Below, one piece after another: positions 1-64,000 of a stretch of 64,000 nucleotides of DNA. The first letter of the stretch is position 1, and the number at the start of each line of letters is the position of its first letter. Source of the DNA: an uncultured Desulfobacterales bacterium (GTDB lineage Bacteria > Desulfobacterota > Dissulfuribacteria > Dissulfuribacterales > QOAL01); NCBI GenBank assembly GCA_964638145.1, contig CAZXAK010000019.1, positions 1,117-65,116 on the forward strand. The letters are read 5' to 3'. The notes below the pieces were generated by a model. It made no database searches. It saw nothing but the letters and a program-made list of their open reading frames with translations, and was not told where the DNA came from. Both the position numbers and the translations under genes were made by a program.

Positions 1-15
1 TCCCCCAACACAGTA

Positions 16-1158
16 TCAGAATGCGGCCTTCCATTTCAGGTAATAGATATCTCCCAACATGCCAAACTCGCTATCACCGGCCCCCACGTTGAACTGGGCT
101 CCTGCTGAAAATGTATGGTGATCGTTGAGTGTATATGTGATTACAGGGGCAATAAAGCTGCTGGCCGGACCATCAAAACTCTCTATGAGGAGCAGTGAAC
201 CAGAAAATACCAGGTTGAAATCGTACTGAAAGGTGAGGCCTGCATACAGAGGTGACATGACCATGTTGTTTGCTATCTCACAATCATAATTCTCAAGCAG
301 GTTCACATATGAAAATGTCTGCGAACTGTAGAGCATCTCGACCGCAACGGTAAGCCCGTTTTCAAACCCATAGTCAGCACCAATTATTCCCTGAAAAAAA
401 CCTGCGTTCATAGGGTAATTACGGAAATATCCACCTTCGGAACGCCACTCTGCACCTGTATCAAAGAGGTTTCCCTCAAGCTCATACCCTATCATCAGGG
501 TATCATGACTCACTATGAAATCCACACCAACATCTGCAACACGCAGATACCCCTTGAAACGTGCGGCATACTTCAGTGTATGATCCCGACGCATGGATAT
601 AACACTGCTCAGTGTACTCATATCAGAGACAGAGTAGGTATAGTCGGCGGCGAGCACACCTGAGACCTCGTCAGGCTCCAAGGCATAGGCGTTTCTCGGG
701 TTGTACAGATCAGTGGGGGTCCATATCCGCCCCACGCCCATACTGATCTTCTGGATTCCTACTGAAAGGACCTGACTTTCATCCTGGTAACCGCCATACA
801 GTCGGTGAAGCCTGAAAAAGACGGCCCCGCAGCCATAGTCATATACGGTGGTGCGGACATCAAATGGGATATCAGCCTTGCTGGCCTTCAGATAATGGAA
901 ATCCCTGCTGTCCACATAACCTTGCCCCAAAAAATTTACGGCGTCTCCTGTGAACGTCCAGAAAAAATCCCCTGCTGACCCCTCACTGTCAAGACGAAGC
1001 CGGTTGTAATCGTAAACATAGTCTGCGGAATTGAAAATATCAGGCTGGCGCAGGATAAAGTTGGTATTTTCAATGCCAGAAGAACCCTCTGCAGCATGAA
1101 CCCCTGATACCAGCAGGAGAAGGATCACACCACTATGAACAAACGATCTTGCCGTCAT
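16..1158 (-). CDS. putative outer-membrane beta-barrel protein (distal gene of Lol-like ABC cluster)
   Basis: 380-aa ORF. Signal-peptide-like N-terminus (VILLLLVSGVHA/AEG). Gly/Tyr/aromatic-rich alternating pattern. C-terminus LKWKAAF ends in Phe, as in OM barrels. Start overlaps the upstream ABC ATPase gene by 26 nt. Confidence 0.5.
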   Translation of the reverse strand: MTARSFVHSGVILLLLVSGVHAAEGSSGIENTNFILRQPDIFNSADYVYDYNRLRLDSEGSAGDFFWTFTGDAVNFLGQGYVDSRDFHYLKASKADIPFDVRTTVYDYGCGAVFFRLHRLYGGYQDESQVLSVGIQKISMGVGRIWTPTDLYNPRNAYALEPDEVSGVLAADYTYSVSDMSTLSSVISMRRDHTLKYAARFKGYLRVADVGVDFIVSHDTLMIGYELEGNLFDTGAEWRSEGGYFRNYPMNAGFFQGIIGADYGFENGLTVAVEMLYSSQTFSYVNLLENYDCEIANNMVMSPLYAGLTFQYDFNLVFSGSLLLIESFDGPASSFIAPVITYTLNDHHTFSAGAQFNVGAGDSEFGMLGDIYYLKWKAAF

Positions 1159-1804
1159 GCAGCTTTATGACCCGTCTTGCCTCCTCCACCACATAATCAT
1201 CATGGGAAGAGAAGAGGATGGTGATATCCTCCATCTCATTCAACTGCCTCATCATCTGCATGAGATGGCATGAATTCTTTGAGTCAAGATTTGCAGTTGG
1301 CTCATCTGCCAGTATCAGTCTTGGCCTTGCTGCCACTGCCCTTGCAACTGCCACACGCTGCTGCTGTCCACCACTCAAATGGTTTGGCAGGGAGTCCAGT
1401 TTATCCCTGATCTCAAGGATGTCTGCCAACTCCTCCACCCGCTCCTCAATGCTATCAGCAGAAAAGCCCCTCAACTTCATTATGAAACCTATATTTTCCC
1501 TGACATTCAGCACAGGAATCAGATTGTAGGCCTGGAATACAAACCCCACACGTTCAAGTCGCAAACGTGAACGATCTGATTCAGCCATCTCTGTAATGTC
1601 TGTCCCGTCAAGCATGATGGTGCCACTGTCCACGGTATCCAAGGCCCCTATCACATTCAACAGGGTGGTCTTTCCACAACCTGACGGCCCGGTAATCACG
1701 CTGAATTCACCATGGTCCACCACAAGATCAATGTTCCGCAGTGCATGCACCTGTCTCTCCGTGCCCCTGTAGAAATATTTATTGACTCCGCCAAGTTCTA
1801 TCAA
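1133..1804 (-). CDS. ABC transporter ATP-binding protein, MacB/LolD-like
   Basis: 223 aa. Walker A GPSGCGKTT, ABC signature LSGGQQQRVAVARA, Walker B LILADEPT. TTG start abuts the stop of the upstream permease gene. Confidence 0.9.
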   Translation of the reverse strand: MIELGGVNKYFYRGTERQVHALRNIDLVVDHGEFSVITGPSGCGKTTLLNVIGALDTVDSGTIMLDGTDITEMAESDRSRLRLERVGFVFQAYNLIPVLNVRENIGFIMKLRGFSADSIEERVEELADILEIRDKLDSLPNHLSGGQQQRVAVARAVAARPRLILADEPTANLDSKNSCHLMQMMRQLNEMEDITILFSSHDDYVVEEARRVIKLHDGKIVCS

Positions 1805-3028
1805 TCACTCCTCCTGTATGACATCAACCGGATTGAGGCGAAAGATACGGTAAAGTGGTAGTACCACAGATACCATGGAGGCAAGCAGGATGGCAAAGAA
1901 GCTCTGGATAAAGTAGCCCCATTTCATATCAGCATGAACAACGGCATTGAGCCCAAAGGCCTCAAGACCCTCTGCGAATGCCCTCAGATCAAGACCATAA
2001 TGAGAGAGATAGTAAAGCGCACCGTAACTCAGCACTGCACCACACAAGAAACCGAGACAACCCAACACCACTGCCTCTGAGAATACCTGCACGCCAAGCA
2101 TTGAATTGGGGGTGCCAAGCGCCATGAGGATGCCGAACTCCCGCGTACGTTCCAGTATGGACACCAGCATGACCCCAAAGATACCTATGAGCACCATGGT
2201 CATCACTATAGCAAAACTGATGGCATTGAATACACGCATCATATCCTGCATCTGCTCAAGCACCGGATATAGCTGTTTCCAGGTCCTGACCTCAAGACCG
2301 GGAAACAGGGCCTTGATACGTTCAGCCACAACCGATACAGGGACATCGGGAAAAAGTCTGACTGCCACCTGGGTGGCTGCATGTGGCGGACACTGTGCAA
2401 AACTTCGACTGCGCCGCAGCGATACAAATATTGCCGTATTGTCAATGGCCGGATTTGACGTCTGTATCACCCCACGGACTCTAAGGGCCATTGCACTGAT
2501 ATCACCCTGCATGGTCTGTGAAGAGAAGACAATACGATCCCCCACCTTCACATGCAGGTCTTTTTCAAGTTGACTTCCTATTACACACCCATTCAGCCTC
2601 TCTCCCCAGTCCAGCTTACCCTCCTGAACAAACGTCCCCAACTGCCCGAACCGTTGCTCTCTTGCGGCATCTATGCCAACAACCCGTGCCATTGATGACT
2701 TTCTCGCTGTAGAGGCAAGCCCTGTAAGGGCAAGACGCACCACAAAACACCGCACACCTGCCATCTCTGACAGAACGGCCTGAAGCCTTGAGGTGTCAGT
2801 CATGGCGTAATCGAGCCGTTGGTATAGTCTGTACCCGGGTTTATAGACAGATATTTCACCACAATCGCTGCGTATGGTGCGCAGTATCATGTCTGCAGCC
2901 ATTCCGTCATACAGGCCCTCGATTGCAAGCATTGCAGCCATACTCACGGCAATCATCAGTATCACGAGCAGTGAACGACTGGCCCTGCGCCACAGATTGA
3001 GCCATGCCATCTTTATGGCAATATCCAT
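1805..3028 (-). CDS. ABC transporter permease, FtsX/MacB-LolCE family
   Basis: The ORF track starts at GTG 3046. ATG 3028 (MDIAIKMAWLNLWRR) is preferred. It has an N-terminal TM helix, a large periplasmic loop and a C-terminal FtsX-type TM bundle (TREFGILMALG). Confidence 0.8.
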   Translation of the reverse strand: MDIAIKMAWLNLWRRASRSLLVILMIAVSMAAMLAIEGLYDGMAADMILRTIRSDCGEISVYKPGYRLYQRLDYAMTDTSRLQAVLSEMAGVRCFVVRLALTGLASTARKSSMARVVGIDAAREQRFGQLGTFVQEGKLDWGERLNGCVIGSQLEKDLHVKVGDRIVFSSQTMQGDISAMALRVRGVIQTSNPAIDNTAIFVSLRRSRSFAQCPPHAATQVAVRLFPDVPVSVVAERIKALFPGLEVRTWKQLYPVLEQMQDMMRVFNAISFAIVMTMVLIGIFGVMLVSILERTREFGILMALGTPNSMLGVQVFSEAVVLGCLGFLCGAVLSYGALYYLSHYGLDLRAFAEGLEAFGLNAVVHADMKWGYFIQSFFAILLASMVSVVLPLYRIFRLNPVDVIQEE

Positions 3029-3184
3029 GTTACAGGACACCTCCACGACTGATGGTGCTTTTTATCATACGTTCAAAGCTCACCGGTTGCGATGATTTGT
3101 CAATGATATATTTGTCTGCTGCCAATAACATGGGGAAAAACGCCATCTGCCCTTGCCTCTGCATTTCAGTGGTCCTGCAGTATG
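3026..3184. mobile_element. MITE-like element, family 1 (copy A)
   Basis: Roughly 159 bp. By eye it aligns along its length to copies at 28800-28964 and 60990-61154. Ends catgttacaggacacct ... gcatttcagtggtcctgcagtatg. It occupies the whole gap between the two permease genes. Confidence 0.75.
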
Positions 3185-3191
3185 GACAGGA

Positions 3192-4490
3192 TCAAACATG
3201 CCTCATTGCCTCAACCGGACTGAGCCTGTTGACCAGCATCACAGGATAGATCACTGCAAGGAGATTTATGACAAACACCACCCCGCCATTCCACAGAATG
3301 GTAACGAGATCACATCTCATGGGGAGCTGGTCTGATATGATACCGTACTGCCTGTAGGTCTCAGCGATTCCTTTTATGACAATGGGATGCACCTCGAAAT
3401 ACCACGTGACGGGCACTCCTGTCAGTATGGCAAGTGACACGGCAGGCACTGCGATGATCAGAACCTCAATGTACAGAAGCCTGAATATGTCCCAGGGGCC
3501 CAGACCTATAGCGCGAAGCATCCCCAGCTCACGTGTGCGTCCGGAGATGTTCAGGAAACTGAAGATCATGATGACAAAGAATATGACCACAAAAAAGACG
3601 GCCATCGAGATATATCCAAACACACTGTCAACCTCCATGGCCTGAACCTGCGCATGCATCAGTGTGGTCCAGGGAACTACCTCAAGATCTCCAGGCAGCA
3701 GCCTCTCTATACAGGATTTTACCCTGTCCATATGGTCCAGATCATCCACGGAGACCACTATATATGAGGCCATGTCCCTGCTAAGCATCACCGTATCAAA
3801 AAAGGGTTTGTTTACAAACGCAGCAACACTGTCAAACTGAAAAAGCCCTGTCCTGAAAAGCCCCACCACCTTGAAATTTTCTGCCGCAAAGGAACCGTCT
3901 GTGGCAGTACCGATAAGGGCAACTGTATCCCCTACCCTGCAGGAGAGCCGAAGCGCCAGCTCTTCTCCCATGTATATGGCATTGGTATCATCCTCGCTGA
4001 GGTATCTGCCCTGCTTCAGCGCAGAGGCAATACTTGATATCCTGCGTTCACGGGCAGGGTCTATACCCACCACCATGGCACCTGCTGAATCCGATGGCAT
4101 TGACAGCAACACATAAGTCTCAAGCCTGGGCGCGTATGCCCTGATCCCTGCTACTCGTTTCAGAAGAGACTCAACCGATTGAACGTCTTCTATAAGATAA
4201 TCATAACCACCCTGTTCCCGATAACCCCTCTCATAGACGTGCAGGGCACTGTTATAGACCCCAAGCGCTGTCCTTAGAGAATGCTCGTGAGACCCGTCCA
4301 TAAGGGCCACGTAGGCAATAAATAACAGGGCGCTCAAAAAAGAAAGCAGGAAGGTCACGATGGTCCTTCCTCTGTAATGCAGGATATTTTTCAGGGCAAG
4401 ATAGAGCACAGCCCCCTCTTCAACGGGAAAAACGTCTGAGCGCCTCCCTGGTGAAGTAACTTGGACTGATACCTTGGTCATATACCACAT
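3192..4490 (-). CDS. ABC transporter permease, FtsX/MacB-LolCE family
   Basis: 432 aa. N-terminal TM helix, periplasmic domain and C-terminal FtsX bundle (RTRELGMLRAIG). Paralogous architecture to 1805-3028. Confidence 0.8.
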   Translation of the reverse strand: MWYMTKVSVQVTSPGRRSDVFPVEEGAVLYLALKNILHYRGRTIVTFLLSFLSALLFIAYVALMDGSHEHSLRTALGVYNSALHVYERGYREQGGYDYLIEDVQSVESLLKRVAGIRAYAPRLETYVLLSMPSDSAGAMVVGIDPARERRISSIASALKQGRYLSEDDTNAIYMGEELALRLSCRVGDTVALIGTATDGSFAAENFKVVGLFRTGLFQFDSVAAFVNKPFFDTVMLSRDMASYIVVSVDDLDHMDRVKSCIERLLPGDLEVVPWTTLMHAQVQAMEVDSVFGYISMAVFFVVIFFVIMIFSFLNISGRTRELGMLRAIGLGPWDIFRLLYIEVLIIAVPAVSLAILTGVPVTWYFEVHPIVIKGIAETYRQYGIISDQLPMRCDLVTILWNGGVVFVINLLAVIYPVMLVNRLSPVEAMRHV

Positions 4491-5175
4491 CCAAGAGCCT
4501 CACCACGGTCTCATTCTTCTCCTTGCCCTTTTCAAGGGGTTTCAGACGCATCACCGTGGGTATCTGATGATTCCCAAATCTCCTGACCCTGGAGTAGAAC
4601 ATCTCACGCACCTTCTGGCCTGAGTCATCGTAAAAGATATCAGTAACCTGGGTCAGTGTCCGTGTATCAACCACAGAGATGATCTTTCCCCAAACCACGG
4701 CTGCATCAGGTTTGGGGACAAGCTCCAGGGTCACCATAGGACCGTCCTGCCTTATGACCCGGGCAGTATAATCATCAGCAAGGGAACTCTCCTTCACCAT
4801 GTCATCATTGGTGAAATCGCTCCCCATCCAGCTCTGAAGCATCATGGAGGGAGGTATCTTCACAATACGTTCAATCCTTGGAACATACTGATATAGCTGG
4901 TTTCCAAGCTTCAGAAAGGTTATGCCCCGGTCCCTTGGGGGATAGAGAATCTTCATAAATGCCTTTTTCTTGCCAACAGACCAGCTCTCGATCCTTATGG
5001 TGCGTTGATGCCTGGCAGATGTTATGCGCATCTCCATCTTCATATGCACATCCCTGCCCCTGAAGTTGTCCTCCACCTTTCTGACCAGTTCATTGGCATC
5101 CAGTGCGTATGCAGCAACAGAAAATAACAAAAAATATCCTGTACACAGGACAAAAACCCAAAAGAGACGTTTCAT
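4420..5175 (-). CDS. LolA-like outer-membrane lipoprotein-sorting family protein
   Basis: ATG 5175 (MKRLFWVFVLCTGYFLLFSVAAYA signal peptide) is preferred over the ORF-track start at 5280. Contains the WMGSDFTNDD motif that I associate with the LolA_like family. Confidence 0.7.
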   Translation of the reverse strand: MKRLFWVFVLCTGYFLLFSVAAYALDANELVRKVEDNFRGRDVHMKMEMRITSARHQRTIRIESWSVGKKKAFMKILYPPRDRGITFLKLGNQLYQYVPRIERIVKIPPSMMLQSWMGSDFTNDDMVKESSLADDYTARVIRQDGPMVTLELVPKPDAAVVWGKIISVVDTRTLTQVTDIFYDDSGQKVREMFYSRVRRFGNHQIPTVMRLKPLEKGKEKNETVVRLLDVVYDQGISPSYFTREALRRFSR

Positions 5176-5286
5176 CTCATGACCTCTACATCCATATCTC
5201 AAGCAGCACCGGATCACACCATAACAAAATGTTCCACTCAGAACGTAACAAGGGGTTGCGACATCAACCGCAACCCCCATCGGCCT

Positions 5287-5336
5287 TAATTACAGGCAAA
5301 ACAAAATTCCACATGACTTGAAACACCCAATTTACC
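5287..5336. repeat. MITE family 2 fragment (one end only)
   Basis: taattacaggcaaaacaaaattccacatgacttgaaacacccaatttacc resembles the right end of the full copy at 7315-7569 (taattaaagacaaaacaatatttcacatgatttgaaacgctcaattcagg). Confidence 0.5.
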
Positions 5337-5417
5337 GTGAAAATAAAATAGAGACCGTGGCCGGAGATTTTCATGACCGGGGGTGTTACCAACGGTATAG
5401 CGGAGTAACATGAAAGT

Positions 5418-6419
5418 TCAGGAGTGTAGTGCCTGGGACAGGGCCACTGAAACGGCAACAGACGCCCCAACCATGGGATTGTTACCCATACCGATAAAAC
5501 CCATCATCTCCACATGGGCTGGCACGGAAGAACTCCCTGCAAACTGTGCGTCACAGTGCATGCGTCCCATGGTATCTGTCATACCGTATGAAGCAGGTCC
5601 GGCTGCCATGTTGTCCGGGTGAAGCGTACGGCCCGTTCCACCGCCAGAGGCCACGGAAAAGTAGTGCTTGCCCTGCTCAAAGCACTCCTTCTTGTAGGTA
5701 CCTGCCACAGGGTGCTGAAACCTGGTGGGGTTGGTGGAGTTACCGGTAATGGATACGTCCACTCCCTCGAGATGGTTTATTGCAACGCCTTCACGCACGT
5801 CATCTGCCCCGTAGCAGCGCACCTTTGCCCTGTCACCAGACGAAAACGAAGTCTCCTTCACAACCGTCAGCTCACCTGTCTTGTAATTGAACTTTGTCTC
5901 CACATGGGTGAAGCCATTTACCCTGGCAATGATATAGGCTGCATCCTTGCCAAGACCGTTCAGGATTACCTTCAGGGGATTTTTGCGCACCCTGTTTGCA
6001 GAGTTGGCAAGACCAATGGCACCCTCTGCAGCGGCAAAAGACTCATGCCCTGCGATAAAGGCAAAGCACCGGGTATCTTCATTAAGCAGGCGGGATGCCA
6101 GGTTACCGTGCCCAATGCCCACCTTCCTCTGATCTGCCACGGACCCGGGTATGCAGAAGGCCTGCAGACCCTCTCCGAGTGTTGAGGCTATCTCCTCTGC
6201 ACCACTGTTACCCTTCTTTATTGCAATGGCGGCCCCAAGAATGTAGGCCCAGCATGCATTTTCAAAGCAGATAGGCTGGACATCCTTAACTATCTTATAT
6301 ACATCCACGCCCATAGAGAGGCTCATCTCCCTGGCATCTTCCAAGCTGGCAATACCGTACTTCTCAAGTACCGGCCTGATCTGCGCCATCCTCTGCTCAT
6401 ATCCTTCAAATAAGGCCAT
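5418..6419 (-). CDS. GGGtGRT family protein (function unknown)
   Basis: 333 aa. The eponymous motif is present (VASGGGTGRTLHP). Confidence 0.8.
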   Translation of the reverse strand: MALFEGYEQRMAQIRPVLEKYGIASLEDAREMSLSMGVDVYKIVKDVQPICFENACWAYILGAAIAIKKGNSGAEEIASTLGEGLQAFCIPGSVADQRKVGIGHGNLASRLLNEDTRCFAFIAGHESFAAAEGAIGLANSANRVRKNPLKVILNGLGKDAAYIIARVNGFTHVETKFNYKTGELTVVKETSFSSGDRAKVRCYGADDVREGVAINHLEGVDVSITGNSTNPTRFQHPVAGTYKKECFEQGKHYFSVASGGGTGRTLHPDNMAAGPASYGMTDTMGRMHCDAQFAGSSSVPAHVEMMGFIGMGNNPMVGASVAVSVALSQALHS

Positions 6420-6430
6420 GATATATCCTC

Positions 6431-7123
6431 CTACTCCTTGCGTGGATCTATGGTTTTTACTGCTTCACTGAACCTGCCGTACACACCTGATGCCTTTTCA
6501 AAGGCCTGATCAGGTGATATCCCCTGTTTTATGAACTCCATCATGACACCAAGATTTACATATCTGTACCCGATGATCTCGTCATTACTGTCAAGACCAA
6601 GCTCCATTATATATCCCTCTGCAGTCTCAAGATAGCGGGGCCCCTTGAGGGCTGTCCCATAAGTGGTACCAATAACACTGCGGGAACCCTTGCCAAGGTC
6701 CTCAAAACCGGCTCCCACCGGCAGACCGCTGTCAGAAAATGCCGACTGGCTCCTGCCGTAGGCTATCTGGAGAAACAGTTCACGCATGGCAGTGTTTATG
6801 GCATCACACACGAGATCTGTATTCAGGGCCTCGAGTACAGTCTTGGTAGGCAGTATCTCAGAGGCCATGGCTGCAGAATGGGTCATGCCCGTACATCCTA
6901 TGGTCTCCACCAGTGCCTCCTCGATGACACCGTTCTTCACGTTTAGTGTCAGTTTGCATGCACCCTGTTGCGGGGCACACCACCCTACGCCGTGGGTAAG
7001 TCCACTGATATCCTCTATCCTTCTTGCCTGAACCCACGCACCCTCTTCAGGTATGGGAGCAGGTCCATGATTGGTGCCAAGCGCAACCCTGCACATTGAC
7101 TCCACATTAGACGCATACTTCAT
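6431..7123 (-). CDS. NifU/IscU-like Fe-S scaffold domain protein
   Basis: 230 aa. IscU-like Cys pattern (GWCAPQQGACKLTLNVKNGVIEEA ... ETIGCTGMTHSAAMASE). Lies 11 nt upstream of the GGGtGRT gene. Confidence 0.6.
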   Translation of the reverse strand: MKYASNVESMCRVALGTNHGPAPIPEEGAWVQARRIEDISGLTHGVGWCAPQQGACKLTLNVKNGVIEEALVETIGCTGMTHSAAMASEILPTKTVLEALNTDLVCDAINTAMRELFLQIAYGRSQSAFSDSGLPVGAGFEDLGKGSRSVIGTTYGTALKGPRYLETAEGYIMELGLDSNDEIIGYRYVNLGVMMEFIKQGISPDQAFEKASGVYGRFSEAVKTIDPRKE

Positions 7124-7229
7124 AGCCAGTCTCCTGTCTGTTTATTTATAAACCACCATGCAGGCTGCACCCTGCACGACCAAAGATATAAAGAACCCGT
7201 TTACATACATCCCTATCAAGACCATAAAC

Positions 7230-7303
7230 CATGCTGCAGCACATCTGCAATGCAGAGACAATTGGTAAAGGCAGATGACACTTTTCCTCATGGTTTTGAC
7301 AGG
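7230..7303. repeat. MITE family 1, left-half fragment (copy F)
   Basis: catgctgcagcacatctgcaatgcagagacaattggtaaaggcagatgacacttttcctcatggttttgac parallels the left half of copy 28800-28964. It is truncated just before the family 2 element. Confidence 0.6.
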
Positions 7304-7314
7304 GAAAACTGTTA

Positions 7315-7569
7315 CCTGAATTGAGCGATTCCCAAGTTTGCATGAGATGCAAGGCGGAGGATACGCAGACGTACTGTTGTACTTCAAGTATCTGACAACG
7401 CTGCAGATCACGCGAAATTGGGAATCCCGTAGCGGTTTCAAATTATGTAGAAAGCAAAACAGTTACAGCAAACCCGTTGGATGACGGATAATTTCACAAA
7501 AAACAGCATTAATTTGCTGTAATTAAAGACAAAACAATATTTCACATGATTTGAAACGCTCAATTCAGG
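7315..7569. mobile_element. MITE-like element, family 2 (full copy G1)
   Basis: 255 bp. Terminal inverted repeats cctgaattgagcg / cgctcaattcagg. Flanked by the direct repeat tgtta (7310-7314 and 7570-7574). Homologous to 24159-24432 in the opposite orientation. Confidence 0.75.
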
Positions 7570-7689
7570 TGTTAATGTGCACGGATCATGGTCCCAAGTT
7601 ACAACCAAATGCCAAAGTTGCCAATTTGGAGACTCAGACAGCAAAACACCGCGCACCAGGTGGTAAGTTACACCCAATTCAGGCTACAA

Positions 7690-9813
7690 TCAGGCAGGCC
7701 TGCTCTCAAAAACCACCACACTCCTTGGACCTGCAACAAATTCGCTGCCCTTCCACAACTGCTGATCCTCAGGTCTGATAATGTCTTCAGGCCCTGGCCT
7801 CATGGTATCCACTGCAAGATGCCACCTGAATACCGGATTGGCTGGCAGCAGCACCTTTGCCCCAAACTCCTCCATATTGCAGATCACATGGATATCCGGC
7901 TCCTGTTCATCAATCCCCCCCATGGTAAAGGCAATGAATCTGGATTCGGGGTCATCCCATGGTTTGGTCCCAGGCTCCTGCCCATGCCATACAATGTCCA
8001 AAATGCCCCTGGAGTTGGTCCTGGTACCTGTGAGAAAATGCTTCCTCCTCAGACACGGATGACGCCTTCTGAATGCTATGATCTCACGGACAAAACGGAG
8101 CATATCCACATTCTCCTCAACAAGTCTCCAGTCGAACCACCCAAGCTCGTTGTCCTGACAGTAGCAGTTGTTGTTCCCCTTCTGGGTCCTGAGCACCTCA
8201 TCGCCTGCAAGCAGCATGGGAATACCCTGGCTCAACATCATGATTGCCATGAAATTCTTCACCTGCCTGCGCCGCAGGGACAGTATTCGTGGATCGTCTG
8301 TCTCACCCTCCACTCCGCAGTTCCAACTGTAGTTGGCATCACTTCCATCCCGGTTGTCCTCACCATTGGCCTCATTATGCTTGCGATTGTAACTGACAAG
8401 GTCATGCATGGTGAAGCCGTCATGGCAGGTGACAAAGTTGATGCTGTTTCTCGGAAACCTGCCAGAGTGCTCATAAAGATCACTGCTACCGGCAATCCTT
8501 GTGGCCACCTCGTCCACCACGCCTCTATCCCCTCTAACGAAGCGCCTTATCACATCCCGGTACAGACCGTTCCACTCCTGCCACCTGAAGCCGGGAAAAC
8601 CGCCTACCTGGTAAAGCCCGCCTGCATCCCACGCCTCGGCAACAAGGCGGCTGCCTGCAAGCTGTGCTGAAAACTCAATGCTCCACACCACAGGGGCGTG
8701 GTACATGGGCCTTGTATCCTCTCCCCTGGCCATGACACTGGCAAGATCAAATCTGAAACCGTCTACGTGCATGTCACGCACCCAGTACTCCAGACATTCA
8801 AGGATAAATGCGGTAACAAGTGGATGATTGCAGTTGATGGTGTTGCCACAACCTGTAAAATCCAGATACTTCCGCCGGTCCGAAGGGTCAAGGTGGTAGA
8901 ATGCACGGTTGCCAAGGCCCTTGAAGTTGATTACCGGCCCGTCCTCTCCCCCCTCGGCAGTATGGTTGAACACCACATCAAGAATCACGCCTATCCCTGC
9001 CCTGTGAAATGCCTTGACCATATCACGGAACTCGTCGATATGGGTACCAAGCTCAGGGGTCCTGCAATAACCGGGGTGCGGGGCAAAGAAACTGTGTGGA
9101 CTGTATCCCCAGAAATTCCTGAGCCCCCGCCTCCTTGCCCCTTCGGGCACATCCTGTTCATCAAAGGCCATTATTGGCAGGAGTTCCACATCGGTTATGC
9201 CCAGATCTTTCAGATACGGGATCTTCTCTATTATACCAGAATATGTACCAGGATGCCTGACACCAGAAGATGGATGACGGGTAAAGCCCCCCACGTGCAT
9301 CTCATAGATGATCGCGTCCCCCGAGCCCCTGTCAAGGGGGGTATCACCCTCCCAGTCATAGGTATCCACAGGCGGCACCATTGCCCTCATACCTGGCACG
9401 TTACGCGCCCCGGGCTTCATGGCCAATACGCGATCCCACAGGGTGCTGGTCACGATCTTTGCCCACGGATCAAGAAGCTCTTTTGTCCTGTCGAAGCGAA
9501 AACCGGTCCTCTCTGTATCCCCAGGCCCGTCCACACGCCAAGTATAGCTGATGCCAGGCCCCACCCCCTCCACATGGACGTGCCAGAAATAAAAGGTCCT
9601 GTTGACCTCAGGATCAAGTCCTATTACAGCAAACGGGGACGGTGCATCATGACTCTCATACAGCAACAGCTCAACAGCACGTGCATGCCTTGAGAATATG
9701 CAGAAATTAGTGCCGGTTTCATCAGCAACCGCGCCCATGGGAAACCTGTTCCCAGGCGTAATACGACCTGTTTTCATACTACTCCTCACATTAAGGGTAA
9801 GAGTTTTTTCCAC
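7690..9813 (-). CDS. glgX: glycogen debranching enzyme (isoamylase-type GH13)
   Basis: 707 aa. GH13 catalytic motifs DVVFNHT, GFRFDLA, EAWD and FVTCHDGF. Confidence 0.9.
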   Translation of the reverse strand: MEKTLTLNVRSSMKTGRITPGNRFPMGAVADETGTNFCIFSRHARAVELLLYESHDAPSPFAVIGLDPEVNRTFYFWHVHVEGVGPGISYTWRVDGPGDTERTGFRFDRTKELLDPWAKIVTSTLWDRVLAMKPGARNVPGMRAMVPPVDTYDWEGDTPLDRGSGDAIIYEMHVGGFTRHPSSGVRHPGTYSGIIEKIPYLKDLGITDVELLPIMAFDEQDVPEGARRRGLRNFWGYSPHSFFAPHPGYCRTPELGTHIDEFRDMVKAFHRAGIGVILDVVFNHTAEGGEDGPVINFKGLGNRAFYHLDPSDRRKYLDFTGCGNTINCNHPLVTAFILECLEYWVRDMHVDGFRFDLASVMARGEDTRPMYHAPVVWSIEFSAQLAGSRLVAEAWDAGGLYQVGGFPGFRWQEWNGLYRDVIRRFVRGDRGVVDEVATRIAGSSDLYEHSGRFPRNSINFVTCHDGFTMHDLVSYNRKHNEANGEDNRDGSDANYSWNCGVEGETDDPRILSLRRRQVKNFMAIMMLSQGIPMLLAGDEVLRTQKGNNNCYCQDNELGWFDWRLVEENVDMLRFVREIIAFRRRHPCLRRKHFLTGTRTNSRGILDIVWHGQEPGTKPWDDPESRFIAFTMGGIDEQEPDIHVICNMEEFGAKVLLPANPVFRWHLAVDTMRPGPEDIIRPEDQQLWKGSEFVAGPRSVVVFESRPA

Positions 9814-10017
9814 ATTTACCTCATTCTATGGACAATGTTACTGTGAAAATTCAGCCGCAGGCCACACGGCACCAGGGAAAGCGAAACAGATAGAGCCAGC
9901 ATGACGGATCAGCCAGGAATGACCATGTCGCAAGGCAGGGAAAGCCTGCCGCAGCATAACAGCACAGGACAAACAGGAAACACCTCTGTCTCGACAGGTC
10001 TATCAAAAAATATAAGA

Positions 10018-10116
10018 CCCAAGTTGAACGTTTCAGATCATGTGGAATCTTGTATTGTCTGTAATTCCACAAAATCAAGGTTGTTTTTGTAAAATTGCCT
10101 GTCAGCCAACGGCATG
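10018..10116. repeat. MITE family 2 fragment
   Basis: cccaagttgaacgtttcagatcatgtggaatcttgtattgtctgtaattcc... parallels the reverse complement of the right part of 7315-7569. Confidence 0.5.
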
Positions 10117-10171
10117 AAGCGCTCAGGGCCGGCCCACGGGCATCCCTGAACCAATACCATCCTGCAGCGTA

Positions 10172-10711
10172 TCAGGTAGGGGGAAAGGATTTCAGGATGT
10201 TGGCCACCCATGTATTTATGCCCTGACGCATCTTTTTGCCTCTGGAATAGTTTTTGATGAATCCTATTCCATCGCCACGCCAGATCAGTCTGCCAGTACG
10301 ACCATCGAATATGTCAATAAACAACGTGGCCTTACCTGCACGCGAATAGTCATATATCCCAGCCGGCCCAAGCCAAGATGTATCAGGCACCCTTCCTGAC
10401 TGGGTAAGCTTCATGGCCTGTTTTACACCTGCATATGCAGTTACCTTGAAATCAACATCACCGCTATCTCTAAGCTCGAATCCCTTGAGTCTCAAAACCA
10501 TATCCACGGCCTCATGCACCATCTTCTTGATCTCTGGATAGCTCTCGAGGCGGTCATCAGGAGAATCAATGCTGGCCCATGAATAGGTCTTCAGCCCTCT
10601 GAAATCGGCTGAAGGGTCATATGCAGTATCCACCGAGATGGGGGAACAGGCAGAAAGCAGGAGGAGCAATGGTATAAGAATAGAAATGGAAGCGGAATAA
10701 TAATGTCTCAT
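10172..10711 (-). CDS. DUF4136-like lipoprotein
   Basis: 179 aa. Lipobox LLLSAC. SVDTAYDPSADFRGLKTYSW resembles the DUF4136 N-terminal pattern as I remember it. Confidence 0.6.
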   Translation of the reverse strand: MRHYYSASISILIPLLLLLSACSPISVDTAYDPSADFRGLKTYSWASIDSPDDRLESYPEIKKMVHEAVDMVLRLKGFELRDSGDVDFKVTAYAGVKQAMKLTQSGRVPDTSWLGPAGIYDYSRAGKATLFIDIFDGRTGRLIWRGDGIGFIKNYSRGKKMRQGINTWVANILKSFPPT

Positions 10712-10891
10712 GGGGTTCTCTTCAGTGTCTTATCTTGAGATAAAGATGGCTCAATAATTACAAAACATATTACCTGCCAGGCAGGGAGACACGTGGCCTC
10801 AATGCATGATCAAATCGCTGGCCCTGCATCACCTGAACAGGGCTGCAACTTACGCTTAAAAGAATATCGGGGATTTCAACAAAAAGGAAGG

Positions 10892-10928
10892 AAAAAACTT
10901 GGGGCAGGCCGAAAACTCAGCCTGCCCC
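10892..10928 (-). terminator. intrinsic terminator downstream of collagen-like gene
   Basis: On the minus strand: ggggcaggc-loop-gcctgcccc (9-bp GC-rich stem) followed by aagtttttt. Confidence 0.7.
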
Positions 10929-10939
10929 TGTTGACCAAT

Positions 10940-11587
10940 CTATTTCTCTTTCTTGGCCTTTGTGGTGGCCTTGGCAGCAGTCCCCTTTGGACCTCTCGGT
11001 CCTCTTGGTCCCCGCTCACCTGGATCACCCTTGTCACCCTTGGGCCCTGGAGGTCCTTCAGGCCCTGGAGGCCCAGGTTCGCCCTGCGGACCTGGAGGTC
11101 CGGGCTCTCCCTGTGGACCAGGCTCGCCCTTGTCACCCTTGGGTCCTGGAGGCCCTTCTGGCCCTGGAGGTCCTTGAGGTCCTGGTTCACCCTGCGGACC
11201 TGGAGGCCCTGGCTCGCCCTTGGGACCCTGAGGCCCTTCAGGCCCTGGAGGTCCTTGAGGCCCAGGTTCGCCCTGTGGACCTGGAGGCCCTGGTTCACCC
11301 TGTGGCCCTGGCTCGCCCTGATCACCCTTTGGCCCTGGAGGCCCTGGCTCTCCCTGCGGACCCTGAGGCCCAGGAGGTCCAGCCTCGCCCTGCGGACCTG
11401 GAGGCCCTGGAGGGCCAGGAGGTCCAGGCGCACCGGGATCCCCCTTTTCTCCCCGAAGTTCACCCTTTTCTAGAGCGTTTTTCAAATCCTGCATCTCCTC
11501 TTTGATCTGTGAAACCTGCCGGTGCGCCAAGATGCCAAAAAGACTCAGGCCCAGGGCAAGCAGCGCCAGAAAGTACAAAAAACTCAT
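10940..11587 (-). CDS. membrane-anchored collagen-like triple-helix repeat protein
   Basis: 215 aa. N-terminal TM helix ([19 protein letters not shown]) and a short charged helix, then about 52 uninterrupted Gly-X-Y triplets ([15 protein letters not shown]...GPRGPKG). Lys-rich tail. Confidence 0.85.
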
Positions 11588-11767
11588 AAATCCTCCTTTC
11601 CCAGAGATCCATTTTTTATTCCTAATGAACCGTTACATTTCATTAAAAACTGATAATACAAAAAAATGAGTTCCTGTTCAATAGAAAAATATTTATAGTA
11701 ATAAGGATATAAACCCATCAGATTATCCAACTTTCTGTCTGGAAACAAACGGTTAGGAGGCAACTAC

Positions 11768-12736
11768 TTGCAATCACATGACGTTTTCAACGGGGACGCA
11801 GACGGCCTGTGCTCCCTTCACCAACTAAGACTCTCAGAGCCATCTGAATCACTACTCATCACAGGGGTAAAGCGGGACATCAAACTGTTATCTCGCGTAG
11901 AGTGTTCCAAAGACTGCTGCGTAACAGTGCTTGATATCTCCTTTGACAAGAACAGGGACGACGTGATCCGACTGCTGGAGCAAGGTGCTGCAATTGAATA
12001 TTTTGACCACCACTTCGCAGGGGAAGTTCCCAACCATGCCCGCCTATCCGTGCATATCGACGCACAGCCCGACAGGGGTACCAGTTTCATAGTTGACCAG
12101 CACACAGGCGGCAGATCCAGGGCGTGGGCTGTGGTTGGCACCTTTGGTGACAACTTTGATGAAACAGCAAGACGCATGGCCAGATCCGCAGGGATCGACC
12201 AGAAAACCACCGGGGTATTGAAAGAACTCGGTGTGCTTCTTAACTATAACAGTTACGGCGTATCTGTAGACGATCTCTACTTCCACCCTGCAGACATCTA
12301 CCGTTCCATGAGGGAATTTGCCGATCCTGTTGACTTTATCCAATCCACCACCATATTTACCCACCTGAAGACAGGATACAACTCGGACATGGAAATGGCA
12401 TCAGGGACCAGACCCGAATTCTCCTGCAATGGTAATGAGGTCTATATCCTTCCCAATGAATCATGGGCCAGAAGGGTGAGCGGGGTGTTTGCAAACAGAC
12501 TCTCACGACAGAATCCGGATGGAGCGCATGCCGTTCTCACCGGCCTTCCCTCTGGAGGCTATGTGGTCAGTGTCAGGGCGCCGCTGTCTGACCGGCGTGA
12601 CGCCCACAGCCTATGTATGAAATTTCCTACAGGCGGGGGCAGGGCAGCGGCAGCAGGCATAAATTTCTTGCCTGAAGGTGATGTTAAGAGGTTTATTGAC
12701 GAATTTCAAAAAACATATACACATAAGAGGCAATGA
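11768..12736 (+). CDS. DHH-superfamily phosphoesterase-like protein
   Basis: 322 aa. TTG start 7 nt after AGGAGG. DHH-like motifs NGDADG, VLDIS, FDHHF and a C-terminal PTGGGRAAAAG. Confidence 0.6.
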   Translation: MQSHDVFNGDADGLCSLHQLRLSEPSESLLITGVKRDIKLLSRVECSKDCCVTVLDISFDKNRDDVIRLLEQGAAIEYFDHHFAGEVPNHARLSVHIDAQPDRGTSFIVDQHTGGRSRAWAVVGTFGDNFDETARRMARSAGIDQKTTGVLKELGVLLNYNSYGVSVDDLYFHPADIYRSMREFADPVDFIQSTTIFTHLKTGYNSDMEMASGTRPEFSCNGNEVYILPNESWARRVSGVFANRLSRQNPDGAHAVLTGLPSGGYVVSVRAPLSDRRDAHSLCMKFPTGGGRAAAAGINFLPEGDVKRFIDEFQKTYTHKRQ

Positions 12737-12873
12737 GAGGTATGTTGGGCCTGATATGTGACCATCATGTCCATTTAGAAAAGATTTTATTCAAGAACTG
12801 AGACATGAGAAGATGGAAAAAGTTTTTGGACCCAACAGGAGAACGACAACTCATCTGACCAACGGAGGATACT

Positions 12874-13425
12874 ATGGGAAAAAGGATACTGCTTCTTCTT
12901 GCCCCTGGATATGAAGAACTCGAGGCCATCGCAGTTGTTGATATGCTCAGAAGGGCCGGGCTGGAGGTAGTTATGGCCGGTACCGTTCCAGGGCCTGTAC
13001 CCTCTGCCCGTAACGTCAAAATCGTACCAGATGCCGAACTCGATCAGGTCACTGACCAGACCTTTGACCTTATCGTGCTTCCAGGTGGTATAGACGGCAC
13101 AGAGAACCTTGCAAAGGACCAGAGGGTCATCAAGATGCTGCAGGACCAACTGGAGTCTGGCCGGTATATAGGTGCCATATGTGCAGCCCCTGCCATACTC
13201 GACCGGCTCGGGATATCATCAGGCAAGACCATCACGTGTCACCCTGTGTGCCAGGCATCTGTAAAGAACTCTTCCATCTCTCAGGAACGGGTGGTACAGG
13301 ACGGCCAGTTCATCACCAGCCAGTGTGCAGGTACTGCTGTAGAATTCGGGCTGAGACTGGTGGAGTTTCTGCTTGGTAAAGAGAAGATGGAAGAGGTCAA
13401 CAAAGGCGTTCTTGCCAGGATATAG
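12874..13425 (+). CDS. DJ-1/PfpI family protein (YajL/ThiJ-like)
   Basis: 183 aa. Nucleophile-elbow motif GAICAAP. GGAGGA lies upstream of the ATG. Confidence 0.85.
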   Translation: MGKRILLLLAPGYEELEAIAVVDMLRRAGLEVVMAGTVPGPVPSARNVKIVPDAELDQVTDQTFDLIVLPGGIDGTENLAKDQRVIKMLQDQLESGRYIGAICAAPAILDRLGISSGKTITCHPVCQASVKNSSISQERVVQDGQFITSQCAGTAVEFGLRLVEFLLGKEKMEEVNKGVLARI

Positions 13426-13622
13426 ACACAAGAATCTAATCTTATACAATACACACCAGGCCCGCCTTATCACTTGGACACAGGACCTGCTGCTCATACA
13501 GGTCCAGTGCATACATCAAATAGGCATTGAAGATTTATAAAGGGGGTCGATCCGTCCCTCGTTTCTCAGAGCCGCGCCCCTTGCGGGGCCCACCGAGAAC
13601 CAACACAGACCAGAGGGAGTTC

Positions 13623-14561
13623 ATGGCTACGGATAAAACATCCGATAAAAATATCGAAAACTTACCTGTACTCTCGCCCGCCAGCGGTGAAACGCTGCCG
13701 GTTGCAGAAACCGATCCGGTACGCCAATACCTTGCAGAGATCAGCAAGTATCCACTTCTCACACCGGAAGAGGAAGAAAAAATCACCAAAGAGTATTACA
13801 GGACCAAGGATCCGGCACTGGCCTCCAAGATAGTGACATCCAACCTGAGGCTGGTGGTCAAGATTGCCCTTGATTTCCAGAAATTCTGGATGCAGAACTT
13901 CCTCGACCTGATCCAGGAGGGCAATGTAGGGCTGATGCATGCTGCCAAAAAATTTGACCCGTACAAGGGGGTCAAGTTCTCCTACTATGCATCATTCTGG
14001 ATCAAGGCATACATAATGAAGTTTATCATGGACAACTGGCGCCTGGTCAAGATCGGCACCACACAGGCCCAGAGGAAACTCTTCTACAATCTCAACAAGG
14101 AGAAGGAACGCATAAAGGCCCTGGGCTATGATCCCACGCCCAAACGCATATCCGAATCTCTGAATGTCCGTGAAAAAGACGTGATAAACATGGATCAGCG
14201 AATGGGCTCATGGGAGGTATCTCTCAATACCCCTGTAAGGGATGATTCAGATGAAAACTACATGGACTTCCTGGCAAGCGGGGAGACATCCCTGGAATCT
14301 TCAGTGGCGCGCAAGGAGATAGGCCACCAGTTGCGTCACTATCTCGAAGAGTTCAGAAAGGAACTGAAGGACAAGGAAAAGGTCATCTTTGAAAAACGCC
14401 TCATTGCTGAAGATCCCCTCACCCTGCAGGAGCTGGGCAAGGAGTTTGGTGTCTCCAGGGAGAGGGTGAGACAGATAGAGGTGAGACTCAAGAAAAAACT
14501 GCGCAAATTCCTTGAAAGCAGGGTCCATGACATCGAGACCTATAACGAGGCAGTGGAATAA
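13623..14561 (+). CDS. rpoH: RNA polymerase sigma-32-like factor
   Basis: ATG 13623 (MATDKTS) is preferred over the ORF-track start at 13527. Sigma-70 regions 2-4 are present. RpoH-box-like TTQAQRKLFYNLNK. Confidence 0.8.
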   Translation: MATDKTSDKNIENLPVLSPASGETLPVAETDPVRQYLAEISKYPLLTPEEEEKITKEYYRTKDPALASKIVTSNLRLVVKIALDFQKFWMQNFLDLIQEGNVGLMHAAKKFDPYKGVKFSYYASFWIKAYIMKFIMDNWRLVKIGTTQAQRKLFYNLNKEKERIKALGYDPTPKRISESLNVREKDVINMDQRMGSWEVSLNTPVRDDSDENYMDFLASGETSLESSVARKEIGHQLRHYLEEFRKELKDKEKVIFEKRLIAEDPLTLQELGKEFGVSRERVRQIEVRLKKKLRKFLESRVHDIETYNEAVE

Positions 14562-14655
14562 CGCCTCCCCTTCATGCCAGATACCCATGGAGGGCCTTCC
14601 GTTTGCGACACACAAACCATAGAGAAACGCTCATATACACTCATCAACACAATAA

Positions 14656-16392
14656 ATGAAAACGGGAAAAACAGCACATCTCCACCTGCTACCTGCTCTA
14701 CTCGTGGTAATTACGTTTTTGGTAACCCCCCCATTTGCAACAGAGGCAGCGGCTGGAAATCGTTACCAGATTTCCAAGGCCGCTCCATACTCCTGGTATC
14801 TCCAGGGACTTATAAAGGAGATGAAGGGAGATCTGGCTGGAGCCTATCACTGTCTTGAAACTGCATCTGAACTTGACCCTGAGGCCATACCAGTGCTCAT
14901 GGAGCTTGCGCAGGTGGCTGCAAGGATAGGCAAGACGGAAGAGGCCGAGCAGTGGATCGAACAGGCACTGGTGATAGCACCCAAGAATATCCGTCTGAAG
15001 CTAATGCTGGGCCGCATATATGCATCTGCAGGCAATACGGCTGCTGCCATCGAGGTCCTGGACGACATCCTCAAGGACGACCCTGACAATGAGGAGGCGC
15101 TGTTTCTCATGGGCTCCCTTTACGCCCAGTCCCAGAAATTCCAGAAGGCCATTCCAACGCTTGAGAAGGCAGCCAGCCAGAAGGGGACACGCTCCTTTAT
15201 GGCGCACTACTACCTTGGCAAGATATATCAGGCAAAAGGGGAACAGGACAAGGCCCTTGAGGAATTTTCAAAGGCCGCCGCTGCCAACCCGAGATTCACG
15301 CCAGTATTTGTGGATCTTGCTGAGATATACGAACAGAGGCATGACACGGAAAACGCCTTGAGGATGTGGCAAAGGGTGCTGCAAAACGACCCAGGAAACT
15401 CCAGAGCAGCCATAAGGACCATTGAACTACTGATAAAGACAGGCCAGATAGACCAGGCTTCCACCCTGCTTGACAGACTCAACATGACCAAGGCCGACCT
15501 TACTGCCCTGCGTTTCAAGGTAGCGCTCATCTACATGCAGAACAACAAACCGGACATGGCCCTTGACATCCTGCTTCCCCTGTCAGAAAAACATCCTGAT
15601 GACAGCCGCATTCTGTTCTATACCGCCCTTGCCCAGGAGGAAAACGGCGAGATCGACCAGGCCATAAAGACACTCAAGGCCATAAAGGGCAATGATATGA
15701 TAGGGACTGAGGCTACGGTACGCATCGCCTTTCTGTTGAGCAAGGAGGACAGGAACTGGGAAGCGGTCACCTTCCTGAAAAAACGCCTTGAGGAAAGACC
15801 GGGAAATCCGCAGATACTGCTTGCACTCTCAAGGATATACGACCAGACGGGTCAGACGTCCACAGCCATTACACTGCTCGAAGATTCAGTCAAAAAGGGC
15901 GTGGCCAACAAGGAAATCTACATGCAGCTTGCCATGCTCTGTGAAAAACTCCATGAGATTGACAAGGCACTGGGATGGGCACAGAAGGCGCTGGAGATTG
16001 ACAATGAGTATGTCCCGGCCCTGAACTTCATTGGCTATACCTGGGCAGAACAGGGGAAAAACCTCAAAAAGGCCGAGGAGATGATAAAAAAGGCCCTGTC
16101 CCATCAGAAAGAGGACGGGTATATCATAGACAGCCTTGGCTGGGTTTACTATGCCCAGGGCAGGTACAGAGAGGCGGTACAGGAGTTGGAAAAGGCGCAC
16201 AAACTCGTCCCAAACGACCCCACCATTGCCGAACACCTCGGAGACGCCCTGATAAAAAGCCAGAAATACTACAAGGCACTGAAGATATACAGAAAGGCAG
16301 TGGAGTTGGAGAAGGACAAGAGAAAAAGACACAGGCTGCAGAAAAAGGTCAGGATGGCCATTGACATGATCTCTGAAATGGTTGACCAGTAA
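14656..16392 (+). CDS. TPR repeat protein with signal peptide
   Basis: 578 aa. N-terminal signal/TM segment, then repeated 34-residue TPR-like units (A..Y..AL..DP.N...). Confidence 0.8.
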   Translation: MKTGKTAHLHLLPALLVVITFLVTPPFATEAAAGNRYQISKAAPYSWYLQGLIKEMKGDLAGAYHCLETASELDPEAIPVLMELAQVAARIGKTEEAEQWIEQALVIAPKNIRLKLMLGRIYASAGNTAAAIEVLDDILKDDPDNEEALFLMGSLYAQSQKFQKAIPTLEKAASQKGTRSFMAHYYLGKIYQAKGEQDKALEEFSKAAAANPRFTPVFVDLAEIYEQRHDTENALRMWQRVLQNDPGNSRAAIRTIELLIKTGQIDQASTLLDRLNMTKADLTALRFKVALIYMQNNKPDMALDILLPLSEKHPDDSRILFYTALAQEENGEIDQAIKTLKAIKGNDMIGTEATVRIAFLLSKEDRNWEAVTFLKKRLEERPGNPQILLALSRIYDQTGQTSTAITLLEDSVKKGVANKEIYMQLAMLCEKLHEIDKALGWAQKALEIDNEYVPALNFIGYTWAEQGKNLKKAEEMIKKALSHQKEDGYIIDSLGWVYYAQGRYREAVQELEKAHKLVPNDPTIAEHLGDALIKSQKYYKALKIYRKAVELEKDKRKRHRLQKKVRMAIDMISEMVDQ

Positions 16393-16395
16393 CCC

Positions 16396-16457
16396 TGTAC
16401 CACAGGCACCTGAAATGCATAAACAATTGGCAAGGGCTGATGGTGTTTTTTCTCATG
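16396..16457. repeat. MITE family 1, half copy (copy D)
   Basis: cacctgaaatgcataaacaattggcaagggctgatggtgttttttctcatg matches the left arm of 28800-28964. It fills the convergent gap between the TPR gene and atpA and contains the atpA stop codon (16453-16455). Confidence 0.7.
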
Positions 16458-18303
16458 CCCCCCTTATGAGCCGGTCCATCTCCTCATCAATCCTCTTGCC
16501 CAACGCCATGAACGGTGCAGAATCATCACCCTTTTCCCTGAATTTTATACGATGGATATCAACCAGCACGTCTGTCTCCATGGCCCGGAACAGTGGTATA
16601 CGGGCGTGCACAACATCCTCAAGTCTCTCAATAAAGTGCATGATCAGATCAAGGAGCAGGTACTGTTTCTCAGGGCTGGCATATGTATCAACAGGGTCGA
16701 ATGCGCTTTGCTGCAAAAAATCCTCTTTTAGCAGCCTTGCCGCATATATGATCCGTTTCTGATCGTCCGGCAGGGCCTCCTCACCAAGAAGCTTTACGAT
16801 GTTCTGCAACCTTGCATCCTCCTGCAATATGGCCATGGCCCTGTCACGCAGCTCACTCCACCTGTCTCCCACCCTCTGCTCCCACCACGCCCTGACGTCT
16901 GTGGCATAACCTGAATAGCTCTGCAGATAATTTATGGCCGGAAAGTAACGTGCGCTGGCAAGTTCTTTGTCAAGCGCCCAAAAACACTCCACAAAACGTT
17001 TGGTGTGCATGGTGACTGGTTCGGAAAAATCTCCTCCTGGCGGAGAAACGGCACCAATGAGGGTAACTGAACCCATCTTGCCGCCAAGGGTACGGACCTG
17101 GCCTGCCCGCTCGTAGAATGCGGCAAGGCGGCTTGCGAGATAGGCAGGAAAGCCCTCCTCTGCAGGCATCTCCTCGAGCCTTCCTGATATCTCCCTGAGG
17201 GCCTCAGCCCACCTCGAGGTGGAATCTGCCATAAGGGCTATATCATACCCCATATCCCGGTAATACTCAGCGATTGTAATGCCTGTATAGATGCTGGCCT
17301 CACGCGCTGCCACAGGCATGTCAGAGGTGTTGGCAATAAGTATGGTACGCTCTATGAGCGGACGGCCTGTCCTGGGATCCACAAGCTGGGGCAGATCAAC
17401 CAGCACGCCTGTCATTTCATTTCCACGCTCTCCGCAACCTATGTATACGATGATATCTGCATCAGTCCATTTGGTGAGCTGATGCTGCGTGACCGTCTTT
17501 CCTGTACCAAAACCGCCAGGAATGGCTGCTGTGCCCCCCCTTGCAAGCGGGAAAAATGTATCGATCACCCGCTGTCCGGTTACAAGGGGTTCTGATGGCA
17601 CCAACCTTTCAGCAGATGGACGCACCTTTCGCACCGGCCACCTCTGACATAGCGTTACCTCCTGTCTCCGGCCTGAATCGGTGAGCACCACGGCAATGAC
17701 ATCCTCAAGTGTGTAGGTCCCCTCTGGCACCACGCTTTCAATGATACCGGAGAGGTGTGGCGGGACAAGTATACGGTGAGCCACGCTCTGGGTCTCAGGC
17801 ACCACTCCAAGACAGGTGCCAGGACTTACACTATCCCCCTGTTGGACCTCAGGTCTGAACTCCCATACCCTGTCTTTGGACAGGGAGGCACCGGTCCTGC
17901 CGCGATGGATAAAATCTCCCCACTGCTCCCTGAGCATAGTGAGAGGACGCTGAATCCCGTCAAAGATACCTCCCATGAGTCCGGGCCCAAGCTCAACGTA
18001 AAGAGGCAGCCCCTGGCCTGCGACCCTGTCTCCAGGCCTTATACCTGTGGTATCTTCATAGACCTGTATGGTGGCACTGTCGGCCTCAAGGCTGATAACC
18101 TCACCTACGAGCCGCTGGTGGCCCACCTCTACCAGTTCGTTCATGGAGAAAAGGGCTGCAGGCCCTGCCTTTACTACTGGCCCGCTCACCATTTTGACAA
18201 AGGCACACTCATCATGCCTGCGGGTTGACACAAGCCCTGACTGCTCAATCTGCATCCGATCCTGTGGTGTCATGTACCGTATACCGTATGCATAGGTATC
18301 CAT
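16453..18303 (-). CDS. atpA: A/V-type ATP synthase catalytic subunit A
   Basis: 616 aa. Walker [10 protein letters not shown]. Conserved SGPVVKA N-terminal barrel and the [12 protein letters not shown] region. The exact start is uncertain because there are several upstream Met codons. Confidence 0.9.
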
Positions 18304-18438
18304 CCATAAAATGGCCCCTTTGCCCCATGGCCTGGCTGCTCGTTAAAGAAAAATTCATGCAGGCCCATTACCCACTGTTCTTTCACCTCTTTGCACCTTG
18401 TCATGGAACAAAATTCCCTGTTGCCTCATGTACACAAA

Positions 18439-19047
18439 TCATAAAAAATGTTCTGACAAAAGCTCCATCAACAGAGGCTCTGCACTGTTCAGCAAGGTCT
18501 CAAAGGAACAGTCCACCATCTGCCTCATATCCTCACTGAACACACGACAGCCTCCACTCATGGAGGCCGGCTTGTCAGCAAGCCTGACCTTCCTGCCTGT
18601 CTCAGAGGCAATGGAGGCCAGCACCCCGCTATCCATAACCCCCATATCCTGGGAATTTACCTGAACTATACAGGTATCTGACTGCAACTGCCGGATGCCG
18701 CCTGCGGCAAGGGATATCAGAAGCCCCTTATACCCTGGTTCACTACGTATGGACCGGAGCCTGCGTACAGCACTCTCCTTCAGGCTGGAAAGTATCCGCT
18801 TTTTCTCTTTGAGCACAAGCTGCCTTGCCCTCAACTCTGCCGCGTCAGTAATACGCCTCGCCTCTACCGCAGCCTCCTGTCTCTCCCTGTCAATACGCGC
18901 GTGCAGCCTGGAGTTTACCTCACTGCGCACCTTTTCTATCTGTTCATCTGCCCTGGCCCTGGCCTTTTCCAGTATGCCCTCCACCTCCTTGCGGGCTGCG
19001 TCTTCAATGGCAGTGCATAACAGTGCTATCTGGTCAGGAATGGGCAT
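18439..19047 (-). CDS. atpE: A/V-type ATP synthase subunit E
   Basis: 202 aa. Long charged N-terminal helix plus a C-terminal globular part (SGGCRVFSEDMRQMVDCSFETLL). Position is within the ATPase operon. Confidence 0.7.
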   Translation of the reverse strand: MPIPDQIALLCTAIEDAARKEVEGILEKARARADEQIEKVRSEVNSRLHARIDRERQEAAVEARRITDAAELRARQLVLKEKKRILSSLKESAVRRLRSIRSEPGYKGLLISLAAGGIRQLQSDTCIVQVNSQDMGVMDSGVLASIASETGRKVRLADKPASMSGGCRVFSEDMRQMVDCSFETLLNSAEPLLMELLSEHFL

Positions 19048-19069
19048 GATCCTATCTCCTCAGGCTGTC

Positions 19070-19372
19070 TCATGATCTCATAAGTGAAACCATCATCTCG
19101 CTGACAGAGGCCCGCTTCTGCACAGGCCCCTTGGTATCAGGTATCTCAATCACCAGCGGATGCTTTGTGACATAAATCACCTGGTCGATCCGGTCCCGGA
19201 TCTCCTGGGCTATGCGCTGAGTTATTAGCACAAGCCCTGTATCACTGTCACTGCTTGCCTTCTCAAAGGCCCTGGCCGCCTCATCCGCACCCTGCACCGG
19301 CACTGTACTGAAACCCGCAAGGGAAAAGGCAAGACAGGTCTCCGGATCTGCTATAACCGTAATGTGCGCCAC
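19070..19372 (-). CDS. atpF: A/V-type ATP synthase subunit F
   Basis: 100 aa. ITVIADPETCLAFSLAGF ... LVLITQRIA ... PLVIEIP pattern typical of subunit F. Confidence 0.75.
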   Translation of the reverse strand: MAHITVIADPETCLAFSLAGFSTVPVQGADEAARAFEKASSDSDTGLVLITQRIAQEIRDRIDQVIYVTKHPLVIEIPDTKGPVQKRASVSEMMVSLMRS

Positions 19373-19381
19373 AGGCCCTGT

Positions 19382-19786
19382 TCAAATCTTGCCAAGGATC
19401 ATGATGGCAATTATGAGACCATAAATCGCTATACCCTCGGCAAGCCCCATAAAGATCAGGGCGCGTCCGGCCATCTCAGGCCTTTCGCTAAGGGCACCCA
19501 TTGCAGCAGACCCCACCATGGCAACGGCTATCCCTGCTGCAAGGGACGATGCACCTACTGCCACGGCAGCCCCCATGTAACCCCACTTCGCCGCCTCTGC
19601 AGATACAGGCATGGTTGCTGCCCTCTGGGCCAGTACCACTGCCGGGGCAAAAAGGACACAGAAATTGGATACGAGCATAAAAATAAATTTCCAGTTTGGA
19701 TTTGGTCCATGCGGACCGTTTCCCATATTCATATTAAAGACTGATCTGCGAGCCTTGCCACATGAAGGACTATTCCTTGAAGTCAT
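19382..19786 (-). CDS. atpK: A/V-type ATP synthase proteolipid subunit K (c)
   Basis: ATG 19786 is the first start that does not overlap atpI. AAGGAG lies about 12 nt upstream. Gly/Ala-rich hairpin with the essential carboxylate in GLAEGIAIYGL. Confidence 0.7.
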   Translation of the reverse strand: MTSRNSPSCGKARRSVFNMNMGNGPHGPNPNWKFIFMLVSNFCVLFAPAVVLAQRAATMPVSAEAAKWGYMGAAVAVGASSLAAGIAVAMVGSAAMGALSERPEMAGRALIFMGLAEGIAIYGLIIAIMILGKI

Positions 19787-19808
19787 GGTCTCTCTCTGCT
19801 CCTTTGAT

Positions 19809-21845
19809 TCAGTGTGATCCAGCATGGTGTACCCCTGATGCAAACGGCTTGAATGCCTCTCCGCCTCCCCTGAAAAACTTGCTGAAAAACTCATAATACT
19901 CAAGTCTTACGGTCTGGATGGATACTACGAGGCCCTCAAGCCCCACGATTATCAGATTGCCTGCTACTATGGTAAGAAAATAGAGCAGCCCACTGCCGTG
20001 GACCTGGCGCACCATATCTGCCAAGGTGAACACTGCCACAAATAGCCCTGCGTGGGCCAGGGCAAAGGCAGCCACCCGGACAAAGGATACGGTATTCCCT
20101 GCATAACGCAGCAGATCATCAGCCACCTCAATAACAGATTCCAGCAGACTCACCCCTGTACCCTTCTGCACGGCATCCGGAAGATATCCTCCTGTCTTTC
20201 TGAGGATAAAGAGACGCACCGGTTTCTGAAGGACCATTATGGCCACGAGGACAGCCGCTGTCCACTTGGCGATGAGTATCTCTTCAGGAGACAGCTCTCC
20301 ATTGAGCAGCCAACGTACCCCAAGCCCTATCCCCAACCAGTAGAACAGTGCGCCGGCAAGCCCGGATGCAGAAAGAAGCTCTGCATATCGCCTCATGCGC
20401 ATTACATTTATGATGTTGAATATCAGCCCTGCACTTATCATGAACACCCCGACTCCGGCAGCCATCTTCATGAAATAATCAATGCTGTCCATGGGATGTA
20501 TCCACATGGCAGGAATGAGGTCTTCCATGCCAAACACACTGCCATAAAGCATGCCAAACAGCATGGAAGATACACCGCACTCCATGAGTATTATGCCGTA
20601 ATCCATGAAACGAAACAGCTTTCTGAAGATGTACCAGCCTGTAAGGCACAACAGTGCCCCATGTCCCACATCCCCAAACATCATGCCAAATAGCAGGATA
20701 AAGGTAATTGCGAAGAAGGCAGTAGGTTCCACCTCATGATAGGATGGAGTGCCGTACATGGTTACCAAGCGCTCAAACGGCCTGATCAGCAGGGGATTGT
20801 TAAAGAGTATGGGAAGATTCACTATACCGGAACGCACCTCGCGTATATCATCCGGATCAGCCATGTCCACAATGGCCCTGTCAGAGGTAATCTCAAGGAT
20901 TCGGGTCCTGAGTGTTTCAAAGAGGGAGAGCGGGATCCAGCCGGATATGAGATAGGTCTGATGTATCTGACCAAACTTGGCTGCCGCCCTTACAAGGGAT
21001 ATGGCAAGCTCTGCCTGATCTCGCATCTCCCTGAGTACCGGGCCATACTCTTCGGACATCTGCCGCATGGTCTTCTGCAATGTGGCAAGACGCTTTTCAA
21101 GCCCGGTCAGCTCCTCTGTGACATGATCAAGGAACTCTGTAACCGTACCGTGCACCTGTTCCGGCAGATCAATCGGATCCCAAAGGGCACTCTTCAATGC
21201 CCGCATGAGCACATCCTCATCCTCACGCAGAGAAAAGGCCACCAAGATAACACGCCTGTCCTTCTTGTTTACAGCCACAAGGGCGTGATGAATATCTGCG
21301 AGGCTTGCCTCAAGCCGTTCCATATTGTCACGGGGAACAAGGCCTGCATGCCAACACACGTATCTCAGGCCTGAAAGTCGGTCAAAGTTGATGTGGGCCG
21401 GTTCCATCAGGGAGAGCCTGTCAACAAGGAATCTGTGTCTGTCAATCTCCTGCCTTATACTTTCAATCTGTTCCAACAGGGGAGACACCCGTGCCGACAC
21501 CTCTCCTATCCTCTCCTCCAGGATAAACACATCCCTGTCAATACGAAGGCCGGCCACATCGTGTACAGGCGTTTGGGTAACTGAGTGTGCAGACCGACCT
21601 GACGATTGATTCAAGGTATCAGGCAGCACGGCAAGCAGACGATTGGCCTGTCTGAGAATGGATTGGTAGCGGCCCAGCAGGTCACTGTCCACACTGGCCC
21701 TGTAACCCAGACGCCCCATGTGGGTCTCCTGCAGATTTATTAGATGGAGCATACGCATCTGGCCAAGTACCTGCAACACAGCAGGCACATCTGCCTCAGG
21801 CACCTGTATGGTCACCCTGGCAAGCCTAACCGGTCTGAACATCAC
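19809..21845 (-). CDS. atpI: A/V-type ATP synthase subunit I (a)
   Basis: 678 aa. Soluble N-terminal half and a polytopic C-terminal half with RLEYYEFFSKF near the C-terminus. Confidence 0.85.
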   Translation of the reverse strand: MMFRPVRLARVTIQVPEADVPAVLQVLGQMRMLHLINLQETHMGRLGYRASVDSDLLGRYQSILRQANRLLAVLPDTLNQSSGRSAHSVTQTPVHDVAGLRIDRDVFILEERIGEVSARVSPLLEQIESIRQEIDRHRFLVDRLSLMEPAHINFDRLSGLRYVCWHAGLVPRDNMERLEASLADIHHALVAVNKKDRRVILVAFSLREDEDVLMRALKSALWDPIDLPEQVHGTVTEFLDHVTEELTGLEKRLATLQKTMRQMSEEYGPVLREMRDQAELAISLVRAAAKFGQIHQTYLISGWIPLSLFETLRTRILEITSDRAIVDMADPDDIREVRSGIVNLPILFNNPLLIRPFERLVTMYGTPSYHEVEPTAFFAITFILLFGMMFGDVGHGALLCLTGWYIFRKLFRFMDYGIILMECGVSSMLFGMLYGSVFGMEDLIPAMWIHPMDSIDYFMKMAAGVGVFMISAGLIFNIINVMRMRRYAELLSASGLAGALFYWLGIGLGVRWLLNGELSPEEILIAKWTAAVLVAIMVLQKPVRLFILRKTGGYLPDAVQKGTGVSLLESVIEVADDLLRYAGNTVSFVRVAAFALAHAGLFVAVFTLADMVRQVHGSGLLYFLTIVAGNLIIVGLEGLVVSIQTVRLEYYEFFSKFFRGGGEAFKPFASGVHHAGSH

Positions 21846-21998
21846 CGTGCCCCCCTGACACTATGCCTGATCCCTTCACATCCGATCTCCTCACGCCTGC
21901 GTAGCCTCAGCCTTGTATCTGTAGCACCCTGGAAGCAGCGACATTTCAGACAGTTGTGCAACAATACCCGCAAGGAATCCTGTAAACAGTTACATGGG

Positions 21999-22039
21999 CC
22001 TTGTCAGTTGCTCCTGTATTTCAGGTCTCCTGCATCATG
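21999..22039. repeat. MITE family 1 end-fragment overlapping the atpC 3' end
   Basis: ccttgtcagttgctcctgtatttcaggtctcctgcatcatg versus ctctgccaattgcttctgtatttcaggtgtcgtgtagttatg (copy 48841-48912). Roughly three quarters identical by eye. Confidence 0.45.
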
Positions 22040-23074
22040 TTTTGACTCCACAAGGCTGACGAGCCGTTCGATCTCAGCCTCCTCTTCCAAAAGGCACGCC
22101 ACCTCTATACCAAGGTTAAACGGTGGACCTGCAAATGCCCTGCGCACCCGATCAGCAAGCAACTGCCTGAAATACCCTGTAACCTCCTCCAGGGAAGTAG
22201 CATCCTGAATGTGCTGTCGCACCCGTGCTGGAAGGCGGCTTATAAACTCCTCTCTGTCCTTTGCCTGGGACAAAGGGCCTATCTGCTTCAGTTTGATGAG
22301 GCTACCGCCTGCAAGCGAATAATTCACCACCTGTTCAGGTTGAAGGCCATAACTCCATCTCAATCTTATTATCCATGATATGTTGACAAAATCAATAAAT
22401 GGTCCCACCACCATATGCACCGCCCTGTAATCACCACGGGACAGGGCTGCCACAGAACGCCTGAGCCAATGAAAACATGCATGATCCACCGCGATCTCAA
22501 GGGGAAACAGGATACCCTGGGCCTGAAACTGGGGATATGCGAACCTAAGTGCCTGGGCAAAGACGGAACGGCCAAGCCTGGCCTCTACCTGTGATATATC
22601 ATCAAGTGCCCAGAGGTCACTCCATGGTATGCGGCTTAACCCGCATTGGGGAAAGAGCAGATGTTCCACCTCCTCACGGGTACGCATGGAAAAGAGCGCC
22701 CTGAGGAGAATCTTGAGGTTTTGCCCATCAAATCGAGAGTAGAGGGAAAGGATGAGCTCCTTGCGTCTCCTGCTGCCCAGTGCCCGGAAAATCTTGGCAT
22801 AATCCTCCATTAGACGGGTATACAATACCCTTTCCAATCTCTTTTTGAATAAACCTCCATATTCATTCTTGGCCAGGGAGGTCTGCTGGGAATCGTAAAC
22901 CGAACTGGTATGGGAAGCGATAAAAGGGGAGTATGAGGTGGTGGAAAGATACTGGATCACCCTTCCGAGATCCGGCATGTTCGCAAGGATGTGCCAGTCT
23001 TCAGGGGTGAGCCGCCAGGCACGTATTGCCCGTGCCTTGGCATTGGCATATGAGTAGATGAACGGCCCCAGCAT
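22004..23074 (-). CDS. atpC: A/V-type ATP synthase subunit C (d)
   Basis: 356 aa. N-terminal FIYSYANAKARAIRAWRL is typical of the subunit C/d family. Confidence 0.8.
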   Translation of the reverse strand: MLGPFIYSYANAKARAIRAWRLTPEDWHILANMPDLGRVIQYLSTTSYSPFIASHTSSVYDSQQTSLAKNEYGGLFKKRLERVLYTRLMEDYAKIFRALGSRRRKELILSLYSRFDGQNLKILLRALFSMRTREEVEHLLFPQCGLSRIPWSDLWALDDISQVEARLGRSVFAQALRFAYPQFQAQGILFPLEIAVDHACFHWLRRSVAALSRGDYRAVHMVVGPFIDFVNISWIIRLRWSYGLQPEQVVNYSLAGGSLIKLKQIGPLSQAKDREEFISRLPARVRQHIQDATSLEEVTGYFRQLLADRVRRAFAGPPFNLGIEVACLLEEEAEIERLVSLVESKHDAGDLKYRSN

Positions 23075-23081
23075 AGAGGGA

Positions 23082-23420
23082 TTACCGTGATGTCTCCTGC
23101 GTCATCGTGTAATTAGAGAATATGGTGTGCAAAAACCTATCCAACAGCTCCTCTTTGTGGTCATCAACCCTCTGTTTCAGCCTTTGGATATAGTCTTGAG
23201 CGTCAGATTCTATCCTGCTGGCCCTGTCATGTGCTGCCTGGATCATGGGTTCGATCTCATCTCTCCTCAGTTGTTCAATACGTGCTTCAAGACCTGCCTC
23301 AAGATCGGCTGCCTCCTGCTCAGCGCTTCGGAGGATGCCGTTGGCCTTGTCCTCAGCCTCTTTTACCAAGGACCTGGCATGCTCGTCACACGCCACTATC
23401 TTTTCAAGCTCAGCCTTCAT
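23082..23420 (-). CDS. A/V-type ATPase peripheral-stalk-like coiled-coil subunit (H/G-like)
   Basis: ATG 23420 (MKAELEKIVA...) is preceded by GGAGGAGGGG. About 112 aa of charged heptad-like sequence. It is the first gene of the ATPase string. Confidence 0.5.
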   Translation of the reverse strand: MKAELEKIVACDEHARSLVKEAEDKANGILRSAEQEAADLEAGLEARIEQLRRDEIEPMIQAAHDRASRIESDAQDYIQRLKQRVDDHKEELLDRFLHTIFSNYTMTQETSR

Positions 23421-23531
23421 CCTTGCCCCTCCTCCATCCAGCACAAGACATCCAACTGAATAAGGGTGCAGGCACCCGTACGCAGATTCAATCCTACGGA
23501 TGCCTGGCACATGAACATACCCCCTTCACTA

Positions 23532-23858
23532 TCATACCTTTACCGGCACCTTGAACCTGAGGACATTCTTGGCCGCATCCTGGCCGGATGTTATCTCTAT
23601 ACCCTTAATGGTGCCGTTGTCCTTTTCCACAGCGATCTGTTGCGGATCCTCCACAATATGATCGAGCTTTTCAAACAGTATGGACACCACATCGTCCTTG
23701 GGATCATATGAAACGCCCAACAGAGGCAGCCACTCCACCTCCTTCTTATCAAAAATACCCAGGGCCTCCACTTCTACCTCAACAGGGACATCCTTTATGG
23801 CCTTGGAAAAATCGTCGAGATAATCCTTCCACTGTGATTTGGCAATAGTTTCCATCAT
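23532..23858 (-). CDS. small conserved hypothetical protein (possibly DUF5335-like)
   Basis: 108-aa acidic ORF with a GGAGG RBS. Lies 111 nt upstream of the ATPase operon. The family assignment is from memory only. Confidence 0.5.
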   Translation of the reverse strand: MMETIAKSQWKDYLDDFSKAIKDVPVEVEVEALGIFDKKEVEWLPLLGVSYDPKDDVVSILFEKLDHIVEDPQQIAVEKDNGTIKGIEITSGQDAAKNVLRFKVPVKV

Positions 23859-24158
23859 GATACTTAACCTCCTTCAGATAAGACCTGTGTCACTGATGCG
23901 AACGGGAAAATCCCATTAACACCAAATAACAGAAAACAATAAAATCAGCTCATTACACTACACATCAATGGACCTATATTTTATTCCATTTGCCATAAAC
24001 TCTATGTACGCAACAAGGCTTAGTCAATGGCTGCCCAAATAACGATGCAGGACTGTACGCCATGCTGTCTCAGTGCCCCTGTCCCCAGAAAAAAACCACA
24101 ATCAGACTATTGACTTAACAGTCTGGCGAGGAGTAGTATGGTGGGTCTAAACTTTCAT

Positions 24159-24432
24159 CCTAAATTGAATGTTTTAAATTACATGAAGTTTTGTTTTGTC
24201 CTTAATTACAATAGATTATTGCTATTTTATAGGGAATTGTCTGCCACCCAACGGGTTTGGCCTAACAGTTTTTGCTGACCACATAATTTGAAACGACTGC
24301 GGGGTTCCCAGTTTCGCATGATCTGCTGCGCCGGAGTCTTCGCTTGCCTGTAGGGCACTTGAAGTACAAACAGTACGTCTGCGTATCTTCCGCCTTGCAT
24401 CTCATGCAAACTTGGAAATCACCCAATTCAGG
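24159..24432. mobile_element. MITE-like element, family 2 (full copy G2, inverted relative to G1)
   Basis: 274 bp. Collinear with the reverse complement of 7315-7569. Ends cctaaattgaatg / cacccaattcagg. Flanked by tttca on both sides (about 24153-24157 and 24433-24437). Confidence 0.7.
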
Positions 24433-24542
24433 TTTCAGATAGATTTTAAGACAAGGTTACGTCCTGCAACCTGACATTACAGAGAGTTTCACAGAAGATC
24501 ACTGGGCCGCAATACCGGCACCATCAACCACAGGACAGAGAC

Positions 24543-25442
24543 GTGTCGGAATTCCATCTCAAAACATATCTGAAGGAACGAAGAGAGAAGGTAGAGGCCG
24601 CGCTGGACCGTCTTCTACCAGTAACCAATGATCCCTCCGCCCCTGTGATGGAGGCCATGCGTTACAGCATAATGGCAGGGGGCAAACGTGTCAGACCAAT
24701 ACTCCTGATGGCAGGGGCAGAGGCGGTTGGAGGCCATGCAGACAGGCTCCTGCCTGCTGCCTGTGCCCTGGAATGCCTCCACACATACTCCCTGATACAT
24801 GACGACCTGCCTGCAATGGATGACGATGACCTGCGCCGTGGCAGGGCTACCTGTCACAAGGTCTACGGGGAGGCCATAGCCATTCTCGCAGGTGACGGCC
24901 TGCTGAACTACTCCTTTGAGCTGCTCTCATCAATGGAGATGAGAGAGGCAGTTGACCCTGCGCTGCTCAACGAGACCATATCAATCTTTGGCAGGGCAGC
25001 AGGTGTATTTGGTATGATAGGGGGCCAAACTGCAGACATCCTCTTTGAAGGCAAACCCATTGACGCAGAAACGCTTGCCTTCATTCATAGCCACAAGACC
25101 GGCGCACTCCTCGCAGTGTCTGTGGAGATGGGGGCAGTGCTTGGCAATGCGGACCCTGAGCAGCGCCAGGCCCTCAAAGAATTTGGAAAGGCCCTTGGCC
25201 TTACATTTCAGATAGTTGATGATATCCTTGATATTGTTGGAGATGAAAAAATAATTGGAAAGCCGATAGGTTCTGACACAAAGAACAAAAAGGCCACCTA
25301 TCCGGCCCTGTTTGGGCTCGAGGCCGCACGCAGCAAGGCAGAAGACCTGCTTGACCAGGCCCTTGCCGCACTGTCGGATTTTGATCACAAAGCCGATCCC
25401 CTCAGGGCCATTGCACGCTATGTGGTAGAACGTAATAGATGA
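24543..25442 (+). CDS. ispA: (2E,6E)-farnesyl diphosphate synthase / polyprenyl synthetase
   Basis: 299 aa with a GTG start. Asp-rich motifs [17 protein letters not shown] and QIVDDILD. Confidence 0.85.
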
Positions 25443-25470
25443 AAATATAGATAAGGAGCTGATAACCGGT

Positions 25471-27399
25471 ATGGCATGCCTGCTTGATACTATTAACTCA
25501 CCACAGGATATAAAGGACTTCAACCTCAACGAGCTTAACCAGCTTGCCCAGGAGATAAGGGAAAGGATTGTCACCACAGTGGCAAAGAGCGGGGGACATC
25601 TTGCCCCAAGCCTCGGTGTGGTTGAACTGACCATAGCACTGCACTACCTGTTCGACACCCCTAAGGACAAGATTGTATGGGATGTTGGGCACCAGTCCTA
25701 TGCGCACAAACTCCTCACAGGCCGGCGCAAGCAGTTCCACACATTGAGGCAGCAGGGGGGTATCAGCGGTTTCCCCAAGATTGAAGAGAGCATTCACGAC
25801 GCCCTGGACACTGGCCACAGCAGCACCTCCATATCCGCGGCCCTGGGCATGACCACTGCCAAGGACCTTGAAAACAAAGATGGCAAGGTGATAGCAGTCA
25901 TTGGCGACGGCTCCATGACTGCAGGTCTTGCCTTTGAGGGCCTGAACAACGCAGGGAGCCTGCGAAAAGACCTCATCGTCATTCTCAATGATAATGAGAT
26001 GTCCATATCGCCCAATGTGGGGGCACTTTCCTCATTTTTGAGCAGAAAGCTCACCAGCCGTTTTGCAACCAAGATAAAACGTGAGGTAGAGGCATTTCTG
26101 AAACGGTCTGACCTTGGTGAAAACATATGGGCTGCCATGAAGAGGGGCGAAGACTCCCTCAAGAGCCTGTTTACCCCTGGCATGCTCTTTGAAGCCCTGC
26201 AGTTCGAATATGTAGGCCCCATTCCAGGCCACGAGATAGACGCGCTCATCGAGACCATCAACAACGTCCAGAATATTCCAGGACCGGTCCTGGTGCACGT
26301 ACTCACCAAAAAGGGCAAGGGCTATGAGCCTGCGGAGAAAAATCCCTCAAAGTTCCACGGACTTGGGCCATTTGATATAGAGACAGGGGCACCCATACAG
26401 TCCAAGACCCCCAAGCCCCCTACCTATACCCAGATATTCAGCCAGACCATTACCAGAATAGCCCAGGACAACCCCACGGTAGTTGCAGTAACTGCGGCAA
26501 TGCCGTCAGGCACAGGCCTGGATGCGTTCCAGAAGGAGTTTCCTGATCGATTTTTTGATGTGGGCATTGCAGAACAGCACGCTGTGACATTTGCTGCAGG
26601 TATGGCACTGGAGGGTCTTAAACCGGTTGTGGCAATCTATTCCACGTTCCTGCAGAGGGCCTACGACCAGATCATTCATGACGTATGCCTCACCAGACAG
26701 CCTGTCCTGTTTGCCATTGACCGCGGAGGGCTTGTGGGTGACGACGGCCCTACACACCACGGGGTCTTTGACCTCTCATTCCTCAGAAGCATCCCCAACA
26801 TGGTGGTCATGGCCCCAAAGGATGAAAACGAGCTGCAGCACATGATCTATACAGGCATACAGCACAATGGGCCTGCTGCTGTACGCTATCCCAGGGGAAC
26901 AGGTGTGGGAGTAAGCCTTGACTGGCAGTTCTGCGAGCTGCCCATAGGCAAGGCGGAGATCCTGATGGAGGGTGACGACCTTGCAATAATTGCCGTAGGA
27001 CAGCATGTGCAGACAGCTCTCAGGGCCGCTGAACAGTTGAAGGAGGAAAGCGGCATAAGGGCAGCAGTGATCAATGCACGTTTCATCAAGCCCATTGACA
27101 GTGAGACCATAACCAAATTTGCCCGTGACACTGGCAAGATCATTACCATTGAGGAAAACGCCCTTGCCGGCGGCTTTGGTTCTGCCGTTCTTGAATGCCT
27201 TGCAGACGAAGGCATGAGTCACGTCAAGGTAAAACGTCTTGGCCTGCCTGACAGGTTTATAGACCAGGGCGCACAGGATATCTTGCGCAAGTCTGTTGGT
27301 CTTGACATTGACTCAGTGGTCAAAGCGGCTAAAGAGCTGGTCAATCCTGACCAGGCCGAACCGCGGCCAATAACCAAGGTACACAGTTTGCGGGTATAG
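25471..27399 (+). CDS. dxs: 1-deoxy-D-xylulose-5-phosphate synthase
   Basis: 642 aa. [12 protein letters not shown] and the ThDP motif [18 protein letters not shown]. Classic ispA-dxs order. Confidence 0.95.
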
Positions 27400-27450
27400 C
27401 CTGCCTGGTCCGCTGTTAGAAATTATAATCCAGACCTGCAAAGTACACCT

Positions 27451-28386
27451 GTGAGATATCCTGAACTGCCCAAAGATGCCCCTCTATCCCACTCATGGAG
27501 GAGGGGCGTGGCCATGCTGCAGAATCCGGCATGGCCTCTCTGCAACATGGGCGCAATGATATATTTTACAGGGCCGTATCAGCGTGTTGCGGATATGCTT
27601 CCTGACATGCCGGAAGCGCTTGAAGTTGCGTCAATAACTTACCGGATGCCCGCCAAAATATTGACGAATTTCATAGACATTCTTAATATTTTTGAAACAT
27701 TCAAGACAGATGAATGGTCGAATCCAACTTCAAACACACCCAAAAACAACGCCCCTGAATCAGCACATCCCAACCATTCCCCTATAAAAGTTGTGGATAC
27801 ATCAGGCAACAGGGTTGATGCCTTTGAAGCTGCAATGGCCAGGGCAAAACACAACATCATAGACAGAGAACTTGAGTCCATAAATTCCCTGCTATGTTCT
27901 CCGTGCAACTGCACACTGTGCTGTGTTGGCCCTGACTGGGAAGCCATACAGGACTTTTTTGAAATCCCGCTCATGGACATGGAGAGGCACCTCTTTGAAC
28001 TGCCAAGTGTGGACTCTGAACAGACCAGAAAGACCGACCCGTACAGCGACCCTCCAATTCTAATCAATAAAAAGCCCTTTTATCACAATCCTACAGCACT
28101 TTACAGGTGGTCAGAAGGCTGGAGCATGATTCTCACAAGGGGTAGTACATGCCCGGCACTTTCAGTAAATGGCACCTGTACCATATATGCGGACAGACCA
28201 CAGGTATGCCGCAAACCGCAAATTTTTTCAGATGTGTTGGAACGTACCGGACATAATGAGTACATACTGAGAAACAGCCTGCTCGCCGTCCTGGACTGCC
28301 CTTATGTGAGATATCTGAAAGATGAAATCACTGCATATGCAAGCATGTGCGAGACAGATATCGTATTTAAAGAAAACAAGGAATAG
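27451..28386 (+). CDS. YkgJ-type (CxxCxxCC) Cys-cluster protein with long N-terminal extension
   Basis: 311 aa with a GTG start (uncertain). CSPCNCTLCC and GSTCPALSVNGTCTIYADRPQVCRKPQ resemble the zinc/iron-chelating YkgJ family. Confidence 0.6.
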   Translation: MRYPELPKDAPLSHSWRRGVAMLQNPAWPLCNMGAMIYFTGPYQRVADMLPDMPEALEVASITYRMPAKILTNFIDILNIFETFKTDEWSNPTSNTPKNNAPESAHPNHSPIKVVDTSGNRVDAFEAAMARAKHNIIDRELESINSLLCSPCNCTLCCVGPDWEAIQDFFEIPLMDMERHLFELPSVDSEQTRKTDPYSDPPILINKKPFYHNPTALYRWSEGWSMILTRGSTCPALSVNGTCTIYADRPQVCRKPQIFSDVLERTGHNEYILRNSLLAVLDCPYVRYLKDEITAYASMCETDIVFKENKE

Positions 28387-28466
28387 ACACGACCAAACCA
28401 TCCCTCCCTCTCCTGCTCATCACCCAGCCCTCAATATTCAACATTTTTTACAGAGCCTGACAATAT

Positions 28467-28482
28467 TGGCACACAGGTTGCA
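28467..28482 (+). promoter_or_regulatory. sigma-54 (-24/-12) promoter
   Basis: TGGCACacaggTTGCA. This matches the TGGCAC-N5-TTGCA consensus, including the GG-N10-GC spacing, and is intergenic. Confidence 0.6.
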
Positions 28483-28538
28483 TGTTAATATAATCAAACA
28501 GCTAATCATAATAACCAGAAAAAGCGGGAGCAAGAAAA

Positions 28539-28652
28539 ATGAAATGCCTTAAAAATCCCCGCAGACCCACGGAACCAGCCATTTGCAACAACTGCAGGCG
28601 TAAGTGTGAAAAAGCGGGAAAACGGAAAAAAACATTAAAAATGAAAAAATAA
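28539..28652 (+). CDS. candidate 37-aa basic Cys-rich small protein
   Basis: MKCLKNPRRPTEPAICNNCRRKCEKAGKRKKTLKMKK. GGGAG lies upstream. The ORF sits between the sigma-54 promoter and the terminator and is too short for the ORF track. Coding status is unproven. Confidence 0.3.
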   Translation: MKCLKNPRRPTEPAICNNCRRKCEKAGKRKKTLKMKK

Positions 28653-28763
28653 AAAGCTGCCAAGACAGCACGGGTGCCACAGACAGTTGCCATAAGCAGA
28701 TGCCATAATTTGTTTAACATGCGCAACGTATGTTAACATCTCTCCTCCTTCTCCTCCTCCATT

Positions 28764-28797
28764 AAGCGCAGGACATTCGTCCTGCGCTTATTTTTTT
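28764..28797 (+). terminator. intrinsic terminator
   Basis: aagcgcaggac-attc-gtcctgcgctt (11-bp stem) followed by a run of T residues. Confidence 0.8.
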
Positions 28798-28799
28798 CT

Positions 28800-28964
28800 C
28801 ATACTACACGACACCTGAAATGCAGAAGCAATTGGCAGAGGCGGATGGTGCTTTTTCTCATGGTTTTGACCGCGGGCAAATATATCATTAACAAGGCATT
28901 GCAACTGATGAGCTTTAAAAGCATGATAAAAGCACCATCCGACGTATAGGTGTCGTGTAGTATG
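28800..28964. mobile_element. MITE-like element, family 1 (reference copy B)
   Basis: 165 bp. Perfect 17-bp terminal inverted repeats catactacacgacacct / aggtgtcgtgtagtatg. Long imperfect internal palindrome. Flanked by tttttttct (28791-28799) and tttttttct (28966-28974). Confidence 0.85.
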
Positions 28965-28981
28965 ATTTTTTTCTACTCCAT

Positions 28982-29027
28982 CCTGAATCGAGCGTTTCCA
29001 ATCATGTGAGATTTTATCTGTAATTAC
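28982..29027. repeat. MITE family 2 end-fragment
   Basis: cctgaatcgagcgtttccaatcatgtgagattttatctgtaattac parallels the family 2 end cctgaattgagcgtttcaaatcatgtgaaatattgttttgtctttaattac. It contains the stop codon of the 29024-30337 gene. Confidence 0.55.
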
Positions 29028-30337
29028 TCGGCAGGCAGACCAAATATAGTCACTCCGGTACAGAGGAGCAGTACCATGAAATAGCATATCATGCGCCTGT
29101 AGGGATTAGGTATGGACGGATCACTGCGCACCACAAATATTGCCACAAGACACTGCAATGCGTAGTAGAGGGCAAAGGCACGAGAGGCAAAACTTATGAT
29201 CTCGTACACATTTGTCAGCCAGGTAAGACAGATGGCCGCCACTGAAACTATGGCATAGGCATATCTGGTATCAAAATGCCCCTTGATGATCGACTCTATT
29301 AGTCCGGAGCAACCTGCGTCATCTGCCGTGGCGGCGGCAAACTGGCTACATATGGCAGTTACCGTGATGAGCAGAGGCAGCACCGAGGCAACGATACTGG
29401 ACAACTCTATAATTGCCGTTATTCCCGTATCATGGAGGTTCCCTGCCCTGCTTACCACCAGGGCCATCAGGGCGAGAAAGACAAGATAGATGGCTGAAGA
29501 GATGAGCTGGGCCCAGCGCATGGTACGAATTCGTACCTCGCGGGGATGTTCTGAACCAAGGAAACGGGAGGTCTCAAACCCCTGAACCACTATCAGCATA
29601 CCCATTATGAGCCGTGCCAGATGAATTTTGTCCTCACTTATGGGGATGGCCTTAATGTGCCAATCACCCTGAATATATGCAACTGCATTGAACGAGGTGA
29701 GACCTGCAATAAGGGCCGCAATCATGGCCAGATTTATCCCTACTGCCACACGCTCAACGCGCTCTATTCCCCTGAGGCCTCGCCAGAACCCTATGAGTGC
29801 AATACCTGTAAGTATTACTGTAACCAGGATACGACCATAAAACGCGTTGTGAATGGACAGGGCGTGGAGAGCAAAACTTGCAAGTAACTGAAGATAGTAA
29901 GAGACAGAGACACAGTAGGCACCTGCAAGAGCGATGTGTGAGACTCTCTCAACGATTTCCGCGGTCTCCACTGCAGCTACCTGTCGGGCTGCATTACGGT
30001 GCCCTATATGCAGCCTGTGTTCTGTCCTTTTAAACGTGGAGGGAAGCGGTATGGTTTCAAGCATGGGTTCACCATAACGGATGTTGAACCGTATGACACC
30101 TCCCACAGCGTAGGCCATTAGAAGCAGGCATGCCATGACCACCACGGCATAGTTTCCGGCGTTTGCATAGAGCAGCGGGGCACACACAAGGAAGCCACTA
30201 CCCATGATGGAGGCAAGTGGGGTAATGGTGGCACGCCATGCTGCTGAGGTACCAAGCGGCTTATAGAACAGCAACACACTGGCAGTGACAACAAGGGTAC
30301 AGAGTACTATAAAATCAGGCCCGGAGAGTTGGCTCAC
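29024..30337 (-). CDS. polytopic membrane protein, function unknown
   Basis: 437 aa with about 11-12 predicted hydrophobic helices. I recognise no diagnostic motif. Confidence 0.6.
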   Translation of the reverse strand: MSQLSGPDFIVLCTLVVTASVLLFYKPLGTSAAWRATITPLASIMGSGFLVCAPLLYANAGNYAVVVMACLLLMAYAVGGVIRFNIRYGEPMLETIPLPSTFKRTEHRLHIGHRNAARQVAAVETAEIVERVSHIALAGAYCVSVSYYLQLLASFALHALSIHNAFYGRILVTVILTGIALIGFWRGLRGIERVERVAVGINLAMIAALIAGLTSFNAVAYIQGDWHIKAIPISEDKIHLARLIMGMLIVVQGFETSRFLGSEHPREVRIRTMRWAQLISSAIYLVFLALMALVVSRAGNLHDTGITAIIELSSIVASVLPLLITVTAICSQFAAATADDAGCSGLIESIIKGHFDTRYAYAIVSVAAICLTWLTNVYEIISFASRAFALYYALQCLVAIFVVRSDPSIPNPYRRMICYFMVLLLCTGVTIFGLPAE

Positions 30338-30446
30338 TGTTATATTTCCTTTCGTTTATTGTCAATAAATAATAGAATACAGCAACCTGTTCGAATACTT
30401 GATCCTTCACTAATCAGAAATAGATAATACACGAAAACATGCAACT

Positions 30447-31088
30447 ATGAAAATGCCCGTGGAATATACCCCGTACATCAAGACATTTGTAGGTATAATT
30501 GCCATTGTAAATCCACTTGGTGCCATACCTGTCTTCCTCTCCCTCTGTGGTGACCGTCCGGTATCAGAGGTAAAGTCCATTGCGAGAATAACCGCTGCGG
30601 CGGTTGCCGTGGTGCTGATCATTGCTGCCTGGACAGGCGAAACCCTGCTGTCCTTTTTTGGCATTGGAATTCCTGCCTTTCGGACAGGAGGCGGCCTTCT
30701 CATACTGCTTATGGCCATTGCCATGATGCACGCAAGACAAAGTCATGTGAAACGCAGTCCTGAAGAGGAAAACGCAGACACAGAGAAGGAAGATGTTGCC
30801 GTGGTCCCCCTTGCCATCCCCCTTCTTGCCGGCCCTGGCTCCATAAGCCTCGTAGTGGTTGATGCCCAACAGTCATCAAGCATAACCCACAATATCGTGA
30901 TAAGCCTGTGCATAATCGGAGTAGCCCTTGCTGTATGGATTACCCTTCGTCTTGCAGAACCCATAGGGGAACGCCTCGGCGTAACCGGGCTCAACATAGC
31001 CACCCGTATCATGGGACTGCTGCTTGCGGCAATAGGCGTACAGATGATAGCAGATGGTATGATCCAACTGTTTCCTGGACTTGGATAA
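30447..31088 (+). CDS. marC: MarC family (UPF0056) membrane protein
   Basis: 213 aa. FVGIIAIVNPLGAIPVFLSL is typical of the MarC family N-terminus. Confidence 0.8.
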   Translation: MKMPVEYTPYIKTFVGIIAIVNPLGAIPVFLSLCGDRPVSEVKSIARITAAAVAVVLIIAAWTGETLLSFFGIGIPAFRTGGGLLILLMAIAMMHARQSHVKRSPEEENADTEKEDVAVVPLAIPLLAGPGSISLVVVDAQQSSSITHNIVISLCIIGVALAVWITLRLAEPIGERLGVTGLNIATRIMGLLLAAIGVQMIADGMIQLFPGLG

Positions 31089-31095
31089 AATTGCC

Positions 31096-34000
31096 ATGAA
31101 AACAGCCTGTTCGACCCTAATCACTGTACTATGCACAGTATTTCTCTTACTGTGTGGCCCCACAGGCATCAAGGCTGATACTGCCACATTAATCATCCCG
31201 GGAAAGGTATCTGATGAGCTTGTCCTCCGAAAGACCATCATAGACCGGGAAAAAGAGTCCCTTGAAAAGATCAAAAAAGATATTGAGGCACAGAAGAGAA
31301 ACAGGGACAAGAAACTTGCCGCACTGCAGGCCACCCCTGTCACAGATGCCCTGCTTGAAGAGGCACGGCTATCCATGGAGGCCGCCAAGGTAAATGTTGA
31401 ATCTGCAAGGCTTGACCTTGGCAGCGAAAAGCACAGGATACAGGCCCTTCAGTCCCAACTGGAAAACATACAGAACAGGCTGCCATCCCCTGGCCACAAA
31501 CAGGGAAATCAGGCACAGGCCACCAAACTGGAAGAAAAATTAAAAGAGCTGCAGGCCCTAATCAATATAGAACAGCAGTACTCAAATCTTCTCGCACAAC
31601 GTGTATCTCTCCTTGAACAAAAGGCCGACCTGGCAGCCTCATGGTGGCAAAGCGTACAGGCAGTCTTCAAGAAACAACAGCAACGCCGTCACCAGGAATC
31701 CATAGAGGACATGAAAAGGCGCCTTGAACACATGGAGGACAAGGCGCGTATCGACACCATGCGCATCGAGAAGGAGCTATCCGAAATTAAGGGGGATGAC
31801 CCGGGCAGTACGGCAAAGAAACAGTTCCTTAAAAGACAGCTTGAGTTTATTGACGAATCTCTGAATATCCTTCGCACCAAGATCAGAATCCAGTCCATGA
31901 AGAGCAGGCATGACAGCCTTGTCCTTACCGGCCTGGCAAACGTACCTGCTGAAAAACTGAAAAACACCATAGAGGTCCTGAAGGATATCAGATCCCAGCT
32001 TGCGCCAATGATCGGTGTGACAAGAGGCAAACTCGAAGTCCTGCAAAAGCAGTGGGCACTCCTGCAAAAACAGTATGCACTCAAAAATATATCCAGCAGC
32101 CTGTTTACCAGAGAGAAAAAGATAGTAACCGGGCTTATTGACCAGTTCAGCTCTTTACTGAACACCATGAAGGCCTTCCAGACCCAGATTCAGCAGGACA
32201 TCCAGAAGGTAGAATCAGCCTATGCAAGGAGTGTCCAACAGAGCCTGACTGCCCATGAAAACCTGCCCAGAGACATCAATGCATGGAAGGGCATACTAAC
32301 AGAGCTGTATAAACTTCCTTCAAGGCTCAAGGGCATATTCCTTGACATAGGAAAGGATATTGTCTGCGGCTGGAAGCAGGCGGATACGGGCCACCGGCTC
32401 CTCTTCATAGGTATTTCCATATTGCTCCTTATTATTACCCTTCTTCTGGGACGGCTTCCGGACATAAACCAGATACCACCATCACTGGAACTGCGTTTTT
32501 CTGCACGTGTAAAGGCCACTGCCTATGCACTGCTCAGACAGTGCCGCATGGCAATGCTAATCGGGGGAGAGGTCATAGTGGCCGCATGGCTGTTTAATGT
32601 AGAGCCCATGCGATTCACCATACTGCTACTGTTCGTACTGGTATTGTTCGCGCTGTGGGCAGCCATTAACTTGAGCTACCTCATATTTACGTCAAAAATC
32701 GTTCCTGCGGCACAGAGACAGCCAAAGATGCATCATATGATCATCTTTGGCTCTGTCATCAGCGCTGTTCTGGCCATTCTCATGGGGCTTGGAAATGCTG
32801 GCATACTTTCTGATACACTGAAAGATGTGGTAGACCGCCTCTTCATGGTGCTGCTCCTGCTATCCGTATACTTCTTCATGCGGCTCAGGGCCATGCTCAT
32901 CGCGCGTCTGGGCCCGGACCACAAGAGCAGGTTCTGGATTCACATCATAGGACTCGCCAGCCTGTCAATCCCCCTTACAGCACTATGCGCGGCCATTGTG
33001 GGACTGGCCGGATATATAAATCTGGCACGTTTCGTTGCAAGCCAGCTCGTCATAGTACTGGGAGTGATCATCACATGGATATTGATAAGAGATGTTGCAC
33101 GGGACCTTATAAGGTACCGCAAACTCAAGCTTGAAAGTGCAAACATACAATCAGATACCAGCCGTTCCTCATTCATGGCATCCCTGCAGCGGTTACTGGA
33201 TCTGCTGCTATTCGCCGGCGTACTATATACCCTGGCAAGGATCTATGGCTGGAATACAGGAAATGCCGTAGACACATTTCTGAAGAGCTGGCTCGACTAT
33301 CCGCTGTTTCACATAGGCAAGCAGACAATTACCCTGATCAATATCTTAATAAGCCTCTTTCTGTTTCTCTTCTTCATGCACCTGAGTTCTCTTGCACGCA
33401 ATGTCACTTACATGCTCATGAAGAAAAACGTCAGTGACCGCGGACTCAGAAACAGCCTTTCGATATTTACCCAGTATGCTGTACTCATCATAGGTGCCAT
33501 GATTGCACTTAACTCCATGGGCCTTAACCTCACAAGCCTCACCGTGTTTGCAGGTGCACTGGGCGTTGGTATTGGATTTGGGCTGCAAAATATCGCAAAC
33601 AACCTCATCAGCGGCCTTATCCTCCTTGCGGAACGGCCTGTGAGGGTTGATGACTGGATAAGCATTGGCGAAAACCAGGGCATAATATCGCATATTGGTA
33701 TGCGCTCCCTTATGCTTAAGACATGGGACAATCAGGACGTCATAATTCCCAATGCCGATGTGATAACCACGCCTGTCACGAACTGGACTCTTTCCGACAA
33801 CCTGATAAGGACAGTGCTCCAGGTGGGTATACGTTACCAGGATGATCCTCACAAGGCCCAGGAGGTGATCATGGATGCGGTGTCTATGGTACCAGAGGTC
33901 TCTCTTCAGAAAAAACCTAAGGTATATCTTACTGAATTTGCCGACTCCTCTGTAAACTTCAAGGTTGTGTTCTACTCTGAACTGGACAGCCAACACAGCA

Positions 34001-34206
34001 AGCTGGAAGCCAAATCAAATGTGATGTTTGCCATATGGGACGCCCTAAAGGATGCTGACATAGGCATACCCTTTCCGCAGCAAGACATTTACATTAAGGA
34101 AATACCTGCACACATGACCTCATGCAAACAAGCCGCGGCTGAGCCTGATCTGGCAGTAGCAGAGGAAGATGCCCCAAGATCAGATATCACTGCAATAACA
34201 ACCTGA
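31096..34206 (+). CDS. large mechanosensitive channel, MscK/KefA-like
   Basis: ATG 31096 (MKTACSTL, signal peptide) is preferred over TTG 31081. Long periplasmic coiled-coil region, about 11 TM helices and a C-terminal MscS core (GALGVGIGFGLQNIANNLISGLILLAERPVRVDDWI). Confidence 0.85.
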   Translation: MKTACSTLITVLCTVFLLLCGPTGIKADTATLIIPGKVSDELVLRKTIIDREKESLEKIKKDIEAQKRNRDKKLAALQATPVTDALLEEARLSMEAAKVNVESARLDLGSEKHRIQALQSQLENIQNRLPSPGHKQGNQAQATKLEEKLKELQALINIEQQYSNLLAQRVSLLEQKADLAASWWQSVQAVFKKQQQRRHQESIEDMKRRLEHMEDKARIDTMRIEKELSEIKGDDPGSTAKKQFLKRQLEFIDESLNILRTKIRIQSMKSRHDSLVLTGLANVPAEKLKNTIEVLKDIRSQLAPMIGVTRGKLEVLQKQWALLQKQYALKNISSSLFTREKKIVTGLIDQFSSLLNTMKAFQTQIQQDIQKVESAYARSVQQSLTAHENLPRDINAWKGILTELYKLPSRLKGIFLDIGKDIVCGWKQADTGHRLLFIGISILLLIITLLLGRLPDINQIPPSLELRFSARVKATAYALLRQCRMAMLIGGEVIVAAWLFNVEPMRFTILLLFVLVLFALWAAINLSYLIFTSKIVPAAQRQPKMHHMIIFGSVISAVLAILMGLGNAGILSDTLKDVVDRLFMVLLLLSVYFFMRLRAMLIARLGPDHKSRFWIHIIGLASLSIPLTALCAAIVGLAGYINLARFVASQLVIVLGVIITWILIRDVARDLIRYRKLKLESANIQSDTSRSSFMASLQRLLDLLLFAGVLYTLARIYGWNTGNAVDTFLKSWLDYPLFHIGKQTITLINILISLFLFLFFMHLSSLARNVTYMLMKKNVSDRGLRNSLSIFTQYAVLIIGAMIALNSMGLNLTSLTVFAGALGVGIGFGLQNIANNLISGLILLAERPVRVDDWISIGENQGIISHIGMRSLMLKTWDNQDVIIPNADVITTPVTNWTLSDNLIRTVLQVGIRYQDDPHKAQEVIMDAVSMVPEVSLQKKPKVYLTEFADSSVNFKVVFYSELDSQHSKLEAKSNVMFAIWDALKDADIGIPFPQQDIYIKEIPAHMTSCKQAAAEPDLAVAEEDAPRSDITAITT

Positions 34207-34308
34207 CAGGGAACAATCCCCCCTTTCCCTTTCCGGAATAAATATTATTGATGCAATGCTAACACACCGATAAGGAGGGTAAACTACATTCCGAAAGGAG
34301 ATACCTAA

Positions 34309-34611
34309 ATGGTACAGAGAACCGATACTCTCAAGACCGTACTGATACTCATGGCCATTTTGAGTCTACTGGCCTCACCTGCAGCCTTTGCCAGTTCCGG
34401 AGGGAAAATAGACATCAACACAGCTACATCGACTCAACTTCAGGAACTTCCTGGTGTTGGAGAAAAGACAGCAGATGCCATTGTCAAGTACCGTAGAGAT
34501 AACGGTGTCTTTCACACGGTGGATGACCTGCTTAACGTCAAGGGAATTGGAAAGAAAAAACTTGAAAAGATACGCTCCCATGTAATGGTGAGCAAATCAA
34601 AGGCCAAATAA
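34309..34611 (+). CDS. comEA: ComEA-type helix-hairpin-helix DNA-binding protein
   Basis: 100 aa. Signal peptide followed by IDINTATSTQLQELPGVGEKTADAIVKYR ... LLNVKGIGKKKLEKI. Confidence 0.85.
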   Translation: MVQRTDTLKTVLILMAILSLLASPAAFASSGGKIDINTATSTQLQELPGVGEKTADAIVKYRRDNGVFHTVDDLLNVKGIGKKKLEKIRSHVMVSKSKAK

Positions 34612-34632
34612 AAATTCTACAAACCAGCGACG

Positions 34633-34670
34633 AACGGCATCTTCATACCCGAAGATGCCGTTTTTGGTTT
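34633..34670 (+). terminator. intrinsic terminator after comEA
   Basis: aacggcatcttc-ataccc-gaagatgccgtt followed by tttggtttt. Confidence 0.8.
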
Positions 34671-34837
34671 TGGACTGACATGCGTAATGATGGGGTGAAA
34701 AGCCCCTGGGATAAGTAACGTTTAAAAATAAGGACTGAACATATCCAAATATTGAGTCAGCTTGTTGGCTTCGTTATCCATCTCCCCTCACTGTATGTTA
34801 GGCACAACGCATCTTCTTGGCTGCCACAGCACGCCAT

Positions 34838-35731
34838 TTACTGTCTTTTCCTGTACCAGTCCTCCTTACCATAAAGTTCTTCAATACACTCAGGACACAG
34901 GGCATGACTGAATACCGCATCTGAATGCTCTGATATATAACTCTCTATCTGGTTCCAGAACCCCCTGTCATCCCTTATCTTCTTGCACTTTGCGCATATG
35001 GGAATGAGTCCGCTAAGTACCCTGATCTCCCTCTGGGCCTGCTCAAGCTCCTGGATGTGAGACTGAAGCTCACTGTTTATCCTGGCAAGTTTCGCCTTTT
35101 TTTCTCCAAGCATCACCATATGGAAAAAATTTTCCCTGGCAAAGTACTCCATACTGTAACAGGCAATCATTCCGATTATCGCAGCGGATATGAAGAAAAA
35201 ATTGTTCCTCAGAACGATACACAGCGGGGTCTCAGTCAACAATAGGGAAGTGATCTCAAACATCAAAAGAATGATGAGCCCAATTGCCACAGCCCATACG
35301 AAACGCGCCCTTATGAAGGTGAAACAGAAAAACATGACCAGTATGTTGCCTACGTAGTAGGAATTGTTCTCTGGAGACGGGCCAATAACTATCATCCAGA
35401 ATATCCCGAATGCACATACAAGGATAATTAAAGCAATGGATGACTGCCAGTACCTCTTGAAGCCTGAATAAAACGAGAAGAGTATCCCGCCTGCCATGAC
35501 AGGTATGACCAGGCCAAAACGGATATTCCAGAGCTGATATTTGACCTCTGGCATGGACAGGGCATCAAGAAAACCAAATAGGCCGTAAAGTACTATGCCA
35601 AGCAAAAAACCCCAGCGGAAGACAGGCAATGACAGTTTAAAAAAATAATCTCTGAATCCGGGTTCAAGGCCCTGATCTGGGCCAGTAAAATGGAGAGTCA
35701 GGGGATTTATGTGCATTATCACAGCACTCAT
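34838..35731 (-). CDS. membrane sensor-like protein with C-terminal Cys4 (CxxC...CPxC) module
   Basis: 297 aa. Six or more TM helices, a coiled-coil linker, then LIPICAKCKKIRDDRGFWNQIESYISEHSDAVFSHALCPECIEELYG. Confidence 0.6.
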   Translation of the reverse strand: MSAVIMHINPLTLHFTGPDQGLEPGFRDYFFKLSLPVFRWGFLLGIVLYGLFGFLDALSMPEVKYQLWNIRFGLVIPVMAGGILFSFYSGFKRYWQSSIALIILVCAFGIFWMIVIGPSPENNSYYVGNILVMFFCFTFIRARFVWAVAIGLIILLMFEITSLLLTETPLCIVLRNNFFFISAAIIGMIACYSMEYFARENFFHMVMLGEKKAKLARINSELQSHIQELEQAQREIRVLSGLIPICAKCKKIRDDRGFWNQIESYISEHSDAVFSHALCPECIEELYGKEDWYRKRQ

Positions 35732-35744
35732 AAAATAAGGAAAG

Positions 35745-35832
35745 TGGTGCCCGGGGCGGGAGTCGAACCCGCACAGCGTCAGACGCCGAGGGATTTTAAA
35801 TCCCTTGTGTCTACCAATTCCACCACCCGGGC
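35745..35832 (-). tRNA. tRNA-Leu (anticodon UAA), CCA encoded
   Basis: The minus strand reads GCCCGGGTGGTGGAATTGGTAGACACAAGGGATTTAAAATCCCTCGGCGTCTGACGCTGTGCGGGTTCGACTCCCGCCCCGGGCACCA. It has a 7-bp acceptor stem, an anticodon loop TTTAAAA, a long variable arm and a GTTCGACTC T-loop. Confidence 0.9.
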
Positions 35833-36099
35833 AGTAAGAAGCAAGGCCGTAGCCTGCCTCACGCTTTAAATACAGGAAAGCTGACGCTTAGTCAATGTCC
35901 AGCCCTTAAGACAGACACCGCGCCACCGTCCTGCATATTAACCATGAGACCAAATCCAAATCCACGAAAGAAGGGACGCGTAACTGATCACAGGGTGTCA
36001 CACTGCACAGCGGCAGGCACGATAGGCGTACTCCCTACTCCAGACACCTGATAGACAAGCGAAGCCCCCCACGCCCCAGTTGTGGTGTATAGTGGGCCC

Positions 36100-37959
36100 T
36101 TAAATAATCAGCCTTACCCCTCCAAGCTCCTCTATACGATACGGGAACCTGTCTCCTGGAGAACCGATAAACATAAAGTTTACAGGTATGCCCCACTTCC
36201 TGGATAGCTTCTGGATGAGTTCAGGCCCGAACCTTCCCTTGATCTTTACAAACTCGATATCAATCTCAGGATACTCCCTGTCCAGGAACTCAAGGTCTTT
36301 CTCCAGCTTCTCCAGAAGCTCCTTGTCTTCCTTCCCGCTACCAGTTACATGCACAATCTTCAAACGCCTGGTATGCTCGTTGTTCTTGATGTAAAGGAGT
36401 ACCCTGTTGAGGTTTGCGAGATTGTCTCCACGGGTGAAGAATACAAACTCCTGGGACTGAATGGCATCAATGGTGGCAAGTATCTTCTGATCAATACGCT
36501 GTACCATCTTCATGATTGGCACATAGAGCAACTCTATAAAGTGGAGCAGGGCATCAAGCAGTGCCACCCTGTTGAGCATTATGCCTGTGACAAAGATGGC
36601 AGGAATAAAATATTCAAGAAAAACTATTATATTGGCAGGCGCACCCGGGGCAGGCTCCCTGACGATGTTACCAACAAGCGCCAACATGACGGCCACCAGG
36701 GCAACAAAGACACTCCACCACCCTGCCCGTTCCGGACGCGGAAGCTTTGCCCGTTTGATCTTCAACAGTATGTTCCCCAGGGCAAAGAGTGCCATCACGG
36801 AGAGAAAGGATATGGTATAGACCCCTGCCAGCACCTCCACCTCTCCCTCGGTGATGAACAGTATGGAGACGCACATCAGGAAGAACATAACGATTATCCG
36901 GTAGGAGCTGCCCCTTGAATTCTTCTTGAGCAGGAACTGGGGTAGTATCCGGTCCAGAGTGATTCGTTCAATGAGTCCGCTCACGCCCACATAGGAGGTC
37001 AGCACCGCTCCACTAAGAACAAGGGCGGCATCCACTGAGACCATACCTGCGAGCCACCTCCCGCCGGTGATCTCTCCCATATAGGAGAGCAGATCTGCCT
37101 CGTGATTTGCCACTTCAGGAAGCGGTATTATGGCAAGGGCAAGAAATGCCATTAGTGGATTGAATATACTCACCACCACCCACATGTTCCTCAGGGTCTT
37201 TGGAAACACGCCTGGCTGCTGCTCCTCAACGAAGTTGGCAGAGCTTTCAAAACCGGATATCCCAAGCATTGCGGCGGAAAAGCCCCAGAACACCGCCATC
37301 TGCACAGACCCGTGTTTTACAGGAAAGCTGTTGTTCTGGAAAAACACCCCCAGGCCATGATGAAAGAGATAGAATATCACCGTGCCTGAGAGCATGAACA
37401 GAGAGACGATATGAAAGGTAAATATTACCACTGCCACTGCTGCCGACTCGCCAATACCCATTATGGTAAGGGCCATGAAGCATGAAAGAAGGACCACCGT
37501 AGCTGAGATCACAGGCAGTGACGGTATCATGTTGTGCAAATAGTGCATGGCCTCTGAGGCGGATATAACAGCCGTTGCCATATAAGACAGCAGGGTGAGG
37601 GTGGCTGCAAGAGAGGCCATGGACTTGCTCGTAGTATTCAGCAGTGCGTTGTATGCCCCACCGTTCAGGGGCAGGGCACCTACCACCTCGCCGTATATCT
37701 TCCTGAAGAGATAAAGTACAAAGGCCACGATGAGCAGCGCCACCCACGCGTACTGGCCTGCAGAGATAATGGACAGGGCCGATACGTACAGGACCGACGA
37801 GGTAATGTCATTGCCGCAGATTGCAGTAGCGGGAATCTCGGACAGTTTCTTCTTTTTTACAGGCCGGATCGCTGACCTGGCCCGTGATGGCCTCTTACTC
37901 CCCTTGCCCGCGGCAGCCTTGCCTGCTCCCTTGTCCCTTGCCCTCTCCGACTCAGCCAT
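36100..37959 (-). CDS. APC-superfamily permease with C-terminal cytoplasmic domain
   Basis: 619 aa. K/R-rich N-terminal tail, about 12 TM helices and the motif GNDITSSVLYVSAL, plus a soluble C-terminal region of about 170 aa. Start is 3 nt after the yedF stop. Confidence 0.7.
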   Translation of the reverse strand: MAESERARDKGAGKAAAGKGSKRPSRARSAIRPVKKKKLSEIPATAICGNDITSSVLYVSALSIISAGQYAWVALLIVAFVLYLFRKIYGEVVGALPLNGGAYNALLNTTSKSMASLAATLTLLSYMATAVISASEAMHYLHNMIPSLPVISATVVLLSCFMALTIMGIGESAAVAVVIFTFHIVSLFMLSGTVIFYLFHHGLGVFFQNNSFPVKHGSVQMAVFWGFSAAMLGISGFESSANFVEEQQPGVFPKTLRNMWVVVSIFNPLMAFLALAIIPLPEVANHEADLLSYMGEITGGRWLAGMVSVDAALVLSGAVLTSYVGVSGLIERITLDRILPQFLLKKNSRGSSYRIIVMFFLMCVSILFITEGEVEVLAGVYTISFLSVMALFALGNILLKIKRAKLPRPERAGWWSVFVALVAVMLALVGNIVREPAPGAPANIIVFLEYFIPAIFVTGIMLNRVALLDALLHFIELLYVPIMKMVQRIDQKILATIDAIQSQEFVFFTRGDNLANLNRVLLYIKNNEHTRRLKIVHVTGSGKEDKELLEKLEKDLEFLDREYPEIDIEFVKIKGRFGPELIQKLSRKWGIPVNFMFIGSPGDRFPYRIEELGGVRLII

Positions 37960-37962
37960 GAT

Positions 37963-38556
37963 CTATATCCTGATCACCTTTGTTGCCAGGTGCATGGAAG
38001 TTACTATGTCCAGCATGTTGGTGGTCTCCCCCACACCCTTCTGTTGCAAAAGATCATAAAATTCCAGACAGGTACCACACACAAGTATTGAAACCCCCCG
38101 TTGCTCCAGTGCCTTCAGGGGATCAAGCGCATCTGCCCCCTCTACGGACAGCCTTACGCCGCTGTTTACAAGCACTATGCGCCACAGATCACTGCCAAGC
38201 TCATCAAGTGTGCTGATGAAGTTGAGCATGAGGCGCTGGCCAAGCTCAGGATCTCCCTGGCCTATCGCATCTGAGGGGATGAATACCAGTATCTTCTCTG
38301 CCCTGCCCTCTTCCCTGCCCTGAGACAGGGCCACAGCACAGGCACATGGCACACCCTTCACAGAAAAACGGTCCTGGCCCAGGACAGAAACGCTCACTTC
38401 ATATCCCTGGCTTTCAAGAAACCTGGCTACATTCTGCCTCGCTGCCTCATTATCCACGATAATCTCCAGTGACTCGCCTGGCCTCTCGGCTATAATGTCC
38501 CGCGCATCAAGAACAGGTTTAGGACAGGCAAGCCCGGAACAGTCCTTGGTTATCAT
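37963..38556 (-). CDS. yedF: YedF-type selenium-metabolism protein (TusA-like plus DsrE-like domains)
   Basis: ATG 38556 (MITKDCSGLACPKPVL) forms an ATGA overlap with the U32 stop. The CPxP TusA motif is followed by a DsrE-like half (ILVFIPSDAIGQGD ... VCGTCLEF). Confidence 0.75.
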   Translation of the reverse strand: MITKDCSGLACPKPVLDARDIIAERPGESLEIIVDNEAARQNVARFLESQGYEVSVSVLGQDRFSVKGVPCACAVALSQGREEGRAEKILVFIPSDAIGQGDPELGQRLMLNFISTLDELGSDLWRIVLVNSGVRLSVEGADALDPLKALEQRGVSILVCGTCLEFYDLLQQKGVGETTNMLDIVTSMHLATKVIRI

Positions 38557-39791
38557 ACGGTATGAACCTTTCTTCTCCTTATCACTGCCCACTCCTCAAA
38601 ACGGAGACACGGGGCTGTTGACACGGTTACAATCTCGCCTCCAAGGGCCTGGTTCACCTCTCTGCCATCCTCACTCCTCACAGCAGTAACGGTAAACGGG
38701 ATCACATCAAGCCCCCTGTCCATGTACTCAAGCTGGTCTCCAGGCCTTAAAATGTGCCCTACCCTCACAGCAGGCTCCACACCTGCCCTCACCACCACTG
38801 CCGCAGGGGAGAATGTCTGATCCACACTGCCTCCACTGTAGAGCATATCGTCCCTTCCTGGCGCACTGTCAAAAAAATTTTCTGTGTACCCCCTTGAGCC
38901 CAAAATCTGCAACTCTTCCATAAAACGCTCAGGGATCACGGGCAATTCCTCCCCCCATCCGGCAGGATCACCCTTTGCAGACAGATAGTCCAGGGCTGCA
39001 CGATATGCACGCACCACCCCGGCCACATAGAATATACCCTTCATCCGCCCCTCTATCTTCAGGCTATGCACCCCTGCCTGCACCAGTTCAGGAAGCCGTC
39101 TCATCAGGCACAGATCACGGCTGTTGAAAATATAAACACCCCTGGCATCCTCTTCCACAGGGAAATACTCTCCAGGCCGTTTCTCCTCCTGCAGGGCATA
39201 ACGGTATCTGCACGGATGGGCACAGGCCCCCTTGTTGGCATCCCTGCCTGTGAGATAGAGACTCAGCATGCAGCGGCCCGAATATGATATGCACAGGGCA
39301 CCGTGCACAAACACCTCTGTGTCAATATCCGCATGCAGGGCTATCTCCCCTATCTCCTGTATGGACAGTTCCCGTGCCAGATTGACCCTGGATGCACCCA
39401 TATCCTTCCAGAAGAGCGCTGATTCCAGATTGGTGGTATTTGCCTGGGTAGAGACATGGATAGGCAGGCCGGGACATGTCCTGCGCGCAGTACGAAATAT
39501 CCCAGGGTCTGAAACTATTATTGCATCCACTCCGGTCCGGTTCAGAAAGGAAAGATAATCAGGAAGGCCCTTCAGATCTCTGTTATGCGCAAAGATATTA
39601 ACTGTAACATATACCTTTGCGCCCCGTTCATGGGCAAAACCAACGGCCTCCCGGATATCCTGTTCAGAAAAGTTTCCTGCCTGCGCCCTGAGACCAAACT
39701 CCCTCCCCCCGAAATATACGGCATCAGCGCCGTAGTGCACGGCAATCTTCAGCTTCTCCAGATTTCCTGCCGGTGCAAGAAGCTCAGTCAT
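38553..39791 (-). CDS. peptidase U32 family protein (YegQ/TrhP/RlhA-like)
   Basis: ATG 39791 (MTELLAPAGNLEKLKIAVHYGADAVYFGG) is the typical U32 N-terminus. It overlaps the ftsK stop by 8 nt. Confidence 0.85.
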   Translation of the reverse strand: MTELLAPAGNLEKLKIAVHYGADAVYFGGREFGLRAQAGNFSEQDIREAVGFAHERGAKVYVTVNIFAHNRDLKGLPDYLSFLNRTGVDAIIVSDPGIFRTARRTCPGLPIHVSTQANTTNLESALFWKDMGASRVNLARELSIQEIGEIALHADIDTEVFVHGALCISYSGRCMLSLYLTGRDANKGACAHPCRYRYALQEEKRPGEYFPVEEDARGVYIFNSRDLCLMRRLPELVQAGVHSLKIEGRMKGIFYVAGVVRAYRAALDYLSAKGDPAGWGEELPVIPERFMEELQILGSRGYTENFFDSAPGRDDMLYSGGSVDQTFSPAAVVVRAGVEPAVRVGHILRPGDQLEYMDRGLDVIPFTVTAVRSEDGREVNQALGGEIVTVSTAPCLRFEEWAVIRRRKVHTV

Positions 39792-42132
39792 CTTCGTACT
39801 TCCTTGCAATAACCTGCCTCCTGCCCATGGAGTCAGTGGGTGTAACAACACCGTCACGCTCCATCTGCTCGATCATGCGTGCCGCCCGGTTGTAGCCTAT
39901 ACGCATGCGCCGCTGCAGGCCAGAGATTGAGGCAAGACCTGTGGAAGTCACTATCTCGACCGCCTCGTCGTACTTCTCATCCTCAAACTCCGCGCTGCCC
40001 CCAGAGCCGCTGTCTCCTTCCCCAGGCACAGGCTCCGTGACCGTGGGATCATAATCGGGCTCACCCTGCGCCTTCAGGAACTCCACCACCTTCATTATCT
40101 CGGACTCGGAAACATATGCACCGTGAATGCGCTCAAGGGCAGATGATCCAGGGGGCAGAAACAGCATATCTCCCATGCCAAGTAGCCTTTCAGCACCCAT
40201 TACATCAAGTATGGTACGGGAATCCACCTTGGATGAGACCTTGAACGAAAGGCGGGCAGGAAAGTTTGCCTTGATGAGCCCTGTCAGCACATCAACAGAA
40301 GGTCTCTGGGTGGCTATGAGCAGATGTATCCCTGCGGCACGGGCCATCTGGGCAAGCCTTGCAATGGCTGCCTCCACCTCCTTTGAGGATACCATCATCA
40401 GGTCTGCAAGCTCGTCTATTATCACCAGGAGATAGGGCAGTTTTTCCTCTGCATTTGCGTTGTATCCGTCGAGGTTCCTGGCATGGGCCTCTTCCAGGAG
40501 CTGGTAGCGGCGTTCCATCTCCATGACCGCCCACTTGAGCGCACGGGTTGCCTCCTTTGGCTCGCTCACCACCGGATGTATCAGATGGGGAATGCCGTCA
40601 TAAAGTGACAGCTCTATCCTCTTGGGGTCCACCATGAGCATCCTCAGACGCTCAGGACCAAGGCGGTACAGGAGAGAGCATATCATGGCATTAAGCCCAA
40701 CACTCTTGCCCGTACCTGTGGCACCTGCTATGAGCAGGTGAGGCATCTTGGCAAGGTCTGTCACCACAGGCTGGCCCACGATATCATTGCCAAGGGCAAG
40801 GAGCAGCTTGCCACTGTTCTTCTGAAAGACATCACTTGCAAGTATCTCCTTGAGCCACACGCCCTGACGTACACTGTTGGCAAGCTCAATGCCAATGACA
40901 GCCTTGCCGGGAATAGGTGCAACTATGCGGACGCTGTGGGTCTTGAGGGCAAGGGCCAGGTCATCGGAGAGAGAGGCCACCTTGTTTATCTTGATACCAG
41001 GCGCAGGAGCAAACTCGTACATGGTGACCACAGGCCCTGGACATATCTCCACCACCTTGCCGGCCACACTGAAGTCACGAAGCTTCTGCTCCAGTATCCT
41101 GGCATTCTCAAGATAGACATCCCGGTCTATGGCAATCTCCTGGTCAGGCGGGTCCTTCAGGAAGGAAAGGGGCGGCAGTTTGTACTCACCTCTCAGGGGT
41201 TTGATCGCAAAACCCGACGACTCACCGCTGTCTGAGGCATCAGGAGCGCCTTCAGGTGCTGCAGACATGTCCTTCCCCCCCCTGCCCTGTTTACTGCTGT
41301 TTCTCACAGGCGCAGTGATCCTCGGGACATCATGGGTCTCAGCATGGTCGGATCCACCACCTGCCCCAGATTTGAAGTCAGCAATGGCAGGTCCATTCTT
41401 CCTCTTGGAACGATCTGTTTCAGGTTTGTCTCCCCGGCTTCCATCACGGCCGGTTGGGAAAAGGCCAAAGACAGAGACCATGGAACAGAACAGGCGGACA
41501 ACAGACCGCATGACACCAGGGGCGGCAATCAGCAGGCCTGAGAGCAGCATGACAGAGGAGATCAGAAGAGCACCTGCCACGCCAGTCCAGGAGACAAAAA
41601 AATCCGCAAGGAACCTGCCTGCAAGCCCTCCGGCCCCAAGTAGAAACCCCTGATGTATCCACCGCGATGCAAGGGTCAGCAGGGTAGAGAGCGCAAACAG
41701 TATCAGGCCCCAGCCTGTAACCGTCAGAAACCGGGGGACATGTCTCTCCCTGCAGGGAGACAGGATGCGCACTGCACCAAGTGCTGTCCAGAACACTGTT
41801 AGCCATGCAGGAAGCCCCACCATGTCCCGCAGAAAACCTGACAGATTGGCACCCACTGGCCCCATCCAGTTCTTAACCATACCTTCAGCATAGTGGCTCA
41901 GTGACGGGTCCTCAGGACAGTAAGTGGCAAGGGAGATGGCAAGGAAGATGGCAACTGCCCCAAGCCCAAGGGCTGCCAACTGCCTCATGGGATCGGGCCA
42001 ATGCCCCTCTCCATTGTGACTGCGGGCTCCAGTGGGGACAGATGAGGGGTCAGCCCGGCCGGAGCGTTTCTTTTTTCTATTCTTTTTTTCTGTCAACTTG
42101 GTGAGTATGTATTTATAGCCGAGATCCTGCAT
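39784..42132 (-). CDS. ftsK: DNA translocase FtsK
   Basis: 782 aa. N-terminal TM helices, a Pro/Gly/Ser linker, a motor domain with Walker A GATGTGKSV, and a C-terminal gamma winged-helix (ISGLQRRMRIGYNRAARMIEQME). Confidence 0.9.
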   Translation of the reverse strand: MQDLGYKYILTKLTEKKNRKKKRSGRADPSSVPTGARSHNGEGHWPDPMRQLAALGLGAVAIFLAISLATYCPEDPSLSHYAEGMVKNWMGPVGANLSGFLRDMVGLPAWLTVFWTALGAVRILSPCRERHVPRFLTVTGWGLILFALSTLLTLASRWIHQGFLLGAGGLAGRFLADFFVSWTGVAGALLISSVMLLSGLLIAAPGVMRSVVRLFCSMVSVFGLFPTGRDGSRGDKPETDRSKRKNGPAIADFKSGAGGGSDHAETHDVPRITAPVRNSSKQGRGGKDMSAAPEGAPDASDSGESSGFAIKPLRGEYKLPPLSFLKDPPDQEIAIDRDVYLENARILEQKLRDFSVAGKVVEICPGPVVTMYEFAPAPGIKINKVASLSDDLALALKTHSVRIVAPIPGKAVIGIELANSVRQGVWLKEILASDVFQKNSGKLLLALGNDIVGQPVVTDLAKMPHLLIAGATGTGKSVGLNAMICSLLYRLGPERLRMLMVDPKRIELSLYDGIPHLIHPVVSEPKEATRALKWAVMEMERRYQLLEEAHARNLDGYNANAEEKLPYLLVIIDELADLMMVSSKEVEAAIARLAQMARAAGIHLLIATQRPSVDVLTGLIKANFPARLSFKVSSKVDSRTILDVMGAERLLGMGDMLFLPPGSSALERIHGAYVSESEIMKVVEFLKAQGEPDYDPTVTEPVPGEGDSGSGGSAEFEDEKYDEAVEIVTSTGLASISGLQRRMRIGYNRAARMIEQMERDGVVTPTDSMGRRQVIARKYEDD

Positions 42133-42411
42133 TCCGGAGATGAAACTTGCAGATGTCCTATTCTTTTCGATTCATCTCAATAACCGACCTGGCAATTGCA
42201 GGATTTCGATCTTAATGTATGTTCCTATTCAGCAGCACTTATGATGCACGGCATGAATAACAGATGCATGCACTAAAACCGTTCATTACCTGATGAAGAG
42301 TAGTTCACCATGTATGCAAGCACAATGCAACAATGCAAGGCTGAAAATTTATTATGAGTTATTGTCACTGTTTTTTCAAGCATCACCATTTTAGGACCGA
42401 GAGTTGACGGC

Positions 42412-43593
42412 ATGGACATAGAACAGATCAAAAAAGAGGCGGCAGAGCGTATGGAGTGGATGCGCCACATCAGACGCACCATCCACAGACGGCCTGAGGC
42501 AGGCTTTCAGGAATTCGAGACCTCTGCACTGATAAAGGCAAAACTCGACGAACTCCACATACCTTTCACTGACAGGGTGGCAGAGACAGGTGTCATAGCC
42601 CATATTGACCGCAGAACCGGAACCAATGACAGATGCGTTGCCCTTAGGGCCGACATGGATGCACTGCCGCTCAACGAGGAGACAGGACTGGACTTTGCCT
42701 CAGAGATACCCGGGATGATGCATGCGTGCGGACACGACGGGCATGTGGCCATGCTGCTCGGAGCAGCCTCTATACTAAAAAAAATACCGTTTAACGGGAA
42801 GATAAAATTCATATTTCAACCAGCAGAAGAAGGAGAGGGCGGTGCCACCCGCATGATCGCAGAAGGGGCCCTGGACGATGTGGACCAGATATTTGGCGGG
42901 CACATAGACCGCCATTTCCCAACCGGCACACTCTCTGTACAGCCCGGACTCATATGTGCCTATACAGACACCTTCAGGATAGATATACTGGGAAGGGGAG
43001 GACATGCTGCAAGGCCACATGAGGCGGTTGACAGCGTGGTGGTGGCAAGCCACCTTGTGATCAGCCTTCAGTCACTGGTATCAAGGGAACTGAACCCTGC
43101 GTACCCATCTGTGATCACCATAGGCAGCATATCAGGCGGAAGCGCTCCCAACATCATTGCTGAAAAGGCAGTGCTCATGGGCACCATTCGTACCACCCAC
43201 ACGGACATACGGGACAAGGTGATCGAGGGCATCAGACGTATGGTCAGGGCAACTGGCGATCTGTTCAACGCATCCACCTCCATCACCTTTGTCAAGGGAT
43301 ATCCCCCGGTGATAAACGATACTGACGCCGCCGAGACTGCCCGCAGGGCCGCACGGCTCGTGGTGGGCAAGGACCATGTACTCACCCAGACCCACCCAAG
43401 CCTTGGAGGTGAAGACTTTTCCTTTTATCTTGAAAAGATACCTGGTTGTTTTGTACGTTTTGGGGCGTGCAAAAAGGGACATGAGTTTATTCCGGCCCAC
43501 AGCTCCAGGTTTGACTTTGATGAGGAGGTAATGCGTACCGGCGCGGCATTTCTGGCCTGCGTGGCCCTTGAGGCACTGGGACAGGCTGAATAA
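42412..43593 (+). CDS. M20 family amidohydrolase (N-acyl-amino-acid/hippurate hydrolase-like)
   Basis: 393 aa. MHACGHDGH metal-binding motif and FQPAEEGEGGA. Confidence 0.85.
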   Translation: MDIEQIKKEAAERMEWMRHIRRTIHRRPEAGFQEFETSALIKAKLDELHIPFTDRVAETGVIAHIDRRTGTNDRCVALRADMDALPLNEETGLDFASEIPGMMHACGHDGHVAMLLGAASILKKIPFNGKIKFIFQPAEEGEGGATRMIAEGALDDVDQIFGGHIDRHFPTGTLSVQPGLICAYTDTFRIDILGRGGHAARPHEAVDSVVVASHLVISLQSLVSRELNPAYPSVITIGSISGGSAPNIIAEKAVLMGTIRTTHTDIRDKVIEGIRRMVRATGDLFNASTSITFVKGYPPVINDTDAAETARRAARLVVGKDHVLTQTHPSLGGEDFSFYLEKIPGCFVRFGACKKGHEFIPAHSSRFDFDEEVMRTGAAFLACVALEALGQAE

Positions 43594-43677
43594 CCTTTCC
43601 CGCATGCTACAGGACACCCATACCAGACAGGGCCTTGCCAATAACTTCCGGGTTTCAGACGTATAGGGGGACAGGCC

Positions 43678-44787
43678 ATGGATTTTTTCCCTGAATTCCA
43701 CACCAGTGAACCCTTCACCATAGGTGTTGAGGTCGAATTCCAACTCCTTGATCCCCACACCCTTGACCTGACGTCAAAGGCCCCTGAGATACTGGCCATG
43801 ACTGACAGGTACCATGGAGACAAGATCAAGAAGGAGTTCATCCAGTCCATGGTGGAGGTAACCACAGGCATATGCAGAGATTCCAGAGGGGTCTGCATGG
43901 ATATGGAGGCTTCTGTCAGGCTCCTGGAACAGACAGCCCTCAAGGCAGGTTGTTTGATCCATGCCGCCAGCCTTCACCCATTTGCTATGGCCTGCAAACA
44001 GACAGTAAGCGATGAGGAACGATACAGGGACATCTTAGAAGAGCTTCAGATAGTTGGCAGGAGGCTTATAACACAGGGGCTCCACGTACATGTGGGAATG
44101 ACAGACGGGGAGACAGCCATCAGGGTATTTGACCGCATGCGCTCCCTGCTTCCTCACTTTCTGGCACTCACCGCCTCTTCCCCCTTTTACCAGTCAGAGG
44201 ATACGGGCCTGTGCTCATACCGTTCCAAGCTCTTCGAGGCACTGCCGAGATCCGGCATGCCAGAGGCCCTTGGCTCATGGTCTGACTACTGTTCATTCGT
44301 GGACCTCCTCACCTCTGCCGGTGTCATCAAGACCACAAGGGACATATGGTGGGACGTGCGACCTCACCCGGAGCTTGGTACAGTAGAGATCAGGATATGT
44401 GACGTGCCATCCAAATTCAGGTACATAACGGCAATGGCTGCACTTATCCAGGCTGCCGCCATGTTCCTCAATGAAAGGGCTGATGACATTGCCATAGAGA
44501 ACCGAGCCATCATAAACAGCAACAAGTGGCAGGCAACACGTTACGGCCTTGAAGGCAGCTTCGTTGACCCGTTCACCCACACCAAGATACCGGCACCTGA
44601 TGCCATAAGGGAGCTTGTGGAGAGGCTCCAAGCATATCTCGATGTGTTCAACGCATCAGATCAGGCAGATACCATCGAAGAGATGCTGGAACGGGGGTGC
44701 AGCGCCAACAGACAGAGGCGCATATACCTTCAGACAGGCAGTTTCAAAGAGATAATTCGCAAGGAGAGAGACAAGTTCTGGACATGA
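43678..44787 (+). CDS. ybdK: carboxylate-amine ligase, GCS2/YbdK family
   Basis: 369 aa. N-terminal FTIGVEVEFQLLD and the internal HVHVGM motif typical of glutamate-cysteine ligase family 2. Confidence 0.8.
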   Translation: MDFFPEFHTSEPFTIGVEVEFQLLDPHTLDLTSKAPEILAMTDRYHGDKIKKEFIQSMVEVTTGICRDSRGVCMDMEASVRLLEQTALKAGCLIHAASLHPFAMACKQTVSDEERYRDILEELQIVGRRLITQGLHVHVGMTDGETAIRVFDRMRSLLPHFLALTASSPFYQSEDTGLCSYRSKLFEALPRSGMPEALGSWSDYCSFVDLLTSAGVIKTTRDIWWDVRPHPELGTVEIRICDVPSKFRYITAMAALIQAAAMFLNERADDIAIENRAIINSNKWQATRYGLEGSFVDPFTHTKIPAPDAIRELVERLQAYLDVFNASDQADTIEEMLERGCSANRQRRIYLQTGSFKEIIRKERDKFWT

Positions 44788-46328
44788 CATATCGCAACTC
44801 TGCTGCATCAGGACACCAGGCCGTGACTGATGCCGCAATGGAAATATTGGAAAGTGGTGGAAACGCATTTGATGCAATAGTGGCAGCAGGTTTTGCCAGT
44901 GCAGTATCCGAACCTGCGCTCAACAGCCTTGGGGGAGGAGGTTTTCTGCTGGCCCGAACAGCAGAGGGGGAGGAGATACTCTACGACTTCTTTGTGGACA
45001 CACCAGGCAAGGGTATCAGGGGCGACTTTCCGCGCGAGCCGCACTTCTTTCCGGTAACAGTAAACTTTCCCGGATCAGAGCAGGTATTCAACGTGGGCAT
45101 GGGTTCTGTTGCAGTGCCAGGCAACCTCATGGGGCTCATGTACATACATGAACGGCTCTGCACCATGCCGCTCGAGAAAATTCTCGACCCTGCAGTAAGA
45201 CTTGCGGAAAACGGTGTTAGGCTAAACCATCATCAGGGCTATTTTCTTGACCTGCTACGCCCCATAATGACCCTTACAGAGAGGAGCAGGGCCATCTTTG
45301 GGGACAACGACACCTACCTCAAGGCAGGTGATACGCTGCGCAACCCGGAACTTGCCGGATTCCTTAAAAAACTTCCTGAAACAGGAATAGAACCCTTCTA
45401 CTCAGGCAGGATAGCAGAGATGATAGCAGAGGAGATGAGGGAACAGCACGGCCTTCTCACTACTGAAGACCTTGCCTCATACCGTGTCATCGAAAGGCAA
45501 CCATTGGTTACCTCATACAGGGGAAGGAGAATAGTTACAAACTGTCCGCCCTCCCTTGGAGGCCCTCTCATTACCATTGCCATGACCCTTCTTGAGAAAC
45601 TGCACTTTCACAGGCCAGGATGGGGCTGTCCGGGACATGTTTCTGCCATATGCTCCTGCATGAAGGAGGTGGCCATGGCCAGGGAACAGGGCATGGACTC
45701 GCCGGACCGGATCAGGCCAGAGTGGTATGGGGAGACTGCAAAAAGGATAGGGTCCCTAATGGACCGGATATCAGCGGATCAACATCCCGTGTTCTCCAAG
45801 GGCACCACACACATGAGTGTGTGCGACAGGCATGGCAACGCTGCCTCAATGACCTGTTCCAATGGAGAGGGCTCCGGATATATTGCGCCAGGTACAGGTA
45901 TCATGCTAAACAACATGATGGGAGAGGATGACCTTCACCCGGAAGGATTCCACAGCTCTCCGCCAGGCATCAGGGTCTCTTCCATGATGTCTCCCTCTCT
46001 TGTAACAGGTCCGCATGGGGTGGAACTTGTGCTTGGAAGCGGGGGCAGCAAACGCATACGTACTGCCATCATGCAGGTCATGGTAAACTATATCGACTTT
46101 GGCATGTCCATAGGAGAAGCAGTCAATGCGCCGCGTATACACTGGGATTCATCCATGTTCCAGGTAGAACCAGGTTACCCTGACATTGCCATTGAGGCCA
46201 TAAAGGGTCTTGGCCCCCTGAATATATGGCAGGACATAGATGTCTATTTTGGCGGGGTACACGCAGTGGAACCAATGGGAGGGTGCGCAGGAGACCCCAG
46301 GCGGGGCGGAACGTGCGCCCAGGAATAA
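44784..46328 (+). CDS. ggt: gamma-glutamyltransferase
   Basis: ATG 44784 forms an ATGA overlap with the ybdK stop. Autoprocessing region GTTHMSV and the GSGGSKRI / MGGD-like motifs are present. Confidence 0.85.
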   Translation: MTYRNSAASGHQAVTDAAMEILESGGNAFDAIVAAGFASAVSEPALNSLGGGGFLLARTAEGEEILYDFFVDTPGKGIRGDFPREPHFFPVTVNFPGSEQVFNVGMGSVAVPGNLMGLMYIHERLCTMPLEKILDPAVRLAENGVRLNHHQGYFLDLLRPIMTLTERSRAIFGDNDTYLKAGDTLRNPELAGFLKKLPETGIEPFYSGRIAEMIAEEMREQHGLLTTEDLASYRVIERQPLVTSYRGRRIVTNCPPSLGGPLITIAMTLLEKLHFHRPGWGCPGHVSAICSCMKEVAMAREQGMDSPDRIRPEWYGETAKRIGSLMDRISADQHPVFSKGTTHMSVCDRHGNAASMTCSNGEGSGYIAPGTGIMLNNMMGEDDLHPEGFHSSPPGIRVSSMMSPSLVTGPHGVELVLGSGGSKRIRTAIMQVMVNYIDFGMSIGEAVNAPRIHWDSSMFQVEPGYPDIAIEAIKGLGPLNIWQDIDVYFGGVHAVEPMGGCAGDPRRGGTCAQE

Positions 46329-46365
46329 ATTCCTGACCGCCCCCCATACATAACAGGACAGATTC

Positions 46366-47127
46366 ATGAAAACAGCCATATGCGGCAAAGGCGGAGTTGG
46401 GAAGAGCACCATAAGCGCCTTTCTCATAAACTGCCTTGCGACACAGGGCCGAAAGGTACTTGCCATAGACGCAGATCCCAGCCCGCACCTTGCGCGGCTC
46501 CTTGGATTCAGGCCTGAACAGGTACCTGAACCCATTGCCGAGATGACAGAACTTCTGCAGGAACGGTCCGGCAGGGACGGTCCATTTTACAACATGAACC
46601 CCAAGGTATCTGACCTGCCTGAAAAGTTCCTCGTCAGGCAGGAAAACGTCAGTCTCATGGTGCTTGGGGCCATACAGCAGGGCGGTGCAGGATGTGCCTG
46701 CGCAGAAAACGCAGTGCTTCGAAACCTGCTGAACACACTGCTCCTTGCGCCTGACGAAGACGTAATTCTTGACATGGAGGCAGGGGTGGAACACCTTGGA
46801 CGCGGCACCATTGCAGCCACTGATCACATACTGGTGGTGGTACAGCCCTATCGAGGCAGCATAGAGACTGCGGCAAAGATAAAAGACCTTGCCGCAGACC
46901 TTGGGATACGGAGCCTGCACATAGTAGCCAACAACGTCCAGGGCCAGGATGACGTGGAGTTTATAGAACAGGAGACTGGCATTAGACCCATTGTGGCCTT
47001 TCACACCTCAGACCAGGTTCGGATGGCGGAAAGGAAGGCACAGCCTCTCACAGAGATACAGGGAGAGTTCAGTCATACTGCAGCAAAACTCGTGAGAAGA
47101 CTGGAAGAGATTCATGCACGGCAGTAA
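46366..47127 (+). CDS. CooC-type MinD/ParA-class metallochaperone ATPase
   Basis: 253 aa. Deviant Walker A GKGGVGKST and a CxC metal-binding motif (GGAGCACAEN), as in CO-dehydrogenase maturation factor CooC. Confidence 0.7.
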   Translation: MKTAICGKGGVGKSTISAFLINCLATQGRKVLAIDADPSPHLARLLGFRPEQVPEPIAEMTELLQERSGRDGPFYNMNPKVSDLPEKFLVRQENVSLMVLGAIQQGGAGCACAENAVLRNLLNTLLLAPDEDVILDMEAGVEHLGRGTIAATDHILVVVQPYRGSIETAAKIKDLAADLGIRSLHIVANNVQGQDDVEFIEQETGIRPIVAFHTSDQVRMAERKAQPLTEIQGEFSHTAAKLVRRLEEIHARQ

Positions 47128-47968
47128 CAAGAGCTGCAGACTTGCAGACGTTCAAAATCGTACAGACCACAGGCAGATAGCCCTGCAAAGGGTAGGCATA
47201 AAGAACATTCGCTATCCCATAACAGTGCTCGACAGGGAACGTGGATCGCAGCAGACTGTGGCAAACGTCAACATGTATGTCTATCTCCCTGAACATTTCA
47301 AGGGCACACACATGAGCCGGTTCGTGGAGATACTGAACCAGTACAGGTGCGAGATCAATATCCGCAAATTCCAGGACATACTCAACGAGATGAAGAGACG
47401 CCTGTCATCCAGGGAGGCCCACCTTGAAGTGGATTTCCCCTACTTCATACGCAAGCACGCACCGGTGACTGGCACCCCGGGCCTCATGGAGTATGGCTGC
47501 GGACTATACGGCACCATGACTGACAGGCTGGACATGATGCTTCTTGCCACTGTACCTGTCACCACAGTGTGTCCATGCTCAAAAGAGATATCAGAATACG
47601 GGGCGCACAACCAGCGTGGCCAGGTCAGGGTATGGGTGCGGTTTCGCAAATTTGTGTGGCTCGAGGATGTGATAGAGTGCGTTGAGAGCGCCGCATCCTC
47701 TGAGGTCTACTCTGTGCTCAAACGTCCTGACGAAAAGTATGTGACAGAGGCCGCCTATGACCGGCCCATGTTTGTGGAAGATATCGTACGGGCTGTATGT
47801 GTACGGCTCAAGAAGATGGATGAGATAACATGGTTTGCGGTGGAGGCTGAAAACTTCGAATCCATCCACAACCACTCGGCCTATGCCTATACCACGGCTG
47901 AGATGACAGGTGGTGGTAACGGCAGTCATGCATGGATACCAACCTACCGACAGGGTTTGAAGGCATGA
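47114..47968 (+). CDS. folE2: GTP cyclohydrolase IB (FolE2/MptA family)
   Basis: 284 aa. [25 protein letters not shown] ... HMSRF ... CPCSKEIS motifs of the FolE2 family. Overlaps the cooC-like gene by 14 nt. Confidence 0.85.
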
Positions 47969-48831
47969 AGGGAATCGTACTGGCAGGGGGCTCAGGGACC
48001 CGTCTCTATCCTCTCACACTCTCTGTGAGCAAACAGCTCATGGCTGTCTATGACAAACCCATGGTGTACTACCCGCTATCCACACTGATGCTTGCTGGGA
48101 TAAGGGACATCCTGGTCATCACCACACCCGATGACCTCCAACAATTCCAGCGCCTGCTTGGAGATGGCACCCAGTGGGGCATCACCCTCTCATATGCCAT
48201 ACAGCCCAGGCCTGAGGGCCTTGCGCAGGCATTTATCATCGGAGAGGAGTTCATTGGCCCGGACAGTGTGAGTCTGGTACTCGGAGACAACATCTTCTTT
48301 GGACACGGACTCGCAGAGAGGCTGCAGACGTGTGTCAAAAACCTGGAAAACGGTGCCATCATCTTTGGCTATGCCGTCAAGGACCCGGAACGTTACGGTG
48401 TGGTAGAGTTTGACAGCAGCGGAAATGTCAGAAGCATTGAGGAAAAACCCGCCCAGCCAAGGTCAAAATATGCAGTCACAGGCCTGTACTTCTACGACAA
48501 CGACGTGGTGAAAATCGCCAAGCAGATCAGGCCGTCGGACCGGGGGGAACTTGAAATAACGTCTGTCAACCAGGTGTATCTTGAACAGAAAAGGCTCAGG
48601 GTGGAGCTTCTTGGCAGGGGTTATGCCTGGCTCGACACAGGGACCCATACCTCACTCCTCGATGCTGGAAACTTCATCCGGGTAATTGAGGAAAGACAGG
48701 GACAGAAGATTGCATGCCTTGAGGAAATCGCCTACAGAATGGGATACATAGATGCGGATCAGCTAAGAAAACTTGCCCTGCCCCTGTGCAACAACACCTA
48801 CGGCGAATATCTTCTCAACCTGTTGGAATAA
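47965..48831 (+). CDS. rfbA: glucose-1-phosphate thymidylyltransferase
   Basis: ATG 47965 ([18 protein letters not shown]) forms an ATGA overlap with the folE2 stop. Confidence 0.95.
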
Positions 48832-48840
48832 CGATAGCCC

Positions 48841-48912
48841 CATACTCCATGACACCTATACGGCGAATGTCTCTGCCAATTGCTTCTGTATTTCAGGTGT
48901 CGTGTAGTTATG
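48841..48912. mobile_element. MITE family 1, internally deleted mini-copy (copy E)
   Basis: 72 bp that keeps both ends (catactccatgacacct ... caggtgtcgtgtagttatg) and lacks the central part. Lies between rfbA and rfbC. Confidence 0.7.
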
Positions 48913-48962
48913 ATGCGAGACCATCTGAGATCTGAGAGGTGTAACAGGACACGGAGACAGAG

Positions 48963-49511
48963 ATGCAGTTTGAACCCCTTGAAATACCAGATGTCATCCT
49001 CATCACCCCAAAGGTATTCGGAGATGAACGGGGATTCTTCATGGAGACATGGCAGAGAGAGAGGTTTGCCGAGGCAGGCATCCACGCGGATTTCGTACAG
49101 GACAACCACTCCCTGTCAGGCAGGAACATCCTCAGGGGGCTCCACTACCAGATCAAGCGGCCACAGGGCAAACTGGTGCGTGTGGTATCAGGTTCGGTAT
49201 TCGATGTGGCCGTAGACATCAGACTGGGGTCCCCCACCTTTGGAAAATGGGTTGGACGCATCATCTCTGCGGAAAACAAACAGATGCTCTGGATACCCCC
49301 TGGATTTGCACACGGTTTCTATGTGGTCAGTCAGGAGGCAGAGTTCCTCTACAAGGTCACAGACTACTGGGCACCTGAACACGAACGGTGCATCATATGG
49401 AATGACCCGGACATTGGTATTGACTGGCCACTTGCAGATGGAGTTGCCCCGCTGTTATCGAAAAAGGACAGCATGGGCACCAGGCTCAGAAAGGCAGAGT
49501 GTTATCCATGA
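48963..49511 (+). CDS. rfbC: dTDP-4-dehydrorhamnose 3,5-epimerase
   Basis: 182 aa. DERGFFMETW ... RGLHYQ ... GKLVRVVSGSVFDVAVD. Confidence 0.95.
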   Translation: MQFEPLEIPDVILITPKVFGDERGFFMETWQRERFAEAGIHADFVQDNHSLSGRNILRGLHYQIKRPQGKLVRVVSGSVFDVAVDIRLGSPTFGKWVGRIISAENKQMLWIPPGFAHGFYVVSQEAEFLYKVTDYWAPEHERCIIWNDPDIGIDWPLADGVAPLLSKKDSMGTRLRKAECYP

Positions 49512-50386
49512 AGGTTCTCATAGCTGGTGGTACAGGGCAGGTAGGAATTGAACTTCAGAGGCTCTGTCCTGCCAATGTGAAACTGACCGCGCCTGGGTCA
49601 TCAGAACTTGACATCACTGACCGGGAACAGACAGGCAAGGCGGTGGACAGGCTACGGCCCGACGTGATTATCAATGCTGCCGCATACACGGCTGTGGACA
49701 GGGCCGAGTCAGAACCTGAGCGGGCATTTGCATTAAACAGTGAGGGGGCAGCAAACCTTGCGTCTGCTGCCGCTGCCACAGAGGCAAGACTCATCCATAT
49801 CTCCACTGACTTTGTGTTTGACGGAAAAAAATCGCGGCCCTATGTGCCTTCTGATCCCCCAGCCCCCCTTAACGTCTATGGCAAGAGCAAACTCCAGGGA
49901 GAGATTGAGGTGGCGCGCATACTTGGCCAGCGCAGTGTAATCATCAGGACCTCATGGGTCTACTCTGCCCACAGGCACAACTTCGTCAGGACCATGCTCT
50001 CTCTCATGTCTGAAAGGAAAGAACTCAAAGTAGTCGCAGATCAGGCAGGCACACCTACGTGGGCAAGGAGTCTTGCCGAGGTGGTATGGAAGACGGCCCT
50101 GCGGCCTGAGATCAATGGTACGTTCCACTGGTCTGACAGCGGAATCGCCTCATGGTACGACTTTGCCTGTTCCATATCGAGGATAGCCACCAACCTTGGC
50201 ATACTGTCTTCGCCTTCCACCATCCTTCCCATCAACACCCATGAATATCCCACGCCTGCGCGCAGGCCCTATTACAGCGTACTGGACAAGAGTAACACAT
50301 CAGATGCACTGGGAATCATCCCCATGCACTGGGAAGACAATCTTCTCTACATGCTGATGGAATCAGACAGGGAGACACAATCATGA
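49508..50386 (+). CDS. rfbD: dTDP-4-dehydrorhamnose reductase
   Basis: ATG 49508 (MKVLIAGGTGQVG) forms an ATGA overlap with the rfbC stop. Contains INAAAYTAVD and STDFVFDG. Confidence 0.9.
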   Translation: MKVLIAGGTGQVGIELQRLCPANVKLTAPGSSELDITDREQTGKAVDRLRPDVIINAAAYTAVDRAESEPERAFALNSEGAANLASAAAATEARLIHISTDFVFDGKKSRPYVPSDPPAPLNVYGKSKLQGEIEVARILGQRSVIIRTSWVYSAHRHNFVRTMLSLMSERKELKVVADQAGTPTWARSLAEVVWKTALRPEINGTFHWSDSGIASWYDFACSISRIATNLGILSSPSTILPINTHEYPTPARRPYYSVLDKSNTSDALGIIPMHWEDNLLYMLMESDRETQS

Positions 50387-51495
50387 GAAGGGTACTTGTC
50401 ACAGGGGGGGCAGGCTTCATCGGGACAAACTTTGTCTATTACTGGCTGAATCACTATCCTGAAGACCTCGTGGTCGTGCTGGACGCACTGACCTACGCTG
50501 GCAATCTCTCCAATCTACGGGAGGCAGAGAAAAGGCCAAATTTCAAGTTTGTTCACGGCAACATCTGCAACAGGGAGCTGGTTGAGTACCTGCTGAGAGA
50601 ATTTAACATAGATACCATTGTAAACTTTGCGGCAGAATCCCATGTGGACAGGTCAATCATCGGGCCTGATGCATTCATCAAGACCAATATCCAGGGTACC
50701 CATGCACTGCTCCAGGCAGCACGCCAGGTGTGGATAGGTACAGACAGCAGCCGTGAACCCATACCTCACCGGTTTCACCACGTTTCCACCGACGAGGTAT
50801 ACGGCTCCCTTGGCCCGGATGATCCACCCTTCACAGAGACCACACCATATGCGCCCAACTCACCCTACTCAGCCAGCAAGGCCGCATCTGACCACCTCGT
50901 AAGGGCATTTCATCACACCTATGGCCTGGATGTCACCACCAGCAACTGTTCCAACAACTATGGCCCGTTCCAGTTTCCAGAAAAGCTCATCCCGCTTGTG
51001 ATCATCAATATCTTAAATGCCTCCCCCCTGCCCATCTACGGAGACGGCCTCAATGTAAGGGACTGGCTCTATGTAGACGACCACTGCAGGGGCATCGACC
51101 TGGTAATCTGCAAGGGGAAAAGCGGTGAGGTCTATAACATAGGTGGCGGAAACGAGTGGACCAATATTGAAATAGTACGGCTGATCTGCAAACATGTTGA
51201 CATGGCAGTGAAAGAAAATCCTGAGCTTGTCCATGCCTTTCCCAACACACCTGCGGCAACTGGCAGGTCATCCCAGGACCTCATAACCTATGTAAAGGAC
51301 AGACCTGGCCATGACCGCCGCTATGCAATAGACCCTGAAAAGTGCGAAAGAGAGCTGGGATACCGGGCAGAAACAGACTTTAACAGGGGTATAAGGCTCA
51401 CTGTAAAGTGGTACCTCGAACACATGGAGTGGTGGAAAGAGATACTTGACGGCAGTTACAGACAGTGGGTTGCCATGCAATATGGGACCATCTGA
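50383..51495 (+). CDS. rfbB: dTDP-glucose 4,6-dehydratase
   Basis: 370 aa. [12 protein letters not shown] Rossmann motif, the YSASKAASD catalytic triad region, and the 4-nt ATGA overlap with rfbD. Confidence 0.95.
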
Positions 51496-51525
51496 CCCAA
51501 ATAGCATAACCACAGGAGATTCACT

Positions 51526-52365
51526 GTGAATACTAAGTACAGGACCGTTGCGCTTACCATTGCGGGTTCTGATTCAGGCGGGGGCGCAGGTATCCAGCAG
51601 GATATCCGTGTCTTCACTGCACTCGGGGTCTATGCCTCTGCGGTAATAACCGCTCTAACAGCCCAAAATTCTCTTGGAGTACATGCGGTAGAGCCGGTGA
51701 ACAGCCGTTTTGTGGCAAAACAGCTCAGAGTTGTAATGGAGGACATCAGGCCAGGTTTTATCAAGACAGGCATGCTGGTTGGAGCAGACACTGTGAGGGC
51801 AGTACACGAGGTTCTCCGGCGCTATCCTGACATACGCCTGGTAATCGACACGGTAATGCTGTCCAAAAACGGGACTGTACTGATGGATGACGCAGGCGTG
51901 GAAGCAATGAGAGAGCTGCTGTTCCCCATTGCGACCCTGATCACCCCCAACATACCTGAGGCAGAGAAGTTGCTGAACACAAAGATACGCACTGTTGACG
52001 AGATGAAAGAGGCGGCAGGCCTCCTGCGGCGCACGGCAGGTGACAGCCCTGCCGTACTGCTCAAGGGGGGACACATGGCCGGACCTGAAACAATTGACTG
52101 CCTGTGTACGGCCGAGGGGTGTGAGCTGTTTCCTGCCAAACGCATAAAAACCCACCATACCCACGGCACTGGCTGTACGCTCTCGAGTGCCATCACTGCC
52201 CTGCTCTCCTCTGGCCTTTCCATAAGGGATGCCTGCGCAGAGGCGATCAGACTCACCCGAATCGCCATAGACAGGGCATTTGCAATAGGAAGCGGTGCAG
52301 GCCCCCTGAACGTATTTGCCTGGGCTGGCACACGTGTACAAGGCCATGGAATCAACGTGCCATAA
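51526..52365 (+). CDS. thiD: hydroxymethylpyrimidine/phosphomethylpyrimidine kinase
   Basis: 279 aa with a GTG start. [17 protein letters not shown] ... [11 protein letters not shown]. Confidence 0.9.
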
Positions 52366-52386
52366 TCTAATCCGGACAGTCTTGCC

Positions 52387-53352
52387 ATGACCTGTATAAA
52401 TGTTGGAATAATAGGCACAGGAAAGCACGGCACACGCTATGCCAACCACATAATCAATGACCTGCCAAACATGCGTCTCAAAGCCATTTCAAGACGCAGC
52501 CCTGCGGGGAGGCAGCAGGCAGACAGGTGGCAGTGCGCTTATTACAGTACGTGGCAGGACCTGGTGGCTGACAGCCGGATAGATGCTGTCATCTCAGTAG
52601 TCCCCCCTGCCCTGAACCGCGACATAGCAGAGGTCTGCTGCAATCATGGCAAGGCACTGCTCATGGAAAAGCCCCTTGCCACCACTGTCTCTGACGCCAA
52701 GGCCATTGTCTCCATGTGTGACAAGACCAATACCCCTCTCACAGTTGCCCAGACTCTTCGCTACAACACCGTGATTCAGGGACTGGTACGCAACTATCCG
52801 CGTCTTGGCACATGCTACTCGTTTGTCATTAACCAGCGCCTCGAGCCCTCCACACTGGCCTGGCTCCAGGACCCGAAACAGGCAGGCGCAGGGGTAATCC
52901 TGCATACGGCAGTACACCTCTTCGATGCACTCAGATTTATCACCGGCCTTGAGATAAGACGTGTAAGGGCAATGAGCCGTATGATCCACAACCCATACTT
53001 AGAAGACATGGTGCTGGCTGAAGTGGAATGCGATCAGGGTGTGACAGGACTGCTGGATACCAGCAAGATATCCCCGGCACGCACAGGCCGATTCGAATTC
53101 ATTGGCCAGAACGGCATTCTTTCAGGTGACCAGATACACGGCAGCCTTGAGTGGCTCCATGGCACAGAACGCACGCCCCTGCCATGTGCCACACCAGGCC
53201 CCACAATTGTAAATCTGCTTGAGGACTGGTATAATTTTCTGTGCAACAGTGAAAAGAACCCTATCGACGGGCTTGAAGGCCTGTCAGCGGTCAGGGCATG
53301 TGAGGCATGCCTGAAATCAGCAAGATCAGGGACATGGGAACAGGTCATCTGA
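52387..53352 (+). CDS. Gfo/Idh/MocA family oxidoreductase
   Basis: 321 aa. N-terminal Rossmann motif VGIIGTGKHG and the EKPLA motif. Confidence 0.8.
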   Translation: MTCINVGIIGTGKHGTRYANHIINDLPNMRLKAISRRSPAGRQQADRWQCAYYSTWQDLVADSRIDAVISVVPPALNRDIAEVCCNHGKALLMEKPLATTVSDAKAIVSMCDKTNTPLTVAQTLRYNTVIQGLVRNYPRLGTCYSFVINQRLEPSTLAWLQDPKQAGAGVILHTAVHLFDALRFITGLEIRRVRAMSRMIHNPYLEDMVLAEVECDQGVTGLLDTSKISPARTGRFEFIGQNGILSGDQIHGSLEWLHGTERTPLPCATPGPTIVNLLEDWYNFLCNSEKNPIDGLEGLSAVRACEACLKSARSGTWEQVI

Positions 53353-53408
53353 ATCTTTCTGACACTGGATTTTGAAGGCAAACCAACAACCAAGGAGGAA
53401 GCAAGACG

Positions 53409-53627
53409 ATGAAGGTCGAAATCACTTACTGCATGAAGTGAAACTATAAACCCAGGGCCTCCAGGCTGGGGGATCTGCTCAAGGAAAAATTTGGAGCTGA
53501 TGTGGAACTCATAGGTGGTTCCGGCGGGGTTTACGAGGTGGTTGTTGATGGAAAGACCATCTTTTCCAAGGCAAAGGCCGGCCGCTTTCCTGAAGATCAG
53601 GAGATACTTGACGCAATTTCAGGTTGA
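53409..53627 (+). CDS. SelW/Rdx-family selenoprotein, TGA(Sec) at 53439-53441
   Basis: AAGGAGG (53392-53398) lies 10 nt before the ATG. Translation: MKVEITYCMK-U-NYKPRASRLGDLLKEKFGADVELIGGSGGVYEVVVDGKTIFSKAKAGRFPEDQEILDAISG. The CxxU sits where the family carries its CxxC/CxxU redox motif. The frame stays open for 61 codons after the TGA. Confidence 0.75.
53451..53470 (+). promoter_or_regulatory. candidate bacterial SECIS hairpin
   Basis: cccag-ggcctccagg-ctggg starts 9 nt after the UGA, so the apical loop lies about 19-22 nt downstream. The stem is weak and this is a candidate only. Confidence 0.3.
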
Positions 53628-53654
53628 TTAAGCAGACCGCACTACACAACACGT

Positions 53655-53675
53655 AACCCCTCAGAGGGTTTTTGG
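53655..53675 (+). terminator. possible intrinsic terminator after the selenoprotein gene
   Basis: aacccct-cag-agggtt (one bulge) followed by tttgg. The stem is short. Confidence 0.4.
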
Positions 53676-53690
53676 TGGTATTAATTTATT

Positions 53691-53753
53691 CCTGAATTGA
53701 GCGTTTCAAATCATTTGGATCTCATGCAAACTTGGGGAATCGCTCAATTCAGG
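53691..53753. mobile_element. MITE family 2, internally deleted mini-copy (G3)
   Basis: 63-bp near-palindrome, cctgaattgagcgtttcaaatcat...atctcatgcaaacttggggaatcgctcaattcagg. It joins both ends of the 255-bp element. Confidence 0.7.
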
Positions 53754-53795
53754 AGTGCATAATCGGGAATATGAAAAAAGCTTCAGGATAGGCTC

Positions 53796-54242
53796 TCAAG
53801 TGCCTGTATGGCCAAAACCGCCCTCCCCCCTCTGCGTATCATCAAGCCCTGATACCTCATCCCATTCAACCTGCCACACCCTTGACAGCACCATCTGGGC
53901 AATTCGATCGCCAGGGCCTATGGTAACAGGCGCTGTCCCAAGGTTTATGAGCCCTACCTTTATCTCTCCACGATAGTCAGCATCAATGGTGCCTGGCGCA
54001 TTAATCACCGTAAGGCCCTTGTTGATGGCAAGCCCGCTCCTTGGTCTGATCTGGAACTCATAGCCCTGTGGCAGGGCCACAGCAATACCTGATGGAATGA
54101 GGACAATCTCACCTGGCTGAATGGTAACAGGCCGGGTCAGTGCAGCAGATATATCCATGCCCGCTGCCATATCAGACATGTAACAGGGAAGCTCAAGGCC
54201 CTCTCCGTGGGGCAAACGTGTTATCCTGACTGTAACACTCAT
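53796..54242 (-). CDS. dut: dUTP diphosphatase
   Basis: ATG 54242 ([10 protein letters not shown]) is preferred. Motifs [23 protein letters not shown] and [10 protein letters not shown]. Confidence 0.9.
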
Positions 54243-54305
54243 GAAACCAGTATGATCCCCTATATCAGTAGGCACAGATGTTATATGGAAGCACGGCAGG
54301 CAACG

Positions 54306-55589
54306 TCAGCCGCTGACCAATGCCTCACACCTCGCGGCCTCTTTATCAGGCAGTGGCCCCAGCGTAACCATTGCAGGCCGTGATTCCATGCAGGTTGCGG
54401 CCACCTGCATGATCTCGTCAGGCGTTACTGCGTCGAAACGCTCCTCCACCTCCTCATAGCTTATCTGATACCCGAGGTTGATCTCATTCTTTGCAAGACG
54501 CGACATACGGGAATCCATGCCCTCAGAGCCAAGCAGAATGGCCCCCTTAACCTGATCACGGGCTGCATCAAGCTCTGCCTCAGGCACAGGTTCACGGGCC
54601 ATCTTTTCAAACTCGGCCTGCATAAGGGCAGCCACCGTAGAGGCAGACTCAGGGGCAACCCCTGCATACATGCCCATTACGCCACTGTCCTGATAGGAGG
54701 TGAGAAAAGAGTAGACAGAATATGCAAGGCCGCGCTTCTCACGTATCTCCTGAAACAGGCGGGAACTCATCGAACCGCCCAGGATCACATTGAGGAGCGT
54801 TGCGGCATAACGCGTCTCATCCACAACAGACATGCCCCTGTAGCCCATGAGCATATGCACCTGCTCACATTCCCTCTGGTGGAACATGGTACCGGACATG
54901 GCAACAGGGGTGGTCCTGTCCGGCAACTTTGCCTCAGCAGACGGCAGGGGCTCAAACAGCTTGCTGATACGTTCCACAAAAGGGTCGTGTTGCACATTGC
55001 CCGAAGCGGCCACAACTACCCTTGAGGCCACATACGCCTGGGACACAAAGGATTTCAGAAAGGCGGAATCAACCATAGAAACCGTCTCCCTGGTCCCAAG
55101 GATGGAACGACCAAGGGGGTTGTCACCCCATATGAAACTGTTGAACAGCTCGTGAACGTGGTCATCAGGCGTATCCTCCACCATGCTGATCTCCTGGAGG
55201 ATCACCTGGCGTTCACGCTCCACCTCCACCTCATCGAACCGGGAGTTGAGCACTATGTCAGAAAGCAGATCAGTAATGGTATCTATGTGAATATCCAGGA
55301 CCCTGGCATGGAAGCATGTTGTCTCTCTTGAGGTAAAGGCATTGGAGAAACCGCCCATGCGATCAAATGCCTTGGCAATGTCAAAGGCAGTGCGGCGCTC
55401 AGTGCCCTTGAAGATCATGTGCTCTATGAAATGGGACACGCCTGAGGCCTCTGGCATCTCGTCACGCGAACCCACTGTCACCCATACACCAAGGGCCACC
55501 GAACGGGCCCCTGGCACGCTCTCAGTGACAATCCTGAGCCCGCTTGGGAGTATGGTCCTGTTGAACACACTCTTGATATGCATAGGCAT
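54306..55589 (-). CDS. M16 family zinc peptidase (pitrilysin-like)
   Basis: 427 aa with the inverted zinc motif HFIEHMIFKGT. Its start abuts the pnp stop. Confidence 0.85.
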   Translation of the reverse strand: MPMHIKSVFNRTILPSGLRIVTESVPGARSVALGVWVTVGSRDEMPEASGVSHFIEHMIFKGTERRTAFDIAKAFDRMGGFSNAFTSRETTCFHARVLDIHIDTITDLLSDIVLNSRFDEVEVERERQVILQEISMVEDTPDDHVHELFNSFIWGDNPLGRSILGTRETVSMVDSAFLKSFVSQAYVASRVVVAASGNVQHDPFVERISKLFEPLPSAEAKLPDRTTPVAMSGTMFHQRECEQVHMLMGYRGMSVVDETRYAATLLNVILGGSMSSRLFQEIREKRGLAYSVYSFLTSYQDSGVMGMYAGVAPESASTVAALMQAEFEKMAREPVPEAELDAARDQVKGAILLGSEGMDSRMSRLAKNEINLGYQISYEEVEERFDAVTPDEIMQVAATCMESRPAMVTLGPLPDKEAARCEALVSG

Positions 55590-57671
55590 CTAATCCAGAA
55601 GGGCCTTGCGGCTGAGCTTTATCCTGCCCTGCCGGTCAATGTCAATGACCTTGACCTTGACCGTATCACCCTCTTTAAGGATATCCCTGACGTTTTCTAC
55701 CCGGCGTCTGTCAAGCTGTGAGATATGGACAAGGCCGTCAACCCTTGGAAGAATCTCAACAAAGGCCCCGAAGTCCATTATCTTCTTTACTGTGCCAGTG
55801 TACACCTCACCGATCTCAGGCTCTCTTGTGATCTCCTTTACTATCTGCAGGGCCCGGTCAGCAGACGCGGCATCTGCAGAGAATATGTTTACCGTACCGG
55901 AATCGTCCACATCCATCTTCACACCGGTATCGGCAATGATCCCCTTGATCACCTTGCCGCCGGGACCGATCACATCCTTTATCTTCTCAGGATTGATCTT
56001 GATGGAAGTGATCCTTGGGGCAAACTCTGAAAGGCTCTTTCTTGGCTCGCTGATCGCCTCACGCATCCTGTCAAGTATGTGAATCCGGGCCTTGCGTGCC
56101 TGCTGAAGGGCATTCCTGAGTATCTCCTCGTCGATCTCGGAAATCTTGATGTCCATCTGAAGGGCTGTCACCCCCTCCTCTGTACCAGTTACCTTGAAGT
56201 CCATGTCTCCAAGGTGGTCCTCATCACCGAGGATATCTGTCAGGATGATGGACTCACCAGACTCCTCGTCCTTTATGAGGCCCATGGCAACACCACTCAC
56301 CATGTCACGAATAGGGACACCTGCATCCATAAGGGCAAGGGTTGCACCGCACACAGATGCCATTGAGGAGGAACCGTTGGACTCAAGCACCTCGGCCACC
56401 ACCCTGATGGTATAGAGGAAGTCTTCTGCCAGAGGGATGACCGCTGCCACAGCACGCTCTGCCAGTGCGCCATGACCAATATCCCTTCGTGCCGGCCCGC
56501 GCATCATGCGCACCTCGCCCACACTGTACGGTGTAAAGTTGTAATGGAGCATGAAATGCTTGTAGCGGTCTCCAAGTGGTGTATCTATACGCTGCTCATC
56601 ATCAGCACTTCCAAGCGTAGCCACTGCAAGCACCTGGGTCTCACCCCTGGTGAATACTGCTGACCCATGGGCCCTGGGCAACTCGCCAATGGAACAGGTT
56701 ACAGGCCTTACCTCATCAAATTTCCGTCCATCAAGCCTGCGCCGCTCCTTTACTATGAGCTGGCGCATCATATCCTTCTCCATCTCCTTGAGGGCCAAGG
56801 CTATCTCCCTGTCCCTGTCCGGAAAAGCCTCGGAAAGCTCCTGGATCACCTCCTGCTTGACCACCCGTTTTTTACTGTTGCGGAGCACCTTCTCAGGTAT
56901 GGAAATCACCTCACGCATGCGCTCCGCGGCCTTTGCATGGACTGCCTCTATCAGGGAGTCATCAACCTCTGGTACAGGCACGCTGAACTTTGGCTTTCCT
57001 GCCTTTTCCGCAAGCTCATCCTGTATCTCTATGAGCGGGCTCAACACCCCCTGCGCGAACATAATCGCATCAAGAATATCCTCCTCAGGGAGCACTGCAG
57101 CCCAGCCCTCCACCATGACGATATTTTCACGAGAGCCTGCAACCACTATGTCAATATCCGAATGCGCAAGTTGGTTGAGAGAGGGATTTGGAACAAACTT
57201 GCCATCAATACGGCCAACCCTAACCCCTGCAAGCGGCCCGTCAAACGGGATATCAGATACAGTCAGGGCTGCAGATGCGGCTGTTATGGCAATCACGTCA
57301 GGGTCTATTTCAGGGTCCACGGAAAGGACCGTTGCGATAATCTGTGTGTCATAGGTATAGCCGTCAGGGAAACGGGGCCTCAAGGGCCTGTCTATGAGGC
57401 GGGAGGTAAGGGTTGCCTTCTCACTGGGCCGCCCTATCTCACGTCTGAAGTAGTTTCCCGGAATCCTCCCTGAACCGTAGAACATCTCCTGGTAATCCAC
57501 CATGAGTGGCAGAAAATCAGCACCTTCTCTCGGTTCTGATGATGCCGTTGCTGTAACCAGCACCCGCGTATCGCCACATGATGCAAGCACCGCACCGTTG
57601 GCCTGCTTGGCAAGCCTGCCTGTTTCAAAGGCTATTGTTATATCGTTCAGCTTTGTCTCTAACTTGATCAT
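55590..57671 (-). CDS. pnp: polyribonucleotide nucleotidyltransferase (PNPase)
   Basis: 693 aa. Two RNase PH domains plus KH (IKDVIGPGGKVIKGI) and S1 (GEVYTGTVKKIMDFGAFVEI) domains. Confidence 0.95.
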   Translation of the reverse strand: MIKLETKLNDITIAFETGRLAKQANGAVLASCGDTRVLVTATASSEPREGADFLPLMVDYQEMFYGSGRIPGNYFRREIGRPSEKATLTSRLIDRPLRPRFPDGYTYDTQIIATVLSVDPEIDPDVIAITAASAALTVSDIPFDGPLAGVRVGRIDGKFVPNPSLNQLAHSDIDIVVAGSRENIVMVEGWAAVLPEEDILDAIMFAQGVLSPLIEIQDELAEKAGKPKFSVPVPEVDDSLIEAVHAKAAERMREVISIPEKVLRNSKKRVVKQEVIQELSEAFPDRDREIALALKEMEKDMMRQLIVKERRRLDGRKFDEVRPVTCSIGELPRAHGSAVFTRGETQVLAVATLGSADDEQRIDTPLGDRYKHFMLHYNFTPYSVGEVRMMRGPARRDIGHGALAERAVAAVIPLAEDFLYTIRVVAEVLESNGSSSMASVCGATLALMDAGVPIRDMVSGVAMGLIKDEESGESIILTDILGDEDHLGDMDFKVTGTEEGVTALQMDIKISEIDEEILRNALQQARKARIHILDRMREAISEPRKSLSEFAPRITSIKINPEKIKDVIGPGGKVIKGIIADTGVKMDVDDSGTVNIFSADAASADRALQIVKEITREPEIGEVYTGTVKKIMDFGAFVEILPRVDGLVHISQLDRRRVENVRDILKEGDTVKVKVIDIDRQGRIKLSRKALLD

Positions 57672-57831
57672 TAACCAGTTTTCCTCTTTTCTTCTTTAAA
57701 TTGCCTTCTCAACACTGATACTGGGAACTGACACTATCCACTGACACTGACATGCCCTGTCTGTCCGACCTTCAGGCCCCCTGGTATAAACCCGAGACCT
57801 TTCCGCCCCTTACACATGCCGAAGGTACGAT

Positions 57832-57854
57832 CAGGACAGTTACCGCCTGTCCTG
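57832..57854 (-). promoter_or_regulatory. stem-loop in rpsO-pnp intergenic leader
   Basis: caggacag-N7-ctgtcctg (8-bp stem) starts 15 nt downstream of the rpsO stop. No U-tract follows. Confidence 0.35.
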
Positions 57855-57868
57855 CAGCCCTCATGTAC

Positions 57869-58138
57869 CTATTTACGTATGCCAAGCTCCTTGATAATGG
57901 TCCTGTATCTCTCTATATCCTGCGCCTTGAGATAATCGAGAAGTCTGCGTCTCTGGCCTACCAGTTTGAGCAGGCCCCTGCGTGAACCGTGATCCTTCTT
58001 GTGCACCTTGAAGTGATCGGTAAGGTATGCGATACGGGAGCTGAGAAGTGCAATCTGCACCTCTGGCGACCCTGTATCTGTAGGATGTGTCTTGAACTTT
58101 TCGATTATCTCTCTTTTGCTTTCAGCATCTAAAGCCAC
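57869..58138 (-). CDS. rpsO: 30S ribosomal protein S15
   Basis: 89 aa. [46 protein letters not shown]. Confidence 0.95.
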
Positions 58139-58276
58139 TTTCGTGTTCCTCCTTAAAAAATGCCTGTTTCTTGAAGTACAATAAATTTATTGGTGATACC
58201 CTGTAAGAAGGTACCAATTACAGTACCGTTTTTTCATAAGTTACGATCCTCAACTGAATGAAGATACTGCTCTGAT

Positions 58277-59218
58277 TCATACCCAGACCTTCTCGGTCCT
58301 GATCCTGTTGCCTGCCCTGGCCTGTTCAGGAGGCCTGGCCACAGCCACAAGCTCTTCCCCCGCATCTCCCATAGTTACGAGACGTACAAGAGGGGAGCAA
58401 AGCACTGACTGCGCCATCCTGTCTGAACGCAGGGCCTGCAGAAATCTGGAGCAATCCATTCCCTGTCCGAGTCTCAGCCTCCTGGCATCTTCCGGGTCTA
58501 TACCCACAGCAGGAATATGGGAAAGGGCCTCAGAGACCCCGAGGATAAATGTCTCATACCCTCCCTTGCGCACAGCATCCCTCAAACCGTCAAGGGTGAT
58601 GGCCCTTTCAAGGGTAAGGTCACCACACCTCGTGCGGCGCAGCTCTGTCAAATAGGCACCGCAGCCCAGTCTCTGTCCCAGATCATGACACAGGGAACGG
58701 ATATATGTCCCGGATGAGCAGATGATACTGAACCCTATATCCGGTATACCTGCATCGTGTACAGCAAACTCCCTGACCTCAATCTCCTTGGGCTCCTTGT
58801 GAACCACCTGTCCCTTTCGGGCCAATTTGTACAGGGGTACCCCCCTGTACTTTGCCGCCGAAAATGGGGGCGGGGACTGCAGCAAGCTCCCAGTGAACTC
58901 CTTTGCCGCCGTTTCCACATCCTCAATGCATAGCCCATCAGGCAGGGGGCGTTGCTCAGTTATCCTTCCCTCAGCGTCGTATGTGTCTGTAGCAGCCCCA
59001 AGCCTCATTACACCCTGATACTGTTTGAGACCATACATGATGAAACGCGATATCCTGGTCGCCCTGCCCAAACAGATCACAAGAAGCCCCGTGGCCATGG
59101 GATCAAGGGTTCCGGCATGTCCTGCCTTTTTAACTCCAAGGATGCGTGACACAGCCCTTACCGTCTTGAACGAGGAGAGACCTGCCGGCTTGTCAATCAG
59201 CAGGACCCCGTCATGCAT
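58277..59218 (-). CDS. truB: tRNA pseudouridine(55) synthase
   Basis: ATG 59218 (MHDGVLLIDKPAGLSSF) is preferred. Catalytic motif GHAGTLDPMATG. The ORF-track start at 59248 is also possible. Confidence 0.9.
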   Translation of the reverse strand: MHDGVLLIDKPAGLSSFKTVRAVSRILGVKKAGHAGTLDPMATGLLVICLGRATRISRFIMYGLKQYQGVMRLGAATDTYDAEGRITEQRPLPDGLCIEDVETAAKEFTGSLLQSPPPFSAAKYRGVPLYKLARKGQVVHKEPKEIEVREFAVHDAGIPDIGFSIICSSGTYIRSLCHDLGQRLGCGAYLTELRRTRCGDLTLERAITLDGLRDAVRKGGYETFILGVSEALSHIPAVGIDPEDARRLRLGQGMDCSRFLQALRSDRMAQSVLCSPLVRLVTMGDAGEELVAVARPPEQARAGNRIRTEKVWV

Positions 59219-60254
59219 CTGTCCTGTCTCCTGTTTCATGCGCCTCAAGCAGGGGAGCGATTATGTCAAGCAGCCTGGAACGCCACTGTTCAGCACTGCC
59301 AGGCTGTCTGAAACCTGCGGCGTGGAAGTGTCCCCCTCCACCAAGCCCCTTTGCCACCTCTGCAACATTGAACCACGAACGGGAACGCATGCTCACTGAA
59401 ACCTGTCCTGCCCTTACCTCTTTTATAAAGGCAGACACCTCAACACCGTCAATACACCTGGCATATCTCACGAAATCATCGGTATCCTGCACTGTGCCAC
59501 CGGTCTGCTCGAGCATGGCAGGGGTGACATGGATCAGGGCCACTTTGCCGTCAAGCTCAAGTGAGAGTGTGCGCAGGGCACGACTCAGAAGCGCAAGCTT
59601 TCTGTAAGGCACTCTCTCATAGAGCATGTCTGATATCATGTAGGGGTCTGCCCCATACTCCACAAGCCTTGCAGCCATCCTGAAGGCAAGGGAGGTGGTA
59701 TTGCTATGTCTGAAGCAGCCGGTATCGGTCAGTATGGCTGCATAAAAATTTGTCGCTATCTCAGGGGACACATGCCAGCCAAGTTGTTCCACAATGGCAA
59801 AACAGATGGCGGCTGTAGCAAAGATATCAGGGTTGATATACTGAACACAGTGCATCCCTGCCTTGTCCTGCATGTTGCCACACATGTCCTGCCCGAGATG
59901 ATGGTCGATCACTATCAGTCTGTGGGCCTGGTCTACCAGCTCCTGGCCATGCCTTCCAATCCGGTCTGCCTCACTGCAGTCAAGCACCACAAGGGCGGCT
60001 CCTGCTGGAAACGGCCTTGGTGGTTCATGAACCAGCTTCTCAAAGCCAGGGAGGAAGCTCAAGGTCTGATTGGGCTCGTCCTGGCAGTAACAGATCACCT
60101 CCTTGCCCACAGACTCCAGTGCCTCCCCAAGCCCCAGCATGGAGCCTATGGCATCCCCGTCAGGCCTTACATGACAGGTGAGCACCAGCCTTTCCGGCAC
60201 CACCAATGCAGAGGCAACCTGTTTCAGCAGGTCAGGAGACTTGAGCTCAAACAT
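59211..60254 (-). CDS. nrnA: DHH/DHHA1 phosphoesterase (NrnA-like)
   Basis: ATG 60254 (MFELKSPDLL). Motifs HVRPDGDAIGS, IDHH and GGGGHFHAAG. Canonical position between rbfA and truB. Confidence 0.8.
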   Translation of the reverse strand: MFELKSPDLLKQVASALVVPERLVLTCHVRPDGDAIGSMLGLGEALESVGKEVICYCQDEPNQTLSFLPGFEKLVHEPPRPFPAGAALVVLDCSEADRIGRHGQELVDQAHRLIVIDHHLGQDMCGNMQDKAGMHCVQYINPDIFATAAICFAIVEQLGWHVSPEIATNFYAAILTDTGCFRHSNTTSLAFRMAARLVEYGADPYMISDMLYERVPYRKLALLSRALRTLSLELDGKVALIHVTPAMLEQTGGTVQDTDDFVRYARCIDGVEVSAFIKEVRAGQVSVSMRSRSWFNVAEVAKGLGGGGHFHAAGFRQPGSAEQWRSRLLDIIAPLLEAHETGDRTDA

Positions 60255-60609
60255 CAGCCAGGAGCCTCTCAATCTCTTCCTGGGCATCAAGGGAACGGTC
60301 AAGCCGGAACCTCAAGTCAGGCATCTTTCTGATCTTGATCCTGCGGCCAAGCACTGTCCTTATGAACCCCCTGGCACGCCTTAGGCTGTGCATGGTGGAT
60401 TCCTTCTCATCATCACTTCCCAGCACAGAGACCCAGAGGGTGGCGTAATGTAGGTCACGGGTAAGCTCCACATTCACCAGGGTCACAACCCCCTGAATAC
60501 CAGGGTCCTTGAGCTCATTGGATATTATGGAGGCCACCTCCTCCTTGATGAGGTCAGCTACCCTTGCAGAACGTGGATAATACTCAGGCATACTCTTTCT
60601 CCATGACAT
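60247..60609 (-). CDS. rbfA: ribosome-binding factor A
   Basis: 120 aa. RVADLIKEEVASII ... VTLVNVELTRDLHYATLWVS. Confidence 0.9.
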   Translation of the reverse strand: MSWRKSMPEYYPRSARVADLIKEEVASIISNELKDPGIQGVVTLVNVELTRDLHYATLWVSVLGSDDEKESTMHSLRRARGFIRTVLGRRIKIRKMPDLRFRLDRSLDAQEEIERLLADV

Positions 60610-60636
60610 GGATGAGACAATACAAACACATGCGGC

Positions 60637-60939
60637 CTACAGCATCCCGGTCCCGAGGTGTATAAGTTCCATGTCACACTCTCCTACCTCGGCCGGCGTG
60701 GTACGTTCCACAAAATCCATAACCTTGTCAAGGACAGAATTTATAAATGGCTCACTGTTGCCCACTGCGGCAATGCCAAGCTCTGCCTCCTGCCACACAT
60801 CATTCAGGGCCACCTCTGCCACAGAGACATTGAATCTGTTTCTCACCTGTGCCATTAGGCTCTTTATGACCTTTCGCTTGCCCTTGAGTGAATGATTCCC
60901 TGCAAGCCTAAGTCTGAATCTCACTGTTCCAACTATCAT
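60637..60939 (-). CDS. DUF503 (YlxP-like) protein
   Basis: 100 aa. MIVGTVRFRLRLAGNHSLKGKRKVIKSL. Typical location between infB and rbfA. Confidence 0.8.
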   Translation of the reverse strand: MIVGTVRFRLRLAGNHSLKGKRKVIKSLMAQVRNRFNVSVAEVALNDVWQEAELGIAAVGNSEPFINSVLDKVMDFVERTTPAEVGECDMELIHLGTGML

Positions 60940-60989
60940 TAGTGAGGCAGCCCTCTTGTGGATTCCGGACAGACAGTTTTGCTACATGT

Positions 60990-61154
60990 CATGTTACAAT
61001 ACACCTATACAGCCAATGGCGTTTTTATCATGTATTTAAAACTCATCAGTTGAAACGATTTGTTAATGATATATTTGCTCACAGTCAAAACCATGAGATA
61101 AAACGCCATCAGCCCCTGTCAATTGTTTCCGCATTTCAGGTGTTCGCTCATATG
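60990..61154. mobile_element. MITE-like element, family 1 (copy C)
   Basis: 165 bp, collinear with the reverse complement of 28800-28964. Ends catgttacaatacacct / caggtgttcgctcatatg. Lies between infB and the DUF503 gene. Confidence 0.8.
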
Positions 61155-61173
61155 TATATCAGGCAGCAGGAAT

Positions 61174-63999
61174 TCACTCGCCGTTCTTATCCCCTGCCTC
61201 TTTCTGGTCAGCCACAGATACGCCAAGATCAGGGGTCATCTCTTCCATCTCGTACGCCTCGATCACATCCCCTACCTTTATGTCGTTGAACTTGTCAAAA
61301 CCGATACCGCACTCGTATCCTGCCTGGACCTCCTTTACATCGTCCTTGAAGCGTTTGAGAGAGGCGATCTTGCCCTTGTAGACCACCACGTTGTCCCTGA
61401 GGAGCCTTGCCTCTGCATTTCTTCTGATCACACCGTCGATCACCTTGCAGCCTGCGATGGTGCCTACCTTGCTGATATGGAATGTCTCGCGCACCTCGGC
61501 ACGGCCCAGGTCAACCTCGCGGTAAACAGGCTCAAGCATACCCACCATGGCGGCCTTTATCTCGTCTATGGCATGGTAGATTACGTCGTAGAAGCGGATC
61601 TCCACGCCCTCCTGTTCAGCAAGGGCCTTTGCCTTGGGAACGGGCTTCACGTTGAAACCAAGGATAATGGCATGGGAGGCCGCGGCAAGGAGCACGTCTG
61701 ATTCGGTAATGGCACCGATTCCTCCCCTGACCACGTCCAGCCGTATCTTGTCGGTAGCAAGTTTCTTGAGGGAGTCTGTTATTGCCTCAAGGGAACCCTG
61801 CACATCGGCCTTGAGAACGATGTTAAATACCTTGAGCTTGTCCTGCTCCATCTTCTGGAACATGTTCTCAAGGCTAACTCCTGTACCCTTGACCAGTTCG
61901 GCCTCGCGGCTCTTGCGCTGACGGTACTCCGCCACCTCCCTGGCCTTCTTCTCGTCCTCAAGGACTATGAACTCGCTGCCTGGTTCAGGCACACCGGAGA
62001 GCCCCTGTATCTCAACAGGCGTGGCAGGCCCCGCCTCCCTGATCTGCTCCCCATGATCGTTCATCATGGCCCGCACCTTGCCGTGATACAGACCTGCGAC
62101 CATTGCCTCGCCTACACGAAGGGTGCCTTCCTCCACCAGCAGGGTGGCAACAGGCCCACGTCCCCTGTCGAGCCTGGATTCAATGACATGCCCCCTGGCC
62201 CGGCGTGTTGGATCGGCCTTGAGCTCCAGCACCTCGGCCTGAAGCACCATCATGTCAAGGAGTTCGTCTATCCCTGTACCCTGCTTGGCAGAGACATTTA
62301 CAAATATGGTATCACCACCCCAGTCTTCCGGGACCAGACCAAGTTCCGCAAGCTCGCGCTTTACCCTGTCAGGCTCTGCGCCAGGCTTGTCAATCTTGTT
62401 TACTGCCACGATGATTGGCACGCCGGCTGCCCTGGAATGGTCAATGGCCTCTCTCGTCTGGGCCATGACACCGTCATCAGCAGCCACCACAAGGACAACT
62501 ATGTCTGTTATGCTTGCCCCCCTGGCCCTCATGGAGGTGAATGCCTCATGGCCTGGCGTATCGAGGAATACCACATCATTGCCAGAGGCAAGTTTTACGC
62601 GGTATGCCCCGATATGCTGTGTAATGCCGCCTGCCTCTTTGGCAGCGACGTCTGCCCTGCGAATGGCATCGAGCAGAGAGGTCTTGCCGTGGTCAACATG
62701 GCCCATGACCGTAATGACAGGGGGCCTCGGCTCCTCTACTCCGCCTCCCTTGTCATCTTCCATCTGAACCAGGTCTTCGGCAACGGCCTTTTTCTCGATC
62801 TCATAACCAAACTCGTCGGCAATAAGGGCCGCTGTCTCATAATCAATGGACTGGTTGGCAGTGACCATAACACCCAAAGTCATGAGCTTCATTATGATAT
62901 CACTCACCTTCACACCCATCTTCTTTGCCATCTCCACAGGCTGAATCGTCTCATAAATGGCGAACTTGCGTTTTTCAGCCTTGATGGGTGCCGTCCCCTG
63001 GGGCTGGGAATGCTGCTTCCCCTTGCCGCCCTTCTTGCCCTTGATCACGCCCTCTTCCTCTGCGAGGATGCGGTCAATGGACTTGTGCTTGCCCCAGCGC
63101 TGCTTGACACTCTTGTGACGCTTTCCACCGCCAAGCTCACTGCCCTGTACAACACGTTTACCTTTCTTGCGGCCCTTACCGCCCTTGGGCATACCTGAAG
63201 CGGCCTCCACTGCAGATCCGATCGAAGGCGGACCTCCTGCAGGACGCTGTCCACCACCGCCTTTCTTGGCACGATCCTGTTTGGGCCTAGTTTGACGCAC
63301 AGGCTTGGCGGTCTTCGACAGGTCTATCTTCACCCTGTCCACAATCTTCACAAACTGCTTTGGTTTTTTCTTGGCCTCAGGCCTTGGTGCCTCCTTACCC
63401 TTGGCCTTCTCTGGCCCTGCCGGCCTGTTCTCCTTCTTTCTCTTATCCTGAGCAGAGGGCTGCTTGTCCGTCTTCTCCTCTCGCTTGGCAGGACGTGCCT
63501 TTCCTTTGTCCACCGGGGGTTCTTCTGCCTGTTCCTTTGAAGGCCCCTCTTCAGGTCCATGCACAGGGGGCTGCTCCTCAGCAGGAGCACCCTTACCCCT
63601 GGCCTCAACACTCTCCGCCTCTGTCTGCACCTTCTCTGTCACCTCAGGAGGCCCTGCATCAACCTCACCTTGGGATTCCGGCACTGCCTTCTTCTCCACA
63701 GCCTCTGCTGGCTGCTCGCCTTCAGCCTTCATCTCTTCTTGCTGGGGAGCCTCTTTGGCAGGCTCTTCTGCCGGCCCCTTTTCCTCCTCAAGGCCCTGGA
63801 CCTCTTGCTCTTCTGCCTTTACTTCCTCTGACGGGGATTCCGGCTGCTCCTCAGGCGTGACTGCCTCCTTCTGAGGGGATTCACCTGCCCTTTCATCAGC
63901 CTCTGCCTTGGATTCCTCTGAAACAGCCTCTTGGGCAACGGGGGGGATTGCAGATTCCTCTTGCTCTTTGGGTGCCTTTTCTTCCTGGCCTTTTTCCAC
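61174..63999 (-). CDS. infB: translation initiation factor IF-2 (5' end probably beyond window edge)
   Basis: At least 941 aa. Low-complexity E/K/P/A-rich N-terminus, a G-domain ([21 protein letters not shown]), and a C-terminal beta-barrel domain. The ORF is still open at position 63999. Confidence 0.95.
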
Positions 64000-64000
64000 A

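Follow-up and report, generated by a model that had tools for sequence, protein, structure and literature searches.

Analysis of a 64,000-nucleotide stretch of DNA from an uncultured Desulfobacterales bacterium (the window) suggests that it carries a self-contained chromosomal transcription unit, which probably makes two products, a microprotein and a small RNA (sRNA) with an anti-Shine-Dalgarno (anti-SD) sequence. The whole unit lies in a gap of 637 nt distal to ykgJ (28387-29023), previously estimated at about 640 nt. The first-pass annotation had proposed a tiny ORF or an sRNA at this place, and every feature that it described was found where it had been located. Since the ORF carries the signature of selection on the protein and the 3' module is almost invariant in nucleotides though neighboring synonymous sites are saturated, the answer most likely is both. 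The features are as follows.

28441-28466, plus strand: conserved block abutting the -24 box, with two TTWCA-like half sites about 11-12 bp apart, TTTACAgagccTGACAAtat (alignment A1)
28467-28482, plus strand: candidate sigma-54 (-24/-12) promoter TGGCAC-N5-TTGCA, TGGCACacaggTTGCA, the sole perfect match in the window, present in 9/9 lineages
28526-28530, plus strand: Shine-Dalgarno (SD) sequence GGGAG, 8 nt 5' of the ATG (alignment)
28539-28652, plus strand: 37-codon ORF, MKCLKNPRRPTEPAICNNCRRKCEKAGKRKKTLKMKK (codon-position variability, alignment A3, distant homologues)
28653-28699, plus strand: variable spacer with a small hairpin, GCUG-CCAAGA-CAGC, at 28656-28669 (alignment A1)
28700-28712, plus strand: box ATGCCATAATTTG (= ATGCYATAATTTG), with an extended -10 sequence TGnYATAAT at 28701-28709 (TGCCATAAT), in 9/9 lineages
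28714-28736, plus strand: 10-bp hairpin UUAACAUGCG-CAA-CGUAUGUUAA (folding, 8 lineages)
28737-28762, plus strand: putative CU seed, a 24-nt block CAUCUCUCCUCCUUCUCCUCCUCC (= CATCTCTCCTCCTTCTCCTCCTCC), identical in 8/8 lineages reaching it
28763-28797, plus strand: intrinsic terminator, 12-bp stem with 7 GC pairs, 4-nt loop and U7, in 7/7 lineages

The real significance of these features comes from the conservation of the entire arrangement. The sigma-54 box, the ORF and the 3' module recur 3' of ispA-dxs-ykgJ in nine distinct lineages (the window, L002, L005, L007, L008, L129, L130, L132 and L134) of uncultured, Desulfobulbaceae-like bacteria of the sulfur cycle (Thermodesulfobacteriota). Box and ORF are present in all nine, the CU tract in eight and the terminator in seven, the remaining lineages ending at contig edges. 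The first-pass annotation had named beforehand, as a point on which its reading could fail, whether the order of promoter, ORF and terminator is kept in related genomes; it is kept in the nine lineages, and on this point the reading therefore stands. YkgJ is 51-62% identical to that of the window in the seven lineages with a YkgJ among the protein-search matches, while L007 and L008 were found by a degenerate ORF pattern; the YkgJ protein search of genome contigs returned no close relative. Homologues of YkgJ at about 42% identity (Electrothrix aarhusensis, an uncultured Desulfobulbus and one MAG) lie in another neighborhood (def-fmt, plsY) and are without the unit by gene table, covariance model and motif searches. 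Covariance model R1 detected no extra copies in the window or the other loci, and neither the sRNA pattern nor the ORF pattern matched viral contigs. A metagenome scan with the bare CU tract gave at least 120 low-complexity chance matches, with the hairpin or terminator in none of those listed. Gene callers overlooked the ORF in every clade genome whose gene table was inspected, which illustrates what a 60-aa cut-off conceals.

Comparison across lineages indicates that the 37-codon ORF is a genuine gene whose protein sequence is maintained by strong purifying selection. Variable columns are distributed 8/1/26 over the three codon positions (30 codons), and synonymous sites are saturated (mean pS 0.78 vs pN 0.045). 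The description of the product as extremely basic with four Cys holds, and all four (C3, C16, C19 and C23, spaced C-x12-C-x2-C-x3-C) are invariant in 11 sequences; the K/R-rich tail is variable. GGGAG is found in seven of the nine lineages (GGGAA in L008, AGGAAAG in L130) and is shifted in position, inside GCGGGAGAAT, in L007 and L129. Because this sequence is conserved 8 nt 5' of the ATG, the ribosome binding site (RBS), which had been called weak, is better described as modest. An AF2 model run from a 3-sequence alignment predicts a beta-bridge (residues 3-4 with 15-16) and a helix (17-36) at pLDDT 71, and the four Cys are probable ligands of a zinc ion within a small finger made of a beta-hairpin and a helix. 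No family or structure match was obtained in Pfam, NCBIfam, a PDB sequence search or Foldseek, and P0096, a match to the microprotein from the representative library, was discarded as a spurious repeat protein. The microprotein family is strongly conserved and was unannotated until now.

Homologues of the microprotein outside the clade were found in Dissulfuribacter thermophilus (DBT_0496) and one metagenomic lineage (P0095, P0097); they align with the window protein at 62-68% identity, or 74-77% over matched residues 1-31. The sigma-54 box and the CU module are absent from both of these loci, which carry TTGACA-type promoters, suggesting that box and module are a clade-specific addition. The microprotein gene would then be the older part, and the sigma-54 promoter and sRNA module would have been gained in one Desulfobulbaceae-like clade. 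Such a stepwise gain, with the ancestral gene still present in Dissulfuribacter, bears on the origin of 3'-end sRNAs.

Downstream of the ORF, the spacer is conserved in neither length nor sequence (gaps and poor alignment in A1 columns 285-335), and the 3' module begins with the box ATGCYATAATTTG, invariant in 9/9 lineages but for a single C/T position. The box lies 1-2 nt 5' of the hairpin and its -10-like hexamer 4-5 nt 5' of it; for the extended -10 sequence the distance is 5-8 nt. No conserved -35 sequence accompanies the box in the lineage alignment, and TGNYATAAT occurs 7 times in the window vs 3.6 expected; the box could equally be an extended -10 promoter or an AU-rich processing site. 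The hairpin was recovered as first listed (arms 28714-23 and 28727-36). Pairing is kept in 95% of cells across eight lineages, but the covariation that had been proposed as a check is not significant against shuffles, double changes being confined to two pairs in L134. A palindromic DNA operator would give the same pattern of double changes in L134.

The 24-nt block that follows is a tandem repeat of UCUCCUCCU (x2) and contains three copies of CCUCC, the core of the 16S anti-SD sequence. Its 20-nt CU-only tract is present at 28741-28760 as reported, but the pure pyrimidine run is really 22 nt (28739-28760). The tract had no match in 100 shuffles, even with up to 3 mismatches. Consistent with its earlier comparison to a single-stranded anti-SD seed, the tract is predicted to be unpaired with a probability of 1.0 in a short form of 82-88 nt; in the full transcript the value is 0.42-0.72, the tract being partly paired with the purine-rich coding region in the prediction. 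The stem of the terminator (28763-28790) is followed by T7 to 28797, and in all seven lineages reaching it the only changes are one-sided (G-C/G-U or A-U/G-U). The 3' 101 nt fold at a predicted -31.6 kcal/mol (z -9.4 vs shuffles). Absolute invariance over 24 nt is more than the 7-12 nt of a typical sRNA seed would call for, a hint that some other or additional constraint is at work.

No partner for the CU tract emerged from a duplex scan of the whole window (64 kb of genome), which gave no convincing target, and no conserved target was found. The RBS of neighboring genes offer the tract no stronger pairing than an ordinary SD would (about -11 kcal/mol). Among the candidates, dxs and ispA were rejected as ordinary SDs, ykgJ because GGAGGAGGGG occurs in the window genome only, and pairing in cis with the RBS of the unit's own gene because the predicted duplex is weak in each of the nine lineages (-8 to -12 kcal/mol). 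An alternative is that the unit is an ordinary small-protein mRNA, with a 3' module that acts only in cis as a stabiliser, terminator context or protein landing pad and releases no trans-acting sRNA. Rho, which favors YC-rich RNA, and ribosomal protein S1 are candidate proteins for such a pad. In every lineage the ORF stands out as the product under selection, the invariance beyond the seed requirement and the empty target scans fit this explanation, and so does the predicted pairing of the tract with the coding region. However, the distant homologues manage without the module, which indicates that it is not needed for expression of the protein. The weak pairing with its own RBS also argues against a cis role, and the sequence of -10-like box, hairpin, unpaired tract and terminator suits an independent sRNA. 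Overall we consider this explanation unlikely.

A second possibility is that the 3' block serves mainly as DNA, with a sigma-70 extended -10 sequence and an operator palindrome, TTAACATAC-N-GTATGTTAA, at which a dimeric repressor would bind; the hairpin in the RNA would then be incidental. The TGCYATAAT box and the arms of the palindrome are invariant around a variable center, and the double changes of L134 preserve the symmetry that an operator demands. This reading nevertheless leaves the invariant CU tract and the terminator unexplained, and it is compatible with an sRNA that has its own regulated promoter rather than opposed to it; as a substitute for the two-product unit we find it quite improbable.

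At the 5' end, sigma-54 promoters require rpoN, start transcription about 11-12 nt past the -12 GC and are served by an activator site, often with an IHF site as well. The sole zero-mismatch TGGCAC-N5-TTGCW in the 64 kb window is at 28467-28482, so the element described as near-perfect is in fact a perfect match, and the sigma-54 transcript is predicted to start near 28493. Since the same pattern appears at least once in 20 of 100 shuffled windows (mean 0.21), the box alone is weak evidence. Further support is provided by the lineages: TGGCAY-N5-TTGCW is in the same place in 9/9, with GG at -24 and GC at -12 at exact spacing, and the N5 spacer and flanks vary. Among 142 loci the pattern is seen in this unit and at two other places, ahead of a pilin gene in L002 and, apparently by chance, in L080. 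In alignment A1 the T/ACA columns immediately 5' of TGGCAC are invariant, and the block at 28441-28466 may be a binding site for IHF or a regulator. A clear palindromic enhancer was not seen upstream of the box, where the expected region overlaps the conserved 3' coding end of ykgJ, and a Pfam scan of ten large flanking genes (13.5-23 kb and 35-44 kb) identified no activator among them.

Transcription might instead be driven by a strong sigma-70-like promoter, TTGGCA-17-TATAAT (28466-28494), which overlaps the sigma-54 box and matches 11 of 12 consensus positions; the sigma-54 match, of a kind that arises by chance in a fifth of shuffled windows, would then be a coincidence. The TTGACA-type promoters of the distant homologues agree with this. 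Yet the sigma-70-like element exists in the window genome only, and its hexamers are unconserved in the other eight lineages, several of which have ATGGCA or CTGGCA at -35 and a varying -10, whereas the -24 GG and -12 GC are precisely spaced in all nine. We regard sigma-70 transcription as distinctly improbable and infer that the unit depends on sigma-54.

The genes 3' of the unit vary by lineage (pilin, helicase, MCP, membrane protein, unknown), suggesting that the unit stops at its own terminator and stands alone. The classic attenuator of a downstream operon, with hairpins and a terminator behind the small ORF of a leader peptide, has this layout as well, but no downstream gene is conserved (identity and strand both differ), an alternative antiterminator pairing is absent from the predictions, and the peptide is conserved as a protein and not as a run of regulatory codons, which makes attenuation very improbable. 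Least credible, and already refuted by the comparison of lineages, is that the unit is purely non-coding with a fortuitous 37-codon ORF, or that its product is the 34-codon ORF offered earlier as an alternative on the minus strand: both ORFs are present in the window, that on the minus strand at 28635-28739 behind a purine-rich RBS (GGAGGAGGAGAAGGAGGAGAG), but the plus-strand ORF has saturated synonymous and almost no amino-acid change, together with homologues in distant taxa, and the minus-strand ORF is rejected: its length falls to 8 aa in L005, a frameshift disrupts it in L130, it varies from 8 to 66 aa elsewhere, and its conserved N-terminus merely mirrors the conserved hairpin DNA.

In the two-product reading that we favor, the sigma-54 promoter (28467-28482), acting through a signal-responsive enhancer-binding activator, would drive a transcript of about 305 nt that stops at the intrinsic terminator (28763-28797). 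The 5' half would be translated into the 37-aa, very basic protein with its four invariant Cys and probable zinc finger. The last 85 nt or so would form a classic sRNA body, in which an unstructured CU tract of 24 nt links a 5' hairpin to a U-tailed terminator, and this body may be released either from its own extended -10 box (TGCCATAAT, 28701-28709) or by cleavage at the AU-rich box. The three CCUCC of the CU tract would then mask purine-rich SD regions of the targeted mRNAs by pairing and so keep translation from starting.

A bolder extension, which we put forward as speculation and think rather improbable, is that both products act as a joint, signal-controlled brake on translation initiation. 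CCUCCUUCU closely resembles the terminal sequence of 16S rRNA. By mimicking the 16S rRNA 3' end, the sRNA would titrate SD sequences genome-wide, and the basic Cys4 microprotein would assist by binding the ribosome or RNA. If true, this would explain the 24-nt invariance, as the tract would be matched to the universal SD/anti-SD system and not to one evolving target, and it would also explain why the unit is gated by a sigma-54 activator.

We know of almost no characterized post-transcriptional regulators in Thermodesulfobacteriota, and to our knowledge the Desulfobulbaceae-like clade carrying the unit is represented by metagenome-assembled genomes only. Dual-output RNAs, which combine a small protein with a base-pairing RNA, number only about a dozen. 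The unit would add to this phylum a new microprotein family and an sRNA-like module that was unannotated there until now, and, if true, it would be the first dual-output RNA linked to a sigma-54 promoter.

The unit fits no Rfam, Pfam or NCBIfam family, and no Rfam match reaches the gathering threshold anywhere in the window. Burkholderia double-hairpin 'toxic' sRNAs (Rfam RF02278, a betaproteobacterial family) have unpaired CU stretches complementary to the RBS, and overexpression of one of them, ncS27, slows growth via its CU region (PMC5688073). RF02278 and Neisseria NmsRa/b (RF02877) resemble the unit in having two unpaired CU-rich repeats just 5' of the terminator and complementary to the RBS. 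The covariance model of RF02278 scores 29.5 bits (E 8e-4, 801-nt search), below its gathering threshold of 50, and that of RF02877 (NmsRb) 22.3 bits (E 0.51), below its threshold of 52. Hairpin 1 of RF02278, whose loop carries the second CU stretch, does not form here and is mostly deleted in the alignment. In the unit, by contrast, the CU tract runs as one uninterrupted single strand from an unrelated 5' hairpin to the terminator. The unit also occurs in single copy, as opposed to 3-5 copies or a tandem pair in RF02278/NmsR, belongs to another phylum and is attached to a protein-coding mRNA. As judged from this analysis, the resemblance to RF02278 is a likeness in possible working and not membership.

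The sigma-54-dependent sRNAs Qrr1-5, GlmY, CrcZ and NrsZ are non-coding. They share with the unit an sRNA-type transcript under a -24/-12 promoter, with a signal-sensing enhancer-binding protein, but are unrelated to it in sequence and structure. Among sRNAs of the 3' UTR type, DapZ and MicL have an ORF-internal promoter or one of their own. Mixed circuits with the parent mRNA are formed by 3' UTR-derived sRNAs, as by CpxQ with CpxP, and MicX is likewise a variant with an ORF-internal or own promoter (PMC9438474). Like the CpxQ-type sRNAs, the sRNA body of the unit would use the terminator of the mRNA, and as in these and MicX, a box that may be a promoter or a cleavage site lies directly 5' of the sRNA hairpin. 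Protein and sRNA would likewise be co-induced by a single signal; the parent gene, however, is tiny here (37 codons).

RpoN is absent from a 2025 review of dual-function sRNAs (reviews cited: PMC12310071, PMC9438474). SgrS/SgrT, SR1/SR1P, SR7/SR7P, Spot 42/SpfP and RNAIII/delta-hemolysin have no sequence kinship with the unit and belong to Enterobacteria or Firmicutes rather than Thermodesulfobacteriota. In contrast to these RNAs, the protein family of the unit is older than its RNA module, and both activities are predicted from sequence. They nevertheless have in common a short transcript with one promoter and one terminator, and a protein of <50 aa accompanied by a separate unstructured region suited to base-pairing, and in SgrS, as in the unit, the seed lies outside the ORF (PMC12310071, PMC9438474).

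The first-pass annotation had offered this region as either a tiny ORF or an sRNA, and our analysis supports and sharpens that reading: both an ORF and an sRNA module are present on the plus strand. Direct reading of window positions 27900-29300 located the proposed sigma-54 box, and the elements proposed to follow it were likewise found:

28467-28482, plus strand: sigma-54 box, TGGCACacaggTTGCA
28539-28652, plus strand: ORF of 37 codons
28714-28723 and 28727-28736, plus strand: arms of a 10-bp hairpin
28739-28760, plus strand: pyrimidine-only run (the CU tract), enclosing the 20-mer originally reported, with no match in shuffles
28763-28797, plus strand: terminator with a 12-bp stem (7 GC) and T7

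The unit lies 3' of ispA, dxs and a gene for a YkgJ/CxxCxxCC cysteine-cluster protein, and the window is otherwise ordinary chromosome (V-type ATPase, a sigma-70-family factor, FtsK, peptidases). Named YkgJ homologues belong to Desulfobulbaceae, Candidatus Electrothrix, Desulfobulbus and 'Thermodesulfobacteriota' MAGs. From contigs carrying genes for YkgJ homologues (51-62% identity) and from one degenerate-pattern genome scan, we identified eight additional independent lineages in which the unit occurs with ispA-dxs-ykgJ synteny; the CU tract is reached in eight lineages and the terminator in seven, with loci L132 and L134 ending at contig ends. YkgJ homologues at ~42% identity (Electrothrix, Desulfobulbus) have another neighbourhood, without the unit. 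The ykgJ-like gene of the window most likely starts at ATG 27514 (the 290-aa database form) rather than GTG 27451. An extended SD, GGAGGAGGGG, stands before this gene, with a predicted CU-tract pairing of -21.9 kcal/mol; sequence comparison showed that this SD is not conserved in the orthologues. A C-rich, G-poor patch (TCCCTCCCTCTCCT, 28401-28414) lies directly 3' of the ykgJ stop, and comparable CCC/CTC-rich runs occupy the equivalent place in L002, L005, L007, L129, L130 and L134; these patches may form a candidate Rho-loading region dividing ykgJ from the unit. The sole Rfam match at gathering thresholds in the window is an 85-nt tRNA gene (35748-35832, minus strand).

The 37-codon ORF is almost certainly a real gene. 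Over its first 30 codons, variable alignment columns number 8, 1 and 26 at codon positions 1, 2 and 3, and mean pairwise synonymous difference is saturated (0.78) versus a non-synonymous value of 0.045, much of which is CGN/AGR arginine switching. The peptide MKCLKNPRRPTEPAICNNCRRKCEKAGKR is essentially invariant and is followed by a variable K/R-rich tail. The RBS, GGGAG 8 nt 5' of the ATG, had been called weak and is better described as modest. Gene callers missed the ORF in every clade contig whose gene table was inspected. When 1.84 billion cluster representatives were scanned exhaustively with HMMER, two true, more distant homologues emerged:

P0095, 49 aa: DBT_0496 of Dissulfuribacter thermophilus
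P0097, 41 aa: from a metagenomic lineage

C3, C16, C19 and C23 are retained throughout the family, these two included. An AlphaFold2 model built on a thin alignment (pLDDT 71) places a beta-bridge between residues 3-4 and 15-16 and a helix at 17-36, and a small zinc finger is a plausible reading of this model; the microprotein had zero matches in Pfam, NCBIfam, PDB sequences and Foldseek. A 22-nt direct repeat of 82% identity, confined to the window genome, links the 5' UTR/SD region (GAAAAAGCGGGAGCAAGAAAAA, 28518-28539) with codons 24-30 (GAAAAAGCGGGAAAACGGAAAA, 28608-28629).

The sigma-54 match is single in the window and unremarkable alone, at least one such match occurring in 20 of 100 shuffles. 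TGGCAY-N5-TTGCW stands at the same place in all nine lineages, 28-59 nt 5' of the ORF, while the 5-nt spacer differs in nearly every one. Among 142 loci the motif occurs only at the unit position, once 5' of a pilin gene (L002) and once in L080, the last apparently by chance. We consider it likely that this promoter is functional. The second perfect box in L002 (TGGCACACCTGTTGCA, 5541-5556) precedes a 75-aa N-methyl (type IV pilin-like) gene by ~185 nt, indicating that the same promoter consensus is used elsewhere in the clade. A sigma-70-like TTGGCA-17-TATAAT (11/12; 28466-28494) overlaps the sigma-54 box in the window, and conservation of its hexamers does not extend to the other lineages; dual promoter use may occur at the locus in the window genome only. 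A conserved block abuts the -24 box (window 28441-28466; same position in L002, L005, L007, L008, L129, L130, L132 and L134). It contains two TTWCA-like half sites spaced by ~11-12 bp (as in GTTTCAtcaaatGTTACA of L007) and in L005 reads TATCAAACTGTTA, a perfect IHF consensus; the block could be a candidate IHF or response-regulator site. No activator for the sigma-54 promoter was found by Pfam among the ten large flanking genes of the window.

Downstream of the ORF stop, a spacer variable in both length and sequence gives way to a nearly invariant series: box ATGCYATAATTTG, hairpin, block CATCTCTCCTCCTTCTCCTCCTCC (identical in 8/8 lineages) and terminator. Since synonymous sites are already saturated at a distance of a few dozen nucleotides, the nucleotide sequence of the 3' module must itself be under strong selection. 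For its final 101 nt the folding energy is -31.6 kcal/mol versus -9.2 in shuffles (z -9.4), and the consensus fold comprises hairpin and terminator with the CU tract open. Covariation is thin: most changes are G-C to G-U, and double changes affect two pairs, in L134 only, not above shuffles. We judge the 3' module likely to be a functional RNA. The CU tract has an unpaired probability of 1.0 in a predicted short form of 82-88 nt that begins with the hairpin, and of 0.42-0.72 in the predicted full transcript of 265-305 nt, because there the purine-rich coding region offers it a pairing partner. Box ATGCYATAATTTG, 5-8 nt 5' of the hairpin, has the extended -10 pattern TGnYATAAT and no conserved -35; an extended -10 promoter or an AU-rich endonuclease site would suit equally. 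The CU tract is a tandem UCUCCUCCU x2 containing three copies of CCUCC, the core that is conserved in the anti-SD sequence of 16S rRNA (PMC10783764). The 24-nt invariance exceeds the normal requirement of a seed, and could be explained by a universal partner (SD/anti-SD system), by a protein ligand or by a target that matches perfectly over a long stretch. No CU-tract target was found, no long perfectly matched one being seen in the 64-kb window.

Several other readings of the locus were rejected. Self-regulation would have the tract pair with the unit's own RBS, and a duplex of -8 to -12 kcal/mol is predicted in 9/9 lineages, no stronger than an ordinary SD. An attenuator would act on the next gene, which differs by lineage (an other-strand membrane protein in the window; elsewhere a pilin, a DEAD/MrfA-type helicase twice, an MCP and unknowns). 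The alternative minus-strand ORF (34 codons, 28635-28739) did not hold up: it is reduced to 8 aa in L005, has a frameshift in L130 and measures 22-66 aa elsewhere, its first ~13 residues being retained only because they mirror the conserved hairpin. A covariance model of the module matches orthologous copies only, which disfavors a multi-copy element, and neither the sRNA nor the ORF pattern was matched in viral contigs, which disfavors a viral origin.

Directly 3' of the terminator, where orthologous loci are unrelated in sequence, lies a 167-nt element whose ends form perfect 18-nt inverted repeats (28799-28816 and 28948-28965). It has a further inverted repeat of 14 nt inside these and folds as a single long hairpin (z -7.3). 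With the direct repeat ATTTTTTTCT on both sides (28790-28799 and 28965-28974), it looks like a MITE-type insertion in the terminator T-run with target-site duplication; it has no second copy in the window and no Rfam match. An overlapping 99-aa ORF (28788-29087, minus strand) is probably spurious.

The distant homologues bear on the history of the unit. In Dissulfuribacter the microprotein gene lies 3' of xseB-ispA-dxs and a YkgJ-like gene, has a TTGACA-16-TATTTT promoter without a sigma-54 box, and is met by a convergent gene 7 nt past its stop; in the P0097 lineage it lies 3' of a DUF374 gene, again adjoining a convergent gene. In these distant lineages (L138 4001-4160, L139 4001-4145) only 7-18 nt separate the microprotein gene from the end of the convergent gene, which is of the CheX/DUF3334 type in one and encodes a zinc ribbon in the other. 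A tsaB-rseP-dxr cluster lies beyond, so that an association with isoprenoid-pathway neighbours (dxs or dxr) is kept across lineages. Because the distant homologues have neither the sigma-54 box nor the CU module, the protein is the older element, to which one clade has jointly added the sigma-54 promoter and sRNA module.

We propose that a sigma-54/activator-gated transcript would be translated into the basic Cys4 microprotein and that its 3' end, whether transcribed from a -10 box of its own or cleaved off, would act as an anti-SD sRNA; the chances that the module acts in trans through anti-SD pairing seem about even. A literature search found no such RNA reported for Desulfobulbaceae and no sigma-54-driven dual-function RNA. 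In the Burkholderia double-hairpin ('toxic') sRNAs and Neisseria NmsRs, ribosome-binding sites are covered by CU stretches that are left unpaired, and growth slows when ncS27 is overexpressed (PMC5688073). The seed design of the CU tract is similar to that of both groups, and the similarity is real but far below threshold in Rfam (29.5 versus 50 bits for the Burkholderia 'toxic' family, 22.3 versus 52 for the NmsR family), pointing by analogy to shared design, not family membership. Overall, the locus adds no new principle and instead joins known kinds, namely a dual-output small RNA locus, a CU-rich anti-SD sRNA and a Cys4 microprotein, with a modular history that is instructive.

Follow-up and report, generated by a model that had tools for sequence, protein, structure and literature searches.

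The 64,000-nucleotide stretch of DNA analysed here (hereafter the window) contains a gap of 443 nt between the end of a GFO/IDH/MocA-type oxidoreductase gene at 53352 and the end of dut, on the minus strand, at 53796. In a mechanical list of open reading frames, the sole entry within this gap is a 41-aa fragment with a GTG start (53502-53627). The question is whether the gap hides a selenoprotein gene, as proposed in the original prediction, which read a SelW/Rdx-family ORF through an in-frame TGA as selenocysteine (Sec). Our analysis indicates that 53409-53627 is very probably a functional gene, which encodes a 72-residue SelW-like (Rdx family) selenoprotein with a thioredoxin-like fold.

The layout of the locus agreed with what had been described, including the size of the gap and the strong ribosome-binding site (Table 1). 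Translation from the ATG at 53409 gave MKVEITYCMK, a TGA, 61 sense codons and a terminal TGA, and the predicted end of the ORF, 53627, counts this stop codon in. In the relatives L001 and L002, the sequence (A)GGAGG lies ahead of the ATG at the identical 10-nt spacing.

Table 1 Features of the selW-like locus and of two genes adjoining yedF in the window
Feature	Position	Strand	Remarks
Ribosome-binding site AAGGAGG	53392..53398	+	10 nt before ATG 53409, seen in sequence
selW-like (Rdx family) CDS	53409..53627	+	72 codons including predicted Sec11, plus TGA stop 53625-53627
Cys8 codon TGC, first residue of the CxxU redox motif	53430..53432	+	Invariant Cys in 86/86 loci; equals first Cys of CxxC in Atu0228 and MIEN1
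In-frame TGA, predicted selenocysteine codon, residue 11	53439..53441	+	TGA in 86/86 loci; equals second Cys of CxxC in solved Rdx proteins
Predicted bacterial SECIS core: 6-bp stem CCUCCA/UGGGGG (53458-63 with 53467-72), apical loop GGC (53464-66)	53458..53472	+	22 nt past the UGA
Possible lower-stem extension: CAG 53453-55 with CUG 53475-77, across a 2x2 internal loop	53453..53477	+	In the window MFE structure, this genome only; tentative
APC-type permease-like ORF	36100-37959	-	619 aa; weak match to ethanolamine permease
U32-family peptidase-like gene	38553-39857	-	434 aa; yedF start overlaps the gene end

To place the product in a family, we searched profiles with the 72-residue sequence, scoring Sec as Cys. 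Pfam Rdx (PF10262) matched over model positions 1-72 of 74 with 73.7 bits against a cutoff of 22.6, and TIGR02174 (CXXU_selWTH) matched over the full length with 64.5 bits, over its curated cutoff. The NCBIfam equivalog NF041051, 'SelT/SelW/SelH family (seleno)protein' (SelTWH_Campy), scored 95.7 bits against a cutoff of 88. The prediction had been staked on the similarity of the 61 codons past the TGA to Rdx/SelW proteins; searched alone, these codons matched Rdx with 49.8 bits (E 4e-13). A sequence search of the PDB returned 2fa8 (E 1.4e-8), 2ojl, 2oka, 2p0g, 3dex, 2obk, MIEN1 (2ljk) and mouse SelW (2npb). In these alignments, residue 11 of the window product falls on the second Cys of the CxxC motif of solved Rdx proteins, and the redox motif C8-M-K-U11 aligns to the CxxC of 2fa8 and 2ljk; the CxxU thus lies at the Rdx redox-motif position, where it had been expected. 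By sequence, the product of 53409-53627 is a member of the Rdx (SelW/SelT/SelH/Rdx12) family.

The fold was assessed with an AlphaFold2 model of the ortholog P0001, which is 90% identical, carries Trp at the Sec position, and stands in for the window's own protein. The model (pLDDT 88.5) has the topology β1(2-8)-α1(14-28)-β2-β3-β4-α2, which is the thioredoxin-like β1-α1-β2-β3-β4-α2 arrangement required of the Rdx family, and the C-x-x-U motif would therefore lie in the β1-α1 loop. When this model was compared with the PDB by Foldseek, SelW-related proteins ranked first (TM 0.87-0.93, rmsd 1.1-1.2 Å), followed by SelW and MIEN1, and then by thioredoxins.

A DNA-level scan with one genome per species yielded 275 relatives, and the best 80 of the 275, mainly Desulfobulbales/Desulfocapsaceae MAGs with a few from other phyla, were used further. 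Results showed that codon 11 is TGA, always as C-x-x-TGA, in all 86 loci examined, which span MAGs of Desulfobulbales, Zixibacteria, Acidobacteriota, Calditrichaceae and Hydrogenedentota. These loci are the closest relatives of the query, and their 100% TGA is silent on more distant, Cys-bearing family members; among them no Cys form at codon 11 was found. Intactness of the frame at orthologous loci was another point on which the prediction had been made to depend, and the ORF proved to be intact at all 86, free of frame-disrupting changes.

The two sides of the TGA have similar codon-position profiles, with entropies of 0.70/0.49/1.26 in the ten codons before it and 0.73/0.60/1.29 after it. 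Compared with L002 and L001, the ten upstream codons differ by 2 and 3 synonymous changes, respectively, and by no non-synonymous change, and the codons after the TGA by 12 synonymous vs 2 non-synonymous changes (L002) and 28 vs 9 (L001). For the whole gene the counts are 14 vs 2 (L002) and 31 vs 9 (L001). Judged by these patterns, the ten codons ahead of the TGA evolve as coding sequence, and the predominance of synonymous divergence points to purifying selection still at work before and after the TGA.

We then examined the region downstream of the TGA for a bacterial SECIS element, in a gap-free alignment of 60 nt around the UGA comprising 82 distinct sequences. RNAalifold recovered a single hairpin, pairing columns 26-31 with 35-40, which correspond to 53458-63 and 53467-72 in the window. 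Standard pairs occupied 96.7% of the cells, vs 37-60% when the 3' partner was slid by 1-3 columns. Changes on both sides of a pair were seen in 48 cells, vs 16.6±3.3 in shuffles, and none of 500 shuffles matched the observed covariation score. Compensatory change occurred in four of the six stem pairs: column pair 27-39, for example, is C-G in 45 sequences and U-A in 30, and pair 28-38 occurs as U-G, U-A, G-C and C-G. Columns 27 and 39 are both third codon positions, the former the synonymous site of Ala17 and the latter the third base of codon 21, so selection at the protein level cannot explain their covariation. The hairpin is embedded in the conserved codons A-S-x-L-(G/E). Its first loop base is G in 82/82 sequences, and the loops among the orthologs read GUC, GUU, GGC, GGU, GAC, GUG or GCC. 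The possible lower-stem extension was not recovered as conserved by RNAalifold.

[quoted passage not shown] 2). The window element agrees with it in every respect, having a 3-nt loop beginning with GG, a 6-bp stem, a spacing of 22 nt and, for the 45 nt after the UGA, an MFE of -11.5 kcal/mol in a structure that includes the hairpin. An MFE of -7.5 kcal/mol or lower was also reached by 71 of 81 distinct orthologs. Folding of single sequences was uninformative: the segments 53439-53500 and 53425-53490 gave z-scores of -0.01 and +0.27, no better than shuffled sequence, and the MFE register was not the same in the two. Judging from this comparison, the predicted hairpin is visible as real solely across loci, and single-sequence energy says nothing about it. 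The original prediction had placed a weak hairpin at 53451-53470; this overlaps the conserved element, but its register was wrong, and the idea of a SECIS-compatible hairpin downstream of the UGA was borne out in the register given in Table 1. A search of 53380-53660 against Rfam, at gathering thresholds and at E <= 10, returned no relevant match and one spurious snoRNA; Rfam evidently has no model for this bacterial element, and the result has no bearing on SECIS function. A consensus scan also flagged a minus-strand terminator at the reverse complement of the SECIS region, which we rejected as an artefact of the same hairpin. Taken together, the family match, the TGA in 86/86 loci and the covarying SECIS support Sec as the likely reading of the TGA.

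The window itself was searched for signs of Sec metabolism. As noted from the outset, a yedF gene is present (37963-38592, minus strand; TIGR03527, 203.9 bits vs a cutoff of 110). The yedF family tracks with selD across genomes and is not by itself proof of Sec decoding. NCBIfam annotation, and ARAGORN on the window and 60 loci, detected neither selA, selB or selD nor tRNA-Sec in the 64 kb of the window or at the fetched loci. The NCBIfam annotation extended to most long window ORFs, with 46-64 kb covered through Pfam calls on the syntenic L002. A look at TGA-bridged frames and at unannotated gaps revealed no further selenoprotein gene in the window; what the gaps contain is ordinary, namely genes for a U32 peptidase, a YbdK-like ligase and a LolA-like protein.

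The missing sel genes and tRNA-Sec in the window leave room for a different account, in which the gene is a decaying relic in a lineage without Sec decoding and yields no more than a 10-residue peptide, ended by the TGA. Sister lineages are indeed known to have lost SelW-like genes (PMC1794560, Table 4). Such a relic is very unlikely here, as ORF, ribosome-binding site, TGA and SECIS are all intact, the divergence described above bears the mark of purifying selection, and yedF is retained. Since the gene and its SECIS are intact under purifying selection, and since Sec decoding and a SelW-like selenoprotein are known from the related Desulfotalea psychrophila (PMC1794560), we infer that the genome of the window decodes Sec as well, in keeping with a functional SelW-like selenoprotein gene.

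Public gene calls at this locus and its orthologs were then compared with the DNA. The JGI call is a 41-aa fragment adjoining an identical oxidoreductase, and the NCBI call in a 96%-identical MAG is 50 aa. A word-indexed search of the protein database found seven relatives, two with W at position 11 and five shortened to 41-51 residues; in their DNA the TGA stands in frame. The warning that gene callers would miss or truncate the gene thus proved accurate. Such mis-calling leaves too few members of the family in protein databases, and much more was learned from the DNA-level scan. The fragments reported by gene callers are exactly the products expected if only a downstream piece were made, either the 41 aa from GTG 53502 or the 50-aa form of the relative, with the ten codons and the TGA as an untranslated leader. 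We consider this extremely unlikely: it is ATG 53409, and none of the internal starts, that has the strong ribosome-binding site before it; the ten codons upstream are conserved in the manner of coding sequence, with Cys8 invariant; and the Rdx match begins at model position 1, taking in β1 and the CxxC/U motif. Moreover, the fragment scores 73.5 bits with NF041051, under the cutoff of 88, and on the structural model a product lacking β1 and the active site would be unable to form the fold.

The two relatives with W at the Sec position are ENA calls of orthologs. One call at L005 (73-342; P0003, 89 aa) has Trp for two TGAs, at the Sec codon and at the genuine stop, and so acquires a spurious 15-residue tail. 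No ordinary stop codon is used more often in the window than TGA, which closes 27 of 50 genes and also the selW-like gene itself. That the TGA is read as a standard amino acid, Trp by an alternative code or Cys/Trp by near-cognate read-through, as the W in the two ENA calls might suggest, is hardly credible, for long conserved genes of the window are intact under table 11 with TGA as a stop, the L005 caller also reads through the true terminal TGA, which marks the W as an artefact of a TGA=Trp code table, and a simple codon reassignment would have no need of a conserved covarying hairpin.

With Sec as the preferred reading of the TGA, expression of the gene may be pictured as follows. Translation would start at ATG 53409, downstream of the strong ribosome-binding site, and the ribosome would reach the UGA at codon 11. 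The hairpin within the CDS, 22 nt on, with its 6-bp stem and 3-nt G-first loop, would work as a bacterial SECIS and bring in SelB·GTP·Sec-tRNA(Sec), so that selenocysteine would be inserted in place of termination. The second TGA, at codon 73, lacks such an element and would terminate translation. The Cys8-x-x-Sec11 product would then presumably cycle between selenolate/thiol and selenenylsulfide as a small thiol-dependent oxidoreductase.

The genes around selW differ among loci. In up to 48 of the 82 loci, among them most Desulfocapsaceae loci, selW is surrounded by genes that we take, from recognised motifs rather than a profile search, to encode RecN-like, HD-domain (dGTPase-like) and DtxR-like repressor proteins. 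A tRNA-Arg(TCG) lies ~1.5 kb upstream of selW in many Desulforhopalus-like loci. Loci with RecN/HD/DtxR genes or the tRNA-Arg include L009, L012, L014, L024, L030, L033, L036, L037, L039, L040, L044, L045, L047, L059, L061 and L063. The neighbours in the window, the GFO/IDH/MocA oxidoreductase and dut, differ from those of the relatives, so function cannot be read from the context.

The convergent spacer between selW and dut contains an 18-nt inverted repeat (53690-53707 / 53737-53754), whose arms are 94% complementary and 29 nt apart. Its 13-mer core, CCTGAATTGAGCG, has 7 matches in the window vs 1.8±1.7 expected, mostly intergenic, with further copies at 7315-7327(+), 7557-7569(-), 7671-7683(-), 24420-24432(-) and 28982-28994(+); some copies have ~30-75 nt of flanking similarity in common. 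The repeat is absent from the orthologous selW-dut spacer of the close relative L002, and it looks like a dispersed REP/MITE-like repeat.

Several other features of the window were recorded. yedF lies in an apparent three-gene operon on the minus strand (36100-39857), between a U32-family peptidase-like gene, presumably so on the basis of recognised motifs rather than a profile search, and an APC-type permease-like gene (Table 1). A gamma-glutamyltransferase gene at 44697-46328 (+) is an intact single ORF of 543 aa (TIGR00066, 373 bits); in L002, a 96%-related NCBI MAG, it is broken into several short G_glu_transpept ORFs (1213-2755), which reflect either a pseudogene or assembly frameshifts. 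A V/A-type ATPase operon lies at 16453-23074 (-), with subunits A, E, F, I and C-like, in an organism that resembles Desulfobulbales. A TPR protein of 578 aa at 14656-16392 (+) matched the NCBIfam model 'magnetosome protein MamA' with 196.5 bits, under the cutoff of 200, and many other TPR models; the MamA match is probably generic TPR similarity.

The value of these results lies in annotation. In every public call found (JGI, NCBI, ENA, Logan), the product is either shortened to 41-50 residues or wrongly given a Trp, so that the active site is lost from protein databases and the selenoproteomes of sulfate-reducing lineages are under-counted. The 6-bp-stem, 3-nt G-first SECIS could become a new RNA family and a marker for mis-called selenoprotein genes, and the 82-sequence alignment a possible seed for a covariance model that rescues such genes automatically. 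We also consider, tentatively and with more doubt than conviction, that this SelW-like clade may depend strictly on Sec and that one family-specific minimal SECIS may have been carried with the gene across phyla, as suggested by the lack of a Cys form in the 86 closest loci of several phyla. Nothing here is biologically new in kind, as descriptions of SelW-like selenoproteins in bacteria go back to 2004-2006 and NCBI keeps an equivalog model for them. With such selenoproteins known for so long from bacteria, the related Desulfotalea among them, our result is an annotation fix and not a discovery.

Among known elements, the SECIS of E. coli fdhF, whose sequence we verified in fdhF of 5419 of 5426 E. 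coli genomes, resembles the predicted window hairpin at its apex. Both are CDS hairpins just 3' of the UGA, with a small apical loop of G then G/U closed by an A-U pair, and their apex sequences compare as GCA-GGUC-UGC (fdhF) and CCA-G(U/G)(C/U)-UGG (window family). The window loop has 3 nt vs 4 in fdhF; its first G, counted from the U of the UGA, is nucleotide 26 vs 23, one codon further; and its conserved core is without a bulged U, unlike that of fdhF. The eukaryotic SECIS is of another kind than the in-frame hairpin that SelB reads in bacteria: a kink-turn element of the 3' UTR, recognised by SBP2/eEFSec (PMC1088965).

At the protein level, the Rdx proteins Atu0228 (2fa8) and those of P. 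fluorescens (2obk), B. parapertussis (2ojl) and V. cholerae (2p0g) share with the modelled product the fold (TM 0.87-0.93) and the position of the redox motif, but have CxxC in place of CxxU, ~100 aa with extra termini and 23-31% identity, and need no SECIS. Mouse SelW (2npb) and MIEN1 (2ljk) likewise have the Rdx fold, with CxxU (SelW) or CxxC (MIEN1) in the β1-α1 loop (TM 0.71-0.73), at ~25% identity. The score of 95.7 bits with NF041051 is modestly over its cutoff of 88, which is consistent with a model of a Campylobacter-type clade, as judged solely by what the model is called, and with an organism of Desulfobulbales type as the source of the query. Among representative genomes, the closest are 67-70% identical to the window SelW in protein sequence, although a 96%-identical NCBI MAG (GCA_054039495.1) exists; it seems, then, that the representative genome collection lacks the window lineage.

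The best match among known systems is the prokaryotic SelW-like family itself, which was established as a selenoprotein family in surveys of the Sargasso Sea and of bacterial genomes by Zhang, Gladyshev and colleagues and in which Cys forms are rare or absent in organisms that decode Sec (PMC1088965, PMC1794560). Desulfotalea psychrophila and Geobacter sulfurreducens both have a documented SelW-like selenoprotein (PMC1794560), and the nearest loci found for the window gene come from the order of Desulfotalea. The family and the window gene have in common a length of ~70-80 aa, the Rdx fold, an N-terminal CxxU, a Sec encoded by UGA and a bacterial SECIS just downstream in the CDS, the last two as predicted for the window gene. 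They differ in nothing substantive, and the window gene is a further ortholog, from a lineage in which the public calls are shortened.
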